Origin: a virus
Reading direction: 5' to 3' (one strand)
DNA length: 64,000 bases
IMG/VR virus record: IMGVR_UViG_3300044712_000688
Location: 64,001-128,000 of that record
Shown: in pieces, positions 1 to 64,000 of the stretch
How the letters are laid out: each line of letters starts with the position of its first letter
Position numbering within the stretch: the first letter of the stretch is position 1
The notes under the pieces: model-generated
Told to the model about the DNA's origin: nothing
Seen by the model: the letters and a program-made list of their open reading frames with translations, nothing else
Databases searched by the model: none
Position numbers and translations under genes: made by a program

Positions 1-81
1 AATTTTCAAAAAAATCGTCCAGGGGTACCATACTTCAACAAAAAGTCAAGCCCCACGCCAAATAATAGACGCCCCTACGGG

Positions 82-89
82 TGTAAAAT
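82..89 (+). promoter_or_regulatory. Putative -10 element (TGTAAAAT) upstream of structured leader and NlpC/P60 gene
   Basis: TGTAAAAT at 82-89, about 7 nt before the start of a long-range helix; resembles the GGTAAAAT motif seen elsewhere in the window. Confidence 0.4.
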
Positions 90-96
90 AGATCAT

Positions 97-196
97 ACGG
101 AGAGCACATCCGAGCAATAAAAGCTCAGGGTGTGCTTTTTTGCATCTCTGGATATTTGGAGTTGCATTGGGTATTTGCTTATGCTAGGCTCTCCGT
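97..196 (+). ncRNA. Candidate structured RNA / leader element
   Basis: ACGGAGAGC (97-105) pairs perfectly with GCTCTCCGT (188-196) and encloses several hairpins; an alternative hairpin 102-137 is followed by a T-run. Confidence 0.35.
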
Positions 197-272
197 TTAT
201 AACTGAATATTGAAACAAACACCAAGACAATAAACGCCGAGAAATTACTCTCAAAGGAAAGGTAGGCGCTAA

Positions 273-872
273 ATGAAATGGTTAACATTTCTACTGACTG
301 CATCCACAACGGCAGCCACCGCAACAAATGCGGGGGTGCTGCCCCCAGGATCAGAAGTAACAAACGCCCCTACGGCCGTAGTCTCATTCCAAGAGCACGA
401 GCCGGAGGATCTGATGAAGACAATCTTCGCTATGCAAGTAGAGAAGACTCTTCTAGAAGAACAAGTAGCTCGTGCAGAGCAACTTGAGGCAAACCGAACA
501 AAACTAGACGCTATGGTTTCCAAACTCCAAAAGACGGTTGGAAAAACATGGTACGTCTTCTCCGGAGCCACCCCACAAGGTTGGGATTGCTCTGGCCTAG
601 TGCTTTGGGCCTACGAACAAGTAGGGATCACCCTGGAGCACCGTGCATCACTCCAAGCCACGGCAGGAAAAGTAACAGACGCCCCTACTCCAGGTGACAT
701 CGTTGTATTCACCTACAAGGGATATAAGTCCGCTTACCACACTGCAATTTACATTGGTAATGGATTGATGATTCATGCTCCACGCAGGGGTGAGGTGACT
801 CGAATCGAGTCCGTTGAGCAATTCGCAGGAAACTATTCCAAAATTACGTATCGAAACCTGCTTGACAACTAA
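273..872 (+). CDS. NlpC/P60 peptidoglycan endopeptidase with N-terminal signal peptide
   Basis: GWDCSGLV catalytic Cys motif, HTAIYIGNGLMIHAP His motif, hydrophobic Ala/Thr N-terminus, strong RBS (AAGGAAAGG). Confidence 0.9.
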   Translation: MKWLTFLLTASTTAATATNAGVLPPGSEVTNAPTAVVSFQEHEPEDLMKTIFAMQVEKTLLEEQVARAEQLEANRTKLDAMVSKLQKTVGKTWYVFSGATPQGWDCSGLVLWAYEQVGITLEHRASLQATAGKVTDAPTPGDIVVFTYKGYKSAYHTAIYIGNGLMIHAPRRGEVTRIESVEQFAGNYSKITYRNLLDN

Positions 873-880
873 ACCATAAG

Positions 881-1093
881 GTGTATGCTTGTTGTATGGC
901 AAATACGAACCCAACAAGCGACACCGTAACGGTAGTAAGTGCCGACCCTTTTGCAATCCTATTTTTTGCTGGGGTCGGCATTTACTTTCTCGTGCGTCTA
1001 TTCCACCTCTACAAGCTCTACCGTAAGCACAAGAAAAACAACGAACCTTCGGCGCTCTTAGGCGTCGTCTACCCGCATAAGGACGTCCATTAA
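881..1093 (+). CDS. Small single-TM membrane protein (start may be ATG 896)
   Basis: Hydrophobic stretch FAILFFAGVGIYFLV followed by basic residues; packed in operon. Confidence 0.6.
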   Translation: MYACCMANTNPTSDTVTVVSADPFAILFFAGVGIYFLVRLFHLYKLYRKHKKNNEPSALLGVVYPHKDVH

Positions 1094-1303
1094 ATGACAC
1101 GCTTCATTCTTTTCCTTCGCCAGATTGCCTGGATCCCCACACTCTCCATTATTTCGGCTCTGACGGCTCTGCTAATCACAATAACGGCGTCTATTACTAC
1201 GACTCCCGCCACCCCCGCCACAAGCATCCTTGCCGTCGCAATGCTCGCAATAACCCTTAGCCTGATCTCTATTGCACTGGCAATTTTGAGCGATAAGGAA
1301 TGA
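1094..1303 (+). CDS. Small two-TM membrane protein (holin-like topology)
   Basis: Two long hydrophobic segments; abuts the neighbouring ORFs. Confidence 0.6.
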   Translation: MTRFILFLRQIAWIPTLSIISALTALLITITASITTTPATPATSILAVAMLAITLSLISIALAILSDKE

Positions 1304-1485
1304 AAATGACATCTCCACTGATTGTTATTTTGACAATTGCAGGTTTTGCAGCTACTCTTCTAGCAGTTCTGTTTTTGACTGTAAAAACGCTCTACACGGC
1401 ACTATCAGAAGATGACGGATCTATTCACGACTTAGGAGACGGAGAGAACTTTGCGAGACAAACCAGTAGTAATCGAAACAACTAG
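1300..1485 (+). CDS. Small single-TM membrane protein
   Basis: N-terminal hydrophobic helix; ATGA overlap with upstream gene. Confidence 0.6.
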   Translation: MKMTSPLIVILTIAGFAATLLAVLFLTVKTLYTALSEDDGSIHDLGDGENFARQTSSNRNN

Positions 1486-1723
1486 TTACGAGGAGTTTCG
1501 CGACAACATTCATCTGACCCAGCTGTTTGACATGCTCGACTGCACGGTAGAGATTGTTGCCAGCCCGATTGGACCTGTAGAGGACATCGAGCGAATTGTT
1601 GCACTGATTGAATCAATGATCAACGTTGTTGACGTACGAATTACGTCTCACGTTGACAGTGAGGATTATGTGATAACTTTAACCCCTGTTGTAATGACCG
1701 CAATTAAGCGACCACGAAAGTAA
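1451..1723 (+). CDS. Hypothetical protein
   Basis: TTG start with GGAGAG RBS; TAATG coupling to next gene. Confidence 0.6.
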   Translation: MRDKPVVIETTSYEEFRDNIHLTQLFDMLDCTVEIVASPIGPVEDIERIVALIESMINVVDVRITSHVDSEDYVITLTPVVMTAIKRPRK

Positions 1724-2277
1724 TGACAAACATGAACGAGTACATCAAGAAGAATCAGAAGCTGCCAAAGGTTATTTACGACATCTTTGCTGAATCTGTA
1801 TCAACCGATTTCCGAGATCAGCTGATCCGCGAGCTACGCGATAAGGGCTGGACTCTCGAGGCGATCTCAGGAGCGTCTGGGCTAACCCGTGAGCGCGTCC
1901 GCCAGATTGCAAAGACCAGCATTCCAGGCTTCCACACCCGCCTAGAGCTCCCAGAGCCTCCGCTAAAGCCAGAGAAGCCAAAGCCTGTTTACGTAGAGCC
2001 TTCTGCAGCTACGCTTGAGCGTCTACTAGAGCTTCAGCCATACGCCCAGCAGGTCCGCTCTAACGGCAAGAAGTACCGCGAGGAGGCCGAGGAATACACA
2101 CGCCTACTAAATCACGCACACACCGTAGAAGGCGTTACTCTGTACCGTCTTGCTAAGCGTCTTGGCGTTACTCACGGAGCCCTGCGCTTCCGTCTTGCAC
2201 GCTACGGCTACAAGAAGCCAGTAACGGCGACCTCTAAGGTTTACACTCCGATCTCGGCAGAGAACCGTATTAAGTAA
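1723..2277 (+). CDS. Double helix-turn-helix DNA-binding protein (sigma-70 region 4-like first HTH)
   Basis: WTLEAISGASGLTRERVRQI and VTLYRLAKRLGVTHGALRFRL HTH patterns. Confidence 0.75.
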   Translation: MTNMNEYIKKNQKLPKVIYDIFAESVSTDFRDQLIRELRDKGWTLEAISGASGLTRERVRQIAKTSIPGFHTRLELPEPPLKPEKPKPVYVEPSAATLERLLELQPYAQQVRSNGKKYREEAEEYTRLLNHAHTVEGVTLYRLAKRLGVTHGALRFRLARYGYKKPVTATSKVYTPISAENRIK

Positions 2278-2286
2278 GGACAATAA

Positions 2287-2607
2287 ATGAGTTTCACAGT
2301 TAAGAGCAGGCTAGAAGATCTAGTAGGCAAAAGGGTACGAATCACACTAGACAAGCGTGCTAAGGCATTTCACAACGATCTTTGGATTGGTGACCGCTTT
2401 GAGCAGGACGGACTTATCTTGTCTGGATTACTTACCGAAGTCAACAAGCACGGAGTTTTCTTCCATCACTTCTCAGAGGGTCTTGTAGCGTGGTCACAAG
2501 CCAAGCAGGCTTTCGAAGAGGGCAAGCTAGACGAAGAGCGTTTCTGGGAAGAGCAGACTGAACCTATGTTCTTCCCGTGGCACTCGATTGTTGCAATCGG
2601 CGTCTAA
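2287..2607 (+). CDS. Hypothetical protein (possible Sm/SH3-like fold)
   Basis: LVGKRVRITL...FFPWHSIVAI pattern; RBS AAGGA. Confidence 0.6.
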   Translation: MSFTVKSRLEDLVGKRVRITLDKRAKAFHNDLWIGDRFEQDGLILSGLLTEVNKHGVFFHHFSEGLVAWSQAKQAFEEGKLDEERFWEEQTEPMFFPWHSIVAIGV

Positions 2608-2608
2608 A

Positions 2609-2896
2609 ATGTCTGGATTTCTATACAAGTCTTTTCACGAGGTGCCACTAGAGCGCCCGGAACGCTACATCAAGCAGCTGAATACGCACTTGTCTAAGAA
2701 GGGAGCCCTCCAAGAGGGCTTCCTTCTATTTCCAAACTTAGGAGCAGCCCTAGCCTACGAGGGCCCTAATACGGTTTACCTGAAAGCCTACGCGGATGAC
2801 GAAACATCCCTAGAGAAGATTCAAGATATTCTAGTTAAGCATTTATACAAGTTTGCTAAACTTAACGAAGACGCACACTGGAAAAGAATCGAGTAA
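2609..2896 (+). CDS. DUF2218-family protein
   Basis: RPERYIKQLNTHL and LEKIQDILVKHLYKFA match my recollection of the DUF2218 pattern; ATG 2609 preferred over TTG 2588. Confidence 0.7.
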   Translation: MSGFLYKSFHEVPLERPERYIKQLNTHLSKKGALQEGFLLFPNLGAALAYEGPNTVYLKAYADDETSLEKIQDILVKHLYKFAKLNEDAHWKRIE

Positions 2897-2898
2897 TT

Positions 2899-3504
2899 AT
2901 GCTTTCTAAAATAGTTAAAGAAGCTTCACAAGATGCTCACACTTCTGCCGAGCGTAGCCCGTTTATGACTGCGCTTATGCGCGGTCAGGTAGGAGCTGAC
3001 GCTTACGCGGATTACCTAACCCAGCTTGCTCCAATTTACGAAGCCCTTGAAGGCTGGGACGACCGTAGTAACCCGTGGCCGATGTTTGACCGCAGACTAG
3101 ACCGCTTCCAGCGAATCGTTTGCGACATAGAATCCCTAGGCGGATCCAAGATAGTTTGCAACAGCACGCTAGAGTACGTAGACCACATCAACAAGCTGGT
3201 CCGCACTAAGGACTGGACGCGCCTACTAGCTCACCACTACACCCGCTATCTCGGAGATCTCTCAGGTGGGCAGGCTATTGCATCTCTTGTTATGCGCAAC
3301 CTGATGATTCCCCCAAACTTCCTCTCTTTCTACGAGTTTGACGAGATCGAGGACAAGGTCCGCTACAAGGAAACCTACCGCGAGGGCCTAGATAGTCTGA
3401 ACCTTTCTACCGCTGACACGAAGATCTTTATTGACGAAGTCATCCTTGCCTTCAGGTTCAATCAGTACATCTTTGCTGAACTAGAAAAGCGCTGGCTAGC
3501 GTAA
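2899..3504 (+). CDS. Biliverdin-producing heme oxygenase
   Basis: Proximal His in AHTSAE, LLAHHYTRYLGDLSGGQ signature, FYEF and AFRFN motifs. Confidence 0.92.
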   Translation: MLSKIVKEASQDAHTSAERSPFMTALMRGQVGADAYADYLTQLAPIYEALEGWDDRSNPWPMFDRRLDRFQRIVCDIESLGGSKIVCNSTLEYVDHINKLVRTKDWTRLLAHHYTRYLGDLSGGQAIASLVMRNLMIPPNFLSFYEFDEIEDKVRYKETYREGLDSLNLSTADTKIFIDEVILAFRFNQYIFAELEKRWLA

Positions 3505-3584
3505 TGACTGCTTTGCTTAGAATTCTTAGAAACCTTTTCAAGGGAAAGAAGAATAAGCAAAAGCGTAGAGACTTCATCTACTGA
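3504..3584 (+). CDS. 26-aa basic micropeptide MTALLRILRNLFKGKKNKQKRRDFIY (not in ORF track)
   Basis: TAATG overlap with heme oxygenase stop; ends 2 nt before the carbamoyltransferase ATG; fills the gap exactly. Confidence 0.65.
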   Translation: MTALLRILRNLFKGKKNKQKRRDFIY

Positions 3585-3586
3585 CC

Positions 3587-5026
3587 ATGAAAATACTAGG
3601 CATTAACGAGACCTCTCACGATGCTGCTGTATGTCTAATAGAAGACGGGGATATTCTCTACGCATCTCACGCAGAACGCTTCAGCGGTGTAAAGAATGAC
3701 GTTTCTCTAAACTCAGCAATTCTTCAAGAAGCACTGTCTTACGGAACCCCGGATCGAGTGGCGTATTTCGAGAACAGCGCACTAAAGCGACTGCGTCTAC
3801 TAACTCGCGGTGGCCTACAACCAGCCAAGCCCTACTACAAAACTTATGCGCCCCTACAGGGCATACCAGTCACGTCCGTTTCACATCACAGGTCCCACGC
3901 GTCTGCGGGCTACTACACATCTGGCTTTGATGACGCTGTAGTTATTGTTCTTGATGCGATTGGCGAGTTCACCACTAGTTCCGTTTGGGCGGGCGAAGGT
4001 GACAAGTTGACACGAATCAAGAGCTGGAGCTACCCATACAGCTTCGGATTGTTCTACTCAGCGTTTACCCAGTTGATCGGGCTGAAGCCGAACGAGGAAG
4101 AATACATTTTGATGGGAATGTCTGCTTACGGAGATCCAGAGAAATACTTAGACAAAGTTTCCGAGTACTTCCCTTCTGTTTACAAGCAGAGCTACAACTT
4201 TCACCGAGGCATCAATAACTGGGGGCAAGAGATCTCGGAAGAAGATAGGTTCCACATTGCAGCTTCAGTGCAGAAAGTCTATGAAGACCGCTTATGGGAT
4301 TTTGTCTACATTGCTAGACAAGAATCGGACAGTTCCAATTTAGTTTTCATGGGCGGATGCGCACTAAACAGTAAAGCCAACACATTACTTCACGACATCT
4401 TTCCTAACGTATGGATCATGCCAAACCCTGGCGATGCCGGATCATCTCTCGGCGCTGCGGCTTCCGTCTACGGAGCACATTTAAACTGGCAGACGCCGTA
4501 TCTAGGTTCGGATATCGCTGGTGACTACCCAGTGCAGAAAATTGTTGACGGCATTCTGTCTGACGGAATCGTAGCTGTAGCATCAGGACGCGCTGAGTTC
4601 GGTCCTAGGGCATTAGGCAACAGGAGCCTTCTTGCCGATGCTCGCGATCCTCTAGTCAAACTTCGACTGAACGAAATCAAGGGCCGAGAAGATTTTAGGC
4701 CCGTAGCTCCTGTAATTATGGAAGAGTACGCTCACGAGTGGTTTGATATGGACTACACCTCTCCGTACATGCAATTTACGCCTCGATGCCTAAAGCCAGA
4801 ACTGATTCCAGCTGCCGTGCATGTAGACGGCACCTCTAGGGTTCAGACAGTCAATAGGAGCCAACACCAAGGTCTCTATGACACCCTTTCTGAATACCGA
4901 AAGCTCACGGGCATTCCTGTTCTACTGAACACCAGCTTGAACATCAAAGGCCAGCCACTTGTAAACACAGCAGAGGACGCACGGAAGTGGTCTCTTGTAA
5001 ACAAGATGGAGGTTCTCGGTGCGTAG
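3587..5026 (+). CDS. Carbamoyltransferase (NodU/CmcH/TobZ family)
   Basis: HDAA, HHRSHA, GGCALN, PGDAGSSLGAA, EFGPRALGNRS, FRPVAP, HVDGTSRVQTV and LLNTSLN motifs. Confidence 0.95.
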   Translation: MKILGINETSHDAAVCLIEDGDILYASHAERFSGVKNDVSLNSAILQEALSYGTPDRVAYFENSALKRLRLLTRGGLQPAKPYYKTYAPLQGIPVTSVSHHRSHASAGYYTSGFDDAVVIVLDAIGEFTTSSVWAGEGDKLTRIKSWSYPYSFGLFYSAFTQLIGLKPNEEEYILMGMSAYGDPEKYLDKVSEYFPSVYKQSYNFHRGINNWGQEISEEDRFHIAASVQKVYEDRLWDFVYIARQESDSSNLVFMGGCALNSKANTLLHDIFPNVWIMPNPGDAGSSLGAAASVYGAHLNWQTPYLGSDIAGDYPVQKIVDGILSDGIVAVASGRAEFGPRALGNRSLLADARDPLVKLRLNEIKGREDFRPVAPVIMEEYAHEWFDMDYTSPYMQFTPRCLKPELIPAAVHVDGTSRVQTVNRSQHQGLYDTLSEYRKLTGIPVLLNTSLNIKGQPLVNTAEDARKWSLVNKMEVLGA

Positions 5027-5936
5027 GTGGGTAGATACTCCGGGAATTAGAGAATCCATAGAATCATTTAGGGCCGAGAATGTCGAACCCACAAAGACTA
5101 TTCCACTAGGGTCCGAGCTTTATAAGTTCAATACGACAACTTCAAGATTTAAGACTGTCTGCAAAAATGCATCCAAGATTGACAAAGCCTTTGATCCAAG
5201 CCAGCTTTACGTTCTAAATTCTGACGGGCTCAGGTCTGATGAATTCACCAGCGAGCATGACGGTAAGCACGTTCTTTTTGCTGGATGCTCAGTTACCGCA
5301 GGTGAGGGACTTTTACTGGAACACACATGGGCATATAAGGTCTACCAAGAGCTAGCTCAGACAGAGAAACTGTCTGGCTATTTCAACATTGCTTTTCCAG
5401 GGGCATCTATTGCAGAGATAATCTCTCAAATATTTAGATACATAAATCTGTACGGCAACCCTTCAACTATTTTTGTCAACTTCCCCGACCCTGACCGAGA
5501 GTACTACTACGCATCAGCTATGGATTTCAGGGAGAGCGACTCCGTCCATGGCATAGACGATCCGATGAAACTAGTAGACACCAAGCAAATTGACTCACTT
5601 GTTTTTGCTTTGTATCTAGCGTTGAATGTCTACTGTAGGGCGCAGGGGATAACTCTGATAGCGACTACGTGGGCATCTTTAGAGTGGCGCACAGATCTAG
5701 AACACTACTCAGGGGATGTTCGAGAGAGCCTTCTAGGTCTCGACTTGACTAATCAGGAAAGTGCGATAGAAGCCCACTGTCAGAACTATGAGCTAGAATA
5801 TAAACACAGTAAATACAAAAAGTTTTTTCGCGATGCTCTTGACGAAGATCACCAAGGTCTAGCGATACATGATTACTATTCTAAATATTTTATGAATCGG
5901 TATCATGACAGTAGAGATGCAGAGATTGGATTCTAA
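5019..5936 (+). CDS. Hypothetical protein, SGNH/GDSL-like fold
   Basis: LFAGCSVTAGEG block I-like motif, NIAFPGAS, C-terminal DHQG; overlaps carbamoyltransferase stop. Confidence 0.55.
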   Translation: MRRWVDTPGIRESIESFRAENVEPTKTIPLGSELYKFNTTTSRFKTVCKNASKIDKAFDPSQLYVLNSDGLRSDEFTSEHDGKHVLFAGCSVTAGEGLLLEHTWAYKVYQELAQTEKLSGYFNIAFPGASIAEIISQIFRYINLYGNPSTIFVNFPDPDREYYYASAMDFRESDSVHGIDDPMKLVDTKQIDSLVFALYLALNVYCRAQGITLIATTWASLEWRTDLEHYSGDVRESLLGLDLTNQESAIEAHCQNYELEYKHSKYKKFFRDALDEDHQGLAIHDYYSKYFMNRYHDSRDAEIGF

Positions 5937-7339
5937 TGGGTAAAAGCATTATGGAGCAGATTGCGCTCCTGCCCCCAGAAGAACAGCGTGCAGCATTGGC
6001 AGGTCTGGACCCAGAGCAATTGATGTGGGACTGGTCCGTATGGGGGCGTCCAGAACAGCAAGCTCCTGAAGGCGACTGGAATATCTGGCTTGTACTAGCA
6101 GGTCGTGGTTTCGGTAAGACTCGCCTTGCGTCCGAATGGGTGCGCGAAGAAGCGAAATACACCAACACCGGCCAGCGTCGTTTCGGTCTGGTTGCCCGTA
6201 CCGCAGCCGACGTGCGTGACGTTATCGTTGAAGGTGAGTCAGGAATCCTGAACGTCACTCCTCCGAGCGAGCGTCCACTCTACGAGCCTTCGAAACGTCG
6301 TCTAACTTGGCCTAACGGAAATACCGCCACACTCTTCACCGCGGATGAGCCTGACTCGCTCCGTGGTCCTCAGTTCACTCACGCATGGGGCGATGAGATC
6401 GCGGCTTGGCGTCAAACCCCAGACGCTGCAGGCATGACTGCGTTTGACAACTTACGCGTTGGTACTCGTCTTGGTGCACACCCAAAGATTCTGGTTACCA
6501 CTACCCCGAAGCGCACACCGCTTCTTTACAAACTTATCGAAGAGTCCATGAAGGGCGACATCGTAAAGATCACTCGCGGTTCAACAATGGACAACGCAGG
6601 TAACCTGTCTGGCGCGTATCTTGACACAATGCTTGGCGTTTACGAGGGAACATCTCTTGCCCGTCAGGAACTCTACGGTGAAATGCTTGAGGCCATGGAA
6701 GGCGCTCTTTGGACCGAGGAAATGATTGAAGCTGGTAGAGAAAGCTACTACCCGCTCTCTACACCACTAAGAGTGATTGGAGTTGATCCATCTGTTGCGG
6801 AAAATCCGAGAGATGAGTGCGGCATTGTTGTTTGCGCTTCTACTTCTGAGCATGATCTTTATAAGCGCCAAGCCTGGGTATTGGAAGACGCGTCAGTCCA
6901 CGGTTCCCCGGACGTTTGGGCCAATCAGGTTGTTAAAATGGCTCGCAAATGGGGTTGTCCTGTTGTTGCGGAAGTTAATCAGGGCGGTGCACTTGTACGC
7001 AACGCGATTAACACCATCGACCCAACTATTAAAGTCCTCGAAGTCCACTCTAAGCAAGGAAAAGCTCTCCGAGCAGAGCCAATTACACTAGCCTACGAGC
7101 AACAGCGTGTCCACCACGTCGGATATCTTGCTGATTTGGAGTCACAGATGATCTCTTGGGTGCCTGGAGAGGGTAAATCGCCTGACCGTGTTGACGCTTT
7201 GGTGCATGCAATGACTGCACTGCTCATTAAACCGCCTGCAGGCTTCTCTGGAGGCAAAATTCGCGCTAAATCGCTATCTGATCGCCGAATTCCGAATACT
7301 AGACCAGGAAATAACGGAAAAATCTTCCGAGTACGCTAA
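5936..7339 (+). CDS. terL: Terminase large subunit
   Basis: Walker A AGRGFGKT, LRGPQF, Walker B WGDEIAAW, nuclease VIGVDPS and SPDRVDA. Confidence 0.95.
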   Translation: MGKSIMEQIALLPPEEQRAALAGLDPEQLMWDWSVWGRPEQQAPEGDWNIWLVLAGRGFGKTRLASEWVREEAKYTNTGQRRFGLVARTAADVRDVIVEGESGILNVTPPSERPLYEPSKRRLTWPNGNTATLFTADEPDSLRGPQFTHAWGDEIAAWRQTPDAAGMTAFDNLRVGTRLGAHPKILVTTTPKRTPLLYKLIEESMKGDIVKITRGSTMDNAGNLSGAYLDTMLGVYEGTSLARQELYGEMLEAMEGALWTEEMIEAGRESYYPLSTPLRVIGVDPSVAENPRDECGIVVCASTSEHDLYKRQAWVLEDASVHGSPDVWANQVVKMARKWGCPVVAEVNQGGALVRNAINTIDPTIKVLEVHSKQGKALRAEPITLAYEQQRVHHVGYLADLESQMISWVPGEGKSPDRVDALVHAMTALLIKPPAGFSGGKIRAKSLSDRRIPNTRPGNNGKIFRVR

Positions 7340-7704
7340 TGAAAGTTTTACTAGACGTGTTTCCGGCTCACCTAGCGGTGGTTCCAGCTGGCACTTTTGA
7401 TGATGTTTACTCTTTAAAGTCGAATCCGGCTACCCCCGACGCGTTTTATAGGGCAACTACCCGCGTTGTTGTCACTGAAGAGGCTATTTTTGTTGCTCAG
7501 GACTCTCCAAATGGTGCTCAGATCATTTTTCAGGAGAAATATGACCTTTTACTGCCTGCTGCAGACAAAAAAAGTGATTACAGGGTTGTAACCAAGTCTG
7601 GAAAGATGCTAGCATTCCAAAAAGACACCAATTGCGGGTGCGGATCACGCCTTCGCAGTTGGAATGCGTATAAAACTATTACGGCACTGAAGGACGGACT
7701 ATGA
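7339..7704 (+). CDS. Hypothetical protein with C-terminal CGCG motif
   Basis: Translationally coupled ORF between terL and portal. Confidence 0.7.
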   Translation: MKVLLDVFPAHLAVVPAGTFDDVYSLKSNPATPDAFYRATTRVVVTEEAIFVAQDSPNGAQIIFQEKYDLLLPAADKKSDYRVVTKSGKMLAFQKDTNCGCGSRLRSWNAYKTITALKDGL

Positions 7705-7988
7705 GTATTGACTGGTTTTCGTACTTGCTATTAGTTTTAGCTGCTTATAGAGTTACTCGAGCAATAACTACGGACACAATCTTTGAATTTGCTCGAGAAA
7801 AAGTGTGGAAAAGGTTTCCACCAGATACAAAACTTGGATATTTGATCACTTGCAACTGGTGTACTGGTTTCTGGGTGTCAATTGTCTTTGTCGTGGCTTA
7901 TATTTTAGTGCCAGATATCGTTTTTGTGGTATCATTAGTCTTATCAACGTCTGCATTAGTGGGTATCATTTCTTCTAAGGCTGAATAA
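7701..7988 (+). CDS. DUF1360-like membrane protein
   Basis: YRVTRAITTDTIF and YLITCNWCTGFWVS CxWC motif with TM segments. Confidence 0.75.
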   Translation: MSIDWFSYLLLVLAAYRVTRAITTDTIFEFAREKVWKRFPPDTKLGYLITCNWCTGFWVSIVFVVAYILVPDIVFVVSLVLSTSALVGIISSKAE

Positions 7989-8000
7989 CAGGGAGTACCC

Positions 8001-9761
8001 TTGGGAATTTTTAAAAAGAACAACAAAAATGCTCGCGGTAGAGCATTGGCTGCTGGGTTGCGTGCATCTACTCCCCGAAGTGCAACCCCTATCGCTCCAG
8101 GCATCTCTGTAGACTCGTTCGGTCTGGTATATGCAGAGCCTGCATCCTACAATGCACCTCGCCCTCTTACTGCTGCCGCTGCTCAGATCCGAATCGGCGA
8201 CAAAACTGAAGCGGAAATGTTTAAGAATCGTCGTCAGTCAGCTGCGACTGCATGGCAAGCCGAAGCATGGGAGTACTACGATGCAATTGGTGAAATTAAA
8301 TATGCGTTTAATCTTGTGGCGTCTGTCGTATCACGTATCCGCCTTTACGCTGCTGCTGTAGATGACCCATCGGAAGCTCCAGTACCAGTTGATCTCTCAA
8401 AGATTGTTGATCCTCAGCTGGCATCTGCTGCTCAGCGTGCGCTATCTCGTCTTGACTCAGCTTATGGTGGTCAGGCAGGTCTTCTAAAGGACGCAGCCCT
8501 AAACTTGCAGGTCACTGGTGAGTGCTACCTAGTTCAGGTTCCAGAGCGTATTGGTTCACAGATTCCAGAGTCGTGGGATATCCGTTCCGTAGACGAACTA
8601 CAGCTTGACTCACGTGGAAACTACACCATCAACCCGATTCGTGACGCTAGCGGTTCTTCTTCAGGTCAAGCTGGTAAGAATGCAATCCGTCTACCGTCCG
8701 ATGCGTTTATCGGACGTATCTGGAAAGCACACCCACGCTACTCAATGGAGTCTGACAGCTCGCTACGCGGACTTTTAGATCTCTGTGCGGAATTGTTGCT
8801 ACTTAACCGTACTTTCCGCGCTACGGCCCGTTCTCGCCTCAATGCGGGTGCTTTGTACCTGCCTGACGGTTTGTCTGTTGCAGCTAGCCCTGACCCAGAC
8901 TACCCATACGACGAAGATGGCGAGTACAACGAGCTCTACAACACCGAAGAAGCTGCCGACGACTTTGAGGATCAGCTCATTGACGCGATGACCACTCCGA
9001 TCAAGGACGAGGACTCTGCTTCTGCTGTTGTTCCACTGATCATTCGTGGTCCGGCTGAACTTGGCGACAAGATCAAGCAGTTCAAGTTCGAGCGTTCATT
9101 CGACGCATCGCTAGTTGCTCGTGCTGATCGTGTACTAGAGCGCATCATGCAGGGTCTAGACGTCCCTAAAGACGTTGTGACGGGACTTGCGAACGTTAAG
9201 TACTCCAACGCACTACAAATCGATGAAGCCCTCTACAAGGCGCACATCGAGCCTCTGATGCTACTTATTGCTGACGCACTAACTGTTGTGTACCTGCGTC
9301 CATACCTAATCGCCAACGGCTACGACAAAGATGAAGTAGACCGTATTCAGGTTTGGTATGACCCGAGCCAAGTTGCTACTCGTAATGACCGCGCAGCCGA
9401 TGCTGACTCTGGTTTCGAAAAGATGGCAGTGTCTTTCAACACTTGGCGTCGTGCGCATGGCTTCTCTGAGGCAGATGCACCGAGTCCAGAAGAGTTGGCG
9501 CTACGTCTTGTTGTCGAGAAGGGTATGATCACTCCAGAGTTGACTCAGTCAATGCTAGAAGCGGTTGCACCAGAGCTTAAGGACCTGATCAATGCAGCCA
9601 GCCAAGCAAACTCTGTTGCTCCGATGACACCAGAGATTGAAAACATTCTCGAAGGTGGTCCAGGCACCCCTACCCCAGAGCCATCGGCTGAAACCGCTCC
9701 AGCCGAAGCACCACCTACATCAGCAGCCCCAACTACAGAACCTGAGGTACCAACACCATGA
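8001..9761 (+). CDS. Portal protein
   Basis: Position after terL; WQAEAWEYYDAIGEIKYA and LGLDVP-like motifs typical of actinophage portals; TTG start with GGGAG RBS. Confidence 0.85.
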   Translation: MGIFKKNNKNARGRALAAGLRASTPRSATPIAPGISVDSFGLVYAEPASYNAPRPLTAAAAQIRIGDKTEAEMFKNRRQSAATAWQAEAWEYYDAIGEIKYAFNLVASVVSRIRLYAAAVDDPSEAPVPVDLSKIVDPQLASAAQRALSRLDSAYGGQAGLLKDAALNLQVTGECYLVQVPERIGSQIPESWDIRSVDELQLDSRGNYTINPIRDASGSSSGQAGKNAIRLPSDAFIGRIWKAHPRYSMESDSSLRGLLDLCAELLLLNRTFRATARSRLNAGALYLPDGLSVAASPDPDYPYDEDGEYNELYNTEEAADDFEDQLIDAMTTPIKDEDSASAVVPLIIRGPAELGDKIKQFKFERSFDASLVARADRVLERIMQGLDVPKDVVTGLANVKYSNALQIDEALYKAHIEPLMLLIADALTVVYLRPYLIANGYDKDEVDRIQVWYDPSQVATRNDRAADADSGFEKMAVSFNTWRRAHGFSEADAPSPEELALRLVVEKGMITPELTQSMLEAVAPELKDLINAASQANSVAPMTPEIENILEGGPGTPTPEPSAETAPAEAPPTSAAPTTEPEVPTP

Positions 9762-10213
9762 CCTACGAAAAAAACGGTCTAGCAAAACATTTAGCACACT
9801 TGCTAGCCGATGTAGTTACTCTTGGATTCCTGACTCAGGGATATCACTGGAATGTAAAGGGACTCAACTTCTCTCAGTTCCATGAGTTTTTTGCAGAGAT
9901 TTATGGAGATGTTGATAGCGCGATTGATCCGCTTGCTGAGAACATCCGCAAACTCGGGTATGACTCTCCTTACTTGCTCACTGACTTTGCTGAGCTGACT
10001 TGTATTGTCCGCCAAGAGCGCGAACTCGGTGACGCGGTTTCAATGGTAGAGTCTCTGGCTCGTGTAAACCAGTCAGTGCTTATGTGCTACGAACAGGCCT
10101 TCACCATGGCCAGTGCTTGCAATGAGCAGGGAATTGCTGATTTTGTTGCTGGACGTATTGACATGCACCAGAAGTGGCAGTGGCAGTTGAAATCAACTCT
10201 AGGGGTTCAGTAA
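9758..10213 (+). CDS. dps: Dps / ferritin-like protein
   Basis: YHWNVKG, FHEFF and IDPLAENI carry the Dps ferroxidase His/His/Asp/Glu set; KWQWQL C-terminus; ATGA overlap with portal. Confidence 0.9.
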   Translation: MTYEKNGLAKHLAHLLADVVTLGFLTQGYHWNVKGLNFSQFHEFFAEIYGDVDSAIDPLAENIRKLGYDSPYLLTDFAELTCIVRQERELGDAVSMVESLARVNQSVLMCYEQAFTMASACNEQGIADFVAGRIDMHQKWQWQLKSTLGVQ

Positions 10214-10896
10214 TGTCATACGTTGACGACATCTTCAAAAAGAATAATGGCGAGTACGTATTAGTTCCCGAAGAGGAAGAGCTAGCTAATGCTCTTCAGT
10301 TGATTGCCAACAAGTACGGCAAGTTCAACGATGACAACACCGGAATCTGGGCAGGATACACTCCTGCATCAGAGAACGAAGAGAACGCAGCCATTGGCGT
10401 CAAGTGTGGTAACTGCGTTTTCTTTAATGCACCTAACGGCTGCTCAATCATTGCAGCTGAAGTTGAAGATGGCGGGCTATGCCGTTTCGCAGTTCTGCCA
10501 GATGGTGCAGTGACCGCGACTGCCGGGTCTAAGCCAGCTCCCAAGAAAGACCGAATCAAGGGCTCTGACAAGAACAAAAAGGGATCGGCTGCCGAAGGCA
10601 AGTCTGTGAACTTCACCGAAGAGATTATTACAGCTCTAAAGAACAAACTAGAAACTCACAACAAGAAGGCACCAGACGGTAGGAAAGCTACTATGGCGGC
10701 CCTCAAGGCTGTGTATCGTCGTGGTGCAGGCGCATTCTCTACCTCACACCGACCAGACCAAAACCGCAACTCGTGGGCCATGGCTCGTGTAAATGCATAT
10801 TTGCACTTACTACGCTCTGGTTCTCCTAAAAATTCAAAATATACAACTGACAACGACCTGCTTCCAAAAGCACATCCGAAGTCAACTAGAAAATAA
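10213..10896 (+). CDS. Head-module protein: N-terminal HiPIP-like 4-Cys domain plus basic C-terminal domain
   Basis: AGY...KCGNCVFF..PNGCSII..EV..GGLCRF; C-terminal RRGAGAFSTSHRP..WAMARVN; TAATG coupling indicates start 10213. Confidence 0.7.
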   Translation: MSYVDDIFKKNNGEYVLVPEEEELANALQLIANKYGKFNDDNTGIWAGYTPASENEENAAIGVKCGNCVFFNAPNGCSIIAAEVEDGGLCRFAVLPDGAVTATAGSKPAPKKDRIKGSDKNKKGSAAEGKSVNFTEEIITALKNKLETHNKKAPDGRKATMAALKAVYRRGAGAFSTSHRPDQNRNSWAMARVNAYLHLLRSGSPKNSKYTTDNDLLPKAHPKSTRK

Positions 10897-10911
10897 ATTG
10901 TCCAGTAATAC

Positions 10912-10919
10912 GGTAAAAT
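10912..10919 (+). promoter_or_regulatory. GGTAAAAT late-promoter-like motif
   Basis: One of six intergenic copies upstream of structural genes. Confidence 0.55.
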
Positions 10920-10968
10920 TCTAGTATCATAGCTTAAGCAAATATTGCCCTGCTCAGGAAGGCCTAAA

Positions 10969-13900
10969 GTGAGCTCAGCATTCACTACTCTCATCAGCAA
11001 GATTGAAAACTACTACGCTGATCACGACTACACTACCGAGGATGCCGAGTATCTTTCTCGACTAGCCATCGTTGAGTACGCTAAGGAAAAGAACGCGCTG
11101 GTTGCTTCAGCTCGTCAGGTTCCAGAGACTTCGATTGACAACATCATCGAGACAGCAATCCACTTCAACCTAGATGCTGACCCGAGCGAGTGGATGCTAT
11201 TTGCAGCTAACGCTGTTGACAACGTCCTCAACTACTCCCACCACGGAATCATCGCCTCTGGCCTTGGCGAATACACCGACTTCCTACCTCTAGGACACCC
11301 TTCACGTACTAACCGCGGTGCTATGACCGCATCTGCTCTATCTCAGTTGACTGCCCTCTGGGTGGCCGGAGATCCTCGCATTGCTTCGGAGCAGGCTCGT
11401 CTTGACGTTTACAGTGCATATGCGACCAAGCCTGGGTCAGTAGAAGCCGACTACGCTAGCGCAAAGCTAGGTGCTTTAGTTGCTGCTGGCTATGTCCCAG
11501 AAGACGTAGTACTTCCTGTTACTGCAGCTTTCAAGATGAGCTTCGCTATGCGTTCTGCAATGGCAAAGGCGCTGGCCGCTGTTCGTCGTCGTCACCGTGA
11601 CGGTCGATTCGCGGAAGAGTTCGGACGTCTACGTGGGTTCTTCAAGCGCGGAGACGGAAGCATCTTCTCCGAGGATGGCCGTATTGTTGGTGCGCCAGCT
11701 GGAACTAATAACTTCCAGATTGAGATTAAAGACAGTCCAGAAATTCCTGATGGCATCTACACCATTGACGCTGCAAAGACTGCGCCAGTAAAAGCTATTC
11801 TTTCTAAGCGTGCGCTTTCTAAGGTAAAGGGTCTTAAGGCTAACCGCTCCATCACAAACCCGAGCAAGGCAGATATTGCTTCTGCAATTCCTCTAGAAGA
11901 CTTCCTAAAGACCCGTGCAGATGCTCCAGAGGGCTGGACCAAAAACGAAGACGGTTCTTTCACCTCTAAGACTGGTCAGACCGTAAAGGCAATTACCACC
12001 CAGCCTAAGGGCGACTATATGGTTGAGGGCGCAGGCGAGAGCGGTGCCATTGACCCTAACACCCCGATGTTTGAGATTCGCGATAAGAATGGCGAGCTTC
12101 TAGGTGTTGGTCAGAACTGGGCAGGTCTTAACAAGATTGCTATGACCTATGACGCCCTAAGTGGCGAAGGTAGCAACACTCCAGACGAGCCAGGGCTAGA
12201 CCAGAAGGCTGGTGGCTCTAATCTTGACTCGCTAGTTAAGGAGCTAAAAGACGCTTCGTCTAAGTGGATGGATGAACAGCGCTTCAGCCCAGACGAGTAT
12301 GACGAGGCCACGGATGCAATGCCAGACCCTGCCGTTACTGCTGACTTTATTCTCCAAGCTGAGAAGTCGGGGGACACCTCGGAACTCAAAGGGCTACTTG
12401 ATGCTTATGAGGAAAGGCCATATGCTGAAGTCCTTAAGAAGGCAATTGAGCGTATTGATGGTGAAAAGGGTCTAGACCAGAAGCCGGGAGAAGGCAAGAA
12501 CTGGTATGACAACACCATTGACTTTGACCACCTATCTGATCCAGCTAACTGGAAGGGCTTTAAGGAAGGTACCCATGAGTACGTCTCTCCAGATGGAAAG
12601 CTAGAGCTAACTTGGGAGCCAGACGGTGAGCCAGACATGGGCGATGGCGCTACAGATCTGTCTGGAATTAGTGTTACCTATGATGGTCAGCCAATTGGCT
12701 CTTACTTGGCAAGTTACCGTGATTTAGAAGACGGCGACATCGCAGATGGCCTAAAGGATCTTTTCAAGAAGGAAAGCTGGTTCAGCCCAGACAACCTTGT
12801 TAAGTTCGGCCAGTATGGCAGTGCAGAATACAACAGCCCTGACGGTGGTGGCGTATACGTTGAACCTAAGGGCTCTAAGTATGAAGTTACTAAGTCGATT
12901 CCTCAGGGTATGATTGACGAAAACGTCGAACACTCCTATGAAAAAGTCGAGACCTACAACACCAAGGAAGAGGCCCACAAAGCGGCCGAAGACTTTGCAA
13001 GGTTGCTTGAGGACCCTTCGAAGAAGTATGACCTTCTATACGGGGACTGGAGTGACAGTGACGGTGGCTTTGATCAAGCTCCGGGCGAACCTACAAAACT
13101 AAGCGCAGCTGGTAAGAAGATTGCCAAGGACCTAGGTGACCACAAGTTCTTCCTCGAAGAGGATGCAGACGGAAACTTTACTGGAGGAGAATCAACTTAC
13201 ACTTCTCCAGATGGTCGTGTAGAAGTTAAGTACCGTGACGGCTCTTGGTTTGATGACGAGAAGGGCTACGTTGCTTGGGACGAGATGCAGGTCTCTGTAG
13301 ACGGCAAGCCAGTTGACAGCGTACTTCGCAACAAGCGAGAGTCTTGGCCTGACTTTCTTGACCGTGTTGCTGCTATGGCAGAGAACGGTCTAGAGAACCC
13401 TAACTATGCAGAAGAGAAGAAGGCTAAGCGCGAAGCCGACCGCAAGGCTCAGGAAGACTTCTATAACTCTCCAGAGCAGGTAGAAAAGCGTGCCCGCGCT
13501 AAGTGGGAAAAGGAGCAGGAAGAAGCTGCTCAGGCTCAGGCTCGTGATGCAGCTGACAAAGAAGGTCTACTTAAGAAGGTAGATGATCTAGCAAACAAGA
13601 TCTTCAATGGTGAAAGCGACGACAGCATCTGGGTTGGCGACGAGGACGAAGAAGGCTTCCGCAACTGGGGCGTCTATAACGAAGATGGCGAAGAGGTTGC
13701 GACCGGAAACGCTGGACCAAACTGGGACGCTACTGATATTGCTTCCGAAATTCGTGATGGCGTTAACTCGTACCTAGACAAGAAGATGGAAGAAGAGGCT
13801 GACTTCCAGTCGGGCTTTGACCAGAAGGCTGGCGAAGACAAGGCGGAGGCACCAGCTAAGCCACTATCTGAAAAGCAGATGGAACCAGCTACTGACAAGC

Positions 13901-16392
13901 AGTACGCACTTCTTGAGGAGCTTAACTCAGAGCGTGATGGTATTGACCCAGTCACTCAGAAGGCTATTGACGATGCACTAGCCAACAAGAACCTGACAAA
14001 GGCTCAGATGGCGTCTCTGTTTGGCGACCTTACTAAGAAGCCTTTCAAGCCAAACGTAGACCCTACCAAGCCAACCGAGCGCCAGATCAACTCGCTTCAG
14101 GGCTACCTAACCACCAAAGAACTAACTCCTGACGAGATGAACGACATTCTTGCTCAGCTTGATGCGGGACTAGATCGCGACTCAATCGAAAAGATTACTG
14201 CCAAGCTACGTCGTCGTCCAGACCGTCAGCCGACTGAAGGATTTGACCAAGCTGCCGGAATTGACAGCGAGTTCGATGACGAATACGACTCGGCTCACGC
14301 TGATGTAGAGTCTGCAATTGACCAAGCTCTGGAGGACTACCAGAACTCGCTGGAGGCTGACGGACTATCTGAGGCAGAGATTTCTGACAAGATGGACGAG
14401 GCAAACCAGATTGCCGAGCGTCTGCGTGATTCGTCCAATGTTGCTGACGCACAGGGAGCCGAGCGTGACATTGCTAACGACACCACTGGTGGAATCTTTG
14501 ACAAGATTGTTGAAGACATTCGCACTAACGCAGAGGCTCTAGACTCACGTAAACAGAAGAACCTTGCTGACGCTGATCAGGCGAAGGCAGACGAGGTTCA
14601 GGCTGCGATTGACGGAGACGACTCTAGCTTCCTCGAAGACATCGTAAATGACCCGAGCTACAGCGAGTATCAGTCTCAGATTGAGGATGCTCTCGCTGAC
14701 ATCAACGCACGTAAGGGCGAAGAAGAGCCTGGATTTGATCAGGCTTCTGGTAAGACCATTGCTGATGCATGGGAAGGTCTAGACCAAGATACCAAGGACA
14801 GCGTAGTCGAGTCAATGAGCGACTACCTACTTAAGTTACGTCAAACTAACCCAGACGAGTTCTACGACATGGTTTATGACGTAGCTGTAGATCACCCAGA
14901 TGGCAAGCGTGTGATGCAAAAGCCTCAGAACTATGCCGAGGACTTCATTGACTTCTATGCTAATGAAGACCCAGAGCTGATTGCAGACATGCTTGAAAAT
15001 GCTGGAGTTGATCTTGACGGCTTTGACCAAGCTCCAGGCAAGACTCTATCTCCAAAGATGATGGAGCCAGCTACTGACGCTCAGTACAACTACTTGCAGA
15101 GTCTTTTCGACAGCAAGACTGGAATTGATGACGAGACTGCTCAGGCTGTTAAGGAAGCTCTTGACTCAAAGAACTTGACTAAGGCTCAGGCTGGTGGATT
15201 CATCGGTAAGCTCCGTGACCTTGGTGACAAGGAGAACATGGGCCAGTACGGCAAGCCTTCTCAGAAGATGATTGACTCTGTAAAGCGTGACGTCTACGCT
15301 AAGGGCCTATCTGACGCAGACCGCGAAGAAATTCTTAAGGGTCTAGAGGACAAGTCAAAGGGCGATGTCTCATTTATTATCAGCATGCTGAAAGAAATGG
15401 ATGACGTCGAGGGTGGTATTCCAAAGTACATTGACAGCCTAGTTCAGAGTGGCGACGTAGATGCATTGAAGCGTCTACGTGCTGACGATCGCTATGGTCG
15501 TTGGTCAAGCCAGATGGATGACGCTCTAGCAAAGATGGACTCTGGTAATCAGGGTTTTGACCAAGCTCCCGGGGAGCGCTCTAGCAGCGACCGAGGTCAG
15601 ATGAAGTCAGATCTATCTTCTCTAGCTGAAGAGGTAGAGAACAGCAATGAAATCGGCTACGCATTTCTAAACAAGAACTTCGTTGACGGTCTTGATCTGA
15701 ATGACCCTGACGACGCTTACTACCTACACGCTGAGTTGATGGATGCATACAAAGCAATGCGTCCTAACTCAGAAGAAGGTAAGGCATTGGAAGCTCGTCT
15801 TAAGAAGGCTGCTGATGACCTGCTCAACAGCATCGAGTCAGACCTAGGCCCTATTGAAGCAGCTAAGCGCGACCCAGAAGACATGGGAAGCAGTTTTGAA
15901 TTTGATAGTGCTGTAGATGACCTACCTGACTTCTTTGACTACTACTTCCCGACTGATGCATCATCGGATATGAGAAATGATCCAGATGGTGGTTCAGTTG
16001 GTGATGTTCGAGGTGGTGGCTGGGAAGCTTCTGTACGCTTCAACGAGGAAACTCAGAAGTGGGAAGCCGACATGACTTCGCCAGGATTTGCTTCCGAGAA
16101 CTACAGCGAGTCTTTCGATGACCAAGATGAAGCAGCCGACTGGGTAGCAAATGAGCTTGATCGCCAGAACACTTCAACACGTAATCGTGACACTAATATT
16201 CTTGCTGAAGATGGTCTTGCCGGACTCATCGAGGAGTATGGAGATGATCCAGCAGAACTAGCTGGCGTTCTAGAAGGTGTCATTGGATGGCTTCGAGGTA
16301 CTAACCGTGGACAAGCACAGAAGATTGCAAGTACTCTAGATGACTATGTTACTCGCCTACGCGAGCAGCTGGCCAAAAACCCAAAAGCCTAG
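10969..16392 (+). CDS. Giant acidic multi-module head-associated (polyvalent-type) protein, about 1807 aa
   Basis: Long ORF in head module; GTG 10969 follows CAGGAAGG; eight G[FL]DQ linkers and repeated helical modules. Confidence 0.85.
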   Translation: MSSAFTTLISKIENYYADHDYTTEDAEYLSRLAIVEYAKEKNALVASARQVPETSIDNIIETAIHFNLDADPSEWMLFAANAVDNVLNYSHHGIIASGLGEYTDFLPLGHPSRTNRGAMTASALSQLTALWVAGDPRIASEQARLDVYSAYATKPGSVEADYASAKLGALVAAGYVPEDVVLPVTAAFKMSFAMRSAMAKALAAVRRRHRDGRFAEEFGRLRGFFKRGDGSIFSEDGRIVGAPAGTNNFQIEIKDSPEIPDGIYTIDAAKTAPVKAILSKRALSKVKGLKANRSITNPSKADIASAIPLEDFLKTRADAPEGWTKNEDGSFTSKTGQTVKAITTQPKGDYMVEGAGESGAIDPNTPMFEIRDKNGELLGVGQNWAGLNKIAMTYDALSGEGSNTPDEPGLDQKAGGSNLDSLVKELKDASSKWMDEQRFSPDEYDEATDAMPDPAVTADFILQAEKSGDTSELKGLLDAYEERPYAEVLKKAIERIDGEKGLDQKPGEGKNWYDNTIDFDHLSDPANWKGFKEGTHEYVSPDGKLELTWEPDGEPDMGDGATDLSGISVTYDGQPIGSYLASYRDLEDGDIADGLKDLFKKESWFSPDNLVKFGQYGSAEYNSPDGGGVYVEPKGSKYEVTKSIPQGMIDENVEHSYEKVETYNTKEEAHKAAEDFARLLEDPSKKYDLLYGDWSDSDGGFDQAPGEPTKLSAAGKKIAKDLGDHKFFLEEDADGNFTGGESTYTSPDGRVEVKYRDGSWFDDEKGYVAWDEMQVSVDGKPVDSVLRNKRESWPDFLDRVAAMAENGLENPNYAEEKKAKREADRKAQEDFYNSPEQVEKRARAKWEKEQEEAAQAQARDAADKEGLLKKVDDLANKIFNGESDDSIWVGDEDEEGFRNWGVYNEDGEEVATGNAGPNWDATDIASEIRDGVNSYLDKKMEEEADFQSGFDQKAGEDKAEAPAKPLSEKQMEPATDKQYALLEELNSERDGIDPVTQKAIDDALANKNLTKAQMASLFGDLTKKPFKPNVDPTKPTERQINSLQGYLTTKELTPDEMNDILAQLDAGLDRDSIEKITAKLRRRPDRQPTEGFDQAAGIDSEFDDEYDSAHADVESAIDQALEDYQNSLEADGLSEAEISDKMDEANQIAERLRDSSNVADAQGAERDIANDTTGGIFDKIVEDIRTNAEALDSRKQKNLADADQAKADEVQAAIDGDDSSFLEDIVNDPSYSEYQSQIEDALADINARKGEEEPGFDQASGKTIADAWEGLDQDTKDSVVESMSDYLLKLRQTNPDEFYDMVYDVAVDHPDGKRVMQKPQNYAEDFIDFYANEDPELIADMLENAGVDLDGFDQAPGKTLSPKMMEPATDAQYNYLQSLFDSKTGIDDETAQAVKEALDSKNLTKAQAGGFIGKLRDLGDKENMGQYGKPSQKMIDSVKRDVYAKGLSDADREEILKGLEDKSKGDVSFIISMLKEMDDVEGGIPKYIDSLVQSGDVDALKRLRADDRYGRWSSQMDDALAKMDSGNQGFDQAPGERSSSDRGQMKSDLSSLAEEVENSNEIGYAFLNKNFVDGLDLNDPDDAYYLHAELMDAYKAMRPNSEEGKALEARLKKAADDLLNSIESDLGPIEAAKRDPEDMGSSFEFDSAVDDLPDFFDYYFPTDASSDMRNDPDGGSVGDVRGGGWEASVRFNEETQKWEADMTSPGFASENYSESFDDQDEAADWVANELDRQNTSTRNRDTNILAEDGLAGLIEEYGDDPAELAGVLEGVIGWLRGTNRGQAQKIASTLDDYVTRLREQLAKNPKA

Positions 16393-16410
16393 CCCCCAAT
16401 GAGGGGGCTG
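16380..16410 (+). promoter_or_regulatory. Programmed -1 ribosomal frameshift signal (C CCA AAA plus hairpin)
   Basis: X XXY YYZ heptamer 16380-16386 in frame; stem AGCCCCC/GGGGGCT (16391-16409); -1 frame open from 16344 to 18692. Confidence 0.75.
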
Positions 16411-18692
16411 AGCCTGGATTAGATCAGGACGCTCCAGATTTAGACCGAATCAAGAGCATCCTAGATAAGTACCGTACTAAGCCAACTGCCACAGAGACTG
16501 TACGTCCATCTGTAGCCGAAGGCGAGCCGGGATCTAGAACTAATCCACTCGAACTTACTCAGGAGCAACTTGATGAAAAGCTTGCCTCTGTAACCGAGAC
16601 TAACAAGGCTGCGGCTTCCAGTGTTTTGTCTAGCGTACTAGACAAACTGCGCAATCCTAGAAGCATCAAAGATTGGGTACAAAAGTGGAAGAGAGACGGT
16701 AACCGACCTCTCCCAGTCAACCCTGCAAGTGAGACCCACTACACCGGCCCCAACCTATTGGTCTTGGAAAACGCAGCTTCAGAAAACGGATTCAGCGACC
16801 CTAGATGGATGAGTGCGTCTCAGGTTGCTCAGGCTGGAGGAACAATCCCAGCTGGAACCAAGGGTACTCAGATTCTTGTACCTAGCTTCTTTGTAACCAC
16901 CCGTGACGGCAAGGTTGTCGAGCACTTTGAGTTTAGAAAAGTCACTGTTTTTAATGGTGATCAGATTCAAGGAATCGCTCCATACAACGCTGACGAAAAC
17001 AAGTCCTACACCGCAAAAGAGGCTGTAGATATCATCCTTGACAGAATGCGTGAAGCAGCCGAGCTTCGAGGTGTCAAGGCTCCTGAAATGTTTGGTATTC
17101 AGCTAGATGAAAACCAGAATCCACGCTGGATGCCTAACTATCGCGGAGAAGTTGATAGGATCCGACTACCACTCCGAGCAAACTTTGATAGCGATGAGTC
17201 TTGGTTTAATGCCATTACCCACGAACTAATTCACAGCACGGGTAGAACCAACCGACTTAACCGAGAAGAAGTTAAGAAGGCACTAGATGGAAACAGCAAT
17301 GCCTACGCAGAAGAAGAGCTAACTGCCGAGCTAGGCTCCATGCTTCTATCAAAGATGTTTGGTCTTGACGCTGACCAAGATAACTCAATCAGCTACTTGC
17401 TCACTCACATTAGAAACCTAGATGGCATTGACGCGGATAAGGCCGTGACTGATGCCATGACTAGGGCACAGCTAGCTGCCGACTACCTGCTTGGTAACGA
17501 TGTTCTTCCTCAGTGGAACCCGCTGAAGACTAAGGTTGCCCCGACCCCACAGTCGGTAAGAATGGCGTCTACTACTCCAGAAGACTCGAGCCTGAACCCA
17601 GACACTAATCCTGATTCAGTTGATGCTCCTCTAGTAGGACTTGACCAAGCCCCGGGCAAGAAGCCTTTCAACCGCGCTAAGTCCGTGTCTGACAGCAAGG
17701 ATGCTAAAGAGCGAGTTCTATCTGGACTACTGGAAAAGATTAAAGAAGGTAAGGCTCCTTGGCGTAAGCCATTTAAGGATGACGCTAACTATGCTGGTGC
17801 ATTCGTTCCGCGTAACCCAGCATCGAAGCACATTTACAGCGGTATTAACTCGATTGTTCTTAAGCTGTACCAGCAGTTGTCTGGGTATGACGATCCTCGC
17901 TGGATGACCTACAACCAAGCCACAGAATTAGGTGGTCAGGTTCGTAAGGGCGAGAAAGGTGTACAAATCCTTGTTCCTTATAAGAGGGTCAAGAAAGAGA
18001 AGGATTCCTCAACTGGAGAAGAGAAGGTAACTGGTAGTTACGTAACATTTGGTGTAAAGACCGTGTTCAATGTTGAGCAGATTGATGGTCTAAACCTGCC
18101 TACCGTCAAGGCCGAGGCTGGAGAGCCTAAGACCCCGCTCGAGGCACAAGACTTCATTCTTGAGCGCTACCAAAAGTCAATGGAGGCCAAGGGTCTAAAG
18201 GCTCCTGAAATTTCATATACATATGTAGGTCAGTACGGTAGCCACTCATCTTCTCCAAACTGGGACCCAAGTTTCGACATGATTACCCTCCCAACCAAGG
18301 AGCAGTTCAATAGCCCAGAGGATATGTTTGACACCATTGCCCATGAGCTTGCTCACTCGACCGGACACAGGGATCGCCTTGACCGCACCGAGCTAACCAA
18401 GAACTATGGAACAAGCAATGCAGCCCGAGGTGAGGAAGAGCTTATTGCAGAAATCTCTGCAGCAATCCTAGCCAGCATGTTCGGTGTTAACAGCGACTTT
18501 GACAATACCGCGGCCTATGTAAAGAGTTGGCTAAAAGCACTACAGGATAACCCTGATATGGTTATGAAAGCCTCTTCTGAAGCTCAGAAGGTAGTAGACT
18601 ATTTGCTAGGTATGGATCTGGGAGACTGGAGCCCTATCGAGGGTTACCGAGCATCAAACAAATCTAAATCAGATGGAGACTCAGATGAGTAA
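16386..18692 (+). CDS. ardC: Tandem ArdC-like protein (2x ssDNA-binding DUF1738 plus zincin metallopeptidase), probably the -1 frameshift extension of the giant protein
   Basis: PVNPASETHYTGPN..PRWM and PRNPASKHIYSGIN..PRWMTYNQA..GGQVRKGEKG; HELIH and HELAH HExxH motifs each followed by EEELxAE; frame open 80 codons upstream of the track's TTG 16626, which lacks an RBS. Confidence 0.85.
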   Translation, partial: SLAPNEGAEPGLDQDAPDLDRIKSILDKYRTKPTATETVRPSVAEGEPGSRTNPLELTQEQLDEKLASVTETNKAAASSVLSSVLDKLRNPRSIKDWVQKWKRDGNRPLPVNPASETHYTGPNLLVLENAASENGFSDPRWMSASQVAQAGGTIPAGTKGTQILVPSFFVTTRDGKVVEHFEFRKVTVFNGDQIQGIAPYNADENKSYTAKEAVDIILDRMREAAELRGVKAPEMFGIQLDENQNPRWMPNYRGEVDRIRLPLRANFDSDESWFNAITHELIHSTGRTNRLNREEVKKALDGNSNAYAEEELTAELGSMLLSKMFGLDADQDNSISYLLTHIRNLDGIDADKAVTDAMTRAQLAADYLLGNDVLPQWNPLKTKVAPTPQSVRMASTTPEDSSLNPDTNPDSVDAPLVGLDQAPGKKPFNRAKSVSDSKDAKERVLSGLLEKIKEGKAPWRKPFKDDANYAGAFVPRNPASKHIYSGINSIVLKLYQQLSGYDDPRWMTYNQATELGGQVRKGEKGVQILVPYKRVKKEKDSSTGEEKVTGSYVTFGVKTVFNVEQIDGLNLPTVKAEAGEPKTPLEAQDFILERYQKSMEAKGLKAPEISYTYVGQYGSHSSSPNWDPSFDMITLPTKEQFNSPEDMFDTIAHELAHSTGHRDRLDRTELTKNYGTSNAARGEEELIAEISAAILASMFGVNSDFDNTAAYVKSWLKALQDNPDMVMKASSEAQKVVDYLLGMDLGDWSPIEGYRASNKSKSDGDSDE

Positions 18693-18852
18693 AGAAAAGC
18701 CTGACATGCTAGGCGGATATACTGAGAATGATCCTGAGTATTGGACTCTTTTAGCCAAAATTATTGGTAATCCAGTACCAGATTACGAAGATGACAGTGA
18801 ATTCGTTGACGAAAACGGCGTTGTTATCAAAGATATCACACCTGATAAATAA
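18685..18852 (+). CDS. 55-aa acidic protein (not in ORF track)
   Basis: ATG 18685 with GGAGA RBS overlapping the ArdC stop; MSKEKPDMLGGY...ITPDK. Confidence 0.6.
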   Translation: MSKEKPDMLGGYTENDPEYWTLLAKIIGNPVPDYEDDSEFVDENGVVIKDITPDK

Positions 18853-18871
18853 ATCACTTTGATAAATAACG

Positions 18872-18879
18872 GGTAAAAT
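18872..18879 (+). promoter_or_regulatory. GGTAAAAT late-promoter-like motif
   Basis: Intergenic, upstream of 18914 gene. Confidence 0.55.
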
Positions 18880-18913
18880 TAGTCTAGGGTTTCTGACTTT
18901 ATAGGATTGATGG

Positions 18914-21028
18914 ATGAACCACCTAATCGGCCGCTCTGGCGAACTAGCATTCTATGCTAACAATACACACGGTGTAGTGATCAACACTGCCGTAGGAGCT
19001 GTCGTCGCTAGCGGTGTAGCCCTCGACATTTTCGCAGAAAACAAATGGGAAACCTCGGGTACCCCCCTTACTCCGGCTGAAAAACTGCTTGCCGATAAGG
19101 TTCTAGCCAACCTAGAAGAAGAAGCCATCGTTGCTTCTGCAGACAGAATGTACACCATTCCTAAGTCTGTAGAGGCAGAGGCAAAGAAAGCTTTAGAGTG
19201 GCGTAAGGAAGAAGGCCGAGGAGGGACTCCTGTTGGCCTAAACACTGCTCGCACGCTTGCTAAGGGCGGTCAGATCGGTATCCGCAAGATTCGCCACATT
19301 GCTAAGTACTTCCCTCGTCACGAAGTTGATAAGAAGGGTAAAGGCTGGAAGCCTGGCCAAGATAACTTCCCATCTAACGGTCGTATCGCATGGGCACTTT
19401 GGGGTGGAGACGCCGCTTGGCGTTGGGCACGTGCAATCGTTGAGCGCGAAGATAAGAAAGAGAAGTCAGTCACTGCTGGTGGTGGCTACACTGTCTCTAA
19501 CTATGTAGATCAGGTCAACTACCCTAAGCAGAACGAAGAGCTAAACCCGTTCAAGTACGCTCATGAGCTTGATGAAAACTACGGCCCAGAATTCTTGGCT
19601 CGAGTTTGCCTAGATGGTTCTGGTATTGACCGACTTTACATGATAGACATAGACGGCTCGGTCTACGTCTGGGACGACGCTTGCTGGGACAACCTAGGTC
19701 ACGTTGATGGTGACATCTGGACATACGACCGTATGTTGGATGATGTCTATGATCTAGAGGAAAAGTCTCACGTAATTATTGACCCTCAGTCTGCTCTTAT
19801 GATTGCAGCTCGTATGGCTGTAGACCCATACTGCAAGACTTCTGTCTTTGATCTAGATGCTGATGAAGCTTCTTTAATGGAGGCTGGTATTGGTGGCGAA
19901 GACTGGGAGTTTATTGACCAAGTAATTACTGCCGCAGCCCCTACCAACCAAGACGGCAACTACACTCCAGAAGAGCGTTCAGCAAACGCTGGTAACCAGC
20001 CTCGAGACGCTATGGGCCAGTTTGCTAAGGTAGGCCAGAAGGTAGCTATCGGTGGAGACGCTGCTAGAGGTTCTGGCACAATCCGCGACATTGATGGTGC
20101 TACTGGTATTGTTACCGTTGACCTTGCTGATGGACGAACTGTAAAGGTTGGTTCTAAGTACCTAGTCCCTGCAGAAAAGGCAAGTAGTCGTCCAAACTCT
20201 TTGCGTGTTGATGATGCAAATAAAGCTCCTATGGACTTCTCTGGGATCATTGGCGAGCCTCGTACTCCTCAGAACAGCAAGAAGGCCCACCTTCCGGGAA
20301 CTCTACCAAAGCTAGATGTCAATGAATTTATCAACAACTACGCTTCTTGGGTGGAGAAGGAACGCTACAAGCCAAGGAGCGCAGCTGACAAGGCTGCGGT
20401 CAAGAAGCGTTGGCCAAATGCCAAGTTCACAGATGCATCTATCATTGCCTCTGCCGAAGAGAAGATTCTCACTCCTTCAACTTCTGACGTAACCCCTAGG
20501 TACCTAGCTATCGTTGCTCAGGAAGACCCTGAAGCAATGGTTGATCTAGTAGCAATTATTCCTAAGACCGCTACTTCCACTTCTCCAATTGCCTACAAGC
20601 GTGAGGGAGATAAGTGGGTTCAGGATGACCAGACCCTAGCAGACCTTCGTTCAGCAACTAAGCCTCCAGTAGTAGAGCTAGATAAAGAATCCCTAAAGGA
20701 TGTTCTATCTCAGATGTCTGAGAACAAGCCTACAGAAGAGACTGCTCCAGAAGCGGTTATGGCTAGCTTGCTTACTGTCCTCGATGCTTTTGTGGCAGCA
20801 GGTGGAGCTGATAAGAACCGTGGCAACGCAGAAAAACTTCGTCGCTACTGGGTATATGGAGAAGGTGCTGCCAAGATCCGCTGGGGCCAGCCTGGAGACT
20901 GGAAGCGTTGTGTACGCTACCTAGCTAAGCACCTAGGCCCACGTGCAAAGGGATACTGCCAACTTCGTCACAAGGATGCCCTTGGCTACTACACCGCAAC
21001 CCATGCGAAAAGAGACCGTAATGGCTAA
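18914..21028 (+). CDS. Multi-domain head morphogenesis protein
   Basis: GRGGTPVGL..YFPRHEVD..IAWALWGGDA domain, QPRDAMGQF motif and C-terminal YWxxGxGAAKIRWG domain; head-module position. Confidence 0.7.
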   Translation: MNHLIGRSGELAFYANNTHGVVINTAVGAVVASGVALDIFAENKWETSGTPLTPAEKLLADKVLANLEEEAIVASADRMYTIPKSVEAEAKKALEWRKEEGRGGTPVGLNTARTLAKGGQIGIRKIRHIAKYFPRHEVDKKGKGWKPGQDNFPSNGRIAWALWGGDAAWRWARAIVEREDKKEKSVTAGGGYTVSNYVDQVNYPKQNEELNPFKYAHELDENYGPEFLARVCLDGSGIDRLYMIDIDGSVYVWDDACWDNLGHVDGDIWTYDRMLDDVYDLEEKSHVIIDPQSALMIAARMAVDPYCKTSVFDLDADEASLMEAGIGGEDWEFIDQVITAAAPTNQDGNYTPEERSANAGNQPRDAMGQFAKVGQKVAIGGDAARGSGTIRDIDGATGIVTVDLADGRTVKVGSKYLVPAEKASSRPNSLRVDDANKAPMDFSGIIGEPRTPQNSKKAHLPGTLPKLDVNEFINNYASWVEKERYKPRSAADKAAVKKRWPNAKFTDASIIASAEEKILTPSTSDVTPRYLAIVAQEDPEAMVDLVAIIPKTATSTSPIAYKREGDKWVQDDQTLADLRSATKPPVVELDKESLKDVLSQMSENKPTEETAPEAVMASLLTVLDAFVAAGGADKNRGNAEKLRRYWVYGEGAAKIRWGQPGDWKRCVRYLAKHLGPRAKGYCQLRHKDALGYYTATHAKRDRNG

Positions 21029-23861
21029 CGAACAAGAATTCCTTATGGAAGAGATTTTGACCAAGAATTACGGTGTTCCTACGGAGATCACCGATGAAGA
21101 TCTATTGATGCCTATCGAAGACATCATGTTTGAAGATGATGACATCTACGATGACTCTTGGGAGCCAGACGAGGAAACTTGCCGTCAGCTAGCCGAGCTA
21201 GCGGATTGCGATGACGAAGAATATGCGTCCCTTATTGCTGCTGGTGGCCTAGACCGTAACCGTGGTAACGCAGAGGAGCTTCGCCAGTACTGGACTCGCG
21301 GTAAGGGCGCTGCCAAGATTCGCTGGGGTACCCCTGGCGATTGGACTCGTTGCGTTCGTCAGCTTTCAAAGTACATGGGCCCACGCGCTAAGGGCTATTG
21401 CCAGCTACGCCACAAGGACGCGACTGGTATCTACACTGGTAGCCGATTCAACCCGGGCCGTCGTAATGAAACCTCTAGCCTATATGCAAGCGAAGCTGAG
21501 TTTACCCAGTCGGTTATCGCTCAGGCAGAACTTACTGCTAGAGCGAACCACGCTAGAGAGCGTTTCGGTCTAGTTGCAAGTGCTGGTATGCAACACGGTG
21601 CAAAGTTCAACATTCCTCTACTGATCCCAGAAGACTTGGAGTCAGGAGATGGCCGTAAGTTTGTGAAGGACTCTCTATCAGTTCGAGAGCTTCCACTTCC
21701 ACTTCTATGGCAGATCAAGACCGGCGACGGTCACATGGGGTCTGTGGTGGTTGGACGTATTGATTACGTAGAAAGAACCGAAAACGGTATTGGAAATGCC
21801 TATGGTGTTTTTGATACAGGAGCATATGGTCAAGAAGCAGAGCGTCTAGTACGTAACGGATTTATCCGTGGTGTTTCTGCAGATCTTGACCAGTTCGAAG
21901 CAGAAGAAGATAAGACTGAAAATGCTGAGGACACCGAAGACGTAGGTAAGAAGAAGTTAACCATAAATCACGCCCGTGTAATGGCTGCTACAATTGTAGC
22001 TAAGCCTGCATTCCAAGAATGCACTATCTCTATTGAAGAAAAACCAGCGGGAGACCAGGAGGATGAAGTGATTCCAGTTGACGGAATATATGAAGAATCC
22101 GTCGAACAAGAATTCTCTGGCACATCGCTAGTTGCTTCAGGATTCATTGACGGCGAGATTCCTATGACACCACCAGCAGAGTGGTTCAAGGATCCTAAGC
22201 TAACTAAGCCAACCCCAATCACCGTTGACCCTTCTGGTCGTATCTACGGTCACATTGCAGCTTGGCACGTAAACCACATTGGCATGCCTCGCTCTACCCG
22301 CCCACCTCGCTCAAAGAGCAAGTACGCATACTTCCACACTGGTGTAGTCCGCTGTGCTGACGGAACTGACATGCCAGTGGGACAGTTAACTCTTGCTGGT
22401 GGACACGCACCTCTAACTGCTAACGCTGCTTCTGCAGCTAAGCACTACGACGACACCGCTTCTGCGATTGCAGATGTTCACATGGGTGAAGACGAGTATG
22501 GAATCTGGTGTGCTGGCTCGGTACGTCCAGACGCAACCGAGATGCAGATTCGCGCACTTCGCGCTTCTGCTCCTTCTGGCGACTGGCGTCCAATTAATGG
22601 CTCGCTCGAGCTTGTTGCAGTTTGTCAGGTAAACGTTCCAGGCTTCCCGATTGCTCGCGCAATGGTTGCTTCAGGTAAGGTTATGGCTCTAGTTGCAGCT
22701 GGTGCAAGCATGATGGCAATCATGAAGAGTCAGCACGTAGCAACCCTATCTGAGCGTGCATACAACCTAGCTGAACTTTCAGCTAGCGCCCCAGACCTAC
22801 GTTCTCGTGTAAAGTCTGCAAAGAAGGCTGTAAAGAAGCAGGCTCTAGTTGCTGCTGCTGCTAAGGCAGAAGAACTAAAGACCCGTGCTCTAGTTGCTGC
22901 TGCCGTTGCCGAGCTAGCTAAGTTCTCTGACGAAGAGAGAATGAAGCTTGCTGACAAGGGTCAGGCTCTACCAGATGGTTCGTTCCCAGTGCGCAACGAA
23001 CAGGATCTCCGTAATGCTATCCAAGCATATGGACGTGCAAAGCGAGAGAACCGAGTAGCTGTCCGCAAGCACATTATCAAGCGAGCTAAGGCTCTAGGTA
23101 AGGCATACCTGATTCCAGATGAGTGGAAGTCAGCTGGTTCTACCGAGGCCGCGACAATCGTTGCTTCGATGCGTTCTCGTATCGCAGAATTTGCAGAAGC
23201 CCCGATCAAGGAGATTTCTGACGCAGACCTAAAGAAGCTGAAGGATGTAAAGGCCGAAGCTGACAAGCAGACTGCAGAAGAGATCAAGCTCGCTGAGGAT
23301 ATTCGTACTGGTAAGACTACTGCCAAGGAAGTCTATGACAAAGAAGGTCGTAGCAAGTACACCCCAAAAACCCAACCCCGTGACGCTAAAGGTAAGTACC
23401 GCAAGGTTCTTGCTCGACTAAAGCAGAACCTAGGTGTGGCGGGGCTTCAGAAGGCTTTGGAAAAGGTAGAAAAGGCAGAAAACCTAGAGTTTGCTGGCGA
23501 CTACGTAAACTCAGCCAAGGCTAGTAGCGAGCTACTAGGAATGATTGATCGTCTAGATACTAAGGCCCTAAACCCTAAGTCTCTAGAAAACGTCCGCTCA
23601 ACAGCGGCCGAACTAGGCAAGACAATTGCCAACCTTCCATTGCCATTCGGCAAGGAAGCTCAGAAAGTTAGATTTAGCGATCTACCTGCCGGACTAAAGA
23701 CACTCATCGATGGGATGATTTCTCGAGTCGAAGCAAAGATCGGTAAAGAGGACGCAGATATTGCAACCGCAAATCTGAAGTCCTTCATGTCTGGTGCAGA
23801 TGTCTATTCTCAGGCTGAAATTCAGTCAGAGATGAACACCCTGCTCCGACTCCTTACCTAA
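21021..23861 (+). CDS. Capsid maturation (prohead) protease-containing multi-domain protein
   Basis: GDGRKF..LPLPLLWQ..GHMGSVVVGRID protease-like segment, GRIYGHIAAW..SGDWR..VNVPGFP domain, ALPDGSFPVRN (DUF6582-like); directly upstream of capsid; ATG 21021 preferred. Confidence 0.75.
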   Translation: MANEQEFLMEEILTKNYGVPTEITDEDLLMPIEDIMFEDDDIYDDSWEPDEETCRQLAELADCDDEEYASLIAAGGLDRNRGNAEELRQYWTRGKGAAKIRWGTPGDWTRCVRQLSKYMGPRAKGYCQLRHKDATGIYTGSRFNPGRRNETSSLYASEAEFTQSVIAQAELTARANHARERFGLVASAGMQHGAKFNIPLLIPEDLESGDGRKFVKDSLSVRELPLPLLWQIKTGDGHMGSVVVGRIDYVERTENGIGNAYGVFDTGAYGQEAERLVRNGFIRGVSADLDQFEAEEDKTENAEDTEDVGKKKLTINHARVMAATIVAKPAFQECTISIEEKPAGDQEDEVIPVDGIYEESVEQEFSGTSLVASGFIDGEIPMTPPAEWFKDPKLTKPTPITVDPSGRIYGHIAAWHVNHIGMPRSTRPPRSKSKYAYFHTGVVRCADGTDMPVGQLTLAGGHAPLTANAASAAKHYDDTASAIADVHMGEDEYGIWCAGSVRPDATEMQIRALRASAPSGDWRPINGSLELVAVCQVNVPGFPIARAMVASGKVMALVAAGASMMAIMKSQHVATLSERAYNLAELSASAPDLRSRVKSAKKAVKKQALVAAAAKAEELKTRALVAAAVAELAKFSDEERMKLADKGQALPDGSFPVRNEQDLRNAIQAYGRAKRENRVAVRKHIIKRAKALGKAYLIPDEWKSAGSTEAATIVASMRSRIAEFAEAPIKEISDADLKKLKDVKAEADKQTAEEIKLAEDIRTGKTTAKEVYDKEGRSKYTPKTQPRDAKGKYRKVLARLKQNLGVAGLQKALEKVEKAENLEFAGDYVNSAKASSELLGMIDRLDTKALNPKSLENVRSTAAELGKTIANLPLPFGKEAQKVRFSDLPAGLKTLIDGMISRVEAKIGKEDADIATANLKSFMSGADVYSQAEIQSEMNTLLRLLT

Positions 23862-23868
23862 AAAATAA

Positions 23869-23876
23869 GGTACAAT
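23869..23876 (+). promoter_or_regulatory. GGTACAAT late-promoter-like motif upstream of major capsid
   Basis: Variant of the repeated motif, in the same AATAA...TTAG context. Confidence 0.55.
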
Positions 23877-23987
23877 TAGTGATAGGTGGAGCGCCTCGCA
23901 CATTCCGTGCTGAGTCCCTCAGCCTTGACTGTTCACCATGAATGGGATCTTCCTATTCATAAAACCAATACTGGCCTAGGAGGTACA

Positions 23988-26009
23988 GTGTACGACCAGA
24001 TTAAAACACAGCTAGACACCCTGGCTGATCTTAGCGATGAACAACTCGCTGAGCTTCAGACCCAGATTGTCGGCGAGTTTGAATCGATCGATGCTGATGA
24101 ACCAACTTCCGAGTCAGTTGATGCGATGACATCCCTAGCGGATTCCCTTGACATCGTACGTGGTGAGCTTTCTCGTCGCGAGGCCCTCGCTGAAGAGTTA
24201 GCTGCTCGTGCGGCTGAGGCTACTGCCCGTATTAAGGGTGGAGCCGAAGAAGGAGAGGAAATGGCTATGGAAGACATGCCAATCGTAGAAGAGGCCCCTG
24301 TAGAAGAGGCCCCTGTTGAGGAAGCCCCAGTAGAAGAAGCAGAGGAAACTCCTGCTGACGAAGTTACTGAGACTCCTGAAGAGGAAAAGAAGGAAGAGGA
24401 AGAGGACAAGGAAGAGCCTATGAAGGCATCTGCCGAGACCGAAACCACTCCTGAAACTTCAGCATCAATTGACCAGGAATCAGGTTCTGAACTATCGACC
24501 GAATCGGTTGAGACTGTTGACGAGACCATTACTGCAGACGGTTCTGCCGAGGAAGTAGTTGCTGATGAAGCTCCTGCTACCGAAGCTGCCGTAGAAGCAA
24601 CCGAAGCTCCGGCTGAAGTTGTTGTAGAAGCAGTAGAGGGTTCGGAAGCATCAGCCGAAGAAACCACTTTAGAAACATCAACCGCTCTCGTAGAAGAGCA
24701 GAAAGAGCAGGCACTAGTGAGCGCCGCAGCAGAACAGCCTTTCGAGGCTCCAGCTGACCGTCAGCCTGTAGTTCAGGTAACCGAGGCTCCAGTGGCAATC
24801 ACCGCTGGCGCAGACATCCCTGGCTACACCGCAGGCAGCACCATCAACGATATGAACGAAGTAGCTCAGGCTATGGAGAAGCGTATCCACTCGCTACGCC
24901 GTGTAAACGGCGGCGACGGAGAGCAGCACATCGTTGCATCTATCACCACTCAGTACCCAGAAGAGCGTACTCTTACTGCTAACGCAGAAGAGAATGCCCT
25001 CAAGATTGGTAACGTTGTAGGTCAGGACGCACTTGTTGCTTCTGGTGGCCACGCAGCTCCATTCGAGGTCAAGTACGACATCTTCGCAATCGGTTCAACC
25101 ACTGTACGCCCAGTTCGCGATGCACTGCCTCGCTTCCAGGCTGACCGTGGCGGTATCCGCTTTGTGACCCCACCTAGCTTCGCATCTGGTGACTACGCTA
25201 GCGCAGTTGGCGTATGGACCGCAGCTGTTGACGCTGACCCACAGAGCGCTACTAAGACCAGCTTGACCGTTACCGCTGCTCAGGAGCAGACTGTTTCGAC
25301 TGACGCTGTTACCTTGCAGCTACAGTTCGGTAACCTCATGACTCGTGCTTACCCAGAGTTGATTGCTCGCCACAACGAGCTAGCTCTTGTACAGCACGCT
25401 CGCGAGGCAGAGCAGAACCTGCTAAGCAAGATTGGTGACGCTTCGACTGCTGTTACTACCACCAACCTAATCGGTTTTGGTCGTGACTTCCTAGTTCAGA
25501 TCCGTCGTGCAGCTGTTGCTTACCGCTCACGTCACCGCATTGACCCACAGACCCGTCTGAAGGCTATCGTTCCTTCATGGATCTACGAGGCAATGGCAGC
25601 TGACCTAACCCTATCAATGCCTGGTGACGGCACCCTTGCTGTCTCACGCGCTGAGATTGATGGTTACCTTGCAACCGTTAACGTTGACCTAGTGGCTTCG
25701 CTAGACCAGAACGTCTTCGGTGCACAGGGTGCTTCGGCTCTTCTAGAGTTCCCAGACAGCTTCGTTTGGTACCTCTTCGCAGAAGGCACCTTCCTGTTCC
25801 TTGATGGCGGTACTCTTGACCTTGGTATCATCCGTGACTCGTCACTGGTTGGCACCAACGACTACAAGATGTTCACCGAAACCTTCGAGAACGTTGCTAA
25901 GGTCGGTATCGAGGCTCTTAAGATCACCTCGACCATCTCAATCAACGGTGTTGCTGCAGCTCTGCGCGACACCACTGGTGGCACCGCTGCAGCCACCATC
26001 GAGCTCTAA
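23988..26009 (+). CDS. Major capsid protein (hexamer type) with long acidic N-terminal scaffold-like region
   Basis: GTG 23988 after AGGAGG; Glu/Ala-rich N-terminus; ALVASGG..VRDALPRFQADRGGIRF and FLFLDGGTLDLGIIRDS..NDY motifs. Confidence 0.9.
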   Translation: MYDQIKTQLDTLADLSDEQLAELQTQIVGEFESIDADEPTSESVDAMTSLADSLDIVRGELSRREALAEELAARAAEATARIKGGAEEGEEMAMEDMPIVEEAPVEEAPVEEAPVEEAEETPADEVTETPEEEKKEEEEDKEEPMKASAETETTPETSASIDQESGSELSTESVETVDETITADGSAEEVVADEAPATEAAVEATEAPAEVVVEAVEGSEASAEETTLETSTALVEEQKEQALVSAAAEQPFEAPADRQPVVQVTEAPVAITAGADIPGYTAGSTINDMNEVAQAMEKRIHSLRRVNGGDGEQHIVASITTQYPEERTLTANAEENALKIGNVVGQDALVASGGHAAPFEVKYDIFAIGSTTVRPVRDALPRFQADRGGIRFVTPPSFASGDYASAVGVWTAAVDADPQSATKTSLTVTAAQEQTVSTDAVTLQLQFGNLMTRAYPELIARHNELALVQHAREAEQNLLSKIGDASTAVTTTNLIGFGRDFLVQIRRAAVAYRSRHRIDPQTRLKAIVPSWIYEAMAADLTLSMPGDGTLAVSRAEIDGYLATVNVDLVASLDQNVFGAQGASALLEFPDSFVWYLFAEGTFLFLDGGTLDLGIIRDSSLVGTNDYKMFTETFENVAKVGIEALKITSTISINGVAAALRDTTGGTAAATIEL

Positions 26010-26035
26010 TAGTTCGATAAGGCAGTTATCGTTGC

Positions 26036-26059
26036 GGGAGGGTCCTTCGGGGCCCTCCC
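26036..26059 (+). terminator. Stable UUCG hairpin after major capsid (attenuator or mRNA-stabilising)
   Basis: GGGAGGGTCC-TTCG-GGGCCCTCCC; no U-tract follows. Confidence 0.6.
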
Positions 26060-26099
26060 AATACGAGTAAAAATATAGACTTTATTTAGAGGATTTTAA

Positions 26100-27185
26100 A
26101 TGGCCTTCCCAAAGAATGGTGTTATAGCGGCCCCTAAAATTGTGCCGTCAGCGTTCGGCCTACTCGCTGTAGTTGATGTAGAAAACTCAGCTGATGAAGA
26201 CCACTGGATCCGCGGTTTCTCGCAGGAGTGGGAGACGGACCTCTACGCTCTTTACAATGTAGATGAGACCAACAGCCACGAAACTCAGATTGCTGGCGCT
26301 GGCAACGTAAACTACTACGACGAGATCAAGCCTTTCTTCATTGAAGTACAGGAAGATCGTTCAACTCTAGGATTTCTTGGCATTGACCGAATTGCCCGCA
26401 TCTCTCGCCAACTTGAGGCAACTAGCCAGCGTGCAATTGAAGAAGAACTCTGGGACGGTGCAATCCGAATAACCTCTGGCCACGCAAACCGCGCTCTAGT
26501 TTCTTCGGCCTTGACAGTTGTTGATGGCGAGGGCTTATCAGCTAAGCGCTCACTTGCTGCTCTGGAGCATGGAATTGCTCAGGCTTCGCACGCTGGCGAG
26601 CAGGGAATCATCCACGCTACTCGCGATGTTGTTGCTGCTCTTTCAAGCAACAGCCAGATGCTTTTCCACAACAAGATCAAAGACCACCTGCAGACTATGG
26701 GTGGAACTCCGGTTGTTACTGGTTCTGGTTACTCGGGTAATGGTCCTAAGTGGGATGTCCTTACTGCTTCTGTAAATGGCAACAAGTTGATTCTTGTTAC
26801 CAACGGTCGCCACTACTTCCAGAACGGTGACCGTATCTCGCTATCAATTACTAGCGATACTTTAGGCACCGTAACTCTTACTAATGTTGAAGTTACTACC
26901 AACACTGGAACTGAATTTAAAGTTGACTACACTCACGCTAACGTGACTGCAGAAGACGCCACTGGTTATGCTCAGCAACTGGGCACTACCACTGACAAAT
27001 GGATTTACGCCACCGGCACTGTCAAGGTCTACCTAGGCAATGTTGATGTCGTGAACGACAATCTAAGCCAAGCTTACGACGTGTCGGGTAATGCGAATGA
27101 CATGCGTCTCAAAGCAATCCGCCCAGCTGCGGCTTACTTTGATACATCAATCCACCTTGCTGTTCGAGTAGATCTAACAGCCTAA
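26100..27185 (+). CDS. Second capsid protein (pentamer-type, by analogy to cluster-B-like actinophages) with inserted beta domain
   Basis: Follows MCP; FGLL..W, GTPVVTGSGY and WIYATGTVKVYLG pattern. Confidence 0.55.
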   Translation: MAFPKNGVIAAPKIVPSAFGLLAVVDVENSADEDHWIRGFSQEWETDLYALYNVDETNSHETQIAGAGNVNYYDEIKPFFIEVQEDRSTLGFLGIDRIARISRQLEATSQRAIEEELWDGAIRITSGHANRALVSSALTVVDGEGLSAKRSLAALEHGIAQASHAGEQGIIHATRDVVAALSSNSQMLFHNKIKDHLQTMGGTPVVTGSGYSGNGPKWDVLTASVNGNKLILVTNGRHYFQNGDRISLSITSDTLGTVTLTNVEVTTNTGTEFKVDYTHANVTAEDATGYAQQLGTTTDKWIYATGTVKVYLGNVDVVNDNLSQAYDVSGNANDMRLKAIRPAAAYFDTSIHLAVRVDLTA

Positions 27186-27204
27186 ACCTAAGGAGAATAG
27201 CTAA

Positions 27205-28353
27205 ATGGCTACTCAAGAATATGCAGCTAGCATCCAGGGTGTGTCTATTCGCGTCACCCGTCTGGATTCTGCTGGAAACTTGATGACTGGTCCAGGAGAC
27301 AGCTATACCACCTCTGCATTCATGCGTATTTCGTTCACCCCAGAATATGAAGAGGGCGACGAAATTACTGAGAAGGGTGCAAACGGTGTTGTATGTGTAA
27401 CCTACAAGGCACCAGACACACTAAAGCGTATCACCATGGAGCTCGCTATCTGTGAGCCAGACCCAGAGCTTTCGGCTCTATTGTCTGGTGGTCTACTGCT
27501 TCGTAAGAACATCGGAACTGCAAATGACCCTAACCTGAAGTCAGTCGGTTGGGCTGCTCCTGGTGTTGGCGATGACCCTGCTGGTAACGGTGTTGCCATC
27601 GAGGCTTGGTCACACGCTGTGAAGGATGGAAAGCGTGCAGGCGTTCTTCCTTACTTCCACTGGGTCTTCCCATACGTGAAGATGCGTCAGTCAGGTGACC
27701 GCGTTATTGAAAACGGTCTACTTGCAAACACCTTCGAAGGCTTCGGTCTTGGTAACCCATCATTCCAGTCTGGTATTGACGGCCGCTGGGAGTTCCCGGT
27801 TGCTGCAGAGCGTCCATACGCTTACGCACGCGCAAGCTGGGCTCCAACTGGTCTGAACGGTTTCTACACTTGGACCGATGGATCTGGACCAGTAGTCTTC
27901 ACTTCGCCTAGCGCCAAGTCGCCTACTACCATCACCCTCAACAGTGCTGCAGGAACTTACGCTGACTCAACTGGTACCGCAACTCTTACCTTCAGCGCTG
28001 CTCACGGTATTTCAAGTGGCGATGTCATTTATGTTCAGAATGTTGGCGCAGCCTTCAATGGTACTTACACTGTAACTACTAGCACTGGAGCCACTGGTTC
28101 TGGCGGTACATACACTGTTAGCTATGTAAGCACTGGCATAACTGAAGCTATCAACAGCTTCACCGTTGGATCTGGTGCCCGCGTAACTGTCACTGACTCT
28201 TTGACAGAGACTAACCCAGCCCCTATCGCTGTGACCAGCGCACAGCTTGGTGCTTCTGTTGGTGACGCAAGCTACAACGTACCTGGTAACATCAACTACA
28301 ACGCCGACAATAACATCGACAACATCATCGTTTCGAACGAATCAGCTGAGTAG
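27205..28353 (+). CDS. Major tail protein with C-terminal beta extension
   Basis: RVTRLD..PEYEEGDEITEKGANG..C, ELAICEPDPEL and YFHWVFP motifs; AAGGAG RBS. Confidence 0.85.
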   Translation: MATQEYAASIQGVSIRVTRLDSAGNLMTGPGDSYTTSAFMRISFTPEYEEGDEITEKGANGVVCVTYKAPDTLKRITMELAICEPDPELSALLSGGLLLRKNIGTANDPNLKSVGWAAPGVGDDPAGNGVAIEAWSHAVKDGKRAGVLPYFHWVFPYVKMRQSGDRVIENGLLANTFEGFGLGNPSFQSGIDGRWEFPVAAERPYAYARASWAPTGLNGFYTWTDGSGPVVFTSPSAKSPTTITLNSAAGTYADSTGTATLTFSAAHGISSGDVIYVQNVGAAFNGTYTVTTSTGATGSGGTYTVSYVSTGITEAINSFTVGSGARVTVTDSLTETNPAPIAVTSAQLGASVGDASYNVPGNINYNADNNIDNIIVSNESAE

Positions 28354-28365
28354 TAACTTAAAGTA

Positions 28366-28408
28366 AACGGGTGGCGCACTGGTCTAATGAACTGGTACGC
28401 CACCCGTT
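28366..28408 (+). terminator. Inverted-repeat terminator or attenuator after major tail gene
   Basis: 11-bp stem AACGGGTGGCG / CGCCACCCGTT. Confidence 0.6.
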
Positions 28409-28429
28409 AAACTTATAAGAGAGGTTTAT

Positions 28430-29533
28430 ATGACAAATAACTTTTGGATCCAGCCCGAAGAGCTTGGTGACTACTCTTATACGGAGTTCACAGAGGAAGC
28501 TGTTCACACTGCGTCATACCTTCTCTGGGCCATGTCTGGCCGTAAGTACACTGGTGAAACCACTGTAACTGAGCGTTATACCTGTACCCTGCGTAACAAC
28601 CGTATTGGCCCCTCGACCAAAACCAACTCTCCAGTATTGTTTGGTGGAGACGTTTACAATATTCCTTCTGGCGACTACGACGAGTACTCGGAGCTAACCT
28701 CTGACGGTATGTCACCTGACTCACGCATCCGCTTGCGCGGGCGTCCAGTAACTAAAATTCATGCCATTCGTAACCGACTTGGTAGCATAATTGATCCGTC
28801 GAATTATTACCTTGTAGACCACTCTACAATTCACGTAAAAGCTGGAACTCCTTGGACCCCGTGCAATACTGAGGTCACATACTCATACGGCACCCCTGTT
28901 CCTGCTGTTGGAAAAATGGCAGCTAGAACCCTTGCTATCGAATTCATTAAACTCTGGTCTGATGACGATACATGTCAGCTCCCTCAGCGTGTGACCTCTG
29001 TATCTCGTCAAGGCGTTTCTTACACGATTCTTGATAATCAAGAGTTCATCGAAGAGCTTCGTACTGGCCTTTACGTTATTGATCTTTTCCTAAAGACCGT
29101 AAACCCAGACAATGCTCGACGCAAGTCAAAGGTATTCTCTCCAGACCAACCTCGAGCTAGACGTTACTCTCCGAAAGCCCTTGTACTTACTGCTGATGCC
29201 GACTTTGATTTGGCTCTAGTCAAGGGTGCTTCTGCAAGCTGGACATCTGCCGGACTTGACGTTGATTTAAGTAACTTCCAAGAAGACTGGGACCCGCTAG
29301 TTCAGATCAACAGCTATAGTGGAGTTCGCTCTAGCAATCTAGACAGCTCTGATATCACACTGTCTTCTAACAACACTGTTCTAAGTTTCACCGTTCCATA
29401 CTCAAAAGCTAATTCAACGCTGGGAATGGTTGATCCAGGTTATTGGACTCTTTATGCCACCAAAACAATTGATGGTGTAGAGAACCTAGTAGAGCTTGCT
29501 TCTGGAAACCTCCAGATCAAGATGTATAGCTAA
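28430..29533 (+). CDS. Head-to-tail adaptor protein
   Basis: ASYLLWAMSGRKY, LPQRVTSVSRQGVS and RTGLYVIDLFL motifs as in actinophage adaptors. Confidence 0.75.
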   Translation: MTNNFWIQPEELGDYSYTEFTEEAVHTASYLLWAMSGRKYTGETTVTERYTCTLRNNRIGPSTKTNSPVLFGGDVYNIPSGDYDEYSELTSDGMSPDSRIRLRGRPVTKIHAIRNRLGSIIDPSNYYLVDHSTIHVKAGTPWTPCNTEVTYSYGTPVPAVGKMAARTLAIEFIKLWSDDDTCQLPQRVTSVSRQGVSYTILDNQEFIEELRTGLYVIDLFLKTVNPDNARRKSKVFSPDQPRARRYSPKALVLTADADFDLALVKGASASWTSAGLDVDLSNFQEDWDPLVQINSYSGVRSSNLDSSDITLSSNNTVLSFTVPYSKANSTLGMVDPGYWTLYATKTIDGVENLVELASGNLQIKMYS

Positions 29534-29544
29534 GAGAGGTAAAT

Positions 29545-29730
29545 ATGTCAATTCAGACTAATTTCCGTGCTCAGGACATGCTTGGTACTGCTAAGCCTGA
29601 ACCTGTGGTTGCTCCTGCTAAGAAGGTGGCTCCTAAGCCAGCTCCTAAGGTAGAAGCTCCTAAGGTAGAGGAGCCAGTAGTAGAGGTTGTAGCTGAGGCA
29701 GAACCTGTTATTGACGTTGTAGAGGAGTAA
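29545..29730 (+). CDS. Small Pro/Lys- then Glu/Val-rich protein
   Basis: GAGAGG RBS; low complexity; in virion operon. Confidence 0.6.
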   Translation: MSIQTNFRAQDMLGTAKPEPVVAPAKKVAPKPAPKVEAPKVEEPVVEVVAEAEPVIDVVEE

Positions 29731-29732
29731 AA

Positions 29733-30242
29733 ATGACGACGACCGCTATTGACTTTACTGGTGTCGCTGAGGATGCAACAAATCTTCGCGACATGATGGA
29801 AGGTGTACTTGAGCGCGTCCAGTCTATTTTTCAGTCATACAACGTAAATCTTCCTGAACGAAGATATTGGACGATGGGTCAACCAGCTATTGATTGCGAA
29901 CAGCTGGTTGTCTCATTCGTTCAGATGTATTTGGGTGCTCCGGGGGCTCAGGTGGGTGAGCCTCAGCGTTGTCACGTGCCGAGAAGCGCAACCCTAAACA
30001 TAATGATTTCTAGAGCTACACCTATTGTCGGTCAGAATGGTAGGCCACCATCACCACAGAAGATTCAGATAGCTTCTGAAACCTTGGCTTACGATTCATG
30101 GGTTCTAATGGAGTCGGTAAATCTACTGGATCAGTGGGATGAGACTGGCTACGGTATCGGTGTCATTGCTACCTTAGAGGTTGGCGCACCTGAAGGTGGA
30201 TTCCAGACCACAACCATGAGCGTCACAATGGCGGTTCCATAA
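29733..30242 (+). CDS. Tail completion / terminator-like protein
   Basis: PAIDCEQLVV and GAPEGGF motifs; neck-region position. Confidence 0.6.
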   Translation: MTTTAIDFTGVAEDATNLRDMMEGVLERVQSIFQSYNVNLPERRYWTMGQPAIDCEQLVVSFVQMYLGAPGAQVGEPQRCHVPRSATLNIMISRATPIVGQNGRPPSPQKIQIASETLAYDSWVLMESVNLLDQWDETGYGIGVIATLEVGAPEGGFQTTTMSVTMAVP

Positions 30243-30243
30243 A

Positions 30244-30768
30244 ATGCCAGCTTGGGGATTAGTACCAGACAGCCCTTGGATATACGCGGCTCAAAAACTA
30301 GCTCGTAAGGGATCTGTCAGCTATAGGCCTTCTGGTCCTCGAAAAACTGGGCTATCTACATCATTCCGATACAGTAGCTCTAGGGTAATAATTTATAAAT
30401 CAGCCCTGAATTTCGAGACACATGACTCGGCTGGAATGGTCGGTAAGTACTTAAACAAAATTGGCCAGCGCATAGTTAGAGGCGCAAGGCGACAAGTCGG
30501 GGTCCGTACTGGAAATCTGCGTAGAAGTATAGAACTTCAGCATATTGTGTTTAGAGAGGGTGCGGCCATAAAAGTCGGATCGCGACTAAATTATGCATAT
30601 ATGCACCATGAGGGAACTAAGCCTCACGTTATTACACCTAATCCACCTAACACAGTTTTAGTGTTTGGTAAGGGAACTAGGGTTATACACGCAAGGGCAG
30701 TTAACCACCCAGGTGCCAAACCAAATAGATATCTCTCTGATCAACTCAGAATCCATATAAGAGGGTAA
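30244..30768 (+). CDS. Neck protein (HK97 gp10-like)
   Basis: VRTGNLRRSI, YAYMHHEGTKPHVI and VNHPGAKPNRYL. Confidence 0.75.
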   Translation: MPAWGLVPDSPWIYAAQKLARKGSVSYRPSGPRKTGLSTSFRYSSSRVIIYKSALNFETHDSAGMVGKYLNKIGQRIVRGARRQVGVRTGNLRRSIELQHIVFREGAAIKVGSRLNYAYMHHEGTKPHVITPNPPNTVLVFGKGTRVIHARAVNHPGAKPNRYLSDQLRIHIRG

Positions 30769-30771
30769 AAT
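30764..30771 (+). promoter_or_regulatory. GGTAAAAT late-promoter-like motif
   Basis: At end of neck gene, upstream of tail chaperone. Confidence 0.5.
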
Positions 30772-30819
30772 AGAAGTACTGCTATTTGGCAGGAACAAGA
30801 AAGAAAGACATAAAATAAT

Positions 30820-31155
30820 ATGACTAAATTCAAGGACTTTGGTAGTGGTCCAGACCTTACCAACGTAGAGCCAATTACCTTCGCAATTCACGGTGAAAAT
30901 TTTGAATGCAAGAAGGCCGTGCCTGGAAAGCTTTTGCTTGATTTGGTGGCTAAGTCAAAGTCAGCTGACCCAGCTGAAGCAGCCGGAACTATTGATCAGT
31001 TCTTCTCAAAGGTGCTTGTAGCGGAAAGCTACGAGCGGTTCAATGCACTTCTCGAAGATGCTGACCGAATTGTCACAGTAGAGCAGCTTGGTGACATCAC
31101 TGGTTGGGTTGTGGAGCAGTTCAGCGAACGCCCGGAAGAGCAGCCAGAGGCTTAG
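30820..31155 (+). CDS. Tail assembly chaperone
   Basis: Two genes before tape measure; acidic C-terminus SERPEEQPEA. Confidence 0.75.
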   Translation: MTKFKDFGSGPDLTNVEPITFAIHGENFECKKAVPGKLLLDLVAKSKSADPAEAAGTIDQFFSKVLVAESYERFNALLEDADRIVTVEQLGDITGWVVEQFSERPEEQPEA

Positions 31156-31511
31156 CAGAATGGGCTATTGACCTCTGGCCCTACGTGAATGGAAAAGCTT
31201 TGATTTCGGGAATCAACCTAAAGGAGATGAATATGTCAGACATGCTAGACGTTATTCATTTCATGTTCGAGGAAGATTCTCGTTATCTATCTCAGGAGGA
31301 AGTCGAATCCGTGAGTGCTACTCGTACTCAGGTATACGAAACCTTATATGGGGTAACTTACAACTATAAAGTGAAGGCTCGTAGTAAGACAAACTCTACT
31401 TCTACGGGTGTTCCTGATCTAGATGAAGTTAAACCATATGTTCCTCCAACAGAGTTTGATCCTGAATCATCTAACCCATTCGGCAGTCTTTTAGAAGCTC
31501 CGCTTCGCTAA
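31104..31511 (+). CDS. Tail assembly chaperone, second (-1 frame) segment
   Basis: -1 frame overlaps the end of the chaperone; also an internal AAGGAG plus ATG 31233. Confidence 0.6.
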   Translation: MGCGAVQRTPGRAARGLAEWAIDLWPYVNGKALISGINLKEMNMSDMLDVIHFMFEEDSRYLSQEEVESVSATRTQVYETLYGVTYNYKVKARSKTNSTSTGVPDLDEVKPYVPPTEFDPESSNPFGSLLEAPLR

Positions 31512-31527
31512 TTAAGTAGGTGAAAAA

Positions 31528-34401
31528 GTGGCCCTAGTCGGTGAAGCGCATATCCTCGTTCGTGCTATTACAACGAACGTTGAAAAAGATATTCGCAAGG
31601 CATTTAGCAACGTCAATGGTAACGCTGCTAGTAATGCTGGTGCATCCCTAGGTGCCTCTTTTTCCCGCGGACTACGAAACAACATAGATGGTAACGTCTT
31701 TTCTAGACTTGCGAGTAACATAGCAGAATTAGCCCCTAATGCTGATGGTGCTAGAGAAGCATTTCAAGGAATGGTTCGCTCTTCCTATGTAGCTGGTACC
31801 GCTATTTCTGTACTGCTAGGTGCTATCTCTTCTCTAATTGGTGGTCTTGGTGCACTGGTCGGTGCTGCTGGTCAAGCTGCTGTTGGCTTGGTTGCTGTTG
31901 CTGGTGCTGCGGTCGCCCTTAAAGTTGGATTTAGCGTTGCTGGTATGGCTTTCAAGGGAATTAGCCAAGCTGTATCTGCAGCTACCAGCGCAAATAAGAA
32001 CTACTCTGACTCGCTTAGAAAAGCCAAGTTTGACGCAGAAGAAGCTGCTTTAGCCGTAGATGACGCGGCACTAGCCCTCGAGAGAGCGATTGAAGCTAGA
32101 AACCGTGTTGCTGATCTTCCAGTAAACAGTAGAGCTAGGCGAGAAGCCGACCTCAATGTTAAAAAGGCTGAGCTTGCGCTACGTAAGGCAAAAGACGCCG
32201 AAAAGAATGCGGGCAAGGCTGCTGCAGGTGGTACTGCAGCCACAGACCCATATGCTGGACTAACTCCATCTCAGAAAGAATTTGCCAAATTCTTGGTCAG
32301 CCTAAAGGCCAAGATGGACGAGATAAAAGAAGCAGCAGCTAAAGGCTTCCTACCTCTACTGAAGACTCAGATGGAGCGCCTAATTCAAGCTGGCGCTTTG
32401 GAGATCATACGAGACAGATTCTATGACATCGGCAGAGGCATGGGATTCGCTGCCGAAAAATTTACTGACATTGTCATGATCAGAGGTAGCCTAAAGAAGC
32501 TAGATGAGGTATTAAAAAATATCTCCGAGCAACTTCCGCCAATGGGTACTATTTTTGGAAACCTGTTTGACGGTTTGCTAAGTGTTCTTCGTCTTGCTGA
32601 CCCGGCTGTACGAAACTTTGTTGGCTATTTAGAAACTAAGTCAAAGAATTTTGCCGATTACTTTACCGTCGGTGGAGATCCTAAGAACAGCTCCATATCT
32701 AAGTTCTTTGTGGAATCGGAAAAAATGTTGGAAAGATTCTTTGGAATCTTTGGAAACATTTTCAAGACCATAGGGACCTTAGTCGAGGCTAACTTTGGTC
32801 CTGGTTCTGGTGGCGAGATCATGGTGACTTGGCTAGAAAAAACTACCAGCGGCTGGGCCAATATGGGACGTACTTTTGATGGTAAGGTCAGTGCCCCATT
32901 CAAGCAATGGTTTAGTGATGCTGCAACCAACACGACAAAAATATTGGATGCCATCGGGGCGCTCATTAAAGAGTTCCTCAAGCTGGGGGATATGCCAGAA
33001 ATTGGTCAGACCTTTGACATCCTAAAGCAAGGTGCTCCAGCAATGGGCGAGCTTATGAGGGCTGGTATAAAGGCTGGACCATCTCTGGCTAATCTAGTTG
33101 TACAGATAACACGAATTCTTGTGGCCTTAGCTGACTCCGAAGGGCCTAAGGTTTTCTTTGACACTCTTACTGCTTTTGCAACTAAGGTGGCAGATATTCT
33201 TGAAAGCGAAGTTGCTCAAAAAATACTTAAAGCTATAGGTGGATTCTTAGCGTTTGCTCTCGCCATTGGCACCGTAACAAAAGTCGCTAAGTTCTTTGGA
33301 AACGTCTTTATGGGTGTTTTCGGCAACATAGCTCAAATGGGCGCTGGATTTATGACTAACCTAGGAAAGTTCCAAGGATTCTTGGTTCAGATGAATCTAG
33401 GAGCTAAAGACCTGATTGGTAAGGGTGGATTCTTAAACACCCTATTCGGTAACTTGGGTGTTGGACTTAGTCGTTTTGGTCGCTTCTTGGTTAGCTTCCC
33501 TGGTGTTGCCATCATTGCAACCCTTGTTACTCTGTTCGTTGACCTCTACAACAACTCTGAAACATTCAGAAAAACAGTCAGTGATACGCTATCTGGTATT
33601 GGGGCGGCGTTCGGTCGCCTGTGGGACTCGCTGATGGGTCTATTTGATCAGCTATTTGGTGGCGATGGTCTCGGTGGAATCATGGAAGCGATTCGTCCAA
33701 TCACTGAACTGATCCTTGGCACAGTATTCCCCCTAATTGGTGGCGTAATCAGCATAATTATTGACACGGTAGCTACCGCAATCAACTTCATAACCACATT
33801 AGTTAGAACCATCATGAATGGTATTAAACCGCTTGTTAGCGGAATCATGGACCTATTCAAGGGTAATTTTGGTCCGGGCCTAGCTAAGATTTTTGGTGGC
33901 ATCGGAATCATGTTGCTAGGAATTATTGAAGGCATCGTCAATGCCATCATCGGTGGAATTAACGTAGTTCTAGGTGTGGTCAATGGCCTACTCAAGGCTA
34001 TCGGTGACGGTCCAGTTGGTCAGTTCCTAAAGACCGTTACTGGTGGAGCGATTAACCTATCTAACGTTAAATTGAAGGTTGACTACGTAGACTGGACTAG
34101 CAAGGCTAAGGCCAACCTAGCAAAGGTTGGTGGCACTAAGATGGCTACGGGTGGTACCGTGTTCCCTACTTCTGGCGGATCAATGGTTACCGTAGCTGAG
34201 GCAGGTCGTCCAGAGCGTATCGAGCCACTTCACCCTAATGGTCTTTCTGATAGAGACTTGGCCATTATTAACAAGCTTTCTGGTGGCGGTGGCCCTCAGA
34301 TTCAGGTCACAGTCAACCCATCTGCAAAGATGGATGAGCGCGAATTGGCAATGCAAGTTTCTCGCCAGATCGCATACGAGATTCGTAAGGGCGGTTACTA
34401 A
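31528..34401 (+). CDS. Tape measure protein
   Basis: 957 aa Ala/Gly-rich amphipathic helical; N-terminal VGEAHILVRA; C-terminal MATGG..VAEAGRPE. Confidence 0.9.
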   Translation: MALVGEAHILVRAITTNVEKDIRKAFSNVNGNAASNAGASLGASFSRGLRNNIDGNVFSRLASNIAELAPNADGAREAFQGMVRSSYVAGTAISVLLGAISSLIGGLGALVGAAGQAAVGLVAVAGAAVALKVGFSVAGMAFKGISQAVSAATSANKNYSDSLRKAKFDAEEAALAVDDAALALERAIEARNRVADLPVNSRARREADLNVKKAELALRKAKDAEKNAGKAAAGGTAATDPYAGLTPSQKEFAKFLVSLKAKMDEIKEAAAKGFLPLLKTQMERLIQAGALEIIRDRFYDIGRGMGFAAEKFTDIVMIRGSLKKLDEVLKNISEQLPPMGTIFGNLFDGLLSVLRLADPAVRNFVGYLETKSKNFADYFTVGGDPKNSSISKFFVESEKMLERFFGIFGNIFKTIGTLVEANFGPGSGGEIMVTWLEKTTSGWANMGRTFDGKVSAPFKQWFSDAATNTTKILDAIGALIKEFLKLGDMPEIGQTFDILKQGAPAMGELMRAGIKAGPSLANLVVQITRILVALADSEGPKVFFDTLTAFATKVADILESEVAQKILKAIGGFLAFALAIGTVTKVAKFFGNVFMGVFGNIAQMGAGFMTNLGKFQGFLVQMNLGAKDLIGKGGFLNTLFGNLGVGLSRFGRFLVSFPGVAIIATLVTLFVDLYNNSETFRKTVSDTLSGIGAAFGRLWDSLMGLFDQLFGGDGLGGIMEAIRPITELILGTVFPLIGGVISIIIDTVATAINFITTLVRTIMNGIKPLVSGIMDLFKGNFGPGLAKIFGGIGIMLLGIIEGIVNAIIGGINVVLGVVNGLLKAIGDGPVGQFLKTVTGGAINLSNVKLKVDYVDWTSKAKANLAKVGGTKMATGGTVFPTSGGSMVTVAEAGRPERIEPLHPNGLSDRDLAIINKLSGGGGPQIQVTVNPSAKMDERELAMQVSRQIAYEIRKGGY

Positions 34402-35381
34402 TGCCAACATATTATGACCCTAGTGCTGATATAAATCCGGCTATTCAGTCGGATGAAAATAAATTAGTAAATAAAGCTCTATCCAATCTTCCAGCTCCGC
34501 ACATCACTGGTCTAAAGCTGAAGGCTGATATCTCATTAGGTAGTTTGGTTTTAAACACCATAGATGAGAATGATGTTATCTGGGTGTGTACTGACATAGA
34601 GGGCTGGTGGAATTTACCAGACCCAGAGATCCCTGACCTACCTCGTGGTTGGGGCGATGGTTCGTATGATGCAAAAGGTCGCTATGCAGCTAGGTTGATG
34701 ACTCTAACTGGCTCGTTTTTGACTCAGGATCCTTCTCAGGTTGAGGTCGCCAGGCAAAAACTATTTAATGCTATTGACTTGGTCTATGCTGGTTCAGATT
34801 TAGTAGTGAAAGAATCTCCAGTAATAAAGACTACTTTTGTTAGGCTAAGCGGTAGACCAGAAATTGCCACTGTAAAAGCTAGAGGACGTACCGACTTCTC
34901 CATTGGCCTCAAGGCAGCTGATCCAATCAAGTACGAGTATCTTTATAGCTCCAGCCAAGCTGGTTCTGGAGAAAGCATCGTAGATGGCTACAGAGAAAAG
35001 ACTATTTCGGCTAACGGAAATACTACTTTTACCAATACCGGAACATTTAAAGTTCCTACTATTCTGTCTATCGCTGGCCCTGTGTCAGTCGGGGCTACAG
35101 TAGTAAATGCCATTAACTACTCTGACTCTGCTGTTGATGACATATCGGAGACTGTAACAGTAGTTAAAAATATTCCTAGCGGGTCAACCCTAGAAATTGA
35201 TTCTTTGAATAGAGAAGTGGTATTGGTCACTGGAAGCACTGTAGTGAATGCAAGAAGCTACATCTCGACTCTGAGCGACTGGATTCGTTTCGAGCCTAGC
35301 TCTAAAGCAACCAATACCGTAACTTTCACAGCTTCTGGAGGTACCTGCACGGTATCCTTCCGATCTGGCTGGATTGGCTAG
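34401..35381 (+). CDS. Distal tail (Dit-like) minor tail protein
   Basis: Directly after tape measure; IEGWW..P and KAADPIKY motifs. Confidence 0.75.
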   Translation: MPTYYDPSADINPAIQSDENKLVNKALSNLPAPHITGLKLKADISLGSLVLNTIDENDVIWVCTDIEGWWNLPDPEIPDLPRGWGDGSYDAKGRYAARLMTLTGSFLTQDPSQVEVARQKLFNAIDLVYAGSDLVVKESPVIKTTFVRLSGRPEIATVKARGRTDFSIGLKAADPIKYEYLYSSSQAGSGESIVDGYREKTISANGNTTFTNTGTFKVPTILSIAGPVSVGATVVNAINYSDSAVDDISETVTVVKNIPSGSTLEIDSLNREVVLVTGSTVVNARSYISTLSDWIRFEPSSKATNTVTFTASGGTCTVSFRSGWIG

Positions 35382-35390
35382 TGTTATAAT
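35382..35390 (+). promoter_or_regulatory. Extended -10 promoter (TG-T-TATAAT)
   Basis: Perfect TGnTATAAT upstream of 35421 gene. Confidence 0.5.
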
Positions 35391-35420
35391 TTATTTAAAG
35401 ACAACGACGAAAGTACAGTA

Positions 35421-37751
35421 ATGGCGACCCTAACTACTAAACCGACACTATCGGCTAACTACCGCTATTTTGTCTGCGACCTAGTTACCAATGAGCTACT
35501 GTCAGAAATACCGCTAAGCAACGTATCTTATGGCCGTTCTATTCGAGAAGCAGGGTCCTTTACTGGAGATATTCCAGTCAGCCCCGAGACTTATAATCTA
35601 AGCCTCTATGAAAACACTGTTCCAGGCAAAACAGCCCTATATATTGTTCGCAATAACCAGTGCGTTTGGGGCGGAATTATTTGGTCTAGATCGTACGATA
35701 TTAAAAATAAAATATTGAATATCAGCGGTAATGAGTTCACTAGCTACCTACACCACCGTGTTGCATGGAAAACATTCGACAATTCATACCCAGCCACTGT
35801 TACCTTGAATACAGACGGGGTAGGTAAGTTAGAGCTGCAAGATAATGAAACCTTTGATTTTGCAGCCAACATGCCGATTCAATTAGTGTTCGGTTCAGAA
35901 AATAATCAGAAGTATAACGGCTATTACTATATAACTTCCGACCCTGCACCTACAGATAGCGTTGCTTATTTTACTGCTGAAAAAGACGGTAATGGGTTTA
36001 TTTCAGTTCAGGGTGTAGCTAGGCAGGATACAAGTACCGCCGTCTACGTAAGACAAGATACGTACGAATATGCTCGCGATCTTTTGAAGGCGCTAGAGCT
36101 TGATTTTTATGGTCCAATTTTTGGTAACTCAGAGATAGAGCCTTCACTGGTCTATGCTCAGGTAATTACTACGGTCTCTAGGACTTCAAATGTTGCTACG
36201 GCGGTTTTTGATAAACCCCACTATTTGATTGTTGGACAAGCATTTACGCTTAGGAATACAAATACAGTCTTAGATGGTAGGCATGTTGTTTTAGATGTTC
36301 CAAATGAAAATACAGTCACATTTAGTAGCACCGGAAATGACATTTCAGAAACTGCTTTAGTTTCTAACGAATCGTCTGTTTCGAAATACTCTAGGGCAAG
36401 TACCGGAGTTGTGACCGTGACTACTTCTTCTAATCACTCTTTTTCTGTGAATGATGTTGTAGAAGTTAGTGGACTAACAAACCTAATTGATGGTACCCAT
36501 GTTGTGACGGGAACCACTAGCAATACACTCACTTTTCAGACTGAAGTTACTGTAATAATTGCTCCTAGCGAGCCTTCAGACGATGCTACAGTACAGCGAA
36601 AAGCAGAAGTACGATATGGATCATACGGTGAGTACTCTGAAAATTCTGGGCTTCAGTTAGACTACTCTACTGGTGGCTTCAGCGTACAGTCTCCTCAAGA
36701 TAACCATCCTTTCCGAGGATTTGAGCTCAAGTATGTCGGAGAGATTTTAGACGAGTATTCGAATACTCCTAACGGTTTTGAGTATCGGATTGACTGCGAT
36801 TATGACCCGAATACTAACTCTTTTACTAGAACTTTTGTATTCCTACCTATGGAACCAGACTCCTTTAGAAACTACAAAAATTCGCTGCCTAATGCTAAGC
36901 TACCAGCTGGAAAATATGCTCCGCTATCGGCCTTCAATGCTGATCGAATAGTGTTCGAACACCCTGGAAACATCCTAGCTGCTAGCATGGTTGAATCAGC
37001 AGAAGATGCTGCAACACGATTTTGGACTCAGGGGGACGACGATACAGGAAACTCTAATGCGTCCTTACCCTACGCAGCCGAGACAAATTTTGACTACCTA
37101 GATCGAGGGTGGCCTCTTTTAGATCAGGTGGAAAAAATCTCAAACGTTAGCGAAGAATCAATACTTTATGATAAGTATGCAGTTCGAATGCTCTCGGAAT
37201 CAATTCCGCCAATATCTAATTTCTCAATTACTGTAGATGGATCACTTAGACCCACTCTGGGCACATATAAGCCCGGGGACTGGTGCTCTGTAATTATCAA
37301 CGATGATTTTGTACAACTAAGATTAGATAGTGATTTAGAACCTGGTAGTTCTCAGGCAGATAGAGCTGGAGTTCTACTTAGAAAGATTGATGCATTTGAG
37401 GTGTCTGTTCCAGAGAGCCCTACTGTGCCAGAGGAGGTATCGCTCACTCTAGTAACGGAAACCCAGATTGATGCAGCTGGCGAGACTCTAATTGATTTGG
37501 ATGCCACTACTACTGGCACTTCTAGTGTTACATTCTCAGTTAAATACGATACTGATCGTACCGATAGCTCCACTACCGTTGCACTATTCCGAGGAAGTAC
37601 TTCTCTAACTTCTTGGACTCTTGGTCCAGATGACATTCTTTCTACTACCTACACTGCAACTGGACTTAGTGCCAATACTAAATATGAATTTAAACTAAAA
37701 GTAAATGGCGTCACGTACGTAACGCTGTTCATAAAGACAAAGGCATCATAA
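35421..37751 (+). CDS. Baseplate hub / minor tail protein with repeated beta modules and C-terminal FN3-like domain
   Basis: YRYFVCDLVT..WGGIIW N-terminus, YKPGDWC, and H-x-F-x-V-x-D/Q modules. Confidence 0.8.
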   Translation: MATLTTKPTLSANYRYFVCDLVTNELLSEIPLSNVSYGRSIREAGSFTGDIPVSPETYNLSLYENTVPGKTALYIVRNNQCVWGGIIWSRSYDIKNKILNISGNEFTSYLHHRVAWKTFDNSYPATVTLNTDGVGKLELQDNETFDFAANMPIQLVFGSENNQKYNGYYYITSDPAPTDSVAYFTAEKDGNGFISVQGVARQDTSTAVYVRQDTYEYARDLLKALELDFYGPIFGNSEIEPSLVYAQVITTVSRTSNVATAVFDKPHYLIVGQAFTLRNTNTVLDGRHVVLDVPNENTVTFSSTGNDISETALVSNESSVSKYSRASTGVVTVTTSSNHSFSVNDVVEVSGLTNLIDGTHVVTGTTSNTLTFQTEVTVIIAPSEPSDDATVQRKAEVRYGSYGEYSENSGLQLDYSTGGFSVQSPQDNHPFRGFELKYVGEILDEYSNTPNGFEYRIDCDYDPNTNSFTRTFVFLPMEPDSFRNYKNSLPNAKLPAGKYAPLSAFNADRIVFEHPGNILAASMVESAEDAATRFWTQGDDDTGNSNASLPYAAETNFDYLDRGWPLLDQVEKISNVSEESILYDKYAVRMLSESIPPISNFSITVDGSLRPTLGTYKPGDWCSVIINDDFVQLRLDSDLEPGSSQADRAGVLLRKIDAFEVSVPESPTVPEEVSLTLVTETQIDAAGETLIDLDATTTGTSSVTFSVKYDTDRTDSSTTVALFRGSTSLTSWTLGPDDILSTTYTATGLSANTKYEFKLKVNGVTYVTLFIKTKAS

Positions 37752-40381
37752 TGGGCATTAGACGTAGACGTAAAAAGCTGACCAGCCTCATATCCAATAT
37801 GGATAGGAGAATTAGATCAGTAGAATTTAAGAAAACTGCCTATAACGTAAAGGCAACTACTGAAGAGACTTCTGCGGGAGAAGAAGTTGGCAATGAACCA
37901 GCTGGTTCCGTATACTCTCCTACCCTACCCAATCCTTGGGTGCGCGTGAAGCGTGCTTACTTTCACCCATCTAATGTAGTCGCGGGCGACAGGTTTGAAA
38001 TACTGTCCTATGATACCGACGGGATTGAATCTATTTCTGGATCTTCGGTCGAGAAAGGAGATTATGTCTCCATATCATCAATTGGACGAACCTCTGCTCC
38101 AGTATTGACCATTGGTAGAACATATTTTAAAAATACTAATTCTAGTAACCCGTACTACACATGTAGGGCACACGGAACTCCTAGCTGGTCATTAAGTTCT
38201 ACAAACACCCGTGAAAGTCTAAAGTTTAATGGAGCGCAGGTATATGCTCCGCTTCCTATTCCTGGCGACACATTAGGTACCGTAAAGCATACTTACCTAT
38301 TTTCTAGTGGAAGTACTGTAACTTCAAACAGTATAAGAATAGCCCTAGCTACTCGAGCTTTAATTGCCTCTCACTCGGCTACAACAACTACTGCTACTCT
38401 AACAATAAGCGGTAGCTCTCATCACTATACAACTAATGACATCATTGACGTCAATGATTTGCCAGAAGCATACCGAGGCATAGATGGCCTATTTAAGGTA
38501 AAGTCCGTAACGTCTAATACCATCAGTTACGATTTCGATACTCCTTTATCAGCGGCTATTCCGTCTGCTACTGCTAGCTCTGGAACTTACATTTACTCTG
38601 TTGCTCAGAAGTATGTACGAGTTGGCTCTACTTGGTTTGATACCGTAAATGACAATAAAGTCTATTACTGGAATGGGCTTAGGTATCAAGTCGGACAAGT
38701 AGCCGGTCTACAGAATGATGGCTCTGCTCCTAATCCACCTACAAATCTAGTTTTATCAACTACTGGATATAACCGAGGCACTGATGGTAGTCCTAGGTCT
38801 AGGGTGGATTTGTCTTGGACTGCACCTACGCAATCTGCCAATGGTAAGGATTTGGATGACTTACTTGGATACAAAATTAGGATTAGCGAAACTGGCTACA
38901 GTAACTGGAGAGACACTAGGGACCTCAACGGGCGAGATACTTCAGAAACTATTACTGGCCTAGATCCAAATAAGCAATACTATTTCCGAGTTACCGCCTA
39001 TGACTCGTTTGGAAATGAATCCACGGGACTCGACGGAACCATTGTAACTGGCTTAGCTGCCCTTAGCGTTGAAAAACCTTCAGCTCCGGTGATCCCGACA
39101 CCTAGGCTCGGAATTGTTCAGGTTAGTTGGGACGGTAAGGACTACAACGGGGCTGTAGTTCCTATAGAGCTGATCAACTTTATCGAGGTACACGGCTCTA
39201 CGACTAGTGGATTTACCCCTGGTTCTGGTACATTACTAGGAAAGATTTACTCTAAGAACGCTCCCGCTGCGATTCCTGACCTTACCTATAATGCAACTTA
39301 CTATTTTAAACTTGTTGCAGTAGATAAAAACGGCAACTCTAGCGATGCGTCCACTCAAACAACGACGCAGATTAGACCTTTAGTCGATACGGACATTATT
39401 GGTAAGGTTCTTAATGGAGCAAATATTGTAAACGGATCTATTACGGCTTCCGAAGCAATTATTGGTGAGACCATTACCGGAGCTCTAATACGGGGTCTAA
39501 CTATAAATGCTGGTCACATAGAAACAAATAGCATCACTACAGATCGACTACGGGCCGGAACCATGACGGGTTTCACAATTAGAACGTCTGACAGCTCTAC
39601 ATCAGTAACTCTATCTGCAGCAGATAATGCATTAACGATACGCGTTGCCGGAACAGTAGCTGCATATTTAACTGGTGTCTATGATCCTATTTGGGATTAT
39701 GGGGCCCTTTTGAGTTACTCATATACTGACGTATATAGCAGTAACTTTTTTGTGAATGTTGATACTACTGCAATGCGTGGCCCAGGCAATGTTTCCGGAG
39801 CTATTGCATGGGGTAGTGGTGTTTTTGGATATCTTGATTTATATGCAGACACTCAGATAATGATTACTGCTGACAGTGTAACAATTGGAAGTGATACTGC
39901 TAGCATCACGGACGTATCTGGAGCTCTTAGAGTTGCTGCTGGTTTTTCAGCTACTGGACAAATTACTGCGGGTGCTGCCATAGTTAGAAGCCAGTTATCT
40001 GGCGGTGGAACTACAGGAGCATCATTTACAAATAATGGATCTCTAGTTAGGACCGCGTCTTCTGCAAGATATAAGCAAGATATTGTAGATTTGTCTATAG
40101 ACTATGAAAAAATTCTGATGATGCAACCTAGGTTGTATCGTTGGATAGAAGAGGTGCAAGAGTTTTCGGATGCTAGACACTATGCAGGTTTTATAGCAGA
40201 AGAGTTACATGAATTAGGGCTTACTGATTTTGTTTCATATTCAAAGGACAATGAAGGAAATGTAAGGCCTGAAGGCGTATACTACGGCGAGCTAACTGGA
40301 GCTCTAGTTTTAGCTATAAAACACCAAAATGATTTGATATCTGAGATTAGTGATAGACTGTCAAGGTTAGAAGGACAATAA
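37751..40381 (+). CDS. Tail fibre/tip protein with FN3 domains and C-terminal peptidase S74 intramolecular chaperone
   Basis: PNPPTNL..LSWTAP..YYFRVTAYD FN3; SSARYKQDI..AGFIAEEL..GVYYGEL..coiled coil. Confidence 0.85.
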   Translation: MGIRRRRKKLTSLISNMDRRIRSVEFKKTAYNVKATTEETSAGEEVGNEPAGSVYSPTLPNPWVRVKRAYFHPSNVVAGDRFEILSYDTDGIESISGSSVEKGDYVSISSIGRTSAPVLTIGRTYFKNTNSSNPYYTCRAHGTPSWSLSSTNTRESLKFNGAQVYAPLPIPGDTLGTVKHTYLFSSGSTVTSNSIRIALATRALIASHSATTTTATLTISGSSHHYTTNDIIDVNDLPEAYRGIDGLFKVKSVTSNTISYDFDTPLSAAIPSATASSGTYIYSVAQKYVRVGSTWFDTVNDNKVYYWNGLRYQVGQVAGLQNDGSAPNPPTNLVLSTTGYNRGTDGSPRSRVDLSWTAPTQSANGKDLDDLLGYKIRISETGYSNWRDTRDLNGRDTSETITGLDPNKQYYFRVTAYDSFGNESTGLDGTIVTGLAALSVEKPSAPVIPTPRLGIVQVSWDGKDYNGAVVPIELINFIEVHGSTTSGFTPGSGTLLGKIYSKNAPAAIPDLTYNATYYFKLVAVDKNGNSSDASTQTTTQIRPLVDTDIIGKVLNGANIVNGSITASEAIIGETITGALIRGLTINAGHIETNSITTDRLRAGTMTGFTIRTSDSSTSVTLSAADNALTIRVAGTVAAYLTGVYDPIWDYGALLSYSYTDVYSSNFFVNVDTTAMRGPGNVSGAIAWGSGVFGYLDLYADTQIMITADSVTIGSDTASITDVSGALRVAAGFSATGQITAGAAIVRSQLSGGGTTGASFTNNGSLVRTASSARYKQDIVDLSIDYEKILMMQPRLYRWIEEVQEFSDARHYAGFIAEELHELGLTDFVSYSKDNEGNVRPEGVYYGELTGALVLAIKHQNDLISEISDRLSRLEGQ

Positions 40382-40382
40382 G

Positions 40383-40523
40383 ATGAATACACCAGAAATT
40401 GACGTCTCATTAGTGCTGAATGAGCTGAAGACTGTTATAGCAAATCAGGCACAAGAAATTGCCATTTTAAAGGCAACCATTATAACTATGCAGAGGCTTA
40501 CTCAAAGCGAGTCGGTAGAGTAG
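40383..40523 (+). CDS. 46-aa coiled-coil protein (not in ORF track)
   Basis: MNTPEIDVSLVLNELKTVIANQAQEIAILKATIITMQRLTQSESVE; fills gap after tail fibre. Confidence 0.6.
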   Translation: MNTPEIDVSLVLNELKTVIANQAQEIAILKATIITMQRLTQSESVE

Positions 40524-40528
40524 CTCGT

Positions 40529-40999
40529 ATGTATACGGTAAAAGACGGAGCAAGATCGCTTCAGTTCAACGGAAAGCTTTTAGGTCAGTCCACCTCGAAA
40601 AGAAATGACTCCACTCGTTGGATCGAGTTTGAGCTATACAAAACTGATAGCGGATCTTACATTCTTTCTCGCATCGGTGTTTCTTTAGTTTTTCATGGTG
40701 CAGCTTGCCCTCTTGTTCGTAGATATGGCTTACAGGAGAGTCCATATTCAAACATAAACAAAAAGTCTGTACCCTGCGTAGAATGTAATCCGTCTGAGGA
40801 AGCTGAACTGGTTTTCCCCGAAAAGTATCGCCATTGGGCTCAGGTTTCCGAAGAGCCTGGCGCAGTGCTAGACGCCCTCTACAAATACGACGACAACGGC
40901 GCACGCTACCTAACAAACGTGGCTCAGAGGTTGCTAGAAGAGGCATCTAAGAACGATGGGCTGATTGCGGATATCTATAAAATAGAGATAATTCCCTAA
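40529..40999 (+). CDS. Hypothetical protein
   Basis: RWIEFELYKT..YILSRIG; CxxC motif. Confidence 0.7.
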   Translation: MYTVKDGARSLQFNGKLLGQSTSKRNDSTRWIEFELYKTDSGSYILSRIGVSLVFHGAACPLVRRYGLQESPYSNINKKSVPCVECNPSEEAELVFPEKYRHWAQVSEEPGAVLDALYKYDDNGARYLTNVAQRLLEEASKNDGLIADIYKIEIIP

Positions 41000-41003
41000 C
41001 CAG

Positions 41004-41033
41004 AAACCCTAGTTGCAAAGACTAGGGTTTTTT
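41004..41033 (+). terminator. Rho-independent terminator closing the structural operon
   Basis: AAACCCTAGT-loop-ACTAGGGTTT followed by TTT. Confidence 0.75.
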
Positions 41034-41066
41034 GCTAATATAAATTTCTTATCGAAAAGGATTTAT

Positions 41067-42884
41067 ATGGCAGGACTAGAAGGCATTCAGCTAGAGCTGG
41101 TAGATAGCGCCGAACAAGCATCAAAGTTTATTTCTTGGCTTGGTGAGCGTCGCCCTCTAAATGCCATCGCTATTGACACTGAAACCGGAGAGCTTCCGGG
41201 TAACCCACGCGATCACGCGCTCTCCCCTTGGCACGGGCGTCTACGACTTGTTCAGGTTGGCGACGGTATGACTGGCTGGGCAATTCCTTGGGATGAGTGG
41301 GCTGGTGTCTTCTACGAGGCCATGGACAAGTTTGATGGCCCTATTGTTTGCCACAACATCGCCTTCGAAGCCAAGTGGTTCGAGATTCAATCTCGATGGA
41401 GTATGCCTTGGCACCGATCGCACGACACCATGATTATGGCGCAGCTAATTGACCCTCTAGGTCAGGGTGGTCTAAAGCCTCTAACTGAGCGTTATGTTGA
41501 TCGCCACGCTGCTTATTTGCAGACTCAGCTGGATGTAGGTCTATCATCTAATGGTTGGACTTGGGGAACCGTGCCTACGACCTTTGCTCCATATTGGTCT
41601 TATGGTGCGCTTGACACCATTCTTACAATGCGTCTATTCGAGCAGTTCTGGGAGAAGTGTGCGCCAGGGCGTCCGTACTCTCAGGCATATGAGCTAGAGA
41701 TGAATACTCGCCGTATCGTAACTCGCATGGAGCTCAATGGTGCTCGTCTAGATCTGGACTACTCACAAAAGAAGTTCAATGATTTGCTTCAGTACACCGA
41801 GCAGGTAAAAGATTGGGTACAAAAGACATACAATGCTTCCGTAACTAGTAATCCGCAAATGGCACGCGTATTCGAGGAGCAACTTGGATCTCAAATCACT
41901 GAGACCACTCCTAGCGGACAGAAGTCATTGACCAAGGATCAACTCAAGCTATTCACTATTCATGGGTCTGAAGAAGTTAAGCAACTTGCAGACACGATGC
42001 TGAAGCAACGTAAAGCTGACAAGCTTGCAAATACTTACTTCCTAAACTTCATCAACGACAACGTCAACGGTTTTGTTCACCCGTCTGTAAAGACCATGGG
42101 CGCTCGTACTGGTCGTATGTCTATTCAGAATCCTGCACTACAAACTCTCCCTAAGGGTGACGACACCGTGCGTCGCGCATTCTTGCCTAAGGATGATGAC
42201 CACGTAATCGTCACGTCTGACCTTGATCAGGTTGAGTTCCGTATGTTCTCGTCCCTCTCTCAGGACGCAAACTTGATCAACCTCTTCAACATGGCGGACG
42301 CTACTGGCTCTGACCCGTTCACCGAGATCGGTCGTGAGATCTACGCGGACCCGACCATGCAAAAGTCTGACAAGCGCCGTGGCCTAATCAAGGGTGTAGT
42401 TTATGGACGCCTCTACGGTGCTGGTGTCTCGAAGCAGGCTCTGACTGCTGGAGTGCCGGAAGAGCAGATGCGTGCTGTTTCTAATGCTTTCGATGACCGC
42501 TTCCCTGGAATGTCTTTGTTCCAGAAGAAGGTGGAAGATATTGGAATGCGTCGCCTACGTGCCGAGGGGCAGGGTTATGTCAATACTTGGACTGGGCGTC
42601 GCCTACCTTGTGACGAAGACCGCGTCTATACCCTTGTTAACTACTTAATCCAGGGTGGTGCCGCTGAGGTATTTAAGTCAAACTTGATCAAGTTGGATCA
42701 GGCCGATTTGACCGATCTTCTGATTGTTCCAGTACACGACGAAATCGTACTAAACGCACCTCGCAAGGACGTAGAAGAAATTAAGCAACTAGTGCGTGAG
42801 TGCATGACTACACGCGAAGGGTGGGCAGTGCCTCTTACTGCCGATGTTGATGGACCTCTAGAAAACTGGGGAGAAAAGTACTAA
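41067..42884 (+). CDS. polA: Family A DNA polymerase (3'-5' exonuclease plus polymerase)
   Basis: Exo I IDTET, exo II HNIAFE, RTGRMS..NPALQ, motif A DLDQVEFR, motif B KGVVYG, motif C VHDEIV; ATG 41067 after AAGGA. Confidence 0.95.
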   Translation: MAGLEGIQLELVDSAEQASKFISWLGERRPLNAIAIDTETGELPGNPRDHALSPWHGRLRLVQVGDGMTGWAIPWDEWAGVFYEAMDKFDGPIVCHNIAFEAKWFEIQSRWSMPWHRSHDTMIMAQLIDPLGQGGLKPLTERYVDRHAAYLQTQLDVGLSSNGWTWGTVPTTFAPYWSYGALDTILTMRLFEQFWEKCAPGRPYSQAYELEMNTRRIVTRMELNGARLDLDYSQKKFNDLLQYTEQVKDWVQKTYNASVTSNPQMARVFEEQLGSQITETTPSGQKSLTKDQLKLFTIHGSEEVKQLADTMLKQRKADKLANTYFLNFINDNVNGFVHPSVKTMGARTGRMSIQNPALQTLPKGDDTVRRAFLPKDDDHVIVTSDLDQVEFRMFSSLSQDANLINLFNMADATGSDPFTEIGREIYADPTMQKSDKRRGLIKGVVYGRLYGAGVSKQALTAGVPEEQMRAVSNAFDDRFPGMSLFQKKVEDIGMRRLRAEGQGYVNTWTGRRLPCDEDRVYTLVNYLIQGGAAEVFKSNLIKLDQADLTDLLIVPVHDEIVLNAPRKDVEEIKQLVRECMTTREGWAVPLTADVDGPLENWGEKY

Positions 42885-43339
42885 TGAAATATATCTTGGC
42901 TGTTGATCCTGGAAAAGCCACCGGAATGGCACTATTTAGCCTTAAATCAGGCTCTGAGCCTGTCTTGGAGTGGTCTGGAGAGTTCCAACAGCACGAATAC
43001 GCAGCACCAATCCGAGCCTCTCTATCGGCCGTACAGGGCGATTTAGAGGTAGTTTGTGAACGATTCACGATCAACGCACAGACCGTCAAAAACTCCCAAG
43101 CGCCCTACTCACTCGAGCAGATTGGCATCCTCAAGCAGTGCCTTATGGATGTTGGCCGAGCTGCTGACGATATCTATTTCCAAAGCCCGGCGGACGCAAA
43201 AGCTATGTTTTCCAATGAAAAGCTCAAGAAGCTCGGCTACTGGCACAAAGGTGGCGAAGGCCATGCACTTGACGCCATCCGACACGGTCTACTAAGGTGC
43301 ATTAAGTCTGGTTGGAAGCCAGTACAATTATTAAATTAG
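42884..43339 (+). CDS. RuvC-like Holliday junction resolvase
   Basis: ILAVDPGKATG, VVCERF and HALDAIRHG. Confidence 0.8.
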   Translation: MKYILAVDPGKATGMALFSLKSGSEPVLEWSGEFQQHEYAAPIRASLSAVQGDLEVVCERFTINAQTVKNSQAPYSLEQIGILKQCLMDVGRAADDIYFQSPADAKAMFSNEKLKKLGYWHKGGEGHALDAIRHGLLRCIKSGWKPVQLLN

Positions 43340-43358
43340 TTATTATCAAAAAAATAAC

Positions 43359-43387
43359 TTGACAAAGTTTTTTTCTGATAATATAAA
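43359..43387 (+). promoter_or_regulatory. SigA-type promoter
   Basis: TTGACA-N17-TATAAA upstream of helicase. Confidence 0.75.
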
Positions 43388-43413
43388 TATACGTAAAGAC
43401 GCAAAGGATAAAA

Positions 43414-45225
43414 ATGTCAGTTTTTGTTGAGCTAGAGGAATCTGGCGTAGACATCATTATTAACGCCGAGTGGCGTCTAAAAGAGCTGTGTAAGAGTATT
43501 CCTGGCGCTACTTGGAACTCTAAGGAAGGCGTCTGGCGACTAGCTGCGTCTTGGGCTGGATGTTTGGCCTTGCGCTCTACCTTTAAGGAAAGCCTCGAAA
43601 TCGGCCCTCGATTGGCCGAGTGGGCAAAGAACGAAAAGCTTACCCGTATTGACCCATCAAACCACCTACGCGATGTAGACATGATGGAAGATGGAGATCA
43701 GGATCTTTTCCCGCACCAGCGTGCTGGAGTTGAATTCCTAAGCACTGCTCGCCGTGCTCTTCTTGCTGACGAGCCTGGACTTGGTAAGACCGCTCAGGCT
43801 ATCCGTTCTTTGAAGCGTCTACACGACAAGGGCGAAGCTGTATTTCCGGCACTAATTGTCTGCCCAAACACTCTCAAGAAGAACTGGGAGCGTGAGTTTG
43901 ACAAGTGGTGGCCTGGAGTAGATGTCACCGTTATTGGTGGCTCTGCTACTCAGCGCCGTGCTCAGTTTGAGAGCGAAGCAGAGGTTTATGTAATCAACTG
44001 GGAGTCATTGCGTAGTCACTCTCGCCTCGCCCCTTACGGCTCAATTGCATTGGCTCGTTGCCAAGATTGCGATGGGCACGACTCGCGTATCACTCCAGCT
44101 CGTTGTGAAGTGCACCGCCGTGAGCTAAACACAATTGACTTCAAGGCTGTCATTGCAGACGAGATTCACCGCTCAAAGGACCCTAAGTCTAAGCAGACTC
44201 GTGCTCTTTGGGCCGCGACTGGTGATGCCGACATTCGATACGCACTAACTGGCACTCCGATTGCTAATGACGTAGTTGATCTCTGGCCAATTCTTCACTG
44301 GATCTCGCCAGAAGAGTGGCCTAGCAAGACTCGTTGGATTGACCGCATGATCAACACCATGCTCAATGCATTTGGTGGAATGATGGTCCTCGGTGTGAAG
44401 CCAGATATGGAGCAAGAGTTCTACGCAGCTATCAACCCTCGCATGCGTCGTATGCTCAAGGCCAAGGTGCTCCCTTGGCTCCCAGAAGTTCTTACCGAGC
44501 GTCGCGATGTTGAAATGGGCACCAAGCAGGCTAAGGCTTATAAGCAGATGCTAGAAAACATGATTGCTCTCATCGAGGCCCCGGACGGTTCACTTGGTGA
44601 CGCTGTTGTGGCCCCAAATCCACTTACGCAAGCATTGCGTCTATTGCAGTTTGCAAGCTCATACGCCACCATTGAGGTAGACGAAGCTGGGCAAGAAAAT
44701 CTCATTTTGTCGGACCCCTCTTGTAAGGTTGATGCTCTGATGGATGATATGAAGAGTGGTGACTTTGGTGACGACTCTGTTGCAGTCTGTGCCGTATCTC
44801 GCCAGCTCATTGAGATCCTTAGTGCGCGTCTTACCAAGGAAGGTATTGCTCACGGATTGATTACTGGCTCGATTAGTGCTGATGATCGTCAGAAAGCTAT
44901 TGACGACTTCCAGTCTGGTAAGACTAAGTGGATTTTGTTCACTGCTCAGGCGGGTGGTGTTGGAGTTACCTTGACAACAGCGCGTCGCCTTGTTATGCTT
45001 CAAAGGCCATGGTCTCTTGTTGACTACAAGCAGGCTTTGGACCGTGTTCACCGCATTGGCTCTGAGATTCACGATTCAGTAATCATTACTGATTATGTGA
45101 CTCAGGGCACTGTCGAAGAGCGGGTAATCCAGGCTCTAGACACCAAAGCTGACAATTTTGAGCAGATTGTCCGTGACAAGCACCAGCTGCTCCAAATGCT
45201 TAAAGAAAGCAAGGCAACTCTATAA
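43414..45225 (+). CDS. SNF2-family SF2 helicase
   Basis: LADEPGLGKT, IADEIH, LTGTPIAN, GGVGVTLT and QALDRVHRIG. Confidence 0.92.
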   Translation: MSVFVELEESGVDIIINAEWRLKELCKSIPGATWNSKEGVWRLAASWAGCLALRSTFKESLEIGPRLAEWAKNEKLTRIDPSNHLRDVDMMEDGDQDLFPHQRAGVEFLSTARRALLADEPGLGKTAQAIRSLKRLHDKGEAVFPALIVCPNTLKKNWEREFDKWWPGVDVTVIGGSATQRRAQFESEAEVYVINWESLRSHSRLAPYGSIALARCQDCDGHDSRITPARCEVHRRELNTIDFKAVIADEIHRSKDPKSKQTRALWAATGDADIRYALTGTPIANDVVDLWPILHWISPEEWPSKTRWIDRMINTMLNAFGGMMVLGVKPDMEQEFYAAINPRMRRMLKAKVLPWLPEVLTERRDVEMGTKQAKAYKQMLENMIALIEAPDGSLGDAVVAPNPLTQALRLLQFASSYATIEVDEAGQENLILSDPSCKVDALMDDMKSGDFGDDSVAVCAVSRQLIEILSARLTKEGIAHGLITGSISADDRQKAIDDFQSGKTKWILFTAQAGGVGVTLTTARRLVMLQRPWSLVDYKQALDRVHRIGSEIHDSVIITDYVTQGTVEERVIQALDTKADNFEQIVRDKHQLLQMLKESKATL

Positions 45226-46163
45226 TGACGACTAATCCTATTCGCATCTCTAACTCCGAGATCCAGACCTTTAAGGACTGCCGTCGCCGGTGGTGGTTTA
45301 CCTACTATCGTCGCCTACAGCCAAAGGTTAAGGACTTCACTGGAGCACTGGCACTTGGGTCTCGCATCCACGAGGCTTTGGACCAGTACTACACCTCTAA
45401 CATGGAGCGCAATCTGCTAGAGATTCACTCTGAGCTGGTTGCTGCAGATATGAAGACTCTGACAGATGAGTTCCGTGATACCACCAGCCTAGAGACCGAA
45501 GCTGAGCTTGGTCGCGTAATGCTTGAAGGCTACCTAGAGTGGATGGAACTAGAGGGCATTGATGCCGAACTCGAAATGATTTCTACGGAAGAGATCATCG
45601 AGCGTCCGATGATGGATGGTCGTGTAACTCTCCAGGGCAAGATTGATATGCGTGTTCGTCGCAAGATTGATGGCGTACGTATGTTCCGTGACTTCAAGAC
45701 TGTTGGTGGTTCTTTTGCTGACTTCGGCTCTATTGCTCACATGAACGAACAGGTTCTTACCTACATGGTTCTAGAAGAAGCTCAGAACCAAGAGGGTGAA
45801 CGTTCGGAGGGTGGTATCTTTACCATGCTTCGTAAGGTTAAGCGCGGTGCTTATGCTAAACCACCGTTCTATGACCAGATTGAAGTTCGTCACAATGCTT
45901 TTACCTTGCGCTCGTTCTACCAGCGCCTAGAGGGAACCCTAGAGGATATCCTTCGAGTGCGTGATGGACTTGACGCTGGTGAAAGCCACTATAAGCTTGC
46001 ATATCCAAAGCCGTCTCGTGACTGCAAGTGGAAGTGCCAATTCTTCTCTATTTGCCCGCTGGTTGACGATGGTTCGGCAGCTGAAGCAGCAATTAGTGAT
46101 GCGTTTGCGGTCGCCGACCCTTACGGTTATTACGGAATCGAAGAAAAGAAAGGAAGTGAGTAA
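45225..46163 (+). CDS. Cas4/RecB-like PD-(D/E)XK exonuclease
   Basis: SNSEIQTFKDCRRRW, GKIDM..DFKT, C-terminal CKWKCQFFSIC. Confidence 0.85.
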   Translation: MTTNPIRISNSEIQTFKDCRRRWWFTYYRRLQPKVKDFTGALALGSRIHEALDQYYTSNMERNLLEIHSELVAADMKTLTDEFRDTTSLETEAELGRVMLEGYLEWMELEGIDAELEMISTEEIIERPMMDGRVTLQGKIDMRVRRKIDGVRMFRDFKTVGGSFADFGSIAHMNEQVLTYMVLEEAQNQEGERSEGGIFTMLRKVKRGAYAKPPFYDQIEVRHNAFTLRSFYQRLEGTLEDILRVRDGLDAGESHYKLAYPKPSRDCKWKCQFFSICPLVDDGSAAEAAISDAFAVADPYGYYGIEEKKGSE

Positions 46164-46165
46164 GA

Positions 46166-46930
46166 ATGTCGGAAGTCGATCGCAGTTTAACAATTATGGT
46201 TTATGGCGAATCGAAGGTTGGTAAATCAACCTTTGCCGTTACAGCTCCTTACCCACGTCTTATGCTTGACGTTGAGGGTGGACACCGTTTCCTCCCGATT
46301 ACTGTCAAGTACTGGGACCCTATTCGCGAAGAGCCACCGGTTGCTGATGGAACTTGGGACACTGTTGTGGTCCAAGTTCGTGACTACGATGTAGTCCTCA
46401 AGACCTTCCAGTGGCTTCAGAGTGGAAAGCACCAGTTCAAGTCCTTGATCATTGACTCAATCTCTGAGTTGCAGGTCAAGTGCATGGACAATATTGCAGG
46501 AACCGAACAGATGAAGATGCAGCAGTGGGGCGAATTGCTTCGCCACATGGGTGCACTACTTCGTGACCTTCGCGACCTGACAATGCACCCGACTCAGCCT
46601 CTTGAGGCTGTAGTTCTGACCGCTATGGCACGTAAGGGTCAGGACGGCGTATACCGTCCTTATCTACAGGGTCAGCTAGCAATTCAGGCCCCGTACTTCT
46701 ATGACATTCTGGGCGCAATCACAGTGGAGCAGTTCCCTAACCCGGACCCACTGCAGCCTCCATACAAGGTGCGACGCATGTACGTTGAGCGCACACCTGA
46801 GTATGAGGCTGGAGAGCGCGTTCAGGGTCGTCTAGGAAAAATCGTCGAGCAGGGAGACCTTGGTGTCGAACGTATGCTCGATGTAATCTTTGGCGAAAAG
46901 ACAAAGACCACAAAGAAAACAAGTAACTAA
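46166..46930 (+). CDS. AAA ATPase, Sak4-like recombination protein
   Basis: YGESKVGKST, LDVEGG and IIDSISELQ. Confidence 0.85.
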   Translation: MSEVDRSLTIMVYGESKVGKSTFAVTAPYPRLMLDVEGGHRFLPITVKYWDPIREEPPVADGTWDTVVVQVRDYDVVLKTFQWLQSGKHQFKSLIIDSISELQVKCMDNIAGTEQMKMQQWGELLRHMGALLRDLRDLTMHPTQPLEAVVLTAMARKGQDGVYRPYLQGQLAIQAPYFYDILGAITVEQFPNPDPLQPPYKVRRMYVERTPEYEAGERVQGRLGKIVEQGDLGVERMLDVIFGEKTKTTKKTSN

Positions 46931-46938
46931 GGAAAATC

Positions 46939-47481
46939 ATGAGTTCACTCAATTGGAGCGACCTAATCAAGGACGCTGGAGAAACCACTAGCTACGAGCC
47001 ACTGCCTGATGGTGACTACGAGCTTAAGGTAATCGAATCAAAGGCTAAGAGCACTCAGTCTGGAAAGACTATGTTCAGCATCACCACCGAAGTACAGGGT
47101 GGCCCTCACGCAAAGCGCCGTGTCTGGGACAACCTGACCGTATCGCCTGAGAACCCTAAGGCTCTTGCAATCTTCTTCTCAAAGATGGAAGCCCTAGGTC
47201 TACCTCGCGACTACTTCAACTCAAACCCGAGCAACGCTCAGATTGAGCAGGCTCTGCTTGGTCGTTCGTTCCGTGGCTCACTAGGCAAGAAGACCTACAA
47301 CGGTAATGTCAGCAATGAGATCACCAAGTACTTCCGCCTAGTAGCAGACGCTACTGCCGGAGTTCCAGTTCCACCAGCTCCTGCTGCAGCTCCTGCTCCA
47401 GCTCCGGTGGCTGCTGCAGCTCCTGCACCAGCACCAGCACCAGCACCAGCGGCTCCTGTAACCTCAGAAGAGCCGTTCTAA
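46939..47481 (+). CDS. DUF669-type ssDNA-binding protein
   Basis: YEPLPDGDYEL..KSTQSGKTM..RRVWDNL; Ala/Pro tail ending EEPF. Confidence 0.8.
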   Translation: MSSLNWSDLIKDAGETTSYEPLPDGDYELKVIESKAKSTQSGKTMFSITTEVQGGPHAKRRVWDNLTVSPENPKALAIFFSKMEALGLPRDYFNSNPSNAQIEQALLGRSFRGSLGKKTYNGNVSNEITKYFRLVADATAGVPVPPAPAAAPAPAPVAAAAPAPAPAPAPAAPVTSEEPF

Positions 47482-47492
47482 ATAAAAGTATT

Positions 47493-47527
47493 GAGGGGGT
47501 GTCGTATGGGCACCCCCTCTTTATTTA
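47493..47527 (+). terminator. Rho-independent terminator
   Basis: GAGGGGGTGTC/GGCACCCCCTC stem then TTTATTT. Confidence 0.75.
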
Positions 47528-47539
47528 TAAAGGTTTGAA

Positions 47540-48577
47540 ATGAAAGTACTATTTACTGGAATGTTGTCCGCCCACTGTAAGGTGCCGACAGACGTTGCAA
47601 ACAAAACTTTTTACACGGCATTCTCTCTAGTCTTTAGAGATCTATATCCAGACGCTGAGATCGAGTGGAAAGCCCCGTCCCTATCGTGGGACGAAGAGTA
47701 CCTTTCTCAATATGATTTTATTTTTATCGGCATGGTGCCTCCGACTTCCATGAGCGCCAACATGGTCTACGGAACACTTAAGTGTTTAGACACTGTTTAT
47801 GACTGGCCCAATGTTCGCCTGATTATGGATTCTCCTCAGTTGTGGCAGTATGTGCCGGGACTGTCTGCCATCAGCAAGGATCCTACATACTTGGTGAGTA
47901 AGTTCTACTCGAAGCGCCCTGGATATAGGCAGGCTGATACCTACAAAACACTCTCTAGCTTCAAGCGAGTAGCTGATAGGTTATTGAACGAGAAGTGGCC
48001 AAAGGTTATCTATCCAGAGTTGCCGTGGCACGATTCGGTACGTAAGAGCGAGCTAATCTCTGACTATCTAGGGAATGTAACTGATCTAATGGGACTGAAC
48101 CTAGACTCCTATTTCTTGAGTAGCAATCCAGAGTATAAAGAAGTTTTTGATGCTCCTTGGTCTGTTGACAGCTACAAGTCAAAGTGGGCGGAAAAGCTCA
48201 GCAGGACCGTTTCCATGGCGTTTAGTGAGCTAAAGCTTGGTAAGACTTTCAACGATGTCCATGCAGAAGCTGCGCTTCGTAGCTCGGTTGGCTTGATTGT
48301 TCCTCCTGCCGATCGTAACGTCGGTACGTGGTGGAGCTATCGCTATGTTCAGGGGCTACTCTCTGGCGTTCCGGTTGCCACTGAATGGACAGAGTCTAAG
48401 GTTCTAGGCCCAGCTTGGGCAGTATTACCGTACCAAATTGAAGATATGACCCCGGCTGAACGCCGAGAGTTGGCACAAAAGCAGCTAGAGGCTTATAAGA
48501 ATAATGCACTTAGCTTCTCTGAACTAAAGAAAAAAATTGCATTAGTATTAAATAATAAAGGAGAGCAAAATGCCTGA
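47540..48577 (+). CDS. Putative GT-B glycosyltransferase (possibly DNA-modifying)
   Basis: MKVLFTG start, YDFIFIG..RLIMD and YRYVQGLLSGVPV patterns; weak resemblance only. Confidence 0.4.
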   Translation: MKVLFTGMLSAHCKVPTDVANKTFYTAFSLVFRDLYPDAEIEWKAPSLSWDEEYLSQYDFIFIGMVPPTSMSANMVYGTLKCLDTVYDWPNVRLIMDSPQLWQYVPGLSAISKDPTYLVSKFYSKRPGYRQADTYKTLSSFKRVADRLLNEKWPKVIYPELPWHDSVRKSELISDYLGNVTDLMGLNLDSYFLSSNPEYKEVFDAPWSVDSYKSKWAEKLSRTVSMAFSELKLGKTFNDVHAEAALRSSVGLIVPPADRNVGTWWSYRYVQGLLSGVPVATEWTESKVLGPAWAVLPYQIEDMTPAERRELAQKQLEAYKNNALSFSELKKKIALVLNNKGEQNA

Positions 48578-48998
48578 AGTAAATAATGAATGGGTAAGAC
48601 AGCAACTTGAAGAAGCTAAGGTCCGAGTTGGGTCTGGAAAGTCTATTCTTCGATTGCTAGAAACTTGGGAGTCTCTAGGAGATCTTTCGGATAACATCTC
48701 TAAAGAGACTATTGAAATCTTTAGCCGACTAGCTCTAGGTAAGCTAGCTAAGGATCCAGAACCAAAAGCAGACGAGATCTGGATTCCTGCTCAGCCTGGT
48801 CAGATTAAGGTTGGCGATGAGGTCCGAGTACTGGTAGATGCTTTTACTGACAAGACCGGTGTTATTCACAATGGGCGTCGAGGTAAAGTCACTGCTGTAC
48901 GCTACGGAGATGTCATCTTTAAGTCAACCGATGGTAAGACTCCTGAGTTGAATGGCGTCCACTATTCTCCATACAAGCTCGAAAAAAGGATTAAGTAA
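48570..48998 (+). CDS. Hypothetical protein with C-terminal KOW/SH3-like segment
   Basis: IKVGDEVRV..NGRRGKVTAVRYGDV. Confidence 0.6.
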   Translation: MPEVNNEWVRQQLEEAKVRVGSGKSILRLLETWESLGDLSDNISKETIEIFSRLALGKLAKDPEPKADEIWIPAQPGQIKVGDEVRVLVDAFTDKTGVIHNGRRGKVTAVRYGDVIFKSTDGKTPELNGVHYSPYKLEKRIK

Positions 48999-49234
48999 TG
49001 CGTACTAGTTTTGAAGTTAAGGTGTACGCAAGTACCCTAGAAGATGCCAAAACTAAGGCATATCAGGAGATTTCTAAGTTCATGGGAGTATCCTCTGATG
49101 ATGTAAAAAGCATCGTTGATCTGGAACTAAAAGTCAAGACCTATGAGCTCAAAGACGATGCCCCAGAGCCAGATGGCGATTTCGAGGTAGTTGTCTACGG
49201 ATCCGTCAAGCATAGCATTGTAAAGCCCCTATAA
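48998..49234 (+). CDS. Hypothetical protein
   Basis: TAATG-coupled ORF. Confidence 0.6.
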   Translation: MRTSFEVKVYASTLEDAKTKAYQEISKFMGVSSDDVKSIVDLELKVKTYELKDDAPEPDGDFEVVVYGSVKHSIVKPL

Positions 49235-49240
49235 ATTAAT

Positions 49241-49269
49241 TTGACAAAATCAACCGTAAGCGGTACATT
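49241..49269 (+). promoter_or_regulatory. SigA-type promoter
   Basis: TTGACA-N17-TACATT. Confidence 0.65.
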
Positions 49270-49275
49270 GTTTCT

Positions 49276-49767
49276 ATGCAAACATTTGTACCGCTTACTT
49301 CTTCTTTTGAAGACATTGCCCGCACGCTAGATCGTGCCCGTCTGAACAAGCAAGCCCTAGAGGGCTGGCAAATTCTGATGACCCTACTTGAGCTGGACCC
49401 CCGAGGCAACCACCGCTCTCCTAAGGGCTGGGTCAATCACCCAGCCGTCAAGATGTGGCGTGGCCACGAGATGGCTCTATATCTATACATCCAAGCTATG
49501 GTTGATGAATGGAAGCGTCGCGGCTACAAGTCAACTATTGGTGACAAAGCCAAAGAGACAATTAAGGTTGCACTATCTAATGGCCTGCTGACTCCTTCAG
49601 CTTCTAGCAATCCCCGCTGGATTTCCGATATGCAACTATTCAAAAAAGTAGCTGCAAGTCACCGCTTGGCGCTGCTTAGCAAGGATTACGAATGGTATTC
49701 GCAATTTAACTGGGAAGAAGATCCAGGCAAAAAGCCAGAAACCTACGAATATATTTGGCCAGAGTAA
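49276..49767 (+). CDS. Pyrimidine-dimer DNA glycosylase-like (MSMEG_6728 family) protein
   Basis: MQTFVP..LDRARLNKQALEGWQIL..WVNHPAVKMWRGHE..SHRLALL. Confidence 0.8.
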   Translation: MQTFVPLTSSFEDIARTLDRARLNKQALEGWQILMTLLELDPRGNHRSPKGWVNHPAVKMWRGHEMALYLYIQAMVDEWKRRGYKSTIGDKAKETIKVALSNGLLTPSASSNPRWISDMQLFKKVAASHRLALLSKDYEWYSQFNWEEDPGKKPETYEYIWPE

Positions 49768-49826
49768 ATTTGTAATTTACGGTACTTAACACGAAATAAT
49801 TAAATTTCAACTGTAAAATCTTTCTT

Positions 49827-50171
49827 ATGAAAGATTCTCGAATTGGCGAATCGCTGTGGTTTATCTGGGATACCCCTAATAACCAGTTTGGCGATTACCC
49901 GATTTTCTATACCGAAACTCATGTTGATATGGACAATGAAGTCGTCCGCCGTGCCTTGGCATCGGCAATTCAACGTGAGGGGATTGTATCGTCTCTAGGA
50001 GAAGGATACTTCCTTATTGATCATGGAGACACCTGGCAAGGTTACTCTGGATCCGTAGATTCTAACGAAGTAGAGGATCTTCACGAATGTGATGAAACTG
50101 GTCTAACTTCTGACGGAGAAATTATGTCAGAATTTGCTCCAACTACTTGGGTTAGGATTTTTGACTTTTGA
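49827..50171 (+). CDS. Hypothetical protein
   Basis: Acidic ORF overlapping the WhiB start. Confidence 0.65.
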   Translation: MKDSRIGESLWFIWDTPNNQFGDYPIFYTETHVDMDNEVVRRALASAIQREGIVSSLGEGYFLIDHGDTWQGYSGSVDSNEVEDLHECDETGLTSDGEIMSEFAPTTWVRIFDF

Positions 50172-50623
50172 TAGATACACCTGAATGGTACGAAGAAGCC
50201 GAGTGCTCTAAGCCAATTTACAGAGATAAAGTTAAAAACTTTTTTCTGAACAAACCTGCTCAGCAAGTTCCAGCTCTCAAGATATGTGATTCATGTCCGG
50301 TGAAGAGAGACTGCTTAAAGATGGCCCTAGAGAATAAAGAAATATGGGGAATCTGGGGTGGGCTAACGCCTAAAAAGATACGTAGGACCTTGTCTGTTAA
50401 TTGGCAAGGTCAGGAAATGCGTCATAAGAGGCCACCTCTATGCCCAGCTTGCAAAGCTAAAACTAGCGAGCTAGCAACAAAAACAGTTAACAGACCTAAT
50501 GGTGGCCGCTGGGCTACTATGAAATTAGTTGAGTGTGGTCAGTGCAATTTCTCATGGCAAAGTAGAACTAGTGCTAACGCGGTAGAGGCATATCATCTTA
50601 CAAAGAATAAGAAGAAACTTTAG
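50168..50623 (+). CDS. whiB: WhiB-family transcription factor with C-terminal zinc-ribbon
   Basis: W..EAEC, ICDSCPVKRDC, WGIWGGLT; then CPAC...CGQC. Confidence 0.88.
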   Translation: MIDTPEWYEEAECSKPIYRDKVKNFFLNKPAQQVPALKICDSCPVKRDCLKMALENKEIWGIWGGLTPKKIRRTLSVNWQGQEMRHKRPPLCPACKAKTSELATKTVNRPNGGRWATMKLVECGQCNFSWQSRTSANAVEAYHLTKNKKKL

Positions 50624-51710
50624 CTGCTTCTTTGTAGTAGTTTAGATTATTAGTCAGTCGCTCGTTATCTGGCTCGTAAGACGCTGCAACTTTTCCGTAG
50701 ATCAAAGCTTCTTTATACATTCCTAAGTTATAAGCGGCAATAGCAGCTAAATCGCTAGGCAATGCTCCCCAAGCGAAGTCCTCGCAAAGATAGTCCAGCG
50801 GCTTCTCTTTGATGTCTAAAGCCTCTAGTGCAATTTTGTAGCACTTATCCCAAGTTTGATTTTCATAGAGATACTGAGCATATTCAACCAGAGCTTCTCG
50901 ACGTCCCGGGGCTTCGGCAATTGCCTCACATAGCCAAGCCTCTTTATTCTCTGGCTCGCACTTAGCTAGGTACCTCATGGAAGCTGCTCGCTCTGGCCTC
51001 CACGTGGCACTAGGAATAGATAGATGCCTCTTAAATTCTTCCGCAGCTTCTTCATGATGTCCGTAAAAGAAGAGCTCTCTTGCGTAATAGAAAGCACTTC
51101 TGTCATCATTTGGTGACTCTTTGACTGCTAGCTTAAGTAGCGGTAGATATTGACCGCGGCTTTTTGTAGGGTCAGCTCTATGGTGTAAAACTACCTCGGG
51201 AATCACTACTCTATTCTCTACTCGATCCATCTCCCAGTAGAGTGTCTCGTGGCAAGGCTGACGCCAGCGGTACCCAAAGCGTGCATGAATCTTGTCGGCA
51301 TAGAACTGAATGCCCGGAGTTACTCCGTCTTCCTTCCAGTTCCAGATATAGTCATAAGCGATTCGGTCAATGTTACCGTTGGTCTCTTGCCATGCCTTAT
51401 CTATGGCCTCTACCCAGCCTGGCTGTAGATACTCATCCAGATCAATAGATAGGCAGATATCAATATCAGCGGGGATCAGACTCAGCGCCGTATTTCTAGG
51501 CACATCAAATCGCCAAGGCCTCTGAGTGATCTCATAGACTACTGCACCACGTTCACGAAGACGCTCTACCGTTCCATCGGTGGATCCTGTATCGCAGACT
51601 AAAACTAGGTCTGCTCCTTCGTTTGCATCCATGAATTTATCTACATGCTTAATTTCATTTAGAGCAATTGCATATACACAGGTTTTTACCTTACGCATTT
51701 GATCCTTCAT
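50598..51710 (-). CDS. GT2 glycosyltransferase plus TPR repeats
   Basis: VYAIALNE, DTGSTDGT, WRFDVPRN, SIDLDE (DxD), HETL and TPR-like C-terminus. Confidence 0.9.
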   Translation of the reverse strand: MKDQMRKVKTCVYAIALNEIKHVDKFMDANEGADLVLVCDTGSTDGTVERLRERGAVVYEITQRPWRFDVPRNTALSLIPADIDICLSIDLDEYLQPGWVEAIDKAWQETNGNIDRIAYDYIWNWKEDGVTPGIQFYADKIHARFGYRWRQPCHETLYWEMDRVENRVVIPEVVLHHRADPTKSRGQYLPLLKLAVKESPNDDRSAFYYARELFFYGHHEEAAEEFKRHLSIPSATWRPERAASMRYLAKCEPENKEAWLCEAIAEAPGRREALVEYAQYLYENQTWDKCYKIALEALDIKEKPLDYLCEDFAWGALPSDLAAIAAYNLGMYKEALIYGKVAASYEPDNERLTNNLNYYKEAAKVSSYSL

Positions 51711-52737
51711 ACCACTTCATGTTTTCAATAAGTCTTGGGTTATCTGGGTCTAATTCTAGTGCCAGTGCGCCGTGCTTAAGCGCCAACTCTTTATCCCCGC
51801 AGTAGTATGCAGAAATTGCAGTAATGTCGTGTGGGCCACTCCCCCACGCTTCTGCAGAGTATGTAAATCCGTCTCGGCGTTCAGTAATTTCTAGGCACTC
51901 TAAGGCAGCTTCAAGAGCGATCTGGTGCTCCCCCGTGGAGGAGTATAGCTTCGAGATTTCATACAAAGTTTCGCGTTCTTTGCTTTGGTTGTAGGCTAGC
52001 CCTAGCCAAGCCCTAGCTGACTCTAGATCGCCTTGCATTTTGTAGTTCAGGGCAACGTTCTTTGCAATATATGACTTCACAACTGGGCCATCTAAGCACT
52101 TGGCATAGCTCTCGGAACGCCAATCAATGGCCTTATCTAGATTTCCAATAGCTTGGTAGTCATTAGCTAGAAAGTACCTTGTGCGCCAATCCTCGTCCCC
52201 CTCGCTAATCTTCTTATGCAGGAGATTTAAATAGCTGCGCCTACTCTTTGTAGTGTCTTGCCATTCGTCTAGAAAGATGTCTTTAGACCAAATCACTTTT
52301 TCTGGAATTGACCATGATAGGGTTTCATGTACTGCACCGACCCATTTGCAGTCGTGGCGGGCATGAATCTTTGAGTGCCACTGCCAATCTCCTCCATTGT
52401 GACGGTACTTGTGGTTTAGTATCGTAGCGTCTGCTTCCCAGTTGTCTTCTAGGATATTTCTCCAGCCTGACAAAAGAACTTCATCCATATCCATAGATAC
52501 TGCAATATCAATATCTTTTGGTAGGAGATTTAGAGCAGCGTTCTTAGCATCGTCAAATCTCCACGGAGAAACTTTTATTTTATAGATAACTATCCCGAGG
52601 GACTCGGCAATGTTTACAGTGTTGTCAGAAGAGCCAGTATCGGCAATAAGAACGTAATCGGCTTCTTTGGCTGACTCATACCAGCGGTTAACAAATTGTT
52701 CCTCATTGCACGCTATAGAGTAGACAGCTATTTTCAC
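51691..52737 (-). CDS. GT2 glycosyltransferase plus TPR repeats (paralogue)
   Basis: VYSIACNEE, DTGSSDNT, WRFDDAKN, SMDMDE and VHETL. Confidence 0.9.
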   Translation of the reverse strand: MKIAVYSIACNEEQFVNRWYESAKEADYVLIADTGSSDNTVNIAESLGIVIYKIKVSPWRFDDAKNAALNLLPKDIDIAVSMDMDEVLLSGWRNILEDNWEADATILNHKYRHNGGDWQWHSKIHARHDCKWVGAVHETLSWSIPEKVIWSKDIFLDEWQDTTKSRRSYLNLLHKKISEGDEDWRTRYFLANDYQAIGNLDKAIDWRSESYAKCLDGPVVKSYIAKNVALNYKMQGDLESARAWLGLAYNQSKERETLYEISKLYSSTGEHQIALEAALECLEITERRDGFTYSAEAWGSGPHDITAISAYYCGDKELALKHGALALELDPDNPRLIENMKWYEGSNA

Positions 52738-52949
52738 TTCTTTGTCTTCTTTTTGACTTCTATTCGTGCCCAGATTCGCTCATGTAGATAGTAGTAAACC
52801 ATCTCCATAATGGACCCAGTTAGTACGATTCCGGCTGAGAGCAATAGATTACCCGTGAATAGCCAAGTGATACCAAAGAAGATTAGCTCATGGCTGACGA
52901 TGTAGGTAAAACTTTTTAGTACAGATCTGGCTTTAGTGTCTGTAGCCAT
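52734..52949 (-). CDS. DUF2061-like small membrane protein
   Basis: ARSVLKSFTY..YYYLHERIWARI. Confidence 0.75.
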   Translation of the reverse strand: MATDTKARSVLKSFTYIVSHELIFFGITWLFTGNLLLSAGIVLTGSIMEMVYYYLHERIWARIEVKKKTKK

Positions 52950-52951
52950 AT

Positions 52952-54157
52952 TTATTCCACCGTAATGACGCTAATAAACTCTCGAGGATTGAAGTCTCCG
53001 CCTAGGACCATAGTTAGTAGTCCTGCATTAGAGGTGGCACCCGCACGGTCACGGTACCACTCAGAGCCGGGGTCTGTAGTTGGGCACTGACACCACAAGC
53101 GATGTCCGATGTCCATAGTGCGGAAGTTGTGGTAGTGGCCCGAGATCCACACATCACAAAGACCAAGGGCTGTTTGACCCAAGGACTGTTGCTGTAGATA
53201 CTTCTCTGGATTATTTGCACTCATTTGGTGGCCATGGAAAAGACCGACCATTGTGCCGTTAATGTCTACAGCTAGAGTCTGGTGTCCCGACGCAGGGAAT
53301 CGGAATTCAACGTGAGACAGTGCTTGGTTTTCTGCGCACGCATCCTGAACAGCCGATGCAATTTCAACATTCCAGCCATCAGCTGGATCAGCAGCAACCT
53401 GACGAGTTACCTCGTCATGGTTTCCGTTTACTACGGGGACAACCATACGCTCCGCCATCGGAGCAAGAGATTTAATCTGAGACATAAGGAGACGTCGAGC
53501 AACGCGTACCTGCTCGGTCAATCCCAAGTCTGATGCAGCTTGACCTTGTAGACGTCCACCCTGAGAAACAATTCCCTCTACGTGGTCGCCTGGTAGTGCT
53601 AGAACTATAGTTCCTAGATCTAGACCAATCTTCTTATATGCCTCGAATTTGCTAACTGCTTTTTGTGTACCAGCAAGAATTCGATCAATAGATTGCTGAG
53701 TTCCGTTACCCTGAGCCTTCTTACCAATCTGCTGATCACTAGGTGCCACTAAATATGCACCTTTACCAGTGTGCTGTTTTATGCCTCGCTCTGGACGCCA
53801 CTTTTTAATTTCATCAATTAGCTTCTCTGCGTCTAAAGCATTTTCTCGATCTGCCCAAGCATTATTTGGAGTCAGATTTACTCGTACTGACTCGAGAAAT
53901 TCTCCGTCATACTTTTGCCACTTACCGCGACGCATGGACGACACTGTCCAATCCTCGGGATCAAGTCCAAACTCTTGAAGGATTGCGTTTGCATCTGGAA
54001 TCTCAGATGATGGGCGCGGCTTTGAGATTACGAAGCCACCCTTTGAAGAGTCAACGTCCATTCTTGGACGCCAGTCCTCCGGGATATTTAAAGATTTGAT
54101 ATCAGATCCGGTTGTTCCGGGTGAAGCTAGTTTCTCTAAGCGTTCGCTTAGGCTCAT
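52952..54157 (-). CDS. Calcineurin-like metallophosphoesterase
   Basis: SDQQIG, GDHVEG, GNHD, FHGH and GHYH motifs. Confidence 0.85.
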   Translation of the reverse strand: MSLSERLEKLASPGTTGSDIKSLNIPEDWRPRMDVDSSKGGFVISKPRPSSEIPDANAILQEFGLDPEDWTVSSMRRGKWQKYDGEFLESVRVNLTPNNAWADRENALDAEKLIDEIKKWRPERGIKQHTGKGAYLVAPSDQQIGKKAQGNGTQQSIDRILAGTQKAVSKFEAYKKIGLDLGTIVLALPGDHVEGIVSQGGRLQGQAASDLGLTEQVRVARRLLMSQIKSLAPMAERMVVPVVNGNHDEVTRQVAADPADGWNVEIASAVQDACAENQALSHVEFRFPASGHQTLAVDINGTMVGLFHGHQMSANNPEKYLQQQSLGQTALGLCDVWISGHYHNFRTMDIGHRLWCQCPTTDPGSEWYRDRAGATSNAGLLTMVLGGDFNPREFISVITVE

Positions 54158-54417
54158 TTCTGAACCTTCCTATAGCAGGTGCAAGACTTTCCCCTATGAC
54201 GATCAAAGGAGCTCTTTGATACATCATACCCCTCTTCACGTAGAAGTTGGGATAAAGTTACATTAGACACGCTGGAAGGGTCTTCATAGGATACCGACAT
54301 TACTTCGGTGAGAAGCTCGGCATCTTTAGCTGGAAGTTTAGAAAGAATTTTTCCGATTTTGCACTTTGGAGCAGAAGACTCTAGTTGCGCTTCAGAAAGC
54401 TTTTTGGATAGGGACAC
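54154..54417 (-). CDS. Small HTH-like protein with terminal Cys/His residues
   Basis: SNVTLSQLLREEGYDVSKSSFDRHR; KC near N-terminus and CTC near C-terminus; GTG start after AAGGAG. Confidence 0.6.
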   Translation of the reverse strand: MSLSKKLSEAQLESSAPKCKIGKILSKLPAKDAELLTEVMSVSYEDPSSVSNVTLSQLLREEGYDVSKSSFDRHRGKSCTCYRKVQK

Positions 54418-54483
54418 GTGTGCTCCTTCATTTTGTCTATTTCGTCATTTTACAGCTTATCAACATTCAAGTCAATATTTAAA

Positions 54484-54843
54484 CTATTCTGGCTTTTTTC
54501 GAGGCTTTCTCCGTACTGGAATAGGTTCCTCGGTCATCTTTAGACCACCTAAGTCTAGGCCATTTTTGGCTAAAATTATGTCTTTTATCAGCTCTGTCTC
54601 TGCTGACATTTTTACTACGTGGGTTTCGATGGTATTTACTCGGTCAGCCAATGAGCTGCCGCCATTCTCCCAGAGCTGGTGCTCGACTCGGTCTAGCCGA
54701 TCCGAGATTGTACGCCCCTGAGCATCGGCTCCGAGAACAACCGCTAGGCGGTTTACTAATCTAAATGTTGCATAGACGCCACCAAAAATTACGCCAAGGG
54801 CAGTAATTACCGCAGCAATAGTTAAAATAATCTCGACAGCCAT
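54484..54843 (-). CDS. Single-TM membrane protein (holin- or lysis-associated-like)
   Basis: N-terminal TM, ENGGSSLADRV coiled coil and basic tail. Confidence 0.6.
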   Translation of the reverse strand: MAVEIILTIAAVITALGVIFGGVYATFRLVNRLAVVLGADAQGRTISDRLDRVEHQLWENGGSSLADRVNTIETHVVKMSAETELIKDIILAKNGLDLGGLKMTEEPIPVRRKPRKKPE

Positions 54844-54892
54844 GACCTATAATAGAAATCTACTCGGTGAACCAATTAGGTTTGTTTCATCT

Positions 54893-54900
54893 ATTTTACC
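54893..54900 (-). promoter_or_regulatory. GGTAAAAT motif (minus strand)
   Basis: ATTTTACC on + strand, upstream of the 54843 gene. Confidence 0.5.
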
Positions 54901-55072
54901 CTAATAGGGTCTTCCTTATTTGGCTGGGCGTTAGGTCGTCCCCCTGAATGAGTCTGCTGGCAATCTGCCATTTTTATGTTTGAGTTTGCATTTGCCGTCT
55001 TTGGCTGTATGCTGATGTTAGTATTTTCGGAGAGTTTATGTATTTCTTTAGTGACGGCAAGGCGGTGGCGTA

Positions 55073-57712
55073 ATGAGCGCATGGGAGACAGCGGGTAATG
55101 GCAAACTTGCCCGAGGAGCCGCTTGGTTTGCCAATAAGGGTTGGGTTCTACTGCCCGTACACGGAATCACTAATGATGGTCGATGCACTTGCGGTCGGTC
55201 TCATGGTGGCGAGACCAAAGACATCGGAAAGCACCCTGCACTAAACAGCTGGAATACCGAAGCCTCTAATGATCCCGCCGTAGTAGCCAAGTGGTATGAA
55301 GAGAATCCTGATTACAATATCGGCGTTTTCTGTAAGCCATCTGGATTCTTTGCCATTGATATTGACCCACGTTCTGGTGGCGATGACTCTTTTGAAATTC
55401 TTGAAGCACGTGCTGAAGGTGCACTACCTCCAACTGTTGAAGCGCAGACCGGAAACTACACGGTACGTGGAAAAGTTGTACGCGGTCGTCACCTAATCTA
55501 TAAGTGCGACCCTAACGAAAAATTCCTAGGCAACCTAGAAAAGGCTGGCCTTAAGGGAATTGATATCAAGCACAACGGCTACATTCTTATTGCTCCGTCG
55601 CGTCACTTCTCTGGCACTACTTATGACTGGAAGCCTGGTCACGCACCTTGGGAGATGGAGATTGCTGAAGCACCAGAAGAGCTTCTCGCTGTTTTGCGTG
55701 CACGCACTCCACGTCAAGGATCAGGTACCGCATATAAAGACGGCTCTTGGGATTGGCTAGAAGAACTCGAGTTCAGCGGTGAAAAAGTTGATATCGAAAA
55801 GATTCTTAGTGAGGGTATTGACGAGGGTCACCGAGCAGTCGAGGTTTATCGACTTGCGTGTGCACTAGCAAACAAATTTGGTACTAGCCCCGAATCTCGT
55901 CTCGCAATCGAGTCAATGATGATTCGCTTCAACCATGAAATGATTCGTCCTCCTATGGAGTTGGAGGGTGCCAACTCTCTACTAATGCACACTCACCGCG
56001 CGATTGACTTTGTCGCTAATAGCCCGAAGCTTGACCGCAAGTGGGAGGGGCTCACGGAGTGGGCTCGTAATGGCGGTAATGAGTGGGCAAAAAAATCTCA
56101 GGAAGAGACTTCTCAGGCATTGGTTCAGTCTGGATCAGACAACTTTACTGCTCCAGTTGTAACTATGCCACCTAAGTTTGTTGGTGACATTGTTACTGAC
56201 CTAATTGAAAGTGGTGTTTCTGTAGCAGATGCTACAAACAAGGGAAATGCTCCACTACCTAAAGACGTTGACGCGATTAGCGCCGAAGATGGTGGGCGTC
56301 CAGGCTATCGAACTCTTACAGATGTAGGTAACAGCCGTAGGCTTATTGACACCTACGGATCCGCGATTCGCTATACCCCTGGACTAGGTTGGTTCTATTG
56401 GGAGGGCCAATATTGGTGCCCTGACTCGGAAGAGCTGCACCTAAAGGAACTTGCTAAGCGTATCTCTACTGTTATTGCCAGTGAGGTAATTAATTACGAC
56501 GAAGATGACCCTAAGCGTTCGGAACTAGTGAACCACGCTAAGCAGGCAAAATCAGCTGCAAAGATTGCAACTATGACTGCACTAGCAGACTCCGATGAAC
56601 GTGTTGCGGTTGCTGTAGAGCAGTGGGACAATGCGCCTCACCTGCTGGGTGTTGTGAATGGTGTTGTGGATCTTCGTACTGGAGAACTACTCCGTGGACG
56701 CCCAGACCTACACATTACAAAGCGTGCTCCCGTTTCTTACAACCCGGGCTTGCGCAACGTCCGTTGGGAGCAGTTCATTGACTACGCGACTGGCGGAGAC
56801 AAAGAGCTTCAGGAATGGATTCAGAAAGCTGCTGGATATACGCTGACTGGTCTTAGCAACCAAGACGTTTTGTTCTTGGTCTACGGTCCTCCGGGCTCTG
56901 GTAAGAACACGTTCGTAGAAACAATTGTCAACGCGTTAGGTGCCGAGCAATACGCCGGAAAGTTGCCATCTGAAATCATGGCATCTGGTCAGGCGCAAAA
57001 CTCTTCTAACCAGTACTACATGGCAGAGCTTCGTGGTAAGCGCATGATCTGGATTGACGAGTTGCCTGAGTCTGAGCGTCTAAACGAAAACCAGATTAAG
57101 CAGCTCACTGGTTCGTCAACGATTCAGGGTCGTTCGCCTGGTGAAAAGCCATTCACATTCAAGGCCCAAGGCAAGATGTGGATTACGACTAACCACCGTC
57201 CAATCATTACTGACGATGCTATGTGGCGTCGTCTGCGTCCAATTCCATGGTCAAACATCCCAGAGACCTCCGACCCAGATCTAAAGGCATATCTTTCTGA
57301 TCCAGAGGGCGGTCTTCCTGCTGTCCTATCGTGGGCAGTAGACGGTGCAATTAAGTATTTGAACTCGTCTGCTCGTGATCCGCTGGGAATGTGTGCAGCT
57401 GTTCGTGATGCCTCTGATATCTACCGCAAGAACGAAGACCGCATTGGTATCTTCCTTGATGAAGAAACTAAAGAATCAATTGGCGCGTCTAGTCAGATTA
57501 AGAGTCTCTATGCTGTATACCGCGTTTGGAGCGACGAGCGTGGAGAGCGTCCTATGTCTCAGATTGCGTTCCAGCGTAAGCTATCTGATCGAGGACTAAC
57601 AGTTAACGGTCAGGGTGTTAAGGCAACCCTAGAGAATCGCGCACTGAACCCTCGTGTTGTGCCTAGCAGTGAAGTTGACTGGGGTATGGCTACGAGGCTG
57701 GCTCGAATCTAA
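55073..57712 (+). CDS. Bifunctional primase-polymerase fused to D5-like SF3 helicase
   Basis: CTCG..GKHP, YNIG..IDIDPRSGG, G.HLIY, LTDVGNS, Walker A GPPGSGKNT and AMWRRL. Confidence 0.92.
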   Translation: MSAWETAGNGKLARGAAWFANKGWVLLPVHGITNDGRCTCGRSHGGETKDIGKHPALNSWNTEASNDPAVVAKWYEENPDYNIGVFCKPSGFFAIDIDPRSGGDDSFEILEARAEGALPPTVEAQTGNYTVRGKVVRGRHLIYKCDPNEKFLGNLEKAGLKGIDIKHNGYILIAPSRHFSGTTYDWKPGHAPWEMEIAEAPEELLAVLRARTPRQGSGTAYKDGSWDWLEELEFSGEKVDIEKILSEGIDEGHRAVEVYRLACALANKFGTSPESRLAIESMMIRFNHEMIRPPMELEGANSLLMHTHRAIDFVANSPKLDRKWEGLTEWARNGGNEWAKKSQEETSQALVQSGSDNFTAPVVTMPPKFVGDIVTDLIESGVSVADATNKGNAPLPKDVDAISAEDGGRPGYRTLTDVGNSRRLIDTYGSAIRYTPGLGWFYWEGQYWCPDSEELHLKELAKRISTVIASEVINYDEDDPKRSELVNHAKQAKSAAKIATMTALADSDERVAVAVEQWDNAPHLLGVVNGVVDLRTGELLRGRPDLHITKRAPVSYNPGLRNVRWEQFIDYATGGDKELQEWIQKAAGYTLTGLSNQDVLFLVYGPPGSGKNTFVETIVNALGAEQYAGKLPSEIMASGQAQNSSNQYYMAELRGKRMIWIDELPESERLNENQIKQLTGSSTIQGRSPGEKPFTFKAQGKMWITTNHRPIITDDAMWRRLRPIPWSNIPETSDPDLKAYLSDPEGGLPAVLSWAVDGAIKYLNSSARDPLGMCAAVRDASDIYRKNEDRIGIFLDEETKESIGASSQIKSLYAVYRVWSDERGERPMSQIAFQRKLSDRGLTVNGQGVKATLENRALNPRVVPSSEVDWGMATRLARI

Positions 57713-57725
57713 AACAAAGTAAAGA

Positions 57726-58007
57726 CTAAGAAATTTTAGATAAATACTGATCGTATTTCATCTTTAAGTGTGACTTTACCGTTTTAGCTTCTAAAAAGTA
57801 TTGATTAGATAGCTCTGTTTCAGAATATTCTTCTGGAGTTTTTGTGCTGTCAGCAAGTAATCCAGCTTTTAGTTTGTATTCAAAATCTCCAATAGATGCT
57901 TCAAAAAAGAACTCCCAGCGTTTAACTAGGCCGTCCTCATTCAAAATAGGAGTGAGGTTGGTAATAGTTTTTGTTGCTAGATCCCATGGGGTTGGCGATT
58001 CTGTCAT
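57726..58007 (-). CDS. Hypothetical protein
   Basis: Last gene of the minus-strand fibre operon. Confidence 0.6.
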   Translation of the reverse strand: MTESPTPWDLATKTITNLTPILNEDGLVKRWEFFFEASIGDFEYKLKAGLLADSTKTPEEYSETELSNQYFLEAKTVKSHLKMKYDQYLSKIS

Positions 58008-58336
58008 TATCTGAGTCCCCTAATTAGAACTTCAATTTCGATGTCAGTTAAGCCGACTACATCTTTTAGTTTTTGCTTTGCTGTAGTTGGTGCATTTATG
58101 CGCTCAATCTCTTCAGGCGTTAAATCGCGCAAAGACCACACCTGAGTCCAAGTACCGTCAATTTCTTCAGGAGCAAGCTCAATCAGTGCTTTGTTTTCTG
58201 GGACGCTTGGCGGGTTGGTAGGTGTAACTTCAATCCAACCGTTTGGTAGCGGATCACCATAGTTCCAGCCAGGATTAGCTGCTTGGATATCGCCAATGTG
58301 TCTAGGATATTCATTTTCGGGATTTATAAAAAGCAT
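58007..58336 (-). CDS. Tail-fibre-associated small protein
   Basis: YPRHIGD..ELAPEEIDGTWTQVWSLRDLT pattern. Confidence 0.55.
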   Translation of the reverse strand: MLFINPENEYPRHIGDIQAANPGWNYGDPLPNGWIEVTPTNPPSVPENKALIELAPEEIDGTWTQVWSLRDLTPEEIERINAPTTAKQKLKDVVGLTDIEIEVLIRGLR

Positions 58337-58340
58337 ATAA

Positions 58341-59588
58341 TTATCCTACCTCGGTGCCGATATATGTAATAGTTGGTGTTGCTGTTACTGAAGATACCGA
58401 GTATCCAGCTGATGAATCCGCATATCCCGCTCCAGTATAGCTAAATCCACTAGCAGTAAAACTCATTGAAATAGATGTTGATTGCAACTGAGAAGTGGAG
58501 TCATATGTAAAATCTGGATAGGTTCCTACCCCACTGCCGTCGCCTTTTAGTTTTGCTACAAATGAGACACCCATTAGGCCTACCGTAGCGTCTGTCCTAT
58601 TTACATTTATTCTTAGTACGCCAGTAAGATTATTAATTCTTCTTATAAACTGCAGTGATCCATCCGAAGCATTAAATTTAGCAAATCCACCACCGTATTT
58701 AGTTGGATATTCGTTGTTGTTGTAGTCCCAGTAAAAACTTAGATAAGGTGTGCCGCTAGAGTCTAGCCCTACTGTTCCAAAGTCATTATATGTATAAACC
58801 CCTGGTATCTCTAAGTCTTTAGTCCAAAGTACTGAACCGGAAGAATTAAACTTAATTAAATAGTTTTTTCTTGGACTACCAGACCAGCCAGAAACATACA
58901 CGTTACCGTTACTGTCAACGGCACATCCAGATGCAAAAGTTCCGTTACCATCATTAGGGGTAAATGTTCTTTGCCATAAAACTGATCCATTGCTGGCATT
59001 AAAAGCGGTAACTAACCCTACAAATACAGATCCATTGTTAAAGCTTCCAGCAGCAACTACAATATTTGGTGTTTCATGGTAACCTACAGCATTAAAAAGT
59101 GTTGCAGAATTTGTATTGTAGGTTGACCAGATCAAAGCTCCATCAGTATTTATAGCCATAACACTGGCAAATGACTGACCTCCACGGCCTCCGGCTATGT
59201 AGCTGGTCCCTGTACCAGTTGTTATCATATCTTGAGCATCTGCTGCCAGCCCGAGAGCATAATTTTTTTGCCATTGGATTATTCCGTTTGAATTAAACTT
59301 AGCAACTAACCAGTTTGATGCTCCAGATACATAAACATTTTCTGAATTATCTACACCAATAGCTTCTAGGTTTCCAGCCCCTAAAGCTCTGCCCCAAACA
59401 AACTGCCCGTTTTTATCAAACTTAAAAGTGTTTGGATAGGTTTGTACATAGAAGTTACCTAAAGCACCTCTAGTATTTGATCCATAACCAGAGCCAACAT
59501 TTCGCAGGACCCAGTAAATACCTTTTGGCGGAGCTAGTCTTCCCCAAGAAATATTACTGCTATTGCCTATTGATCTTAGTATTGGCAT
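58341..59588 (-). CDS. Beta-propeller (SBBP-like repeat) virion protein
   Basis: Repeated D-S-x-G-N-V-Y-V-S-G and K-F-N-S-x-G-x-x-x-W blades. Confidence 0.7.
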   Translation of the reverse strand: MPILRSIGNSSNISWGRLAPPKGIYWVLRNVGSGYGSNTRGALGNFYVQTYPNTFKFDKNGQFVWGRALGAGNLEAIGVDNSENVYVSGASNWLVAKFNSNGIIQWQKNYALGLAADAQDMITTGTGTSYIAGGRGGQSFASVMAINTDGALIWSTYNTNSATLFNAVGYHETPNIVVAAGSFNNGSVFVGLVTAFNASNGSVLWQRTFTPNDGNGTFASGCAVDSNGNVYVSGWSGSPRKNYLIKFNSSGSVLWTKDLEIPGVYTYNDFGTVGLDSSGTPYLSFYWDYNNNEYPTKYGGGFAKFNASDGSLQFIRRINNLTGVLRINVNRTDATVGLMGVSFVAKLKGDGSGVGTYPDFTYDSTSQLQSTSISMSFTASGFSYTGAGYADSSAGYSVSSVTATPTITYIGTEVG

Positions 59589-59596
59589 AAAGTACC

Positions 59597-63449
<3,853 letters not shown>

Positions 63450-63450
<1 letters not shown>

Positions 63451-63812
63451 TATTTAGTTACCTCCGCGCGTACAGTTAGATTTCCTTGAAGAAGTCTGGT
63501 AACTGTTCCGGTAGATGTCTCTTCTAGCTCTAAATCATATACGTAGTTGCCTGGGGTCATAGAGGCTGTCTGAGAAGGGGTGATTAAGATAATAATAGAA
63601 CCTATTGATGCATTTATGAATAGCCCATTTGATGGGGTAGTTAGCTCCAAAATCGTAATAGCATCTGGAGTTTTAACGCGAATATCCATACGAGCGGTAT
63701 AGCCTGTTAAGGGTACAACATGTTTTGCAGAGCTTTTGAGCGCTATAGATCGATGCAAGGTAGCACCTTGATCTACTACTATATCATAAACATTAGTGGT
63801 TGCGCAATACAC
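63450..63812 (-). CDS. Ig-like structural protein (BppU/LtfC-like)
   Basis: [34 protein letters not shown]; start uncertain. Confidence 0.65.
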
Positions 63813-63845
63813 GGGAATCCTCTGGAGAAAAGGCTAGTCTCTTAT

Positions 63846-63853
63846 ATTTTACC
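63846..63853 (-). promoter_or_regulatory. GGTAAAAT motif (minus strand) upstream of fibre operon
   Basis: ATTTTACC on + strand. Confidence 0.5.
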
Positions 63854-63868
63854 GTAATTAGGTAAATC

Positions 63869-64000
63869 TTAGTTGTCTAGCTTCCTTACCCAGAAGGCCG
63901 GGGACATATACTTTACCCCCGATAAGATACGAGTTGATTTGTGGTAGTAAGGCTCTACGGACGGAAACACAATAATGCTTCCAGCTTTCGGCTTTATCTT
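63869..64000 (-). CDS. C-terminus of 2OG-Fe(II) oxygenase, prolyl-4-hydroxylase-like (truncated by window edge; not in ORF track)
   Basis: Translates KIKPKAGSIIVFPSVEPYYHKSTRILSGVKYMSPAFWVRKLDN*, with distal His and G-x-K-Y. Confidence 0.7.
   Translation of the reverse strand, partial: KIKPKAGSIIVFPSVEPYYHKSTRILSGVKYMSPAFWVRKLDN

Follow-up and report, generated by a model that had tools for sequence, protein, structure and literature searches.

The giant protein encoded in the head gene cluster of this uncultured actinobacterial phage is divided by a seven-residue peptide tag, G-[FL]-x-Q-x-[AP]-G. The evidence supports these tags as real, peptide-level, lineage-conserved borders between independently folding modules, because the linkers that hold them are predicted to be disordered and because cassettes are gained, lost and shuffled exactly at the tags. 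To explain them we tentatively prefer, from the sequence, a cargo polyprotein of the Gag/Gag-Pol type, whose own ArdC-type metallopeptidase may cleave it at the tags. Coordinates refer to the window, the whole 64,000-nucleotide stretch of viral DNA analysed. The giant gene is flanked by genes for the portal and the prohead protease and was read from GTG 10969, as in homologues, instead of TTG 10945, where the ORF listing begins.

10969..16392, plus strand: giant modular ORF (ORF1), 1,807 aa from GTG 10969; 199 kDa, pI 4.35
10969..12192, plus strand: N-terminal domain, 408 aa; conserved, found in every homologue

The sequence-only reading had listed ten G-[FL]-D-Q sites as candidate cleavage sites. 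A six-frame scan recovered all ten exactly and added an eleventh in-frame copy, at 14776, that the list had missed. Eight of the listed tags lie in the ORF 10945-16392; the other two, at 16416 and 17637, belong to the -1 frame, which stays open as far as 18692.

12193..12213, plus strand: tag 1, G-L-D-Q-K-A-G (six-frame scan)
12469..12489, plus strand: tag 2, G-L-D-Q-K-P-G; 12 nt identical to tag 1
13066..13086, plus strand: tag 3, G-F-D-Q-A-P-G (six-frame scan)
13813..13833, plus strand: tag 4, G-F-D-Q-K-A-G; AF2 low-confidence segment, model residues 1-33
14239..14259, plus strand: tag 5, G-F-D-Q-A-A-G; AF2 low-confidence segment 156-167
14731..14751, plus strand: tag 6, G-F-D-Q-A-S-G; AF2 low-confidence segment 319-331
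14776..14796, plus strand: extra in-frame copy, G-L-D-Q-D-T-K; inside predicted helices, pLDDT 71-84
15019..15039, plus strand: tag 7, G-F-D-Q-A-P-G; AF2 low-confidence segment 420-430
15553..15573, plus strand: tag 8, G-F-D-Q-A-P-G; AF2 low-confidence segment 595-620
16416..16436, plus strand: tag 9, G-L-D-Q-D-A-P; -1 frame, first conserved element after the shift
17637..17657, plus strand: tag 10, G-L-D-Q-A-P-G; separates ArdC unit 1 from unit 2, AF2 disordered, pLDDT <50

Within ORF1 (1,815 aa), G-[FL]-D-Q occurs 9 times against 0.06 expected from its own composition, and 11 of the 12 matches in the 136,298-bp genome (ORFs of at least 80 aa) fall in the giant protein. The tag takes the form G-[FL]-D-Q-[AKD]-[AP]-[GP] there; family-wide, the Asp is dispensable and the core is G-hydrophobic-x-Q-x-[AP]-G. 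Its surroundings are disordered and acidic or Pro-rich, with the Phe/Leu and Gln invariant in a seven-residue island. As described earlier, codons vary among copies (GGG/GGT/GGC/GGA, CTA/TTT/TTA/CTT, GAC/GAT and CAG/CAA), so the conserved thing is the peptide.

Structure prediction placed the tags between folds. The AF2 model of aa 940-1559 contains five low-pLDDT segments with one canonical tag in each, and its pTM of 0.28, together with separate folded domains, indicates domains without a fixed mutual arrangement. All canonical tags tested lay in disordered inter-domain segments, in line with the linker role first suggested for them; the extra copy at 14776, modelled within helices, is probably not a linker. 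Counting the -1 extension described below, the predicted frameshift fusion of 2,574 aa is split by the tags into 11 pieces, the shortest of 92 aa and the longest of 408 aa. The claim that the flanking modules are mostly unrelated stood at a stringent threshold and failed for aa 949-1090 and 1351-1528, which cluster as paralogues. For the nine ORF1 modules, we found no significant Pfam or PHROG family, and Foldseek returned nothing.

In a comparison of 22 homologues, cassettes bounded by tags came and went as entire units and stood at differing positions. The relative L005, for example, is without the 92-aa cassette between tags 1 and 2, and the junction falls within the tag. The peptide is retained across lineages whose DNA is unalignable and outlives its diverging flanks, with variants (P-G-L-D-Q-D-A-P, [SD]-L-D-Q-[DN]-V and G-F-A-Q-E-P-G) that differ between phage clades. 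Distant tag-rich giant proteins of 2,848-4,167 aa, 36-40% identical in one module only, hold 13-17 copies of G-F-x-Q-x-[PA]-G versus ~1 expected. A motif not conserved in homologues would have spoken against the sequence-only reading; conservation was found. Among ArdC homologues outside the lineage, G-[FL]-x-Q is not enriched (6 observed versus 11 expected), and in certain relatives with tandem ArdC (P0042-P0049) the two units are joined without a tag; both points count against the reading we prefer. The literature searched does not describe such a tag system.

Near the 3' end of ORF1 lies a candidate -1 frameshift signal.

16380..16386, plus strand: slippery heptamer C_CCA_AAA, in frame with the giant ORF
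16391..16409, plus strand: hairpin of 7 bp, G+C, with a 5-nt loop, four nt past the heptamer; no T run
16386..18692, plus strand: -1 frame extension, 768 aa; with ORF1, a predicted 2,574-aa, 284-kDa fusion

The slippery site and hairpin are conserved in eight further loci (L001, L003, L005-L007, L010, L011 and L058). The hairpin core CCCCC-N5-GGGGG is kept in all relatives while the loops vary, and two farther clades have A_AAA_AAA in place of C_CCA_AAA. As in Gag/Gag-Pol, an X_XXY_YYZ site and a downstream structure are followed by an open -1 frame that encodes an enzyme.

16437..17636, plus strand: ArdC unit 1 (ArdC-N + MPTase); HExxH at 17220-17234, then an E-E-E-L Glu helix
17658..18689, plus strand: ArdC unit 2 (ArdC-N + MPTase); HExxH at 18342-18356; AF2 mean pLDDT 82

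These ArdC-N and MPTase domains share a chain with the ORF1 modules only if the -1 frameshift occurs. Pfam searches returned two copies each of PF08401 and PF18818, well above curated cut-offs. Both units have the ArdC order, ArdC-N and then a gluzincin with HExxH and a Glu-helix ligand, in a confident AF2 model. H256, E257, H260, E287 and E288 do not vary across an alignment of 31 sequences. Against cleavage by ArdC, the AF2 model did not put the adjacent tag in the active site. We know of no substrate for any ArdC-type MPTase. In R388 ArdC, the HExxH and Glu-helix residues are metal ligands, the site-specific protease IrrE is among the fold neighbours, and the E229A mutant still supports conjugation (PMC7213743), so that proteolysis by an ArdC MPTase domain has never been demonstrated.

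Tags and ArdC units occur together. Tandem ArdC-N/zincin units end every tag-rich lineage with readable 3' context (11 loci or proteins), and ArdC units are themselves bordered by tags. They stand behind the frameshift signal in the window, L001, L005, L006, L007, L010, L011 and L058, and in frame, with no shift needed, in the distant P0150, P0151 and P0155. L003 has the same signal and an open -1 frame, and its contig ends too early for any ArdC to be read. The syntenic phages DSL-LC01 and Zooman, the closest isolates, have no ArdC/MPTase and no tags, and they keep a hydrophobic-V-A-S motif. Co-inheritance of tags and ArdC units as one mobile 'polyvalent' block could also explain the pairing, which counts against the reading we prefer. 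Within the extension, relatives have ART (PF03496) and ParB (PF02195) cassettes.

The neighbouring head genes carry this second motif.

20943..23861, plus strand: prohead protease/scaffold-like protein p972, 972 aa; no tag; seven hydrophobic-[VIT]-A-[SA]-[GA] sites
23886..26009, plus strand: major capsid protein (MCP), 707 aa; no conserved tag

Seven of the eight genomic copies of hydrophobic-V-A-S-[GA] lie in head genes, and the motif is invariant in the MCP alignment. The MCP has a long N-terminal coiled-coil/acidic region and an invariant A-L-V-A-S-G-G at aa 383 (nt 25032). Within the giant protein the motif is confined to the N-terminal domain, where four hydrophobic-x-A-[SA]-[GA] sites were found (aa 52, 102, 127 and 178 of P0001). 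In the window and relatives, MCP, p704, p972 and the portal have either no G-[FL]-x-Q or none that is conserved; head proteins that have no tag yet share hydrophobic-V-A-S-[GA] point to a second specificity. From these sequences, hydrophobic-V-A-S-[GA] is likelier than the tag to be the prohead-protease site.

The sequence-only reading had left open whether the metallopeptidase or the prohead protease would cut the tags. The sequences lead us to favour the frameshift-delivered metallopeptidase, because the head proteins carry the other motif and because the two syntenic phages without ArdC/MPTase are also without tags. Cleavage by the prohead protease (assemblin-fold, S78-like) at 20943-23861 during head maturation, on the pattern of T4 and phiKZ/SPN3US, seems to us unlikely. 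The giant gene adjoins the protease gene in the head module, and the two products probably meet, since the N-terminal domain has the motif common to MCP and scaffold. T4 gp21 cleaves after [LI]-x-E, and the hydrophobic-x-Q of the tag formally resembles hydrophobic-x-E. SPN3US gp245 offers a precedent: its substrates, head and ejection proteins alike, are cleaved after A-x-E (PMC10052503). In T4 and SPN3US, however, a single motif serves for capsid and cargo, whereas here the enzyme would need two unrelated specificities, and DSL-LC01 and Zooman have the head module and hydrophobic-V-A-S sites yet no tags. We regard as similarly doubtful the view that the tags stay uncut and act as docking motifs on an intact beads-on-a-string protein, bound by a phage partner (inner capsid surface, scaffold or portal) or a host partner that would arrange or hand over the modules. 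An invariant Phe/Leu and Gln island between disordered acidic/Pro-rich flanks suits binding as well as proteolysis, and large virion proteins can be packaged uncut, as exemplified by N4 vRNAP (PMC5512222). Docking nevertheless leaves unexplained why the motif stands at essentially every module boundary and only at boundaries, why cassette exchange is bordered by it and why a tag separates the ArdC units; no candidate receptor was identified.

Cutting after ejection, by a host protease or an unrecognised phage protease, appears improbable. The motif is exposed and conserved, and since genome scans gave no protease besides p972 and the two MPTases, a further enzyme could come from the host. The strict co-occurrence of tags with ArdC/MPTase across lineages would then be coincidence, however, and tags that vary by clade are easier to reconcile with a phage enzyme evolving alongside them than with a host enzyme that is conserved. 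We give very little credence to a role at the nucleic-acid or translation level, with the tags as recombination joints or 2A-like skipping peptides and no protease or binding role. One cassette indel junction does fall in the 12-nt stretch identical between two tags, but codons differ at nearly every degenerate position and the peptide is kept where DNA cannot be aligned. The 2A consensus D-[VI]-E-x-N-P-G-P was compared with the tag and rejected: its signature is missing, with no N-P-G-P in logos of 60, 117 and 86 instances. 2A skipping is not known to occur on bacterial ribosomes.

Under the metallopeptidase reading, the gene would encode a head-associated cargo polyprotein in which the N-terminal domain, presumed to be the part that serves prohead incorporation, is followed by small acidic swappable modules separated by tags. 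Most ribosomes would stop at 16392 and yield the 199-kDa product, and a minority would slip -1 at C_CCA_AAA, adding a tag, ArdC unit 1, a tag and ArdC unit 2 to reach 284 kDa. Both products would enter the prohead through their common N-terminal domain, and the sub-stoichiometric ArdC-type gluzincins may then cut exposed tags in cis and in trans. Cutting would turn the chains into ~11 individual proteins (10-45 kDa), which would exit together with the DNA. The timing is speculative: cleavage would have to follow assembly, and its trigger might be the binding of ArdC-N to DNA, by analogy with Spartan, a structurally related protease.

MPTase domains have been proposed to autoprocess polyvalent proteins, releasing domains (Iyer, Burroughs, Anand, de Souza and Aravind 2017, PMC5512222). 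Like these, the giant protein is a phage polypeptide of many unrelated domains (eleven tag-bounded modules, within the 2-15 distinct domains of the class) that includes the signature domains ArdC-N and MPTase-PolyVal, a zincin, and adjoins head genes. Unlike them, it has a defined seven-residue tag at every joint and an MPTase that a conserved -1 frameshift would add, distant relatives having theirs in frame; the main text of PMC5512222 does not use the word 'linker', and no frameshift is described. Nine of its eleven modules match no known family, and the recognisable effector enzyme domains of polyvalent proteins (ART, nucleases) were not found in ORF1. In SPN3US-type prohead maturation, the protease recognises a short consensus in proteins packaged in the head and cuts some of them several times, and the products are ejected (PMC10052503). 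The substrates of T4 gp21, phiKZ gp175 and SPN3US gp245 resemble the giant protein, whose packaging and cutting are proposals, in having a short consensus motif. There, capsid, portal and cargo share one motif (A-x-E or L-x-E) and what is cut off is an N-terminal propeptide, whereas the tag is exclusive to one protein, lies between all modules and differs from the capsid/scaffold motif. Retroviral Gag/Gag-Pol shares the structural polyprotein, the -1 X_XXY_YYZ site and structure that add a low-stoichiometry protease, and the inter-domain sites, features predicted for the phage from its sequence. It differs in using an aspartic protease in place of a zincin and in processing a shell protein in place of the cargo of a dsDNA tailed phage. 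R388 ArdC (PDB 6I89 family; PMC7213743) has, like the phage units, an ssDNA-binding ArdC-N domain joined to a gluzincin domain that contains HExxH and a Glu helix; Pfam matches both domains, and the metal ligands are conserved. It is a stand-alone protein of 297 aa with no known substrate, in contrast to the phage units, which are C-terminal cassettes of a tagged polyprotein.

We suggest, with more caution still, that a tailed dsDNA phage may have a retrovirus-like cut-here code, read by a frameshift-dosed and perhaps DNA-switched zincin that would free ~11 ejected effectors, and more than 20 in relatives. If true, this would give the ArdC/MPTase proteases, as a family, their first defined substrate and recognition site, and would make it possible to parse giant phage ORFs by rule into single anti-defence candidates.

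The giant protein encoded downstream of the portal gene is divided into modules by a short linker peptide, G-[FL]-D-Q, here called the tag. All ten sites listed by the sequence-only reading were confirmed in position and frame, and an eleventh in-frame copy, absent from that list, was found at 14776. The giant ORF (ORF1) carries 9 copies against ~0.06 expected, and a scan of all ORFs of at least 80 aa placed 11 of the genome's 12 matches in the giant protein. Codons differ between copies at nearly every degenerate position, bearing out a further point of that reading and indicating that selection acts on the peptide. This codon diversity makes a DNA-level repeat very unlikely, and the consensus speaks against a 2A-like peptide. 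Weak hydrophobic-D-Q matches in the major capsid protein (MCP; aa 195 and 606) are not conserved and were rejected as tags. The region is organized as follows:

8001-9761, portal, first gene of the head module
9758-10896, Dps/ferritin-like gene followed by a DUF5824 gene, between the portal and giant genes
10945/10969-16392, ORF1, after the DUF5824 gene
open to 18692, −1 frame ORF with two ArdC-N + MPTase units, after ORF1
3' of the −1 frame ORF, in order: p704 (704 aa), p972 (972 aa, prohead-protease/scaffold-like) and MCP (707 aa)

The source record (136,298 bp) has direct terminal repeats at its ends, and, judged by the capsid protein, the phage groups with those of actinobacteria. Its nearest isolate by this protein is Actinomycetia phage DSL-LC01 (69% identity), with more distant relatives in Microbacterium, Arthrobacter, Gordonia and Mycobacterium phages. 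The Dps/ferritin-like and DUF5824 genes (9758-10896) are unusual content for a head module; the DUF5824 homologue in DSL-LC01 is annotated as a high-potential iron-sulfur protein. The scaffold/protease gene spans ~1,500 aa in five related loci (L005, L006, L007, L010 and L039) and is split in the window into the 704-aa and 972-aa ORFs, which overlap by 86 nt. A ~70-aa domain with Trp/Cys residues, resembling phrog_6439, is duplicated, one copy forming the end of p704 and the other lying near the start of p972. The arrangement (20768-20980 and ~21222-21300) looks as if duplication had split one gene in two, and less like a frameshift from sequencing.

Structure prediction across the tagged segments, a check proposed by the earlier reading, placed the modelled canonical tags in disordered segments between domains. 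The AlphaFold2 model of aa 940-1559, based on an alignment of 22 homologues, shows well-predicted helical domains and five intervening segments with pLDDT under 50 (model residues 1-33, 156-167, 319-331, 420-430 and 595-620). The five canonical tags begin at residues 18, 160, 324, 420 and 598, one per disordered segment. The 14776 copy (residues 339-345) lies within helices in this model and is probably fortuitous. A pTM of 0.28 indicates that the domains are not fixed in position relative to one another. In Pfam and PHROGs, hints to module identity all stayed below threshold (DUF3072, E = 0.002, for aa 1351-1528); the modules had no match by PDB profile search or by Foldseek against the PDB, and the N-terminal domain had none in the ESM Atlas. 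Modules 13813-14238 and 15019-15552 are paralogous, sharing the motif E-P-A-T-x-x-Q-Y-x-x-L and a weak resemblance to DUF3072/phrog_636 (E = 0.002). They are the family's most conserved cassettes and are almost confined to giant phage proteins.

A motif search in homologues, also suggested earlier, found 6-10 tags in all 22 homologues (45-83% identity). The consensus is G-[FL]-D-Q-[AKNS]-[AP]-G in the near clade and P-G-[LF]-D-Q-D-[AV]-P in a farther clade. We cut the proteins at every tag and clustered the resulting pieces. The ends are conserved, comprising a ~405-aa N-terminal domain and two C-terminal modules. The cassettes between them are variable, there or missing as entire tag-to-tag units, and the same cassette occupies differing positions among phages. 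Locus L005, for example, is missing the 92-aa cassette that tags 1 and 2 flank (window 12193-12489, L005 11195-11263). Because this indel junction falls inside 12 nt (CTAGACCAGAAG) common to the two tags, tag-coding DNA may also provide microhomology for cassette gain and loss. The L006 giant ORF has one in-frame stop (12112-12114), with frame 0 continuing on either side, which an assembly error, pseudogene formation or readthrough could explain.

The tag extends well beyond these homologues. When 1.84 billion representatives were searched with phmmer, the module at aa 1351-1528 appeared almost only in giant proteins. Five distant giant proteins (2,848-4,167 aa), with module identity of only 36-40%, carry 13-17 G-F-x-Q copies against ~1 expected, with the consensus G-F-[ADNS]-Q-x-[PA]-G. 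The Asp position varies here, so this residue is dispensable, and by these comparisons the family-wide core is G-hydrophobic-x-Q-x-[AP]-G. Other clades use [SD]-L-D-Q-[DN]-V or S-x-x-Q-[DA]-A-P. When viral contigs were scanned for the pattern P-G-L-D-Q-D-A-P, multiple matches came from the window's family only.

Tag-rich giant ORFs with readable downstream DNA (the window and L001, L003, L005, L006, L007, L010, L011 and L058) all end at one type of signal: a slippery heptamer (C_CCA_AAA, with A_AAA_AAA taking its place in two farther clades), then G-C-N-T-A-[GA] and a CCCCC-N5-GGGGG hairpin with a variable loop. This signal, at 16380-16409 in the window, is conserved across deep divergence. 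Locus L039 has the same signal, yet only ~4 degenerate tags. In all signal-bearing loci but L039, the −1 frame begins with a tag. More cassettes and a pair of HExxH/ArdC units follow; in L003 the contig ends before the ArdC region. Joining both frames of L058 would give ~5,100 aa with 23 tags. In three distant proteins, tandem ArdC-N + MPTase units are fused in frame, indicating that the giant protein-ArdC fusion architecture is natural.

Tags were also found between the two ArdC units. Both units of the window retain the HExxH and Glu helix, residues of which bind metal in plasmid R388 ArdC (PMC7213743). AlphaFold2 predicted ArdC unit 2 confidently, with residues 1-34, including the upstream tag, disordered; in this model the tag is not docked in the active site and the linker is simply disordered. 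In some relatives, ADP-ribosyltransferase (PF03496) and/or ParB-like nuclease (PF02195) cassettes adjoin the ArdC tandem (P0030, P0056, P0061-P0063, P0066, P0067, P0072, P0073, P0075 and P0078), indicating that the frameshift extension, too, forms a variable array of effectors.

A second motif, hydrophobic-V-A-S-[GA], occurs 8 times in the genome's long ORFs, with 7 of the 8 in head genes:

11098, 19001, 19127, 21570, 22128, 22662 and 25032, copies of hydrophobic-V-A-S-[GA]
11248, 11323 and 11476, looser matches

The N-terminal domain of the giant protein has one copy (four in looser form), p704 two, p972 three and MCP one. At aa 383 the MCP copy reads A-L-V-A-S-G-G; it does not vary among relatives, DSL-LC01 among them, and is present in Microbacterium phage Zooman. 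Herpesvirus assemblin sites have the form hydrophobic-x-A|S, which the motif in these head proteins resembles, and it is the likely assemblin-type prohead-protease site. A cut at aa 383 would leave a mature MCP of ~322 aa, removing a 385-aa coiled-coil/acidic N-terminal region.

In DSL-LC01 and Zooman the gene order matches that of the window, a giant protein follows the portal, and the hydrophobic-V-A-S sites are present. The DSL-LC01 giant protein (3,289 aa) has an N-terminal region homologous to that of the window (32% identity); that of Zooman has 1,764 aa. ArdC/MPTase is missing from the corresponding region of both phages, and the Zooman giant ORF ends without a frameshift signal. DSL-LC01 has no G-[FL]-D-Q repeat, and Zooman has 1 G-[FL]-x-Q against 0.5 expected. 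Tags thus track the metallopeptidase rather than the prohead protease, although tags and ArdC units may simply co-travel as one block. ArdC homologues outside the window's lineage show no tag enrichment, so the association is lineage-specific rather than a general ArdC property. ArdC polyvalent proteins outside the lineage do not use the tag, so conjugative elements cannot discriminate between the two enzymes.

The proposal of a cleaved polyprotein is therefore supported in part: the tags are real, disordered, conserved cassette borders that co-occur with an ArdC-type zincin, while cleavage remains putative. The tag is best explained as a putative recognition site for processing, because it lies on essentially every domain boundary and only on boundaries, is exposed, retains Phe/Leu and Gln without exception across deep divergence, and forms the edges of exchanged cassettes. 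Uncut docking motifs are an improbable reading of the same peptides. As for the enzyme, the sequence-only reading named two candidates, and comparative evidence favours the ArdC-type metallopeptidase, encoded in cis, which we tentatively regard as a plausible candidate. Cutting by the prohead protease appears unlikely: G-[FL]-x-Q is absent or unconserved in MCP, p704, p972 and portal of the window and its relatives, and DSL-LC01 and Zooman share the hydrophobic-V-A-S sites yet lack tags. A host protease is a very unlikely agent.

If the tag is a processing site, conservation centred on Q suggests a scissile bond adjacent to Gln; alternatively, the cut could be G|F if the zincin has a hydrophobic S1' pocket. 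Cutting would have to follow prohead incorporation, because otherwise the N-terminal domain alone would be packaged. DNA-dependent activation of the zincin, as in Spartan, would be one speculative mechanism. Autoprocessing of polyvalent proteins by MPTase was proposed by Iyer et al. 2017, whose main text does not contain the words 'linker' and 'frameshift' (PMC5512222). Our literature search turned up neither a description of the tag nor anything comparable on a phage polyprotein with a frameshift and metallopeptidase.

To our knowledge, no site or substrate has ever been defined for polyvalent-protein processing by zincin domains, and we know of no established target of the ArdC protease domain. 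The window's family offers a precise candidate site and, on the same chain, a candidate enzyme; clade-specific tag variants, in-frame and frameshift forms, and tag-less syntenic phages provide natural controls. With the tags, 'hypothetical' sequence running to thousands of residues is parsed into separate cassettes. Most of these are acidic, often exchanged and of unknown family, the profile to be expected if they are anti-defence effectors that are injected. Should cleavage be confirmed, the family would exemplify expression logic of the Gag/Gag-Pol type in a tailed phage.

Follow-up and report, generated by a model that had tools for sequence, protein, structure and literature searches.

The window, meaning the whole 64,000-nt stretch analysed here, belongs to an uncultured phage from a lake, whose host group is likely the actinobacteria. 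Directly after the portal gene on its plus strand lies ORF1 (10969..16392), which encodes a giant modular protein of 1,807 aa in the 0 frame, ending in NPKA and then TAG. Homologue alignment favours GTG 10969 over TTG 10945 as its start. In the -1 frame follows ORF2 (16386..18692, plus strand), an extension of 768 codons plus a stop with no start of its own, recognised by its open frame and coding constraint. The two together occupy the locus between the portal and the protease/capsid genes.

The N-terminal domain of ORF1 (10969..12192) is conserved and was delimited by homology to the N-termini of other giants. It matches the giant protein of phage DSL-LC01 N-terminus to N-terminus (E 1e-27), the N-terminus of Microbacterium phage Cece gp68 (E 7e-8), and the single-ORF giants P0040, P0041, P0044 and P0048 (E 1e-56 to 1e-62). 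The DSL-LC01 and Cece gp68 giants also share the portal-to-protease gene position of ORF1. This domain is a candidate anchor or packaging domain and probably directs the protein into the procapsid, an inference drawn only from the gene position and the N-terminal homology.

The remainder of ORF1 comprises variable cargo modules (12193..15564) split by G-[LF]-D-Q linkers, and a last module of about 280 aa (15553..16389) that was delimited by alignment and is modelled as helices plus a beta-meander (AF2 pLDDT 86). No credible identity for the modules came from Pfam (down to E = 1), PHROGs, PDB sequences or the ESM Atlas. For the last module, no Foldseek hit in PDB or BFVD reached an E-value under 0.03; PUR-, Whirly- and YkuJ-like folds appeared only in weak Foldseek rows and were not accepted.

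The linker motif occurs in nine copies in ORF1 (Gly codons at 12193, 12469, 13066, 13813, 14239, 14731, (14776), 15019 and 15553) and in two in ORF2, with only three more in the rest of the 64 kb in six frames. The protease, scaffold and capsid genes do not contain it. Both ORF2 copies are G-L-D-Q, one at 16416..16427, 10 codons past the slip site described below, and the other at 17637..17648. From 116 distinct linker contexts in 23 homologues the consensus is P-G-[LF]-D-Q-[DAK]-[AP]-[PG], and the linker is predicted to be disordered in the AF2 model. As a single data point, phage DSL-LC01 has neither these linkers nor ArdC.

By domain content, ORF2 is two ArdC-N plus metallopeptidase (MPTase) units, although their anti-restriction activity is inferred. 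Unit 1 (16428..17636) has a leader of about 65 aa, an ArdC-N domain and an MPTase with intact HExxH. Unit 2 (17649..18689), also with intact HExxH, has ArdC-N at about 17697-18038 and MPTase at about 18258-18578. Two stretches of ORF2 match each family, ArdcN PF08401 at 162.5 bits (cut-off 22.6) and MPTase-PolyVal PF18818 at 161.5 bits (cut-off 27.5), and ORF2 matches phrog_7245, 'anti-restriction protein', at 1.5e-119. The zinc-binding motifs are HELIH and HELAH, each followed by an EEEL-x-AE helix. Pfam found the MPTase domain in ORF2 only and not in ORF1.

At the 3′ end of ORF1, the 0-frame codons read GCC AAA AAC CCA AAA GCC TAG. They hold a slippery heptamer, C_CCA_AAA, in the X_XXY_YYZ register (16380..16386), which is invariant in all nine lineages examined, and the stop TAG (16390..16392) stands one codon past it. 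The A and G of this stop form the base of a predicted stimulatory hairpin (16391..16409), whose 7-bp stem consists of five C-G pairs plus G-C and A-U. Its 5′ arm spans 16391-16397, its 5-nt loop 16398-16402 and its 3′ arm 16403-16409, with no T-run 3′ of it. The core hairpin has a folding energy of -14 kcal/mol, and its 41-nt context scores z = -3.4 against shuffles.

ORF1, with its 1,808 codons, holds only 2 in-frame XXXYYYZ heptamers (Y = A/T), and other genes hold 11 in 9,864 codons. Since they are that rare, about 1 per 900 codons, the slip signal is more than chance. The spacer between heptamer and hairpin is 4 nt, shorter than the 5–9 nt usual for -1 sites. This short spacer is a weak point of the signal, as is a stem that falls to 5 pairs in the L030 lineage. 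The alignment of relatives shows no conserved Shine-Dalgarno (SD)-like stimulator upstream of the heptamer.

The -1 frame is open from 16344 to 18692, and its translation at the junction is ...PKSLAPNEGAEPGLDQDAPD... Its first ATG, GTG or TTG is TTG 16626, without an SD-like motif, which leaves an apparent gap of 233 nt after ORF1. Read in the -1 frame, this gap bears the mark of purifying selection (dN/dS 0.04–0.24), and its substitutions between the window and relative L001 fall 1/1/13 by codon position, a third-position bias in that frame. Scans of the gap for Rfam families, promoters and terminators found nothing.

Among the relatives, the first in-frame ATG, GTG or TTG lies 43 to 144 codons past the heptamer at no conserved position, and an SD-like motif was not found at any of them. 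In L002 the first canonical start even falls inside the ArdC-N domain. Upstream of the heptamer, the -1 frame is closed within 1–17 codons across the relatives. Therefore, the frame change is confined to about 13 nt in L002 and L019.

These results bear on an earlier note made from sequence alone, which had proposed a -1 frameshift joining the giant head protein to tandem ArdC-metallopeptidases. Its description of the heptamer, its frame, the 7-bp hairpin, the 4-nt spacer and the lack of a U-tract held in full. So did its claims that the -1 frame is open, that TTG 16626 has no ribosome-binding site with no ATG or GTG before it, that a GLDQ linker is common to the gap and the upstream protein, and that the extension is a tandem of ArdC-metallopeptidases, for which both Pfam domains were found twice each. 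The fusion size of ~2570 aa is slightly corrected, as the GTG 10969 start gives 1806 + 768 = 2,574 aa.

The heptamer, the following GCN codon, the stop and the CCCCC-N5-GGGGG hairpin form a cassette that is kept in 8/8 distinct relatives found by protein homology. These relatives come from independent metagenomes and are 37–91% identical in the last ORF1 module. In the cassette, 26 of 32 nt are invariant and the variation is confined to the spacer N and the five loop bases; no stem position changes among the relatives, whereas all loop positions do. A scan of 2.9 million IMG/VR contigs returned this pattern nowhere else, and blastn of the junction against 50,697 phage genomes gave no match.

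Such conservation is local to the cassette. The four-fold sites flanking it are invariant in only 0/21, 3/35 and 2/22, and the synonymous sites are frozen inside it alone. Within 720 nt, it is the most conserved 32-nt stretch, with 27 invariant positions against a mean of 10.2 (sd 5.3). At the protein level, 25/25 homologous clusters end in PKA. The stem never varies and so offers no covariation, and the support for the hairpin comes only from the frozen synonymous sites.

The cassette is also found in other layouts. In L010, L019 and P0033, extra modules, all of them in the -1 frame, stand between the cassette plus linker and the ArdC units. The L029/L030/L032 lineage carries the same heptamer, GCG TAA with TAA as the 0-frame stop in place of TAG, and a C/G hairpin of 5 bp, placed after another last module; a 1,775-codon -1 ORF follows. 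A ParB-like domain was considered for the extra module of L019, P0033 and L030 from an EGNHR motif, and Pfam gave no confirmation.

Some homologues in a sister lineage need no frame change at all. At the protein level, P0040, P0041 and P0044 (2,848–4,167 aa) carry an ORF1-like N-terminal domain with modules and an ORF2-like double ArdC in one frame, and in the wider homologue set such single-ORF versions range from 2,848 to 5,432 aa. P0041 aligns across the L030 junction and misses exactly the 9 residues encoded by the cassette. These in-frame fused forms surfaced only in an exhaustive search of representatives; an earlier search with the ArdC leader, up to 3,910 aa, had retrieved only P0033. 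P0030 has no relative in IMG/VR.

Taken together, a programmed -1 ribosomal frameshift that yields a 2,574-aa fusion is the best reading and very likely the right one, although no experimental or read-level evidence is at hand. What is shown is the slip signal and its conservation, that the -1 frame is under coding constraint and lacks a start, and that in-frame fused homologues exist. That ribosomes slip, and at what rate, is inferred.

Mechanistically, two codons short of the stop, a ribosome on ORF1 would have CCA in its P site and AAA in its A site, and the G+C hairpin 4 nt downstream would resist unwinding. The tRNA-Pro and tRNA-Lys would then slip back by one base and re-pair to CCC AAA. 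Reading in the -1 frame would resume at AGC and continue through a short connector and the G-L-D-Q linker into the two ArdC-N/zincin (MPTase) units. The slipped ribosomes would make the 2,574-aa fusion, and those not slipping would terminate to give the 1,807-aa protein. Because ORF2 has no start codon, the ArdC/MPTase units would be made only attached to ORF1, and being so joined they would carry its conserved N-terminal domain.

One rival is that ORF2 is translated independently, by a non-canonical start in the gap or by termination and reinitiation, with the hairpin serving RNA stability or processing. A gene caller would indeed report the 233-nt spacing and TTG 16626, an SD-like motif is missing from about half of the genes in this phage, and an in-frame ATC, the Ile of a conserved R-I-x-S-I-L, lies about 24 codons past the heptamer. 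However, the protein conservation and the linker begin already 10–12 codons past the heptamer, and where conservation begins none of the eight relatives has an ATG, GTG, TTG, CTG or ATN. The first canonical starts are not conserved, the one in L002 being internal to ArdC-N, and this phage's genes that follow intergenic gaps do have SD-like motifs. Independent translation also leaves the invariant in-frame heptamer and the cassette-less single-ORF homologues unexplained, so we regard it as very unlikely. Transcriptional slippage, by which the RNA polymerase on a short A-run would make some mRNAs one base shorter, is a known alternative route to such products (PMC5009743), and the window site has A5 and A4 runs. 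It is no more credible here, since the conserved part is only CCC(C)AAAA and L003 and L008 lack the A5 run. Four A's are well below the homopolymer lengths usual for transcriptional slippage. Moreover, the exact X_XXY_YYZ register is conserved, and a hairpin downstream of the run suits a ribosomal stimulator but not slippage driven by the nascent RNA.

The remaining rival holds that the gene is truly one continuous ORF, broken by an indel from assembly or sequencing or by a mutation that recently inactivated it. The single-ORF homologues in the sister lineage and the proneness of homopolymers to indels speak for it. Against it, the same break, register and stop recur in at least nine contigs that were assembled independently and have diverged, as well as in 25 protein clusters. 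Purifying selection acts on both frames, and the in-frame relatives miss the whole cassette and not one base. It is all but excluded. On comparative data, programmed frameshifting stands up to two of the refutations that the earlier note had named, as only the cassette-less sister lineage has a single in-frame ORF and no conserved start within 16344-16626 was found in the relatives. The heptamer, hairpin and frame offset, for which that note had suggested aligning relatives, are all three conserved, and its central claim is supported by every comparative test run. Its further suggestions, that a minority of ribosomes shift, that the fusion is loaded into the capsid and that its protease plays a Gag-Pol-like role, remain inference.

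Conserved -1 recoding with a common N-terminus is known in morphogenesis genes of dsDNA phages, such as T7/T3 10A/10B and lambda G/GT, where it sets the ratio of the short to the long product (PMC5009743). These cases differ from ORF1/ORF2 in gene class and payload, and lambda-type sites usually lack a strong downstream structure. In Lactobacillus phage A2, a structural-module gene yields both a normal product and a C-terminally extended one through a -1 shift close to its end (PMC5009743). The heptamer reported for A2 is also C_CCA_AAA, followed there too by a stem-loop. Of the A2 precedent cited in the earlier note, that review confirms the frameshifting.

The likeness to A2 gp5A/gp5B and its major tail protein lies in the -1 shift near the end of a virion gene. 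The A2 extension is a short Ig-like decoration of a capsid or tail protein, whereas here 768 to more than 1,775 residues of enzymatic modules, with inferred anti-defence activity, are put on a non-capsid cargo protein. Retroviral Gag-Pol is alike in that an abundant structural or cargo precursor accompanies a rarer, frameshift-extended one with enzymes including a peptidase, and in that both are modular polyproteins with repeated inter-domain sites. The two share no homology, and the peptidase here is a zincin MPTase, not an aspartic protease; the cleavage of linkers, the product ratio and the co-packaging are all inferred for the phage.

The fusion fits a phage polyvalent protein, with about 9 modules plus the two ArdC units, although virion packaging, delivery and the effector roles of ORF1 are inferred. 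Polyvalent proteins are very large and multidomain, with the MPTase as a hub and frequent ArdC-N plus MPTase pairs; they include P1 Dar/Ddr and the N4 virion RNAP, and the prediction is that they enter the capsid and reach the host together with the DNA (Iyer et al. 2017, PMC5512222). The MPTase has been proposed to process them autoproteolytically (PMC5512222), and cutting of the linkers here, possibly by the MPTase itself, is likewise an inference, as are packaging and injection. The present protein departs from those described there in two ways: a conserved recoding signal divides it between two reading frames, and a linker motif is explicitly repeated along it.

Plasmid ArdC (IncW pSa/R388) is similar in having both Pfam domains above the curated cut-offs and an intact HExxH, each of which occurs twice here. 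The phage units differ in being tandem, startless and C-terminal on a head-module giant, while most ArdC homologues in our search are free proteins of about 300 aa. Frameshifting has no occurrence in PMC5512222. The literature searched held nothing relevant on frameshifting in polyvalent, ejection or ArdC proteins, and no published description was found.

In the phage frameshifts known so far, the added part is a small decoration or a chaperone domain. If the present reading is true, a frameshift decides whether a giant and probably capsid-packaged cargo protein bears anti-restriction and peptidase units. Gene callers give ORF2 arbitrary internal starts or truncate it inside ArdC-N. Therefore, annotations of these phages get ArdC wrong and overlook that it is physically coupled to the cargo protein. 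The slip site would offer a simple model, open to testing, of how the amount of counter-defence enzymes injected by a phage is set. The MPTase of polyvalent proteins has so far gone uncharacterised, and the repeated G-[LF]-D-Q linker gives it a concrete candidate substrate.

A bolder reading, no more than possible, is that the frameshift is a stoichiometry switch for a self-processing injected polyprotein. In the short precursor as in the long one, the trans-frame MPTase might cut at the G-[LF]-D-Q linkers, in the capsid or after injection, although such cleavage is inferred. A small fixed dose of protease and ArdC could thereby free a larger dose of cargo modules. It is also conceivable that evolution toggles between the recoded and the in-frame layout, as in P0040, P0041 and P0044, and that the cassette shifts between module boundaries, as in the L030 lineage versus that of the window. 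If the layout toggles and the cassette moves, the cassette would therefore be a portable regulatory linker for phage cargo proteins.

The recoded and the in-frame lineages, standing side by side, provide a natural experiment on why recoding is kept. Further downstream in the window, a second candidate recoding site between the gene at 18914 and the next gene was rejected, as the two overlap in the ordinary ATG/TAA manner and the start is ATG 21021.

The giant gene ORF1, starting at GTG 10969 by homologue comparison and stopping at 16392, ends with AAC CCA AAA GCC TAG, so that the heptamer C_CCA_AAA sits at 16380-16386 in the X_XXY_YYZ register. A 4-nt spacer separates it from a hairpin at 16391-16409, which has a 7-bp stem, a core energy of -14 kcal/mol and no T-run. 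The -1 frame stays open between 16344 and 18692, and its ORF, ORF2, encodes two full ArdC-N plus MPTase-PolyVal units, with HExxH intact in both. Its earliest ATG, GTG or TTG is TTG 16626, where no SD-like motif is found. The features named in the earlier note, which claimed a programmed -1 frameshift, all held at these coordinates. Canonical in-frame heptamers are scarce in this phage, occurring once in roughly 900 codons, and chance would not be expected to place one within a gene's final three codons.

A programmed -1 frameshift by simultaneous tRNA slippage is very likely the best reading, though inferred from sequence alone. The tRNA-Pro and tRNA-Lys would slip together from CCA AAA to CCC AAA, the hairpin would stimulate the slippage, and the product would read ...N-P-K-S-L-A-P.... 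With the ORF1 start at GTG 10969, the predicted fusion is therefore 2,574 aa long. Both the shift itself and its efficiency are inferred, and the 'minority of ribosomes' of the earlier note is an assumption. The sole other canonical in-frame heptamer in ORF1, G_GGT_TTT at 15552-15558, coincides exactly with a codon pair of a G-F-D-Q linker.

Searching IMG/VR and JGI metagenomes at the protein level gave seven more distinct contigs (L001, L002, L003, L006/L020, L008/L021, L010 and L019), whose last ORF1 modules share 37-91% identity with that of the window. The heptamer, GCN, TAG, the CCCCC-N5-GGGGG hairpin and then an open -1 frame are present in all seven, so the heptamer, hairpin and frame offset of the earlier note are conserved in relatives. 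A DNA pattern search of IMG/VR did not find this cassette outside those same contigs. In a 5.8-billion-protein collection, the C-terminal PKA is shared by 25/25 homologous protein clusters.

The 32-nt cassette is invariant at 26/32 positions, with variation limited to the third base of the spacer Ala codon and all five loop bases. Flanking four-fold sites, counted only in invariant-amino-acid columns, are invariant in just 0/21, 3/35 and 2/22. No other 32-nt window within 720 nt is as conserved as the cassette, which has 27 invariant positions versus a mean of 10.2 (sd 5.3). As it is frozen while flanking synonymous sites vary, the cassette is under selection for nucleotide sequence and fold, not for its peptide.

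The 233-nt gap behaves as coding sequence. From the hairpin to the TTG 16626 position, pairwise dN/dS is 0.04-0.24 and the changes gather at third codon positions of the -1 frame. The distance from the heptamer to the first canonical in-frame start downstream varies among relatives (43, 44, 48, 48, 76, 82, 82 or 144 codons), and in L002 this start is within the ArdC-N domain. No relative examined has an SD-like motif at that start, and such motifs are present at genes of the window phage downstream of true intergenic gaps. A stop closes the -1 frame 1-17 codons 5' of the heptamer, so near in L002 and L019 that the frame change is confined to about 13 nt holding the heptamer. A + strand scan of the gap revealed no promoter-like, terminator-like or Rfam element.

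The frame break could instead be an assembly indel, but the pattern of cassette conservation across relatives all but excludes this. Three points weaken the frameshift reading: the 4-nt spacer is short, the stem is shorter in the L030 lineage, and there is no covariation support because the hairpin stem is invariant in the relatives.

In that lineage (L029/L030/L032), ORF1 has 3,341 aa and a different final module. It carries the identical heptamer, GCG TAA and a 5-bp C/G hairpin, followed by a 1,775-codon -1 ORF terminating in two ArdC units. A sister lineage (proteins P0040, P0041 and P0044) has no frame break and a single ORF of 2,848-4,167 aa. Its N-terminal domain is 35-37% identical to that of ORF1 (E 1e-56 to 1e-62), ORF1-like modules and G-F-[DN]-Q linkers follow, and its C-terminal double ArdC is 44-46% identical to ORF2. 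The P0041 alignment spans the L030 junction, and what P0041 is missing there is precisely the nine-residue stretch that the heptamer, stop and hairpin arm encode. These natural fusions show, at the level of sequence, that the functional unit is the joined polypeptide.

ORF1 is partitioned by a repeated linker, P-G-[LF]-D-Q-[DAK]-[AP]-[PG], whose residues are predicted to be disordered in an AF2 model of the last module. The motif recurs in the -1 frame 10 codons past the slip site and between both ArdC units. Elsewhere in the six frames of the 64 kb it is seen just three times, and it is absent from the protease, scaffold and capsid genes. Extra modules, in the -1 frame every time, lie between cassette-plus-linker and the ArdC units in L010 (~150 aa), L019 (~310 aa) and P0033 (three modules). 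In the P0029/P0030 clade, known only as protein sequences, the linker is G-L-G-Q and its final copy adjoins the conserved ending (…GLGQES-PKA), so that the slip site appears within a linker, not ahead of one.

The N-terminal ~350 residues of ORF1 match the N-termini of the giant proteins of phage DSL-LC01 (3,289 aa, E 1e-27) and Microbacterium phage Cece (gp68, E 7e-8), which occupy the same portal-to-protease position. Beyond the N-terminus, these are unrelated to ORF1. This layout is consistent with a conserved anchor domain and, behind it, variable cargo.

As the linker motif is confined to the polyprotein, whose sole peptidase domain is the MPTase of the extension, this domain may be a more economical candidate for linker cutting than the prohead protease, although the cleavage itself is not shown. 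Autoprocessing by MPTase domains was proposed by Iyer et al. (PMC5512222).

The recoding mechanism is textbook, like those of phage A2 gp5A/5B, T7 10A/10B and lambda G/GT (PMC5009743), and the A2 site reportedly has the same C_CCA_AAA heptamer. The gene setting is new, with a conserved frameshift placed where two modules of a putative polyvalent cargo protein meet. The extension adds 768 to >1,775 residues of modules with an inferred enzymatic counter-defence function. Capsid loading, proposed by the earlier note, is inference only and packaging is not shown. The polyvalent-protein reference paper (PMC5512222) nowhere mentions frameshifting, and our literature searches found no description of such a frameshift.

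The window covers bases 64001-128000 of the source record (136,298 bp, IMG/VR virus), which has direct terminal repeats. The head-morphogenesis block, all on the + strand, surrounds ORF1/ORF2: terminase large subunit (5936-7339), portal (8001-9761), two small genes, the giant and ArdC ORFs, a 704-aa protein (18914-21028), a protease/scaffold-like protein (21021-23861) and the major capsid protein (23886-26009). The capsid protein best matches, at 68.6% identity, that of Actinomycetia phage DSL-LC01, whose genome was assembled from a Dishui Lake metagenome (PMC10611076), and then those of Microbacterium, Arthrobacter, Gordonia and Mycobacterium phages. The window thus belongs to an uncultured phage from fresh water, whose hosts are most likely actinobacteria.

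Several side observations were made. A Nol-like carbamoyltransferase gene (3587-5026; phrog_1601, E 5e-101) is just 5' of the terminase, and a small 'DNA binding protein' (9758-10213; phrog_3636) sits between portal and head genes. The overlap of the 704-aa and protease/scaffold-like genes (20943-21060) reads ATGGCTAA, with the real start at ATG 21021; their Cece counterpart is a single 1,548-aa 'capsid maturation protease'. A ~65-aa motif (phrog_6439) lies at the 704-aa protein's C-terminus and recurs near residue 110-170 of the protease/scaffold-like protein. In the 707-aa capsid protein, the PHROG capsid profile spans residues 216-698 only, leaving a ~215-aa N-terminal extension, possibly a delta or scaffold domain. 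Short [LIV]-[VIT]-A-[SA]-[GA] motifs repeat in translations of the ORF1 N-terminal domain, the 704-aa protein, the protease and this extension (10969-11600, 18914-26009), and could be prohead-protease sites different from the G-[LF]-D-Q linkers.

Among the modules, an EGNHR motif in the first one after the frameshift in L030 (11743-17082), L019 (3834-5126) and P0033 recalls ParB/Srx-type domains, with no Pfam match at E < 0.01. The ORF1 modules at 13813-14250 and 15019-15570 are paralogous, both starting with L-S-x-K-x-M-E-P-A-T-D-x-Q-Y and holding N-L-T-K-A-Q, with a weak match to DUF3072 (E 0.002). In the L030 lineage a module of this type directly precedes the cassette, and P0044 has up to four copies of it.
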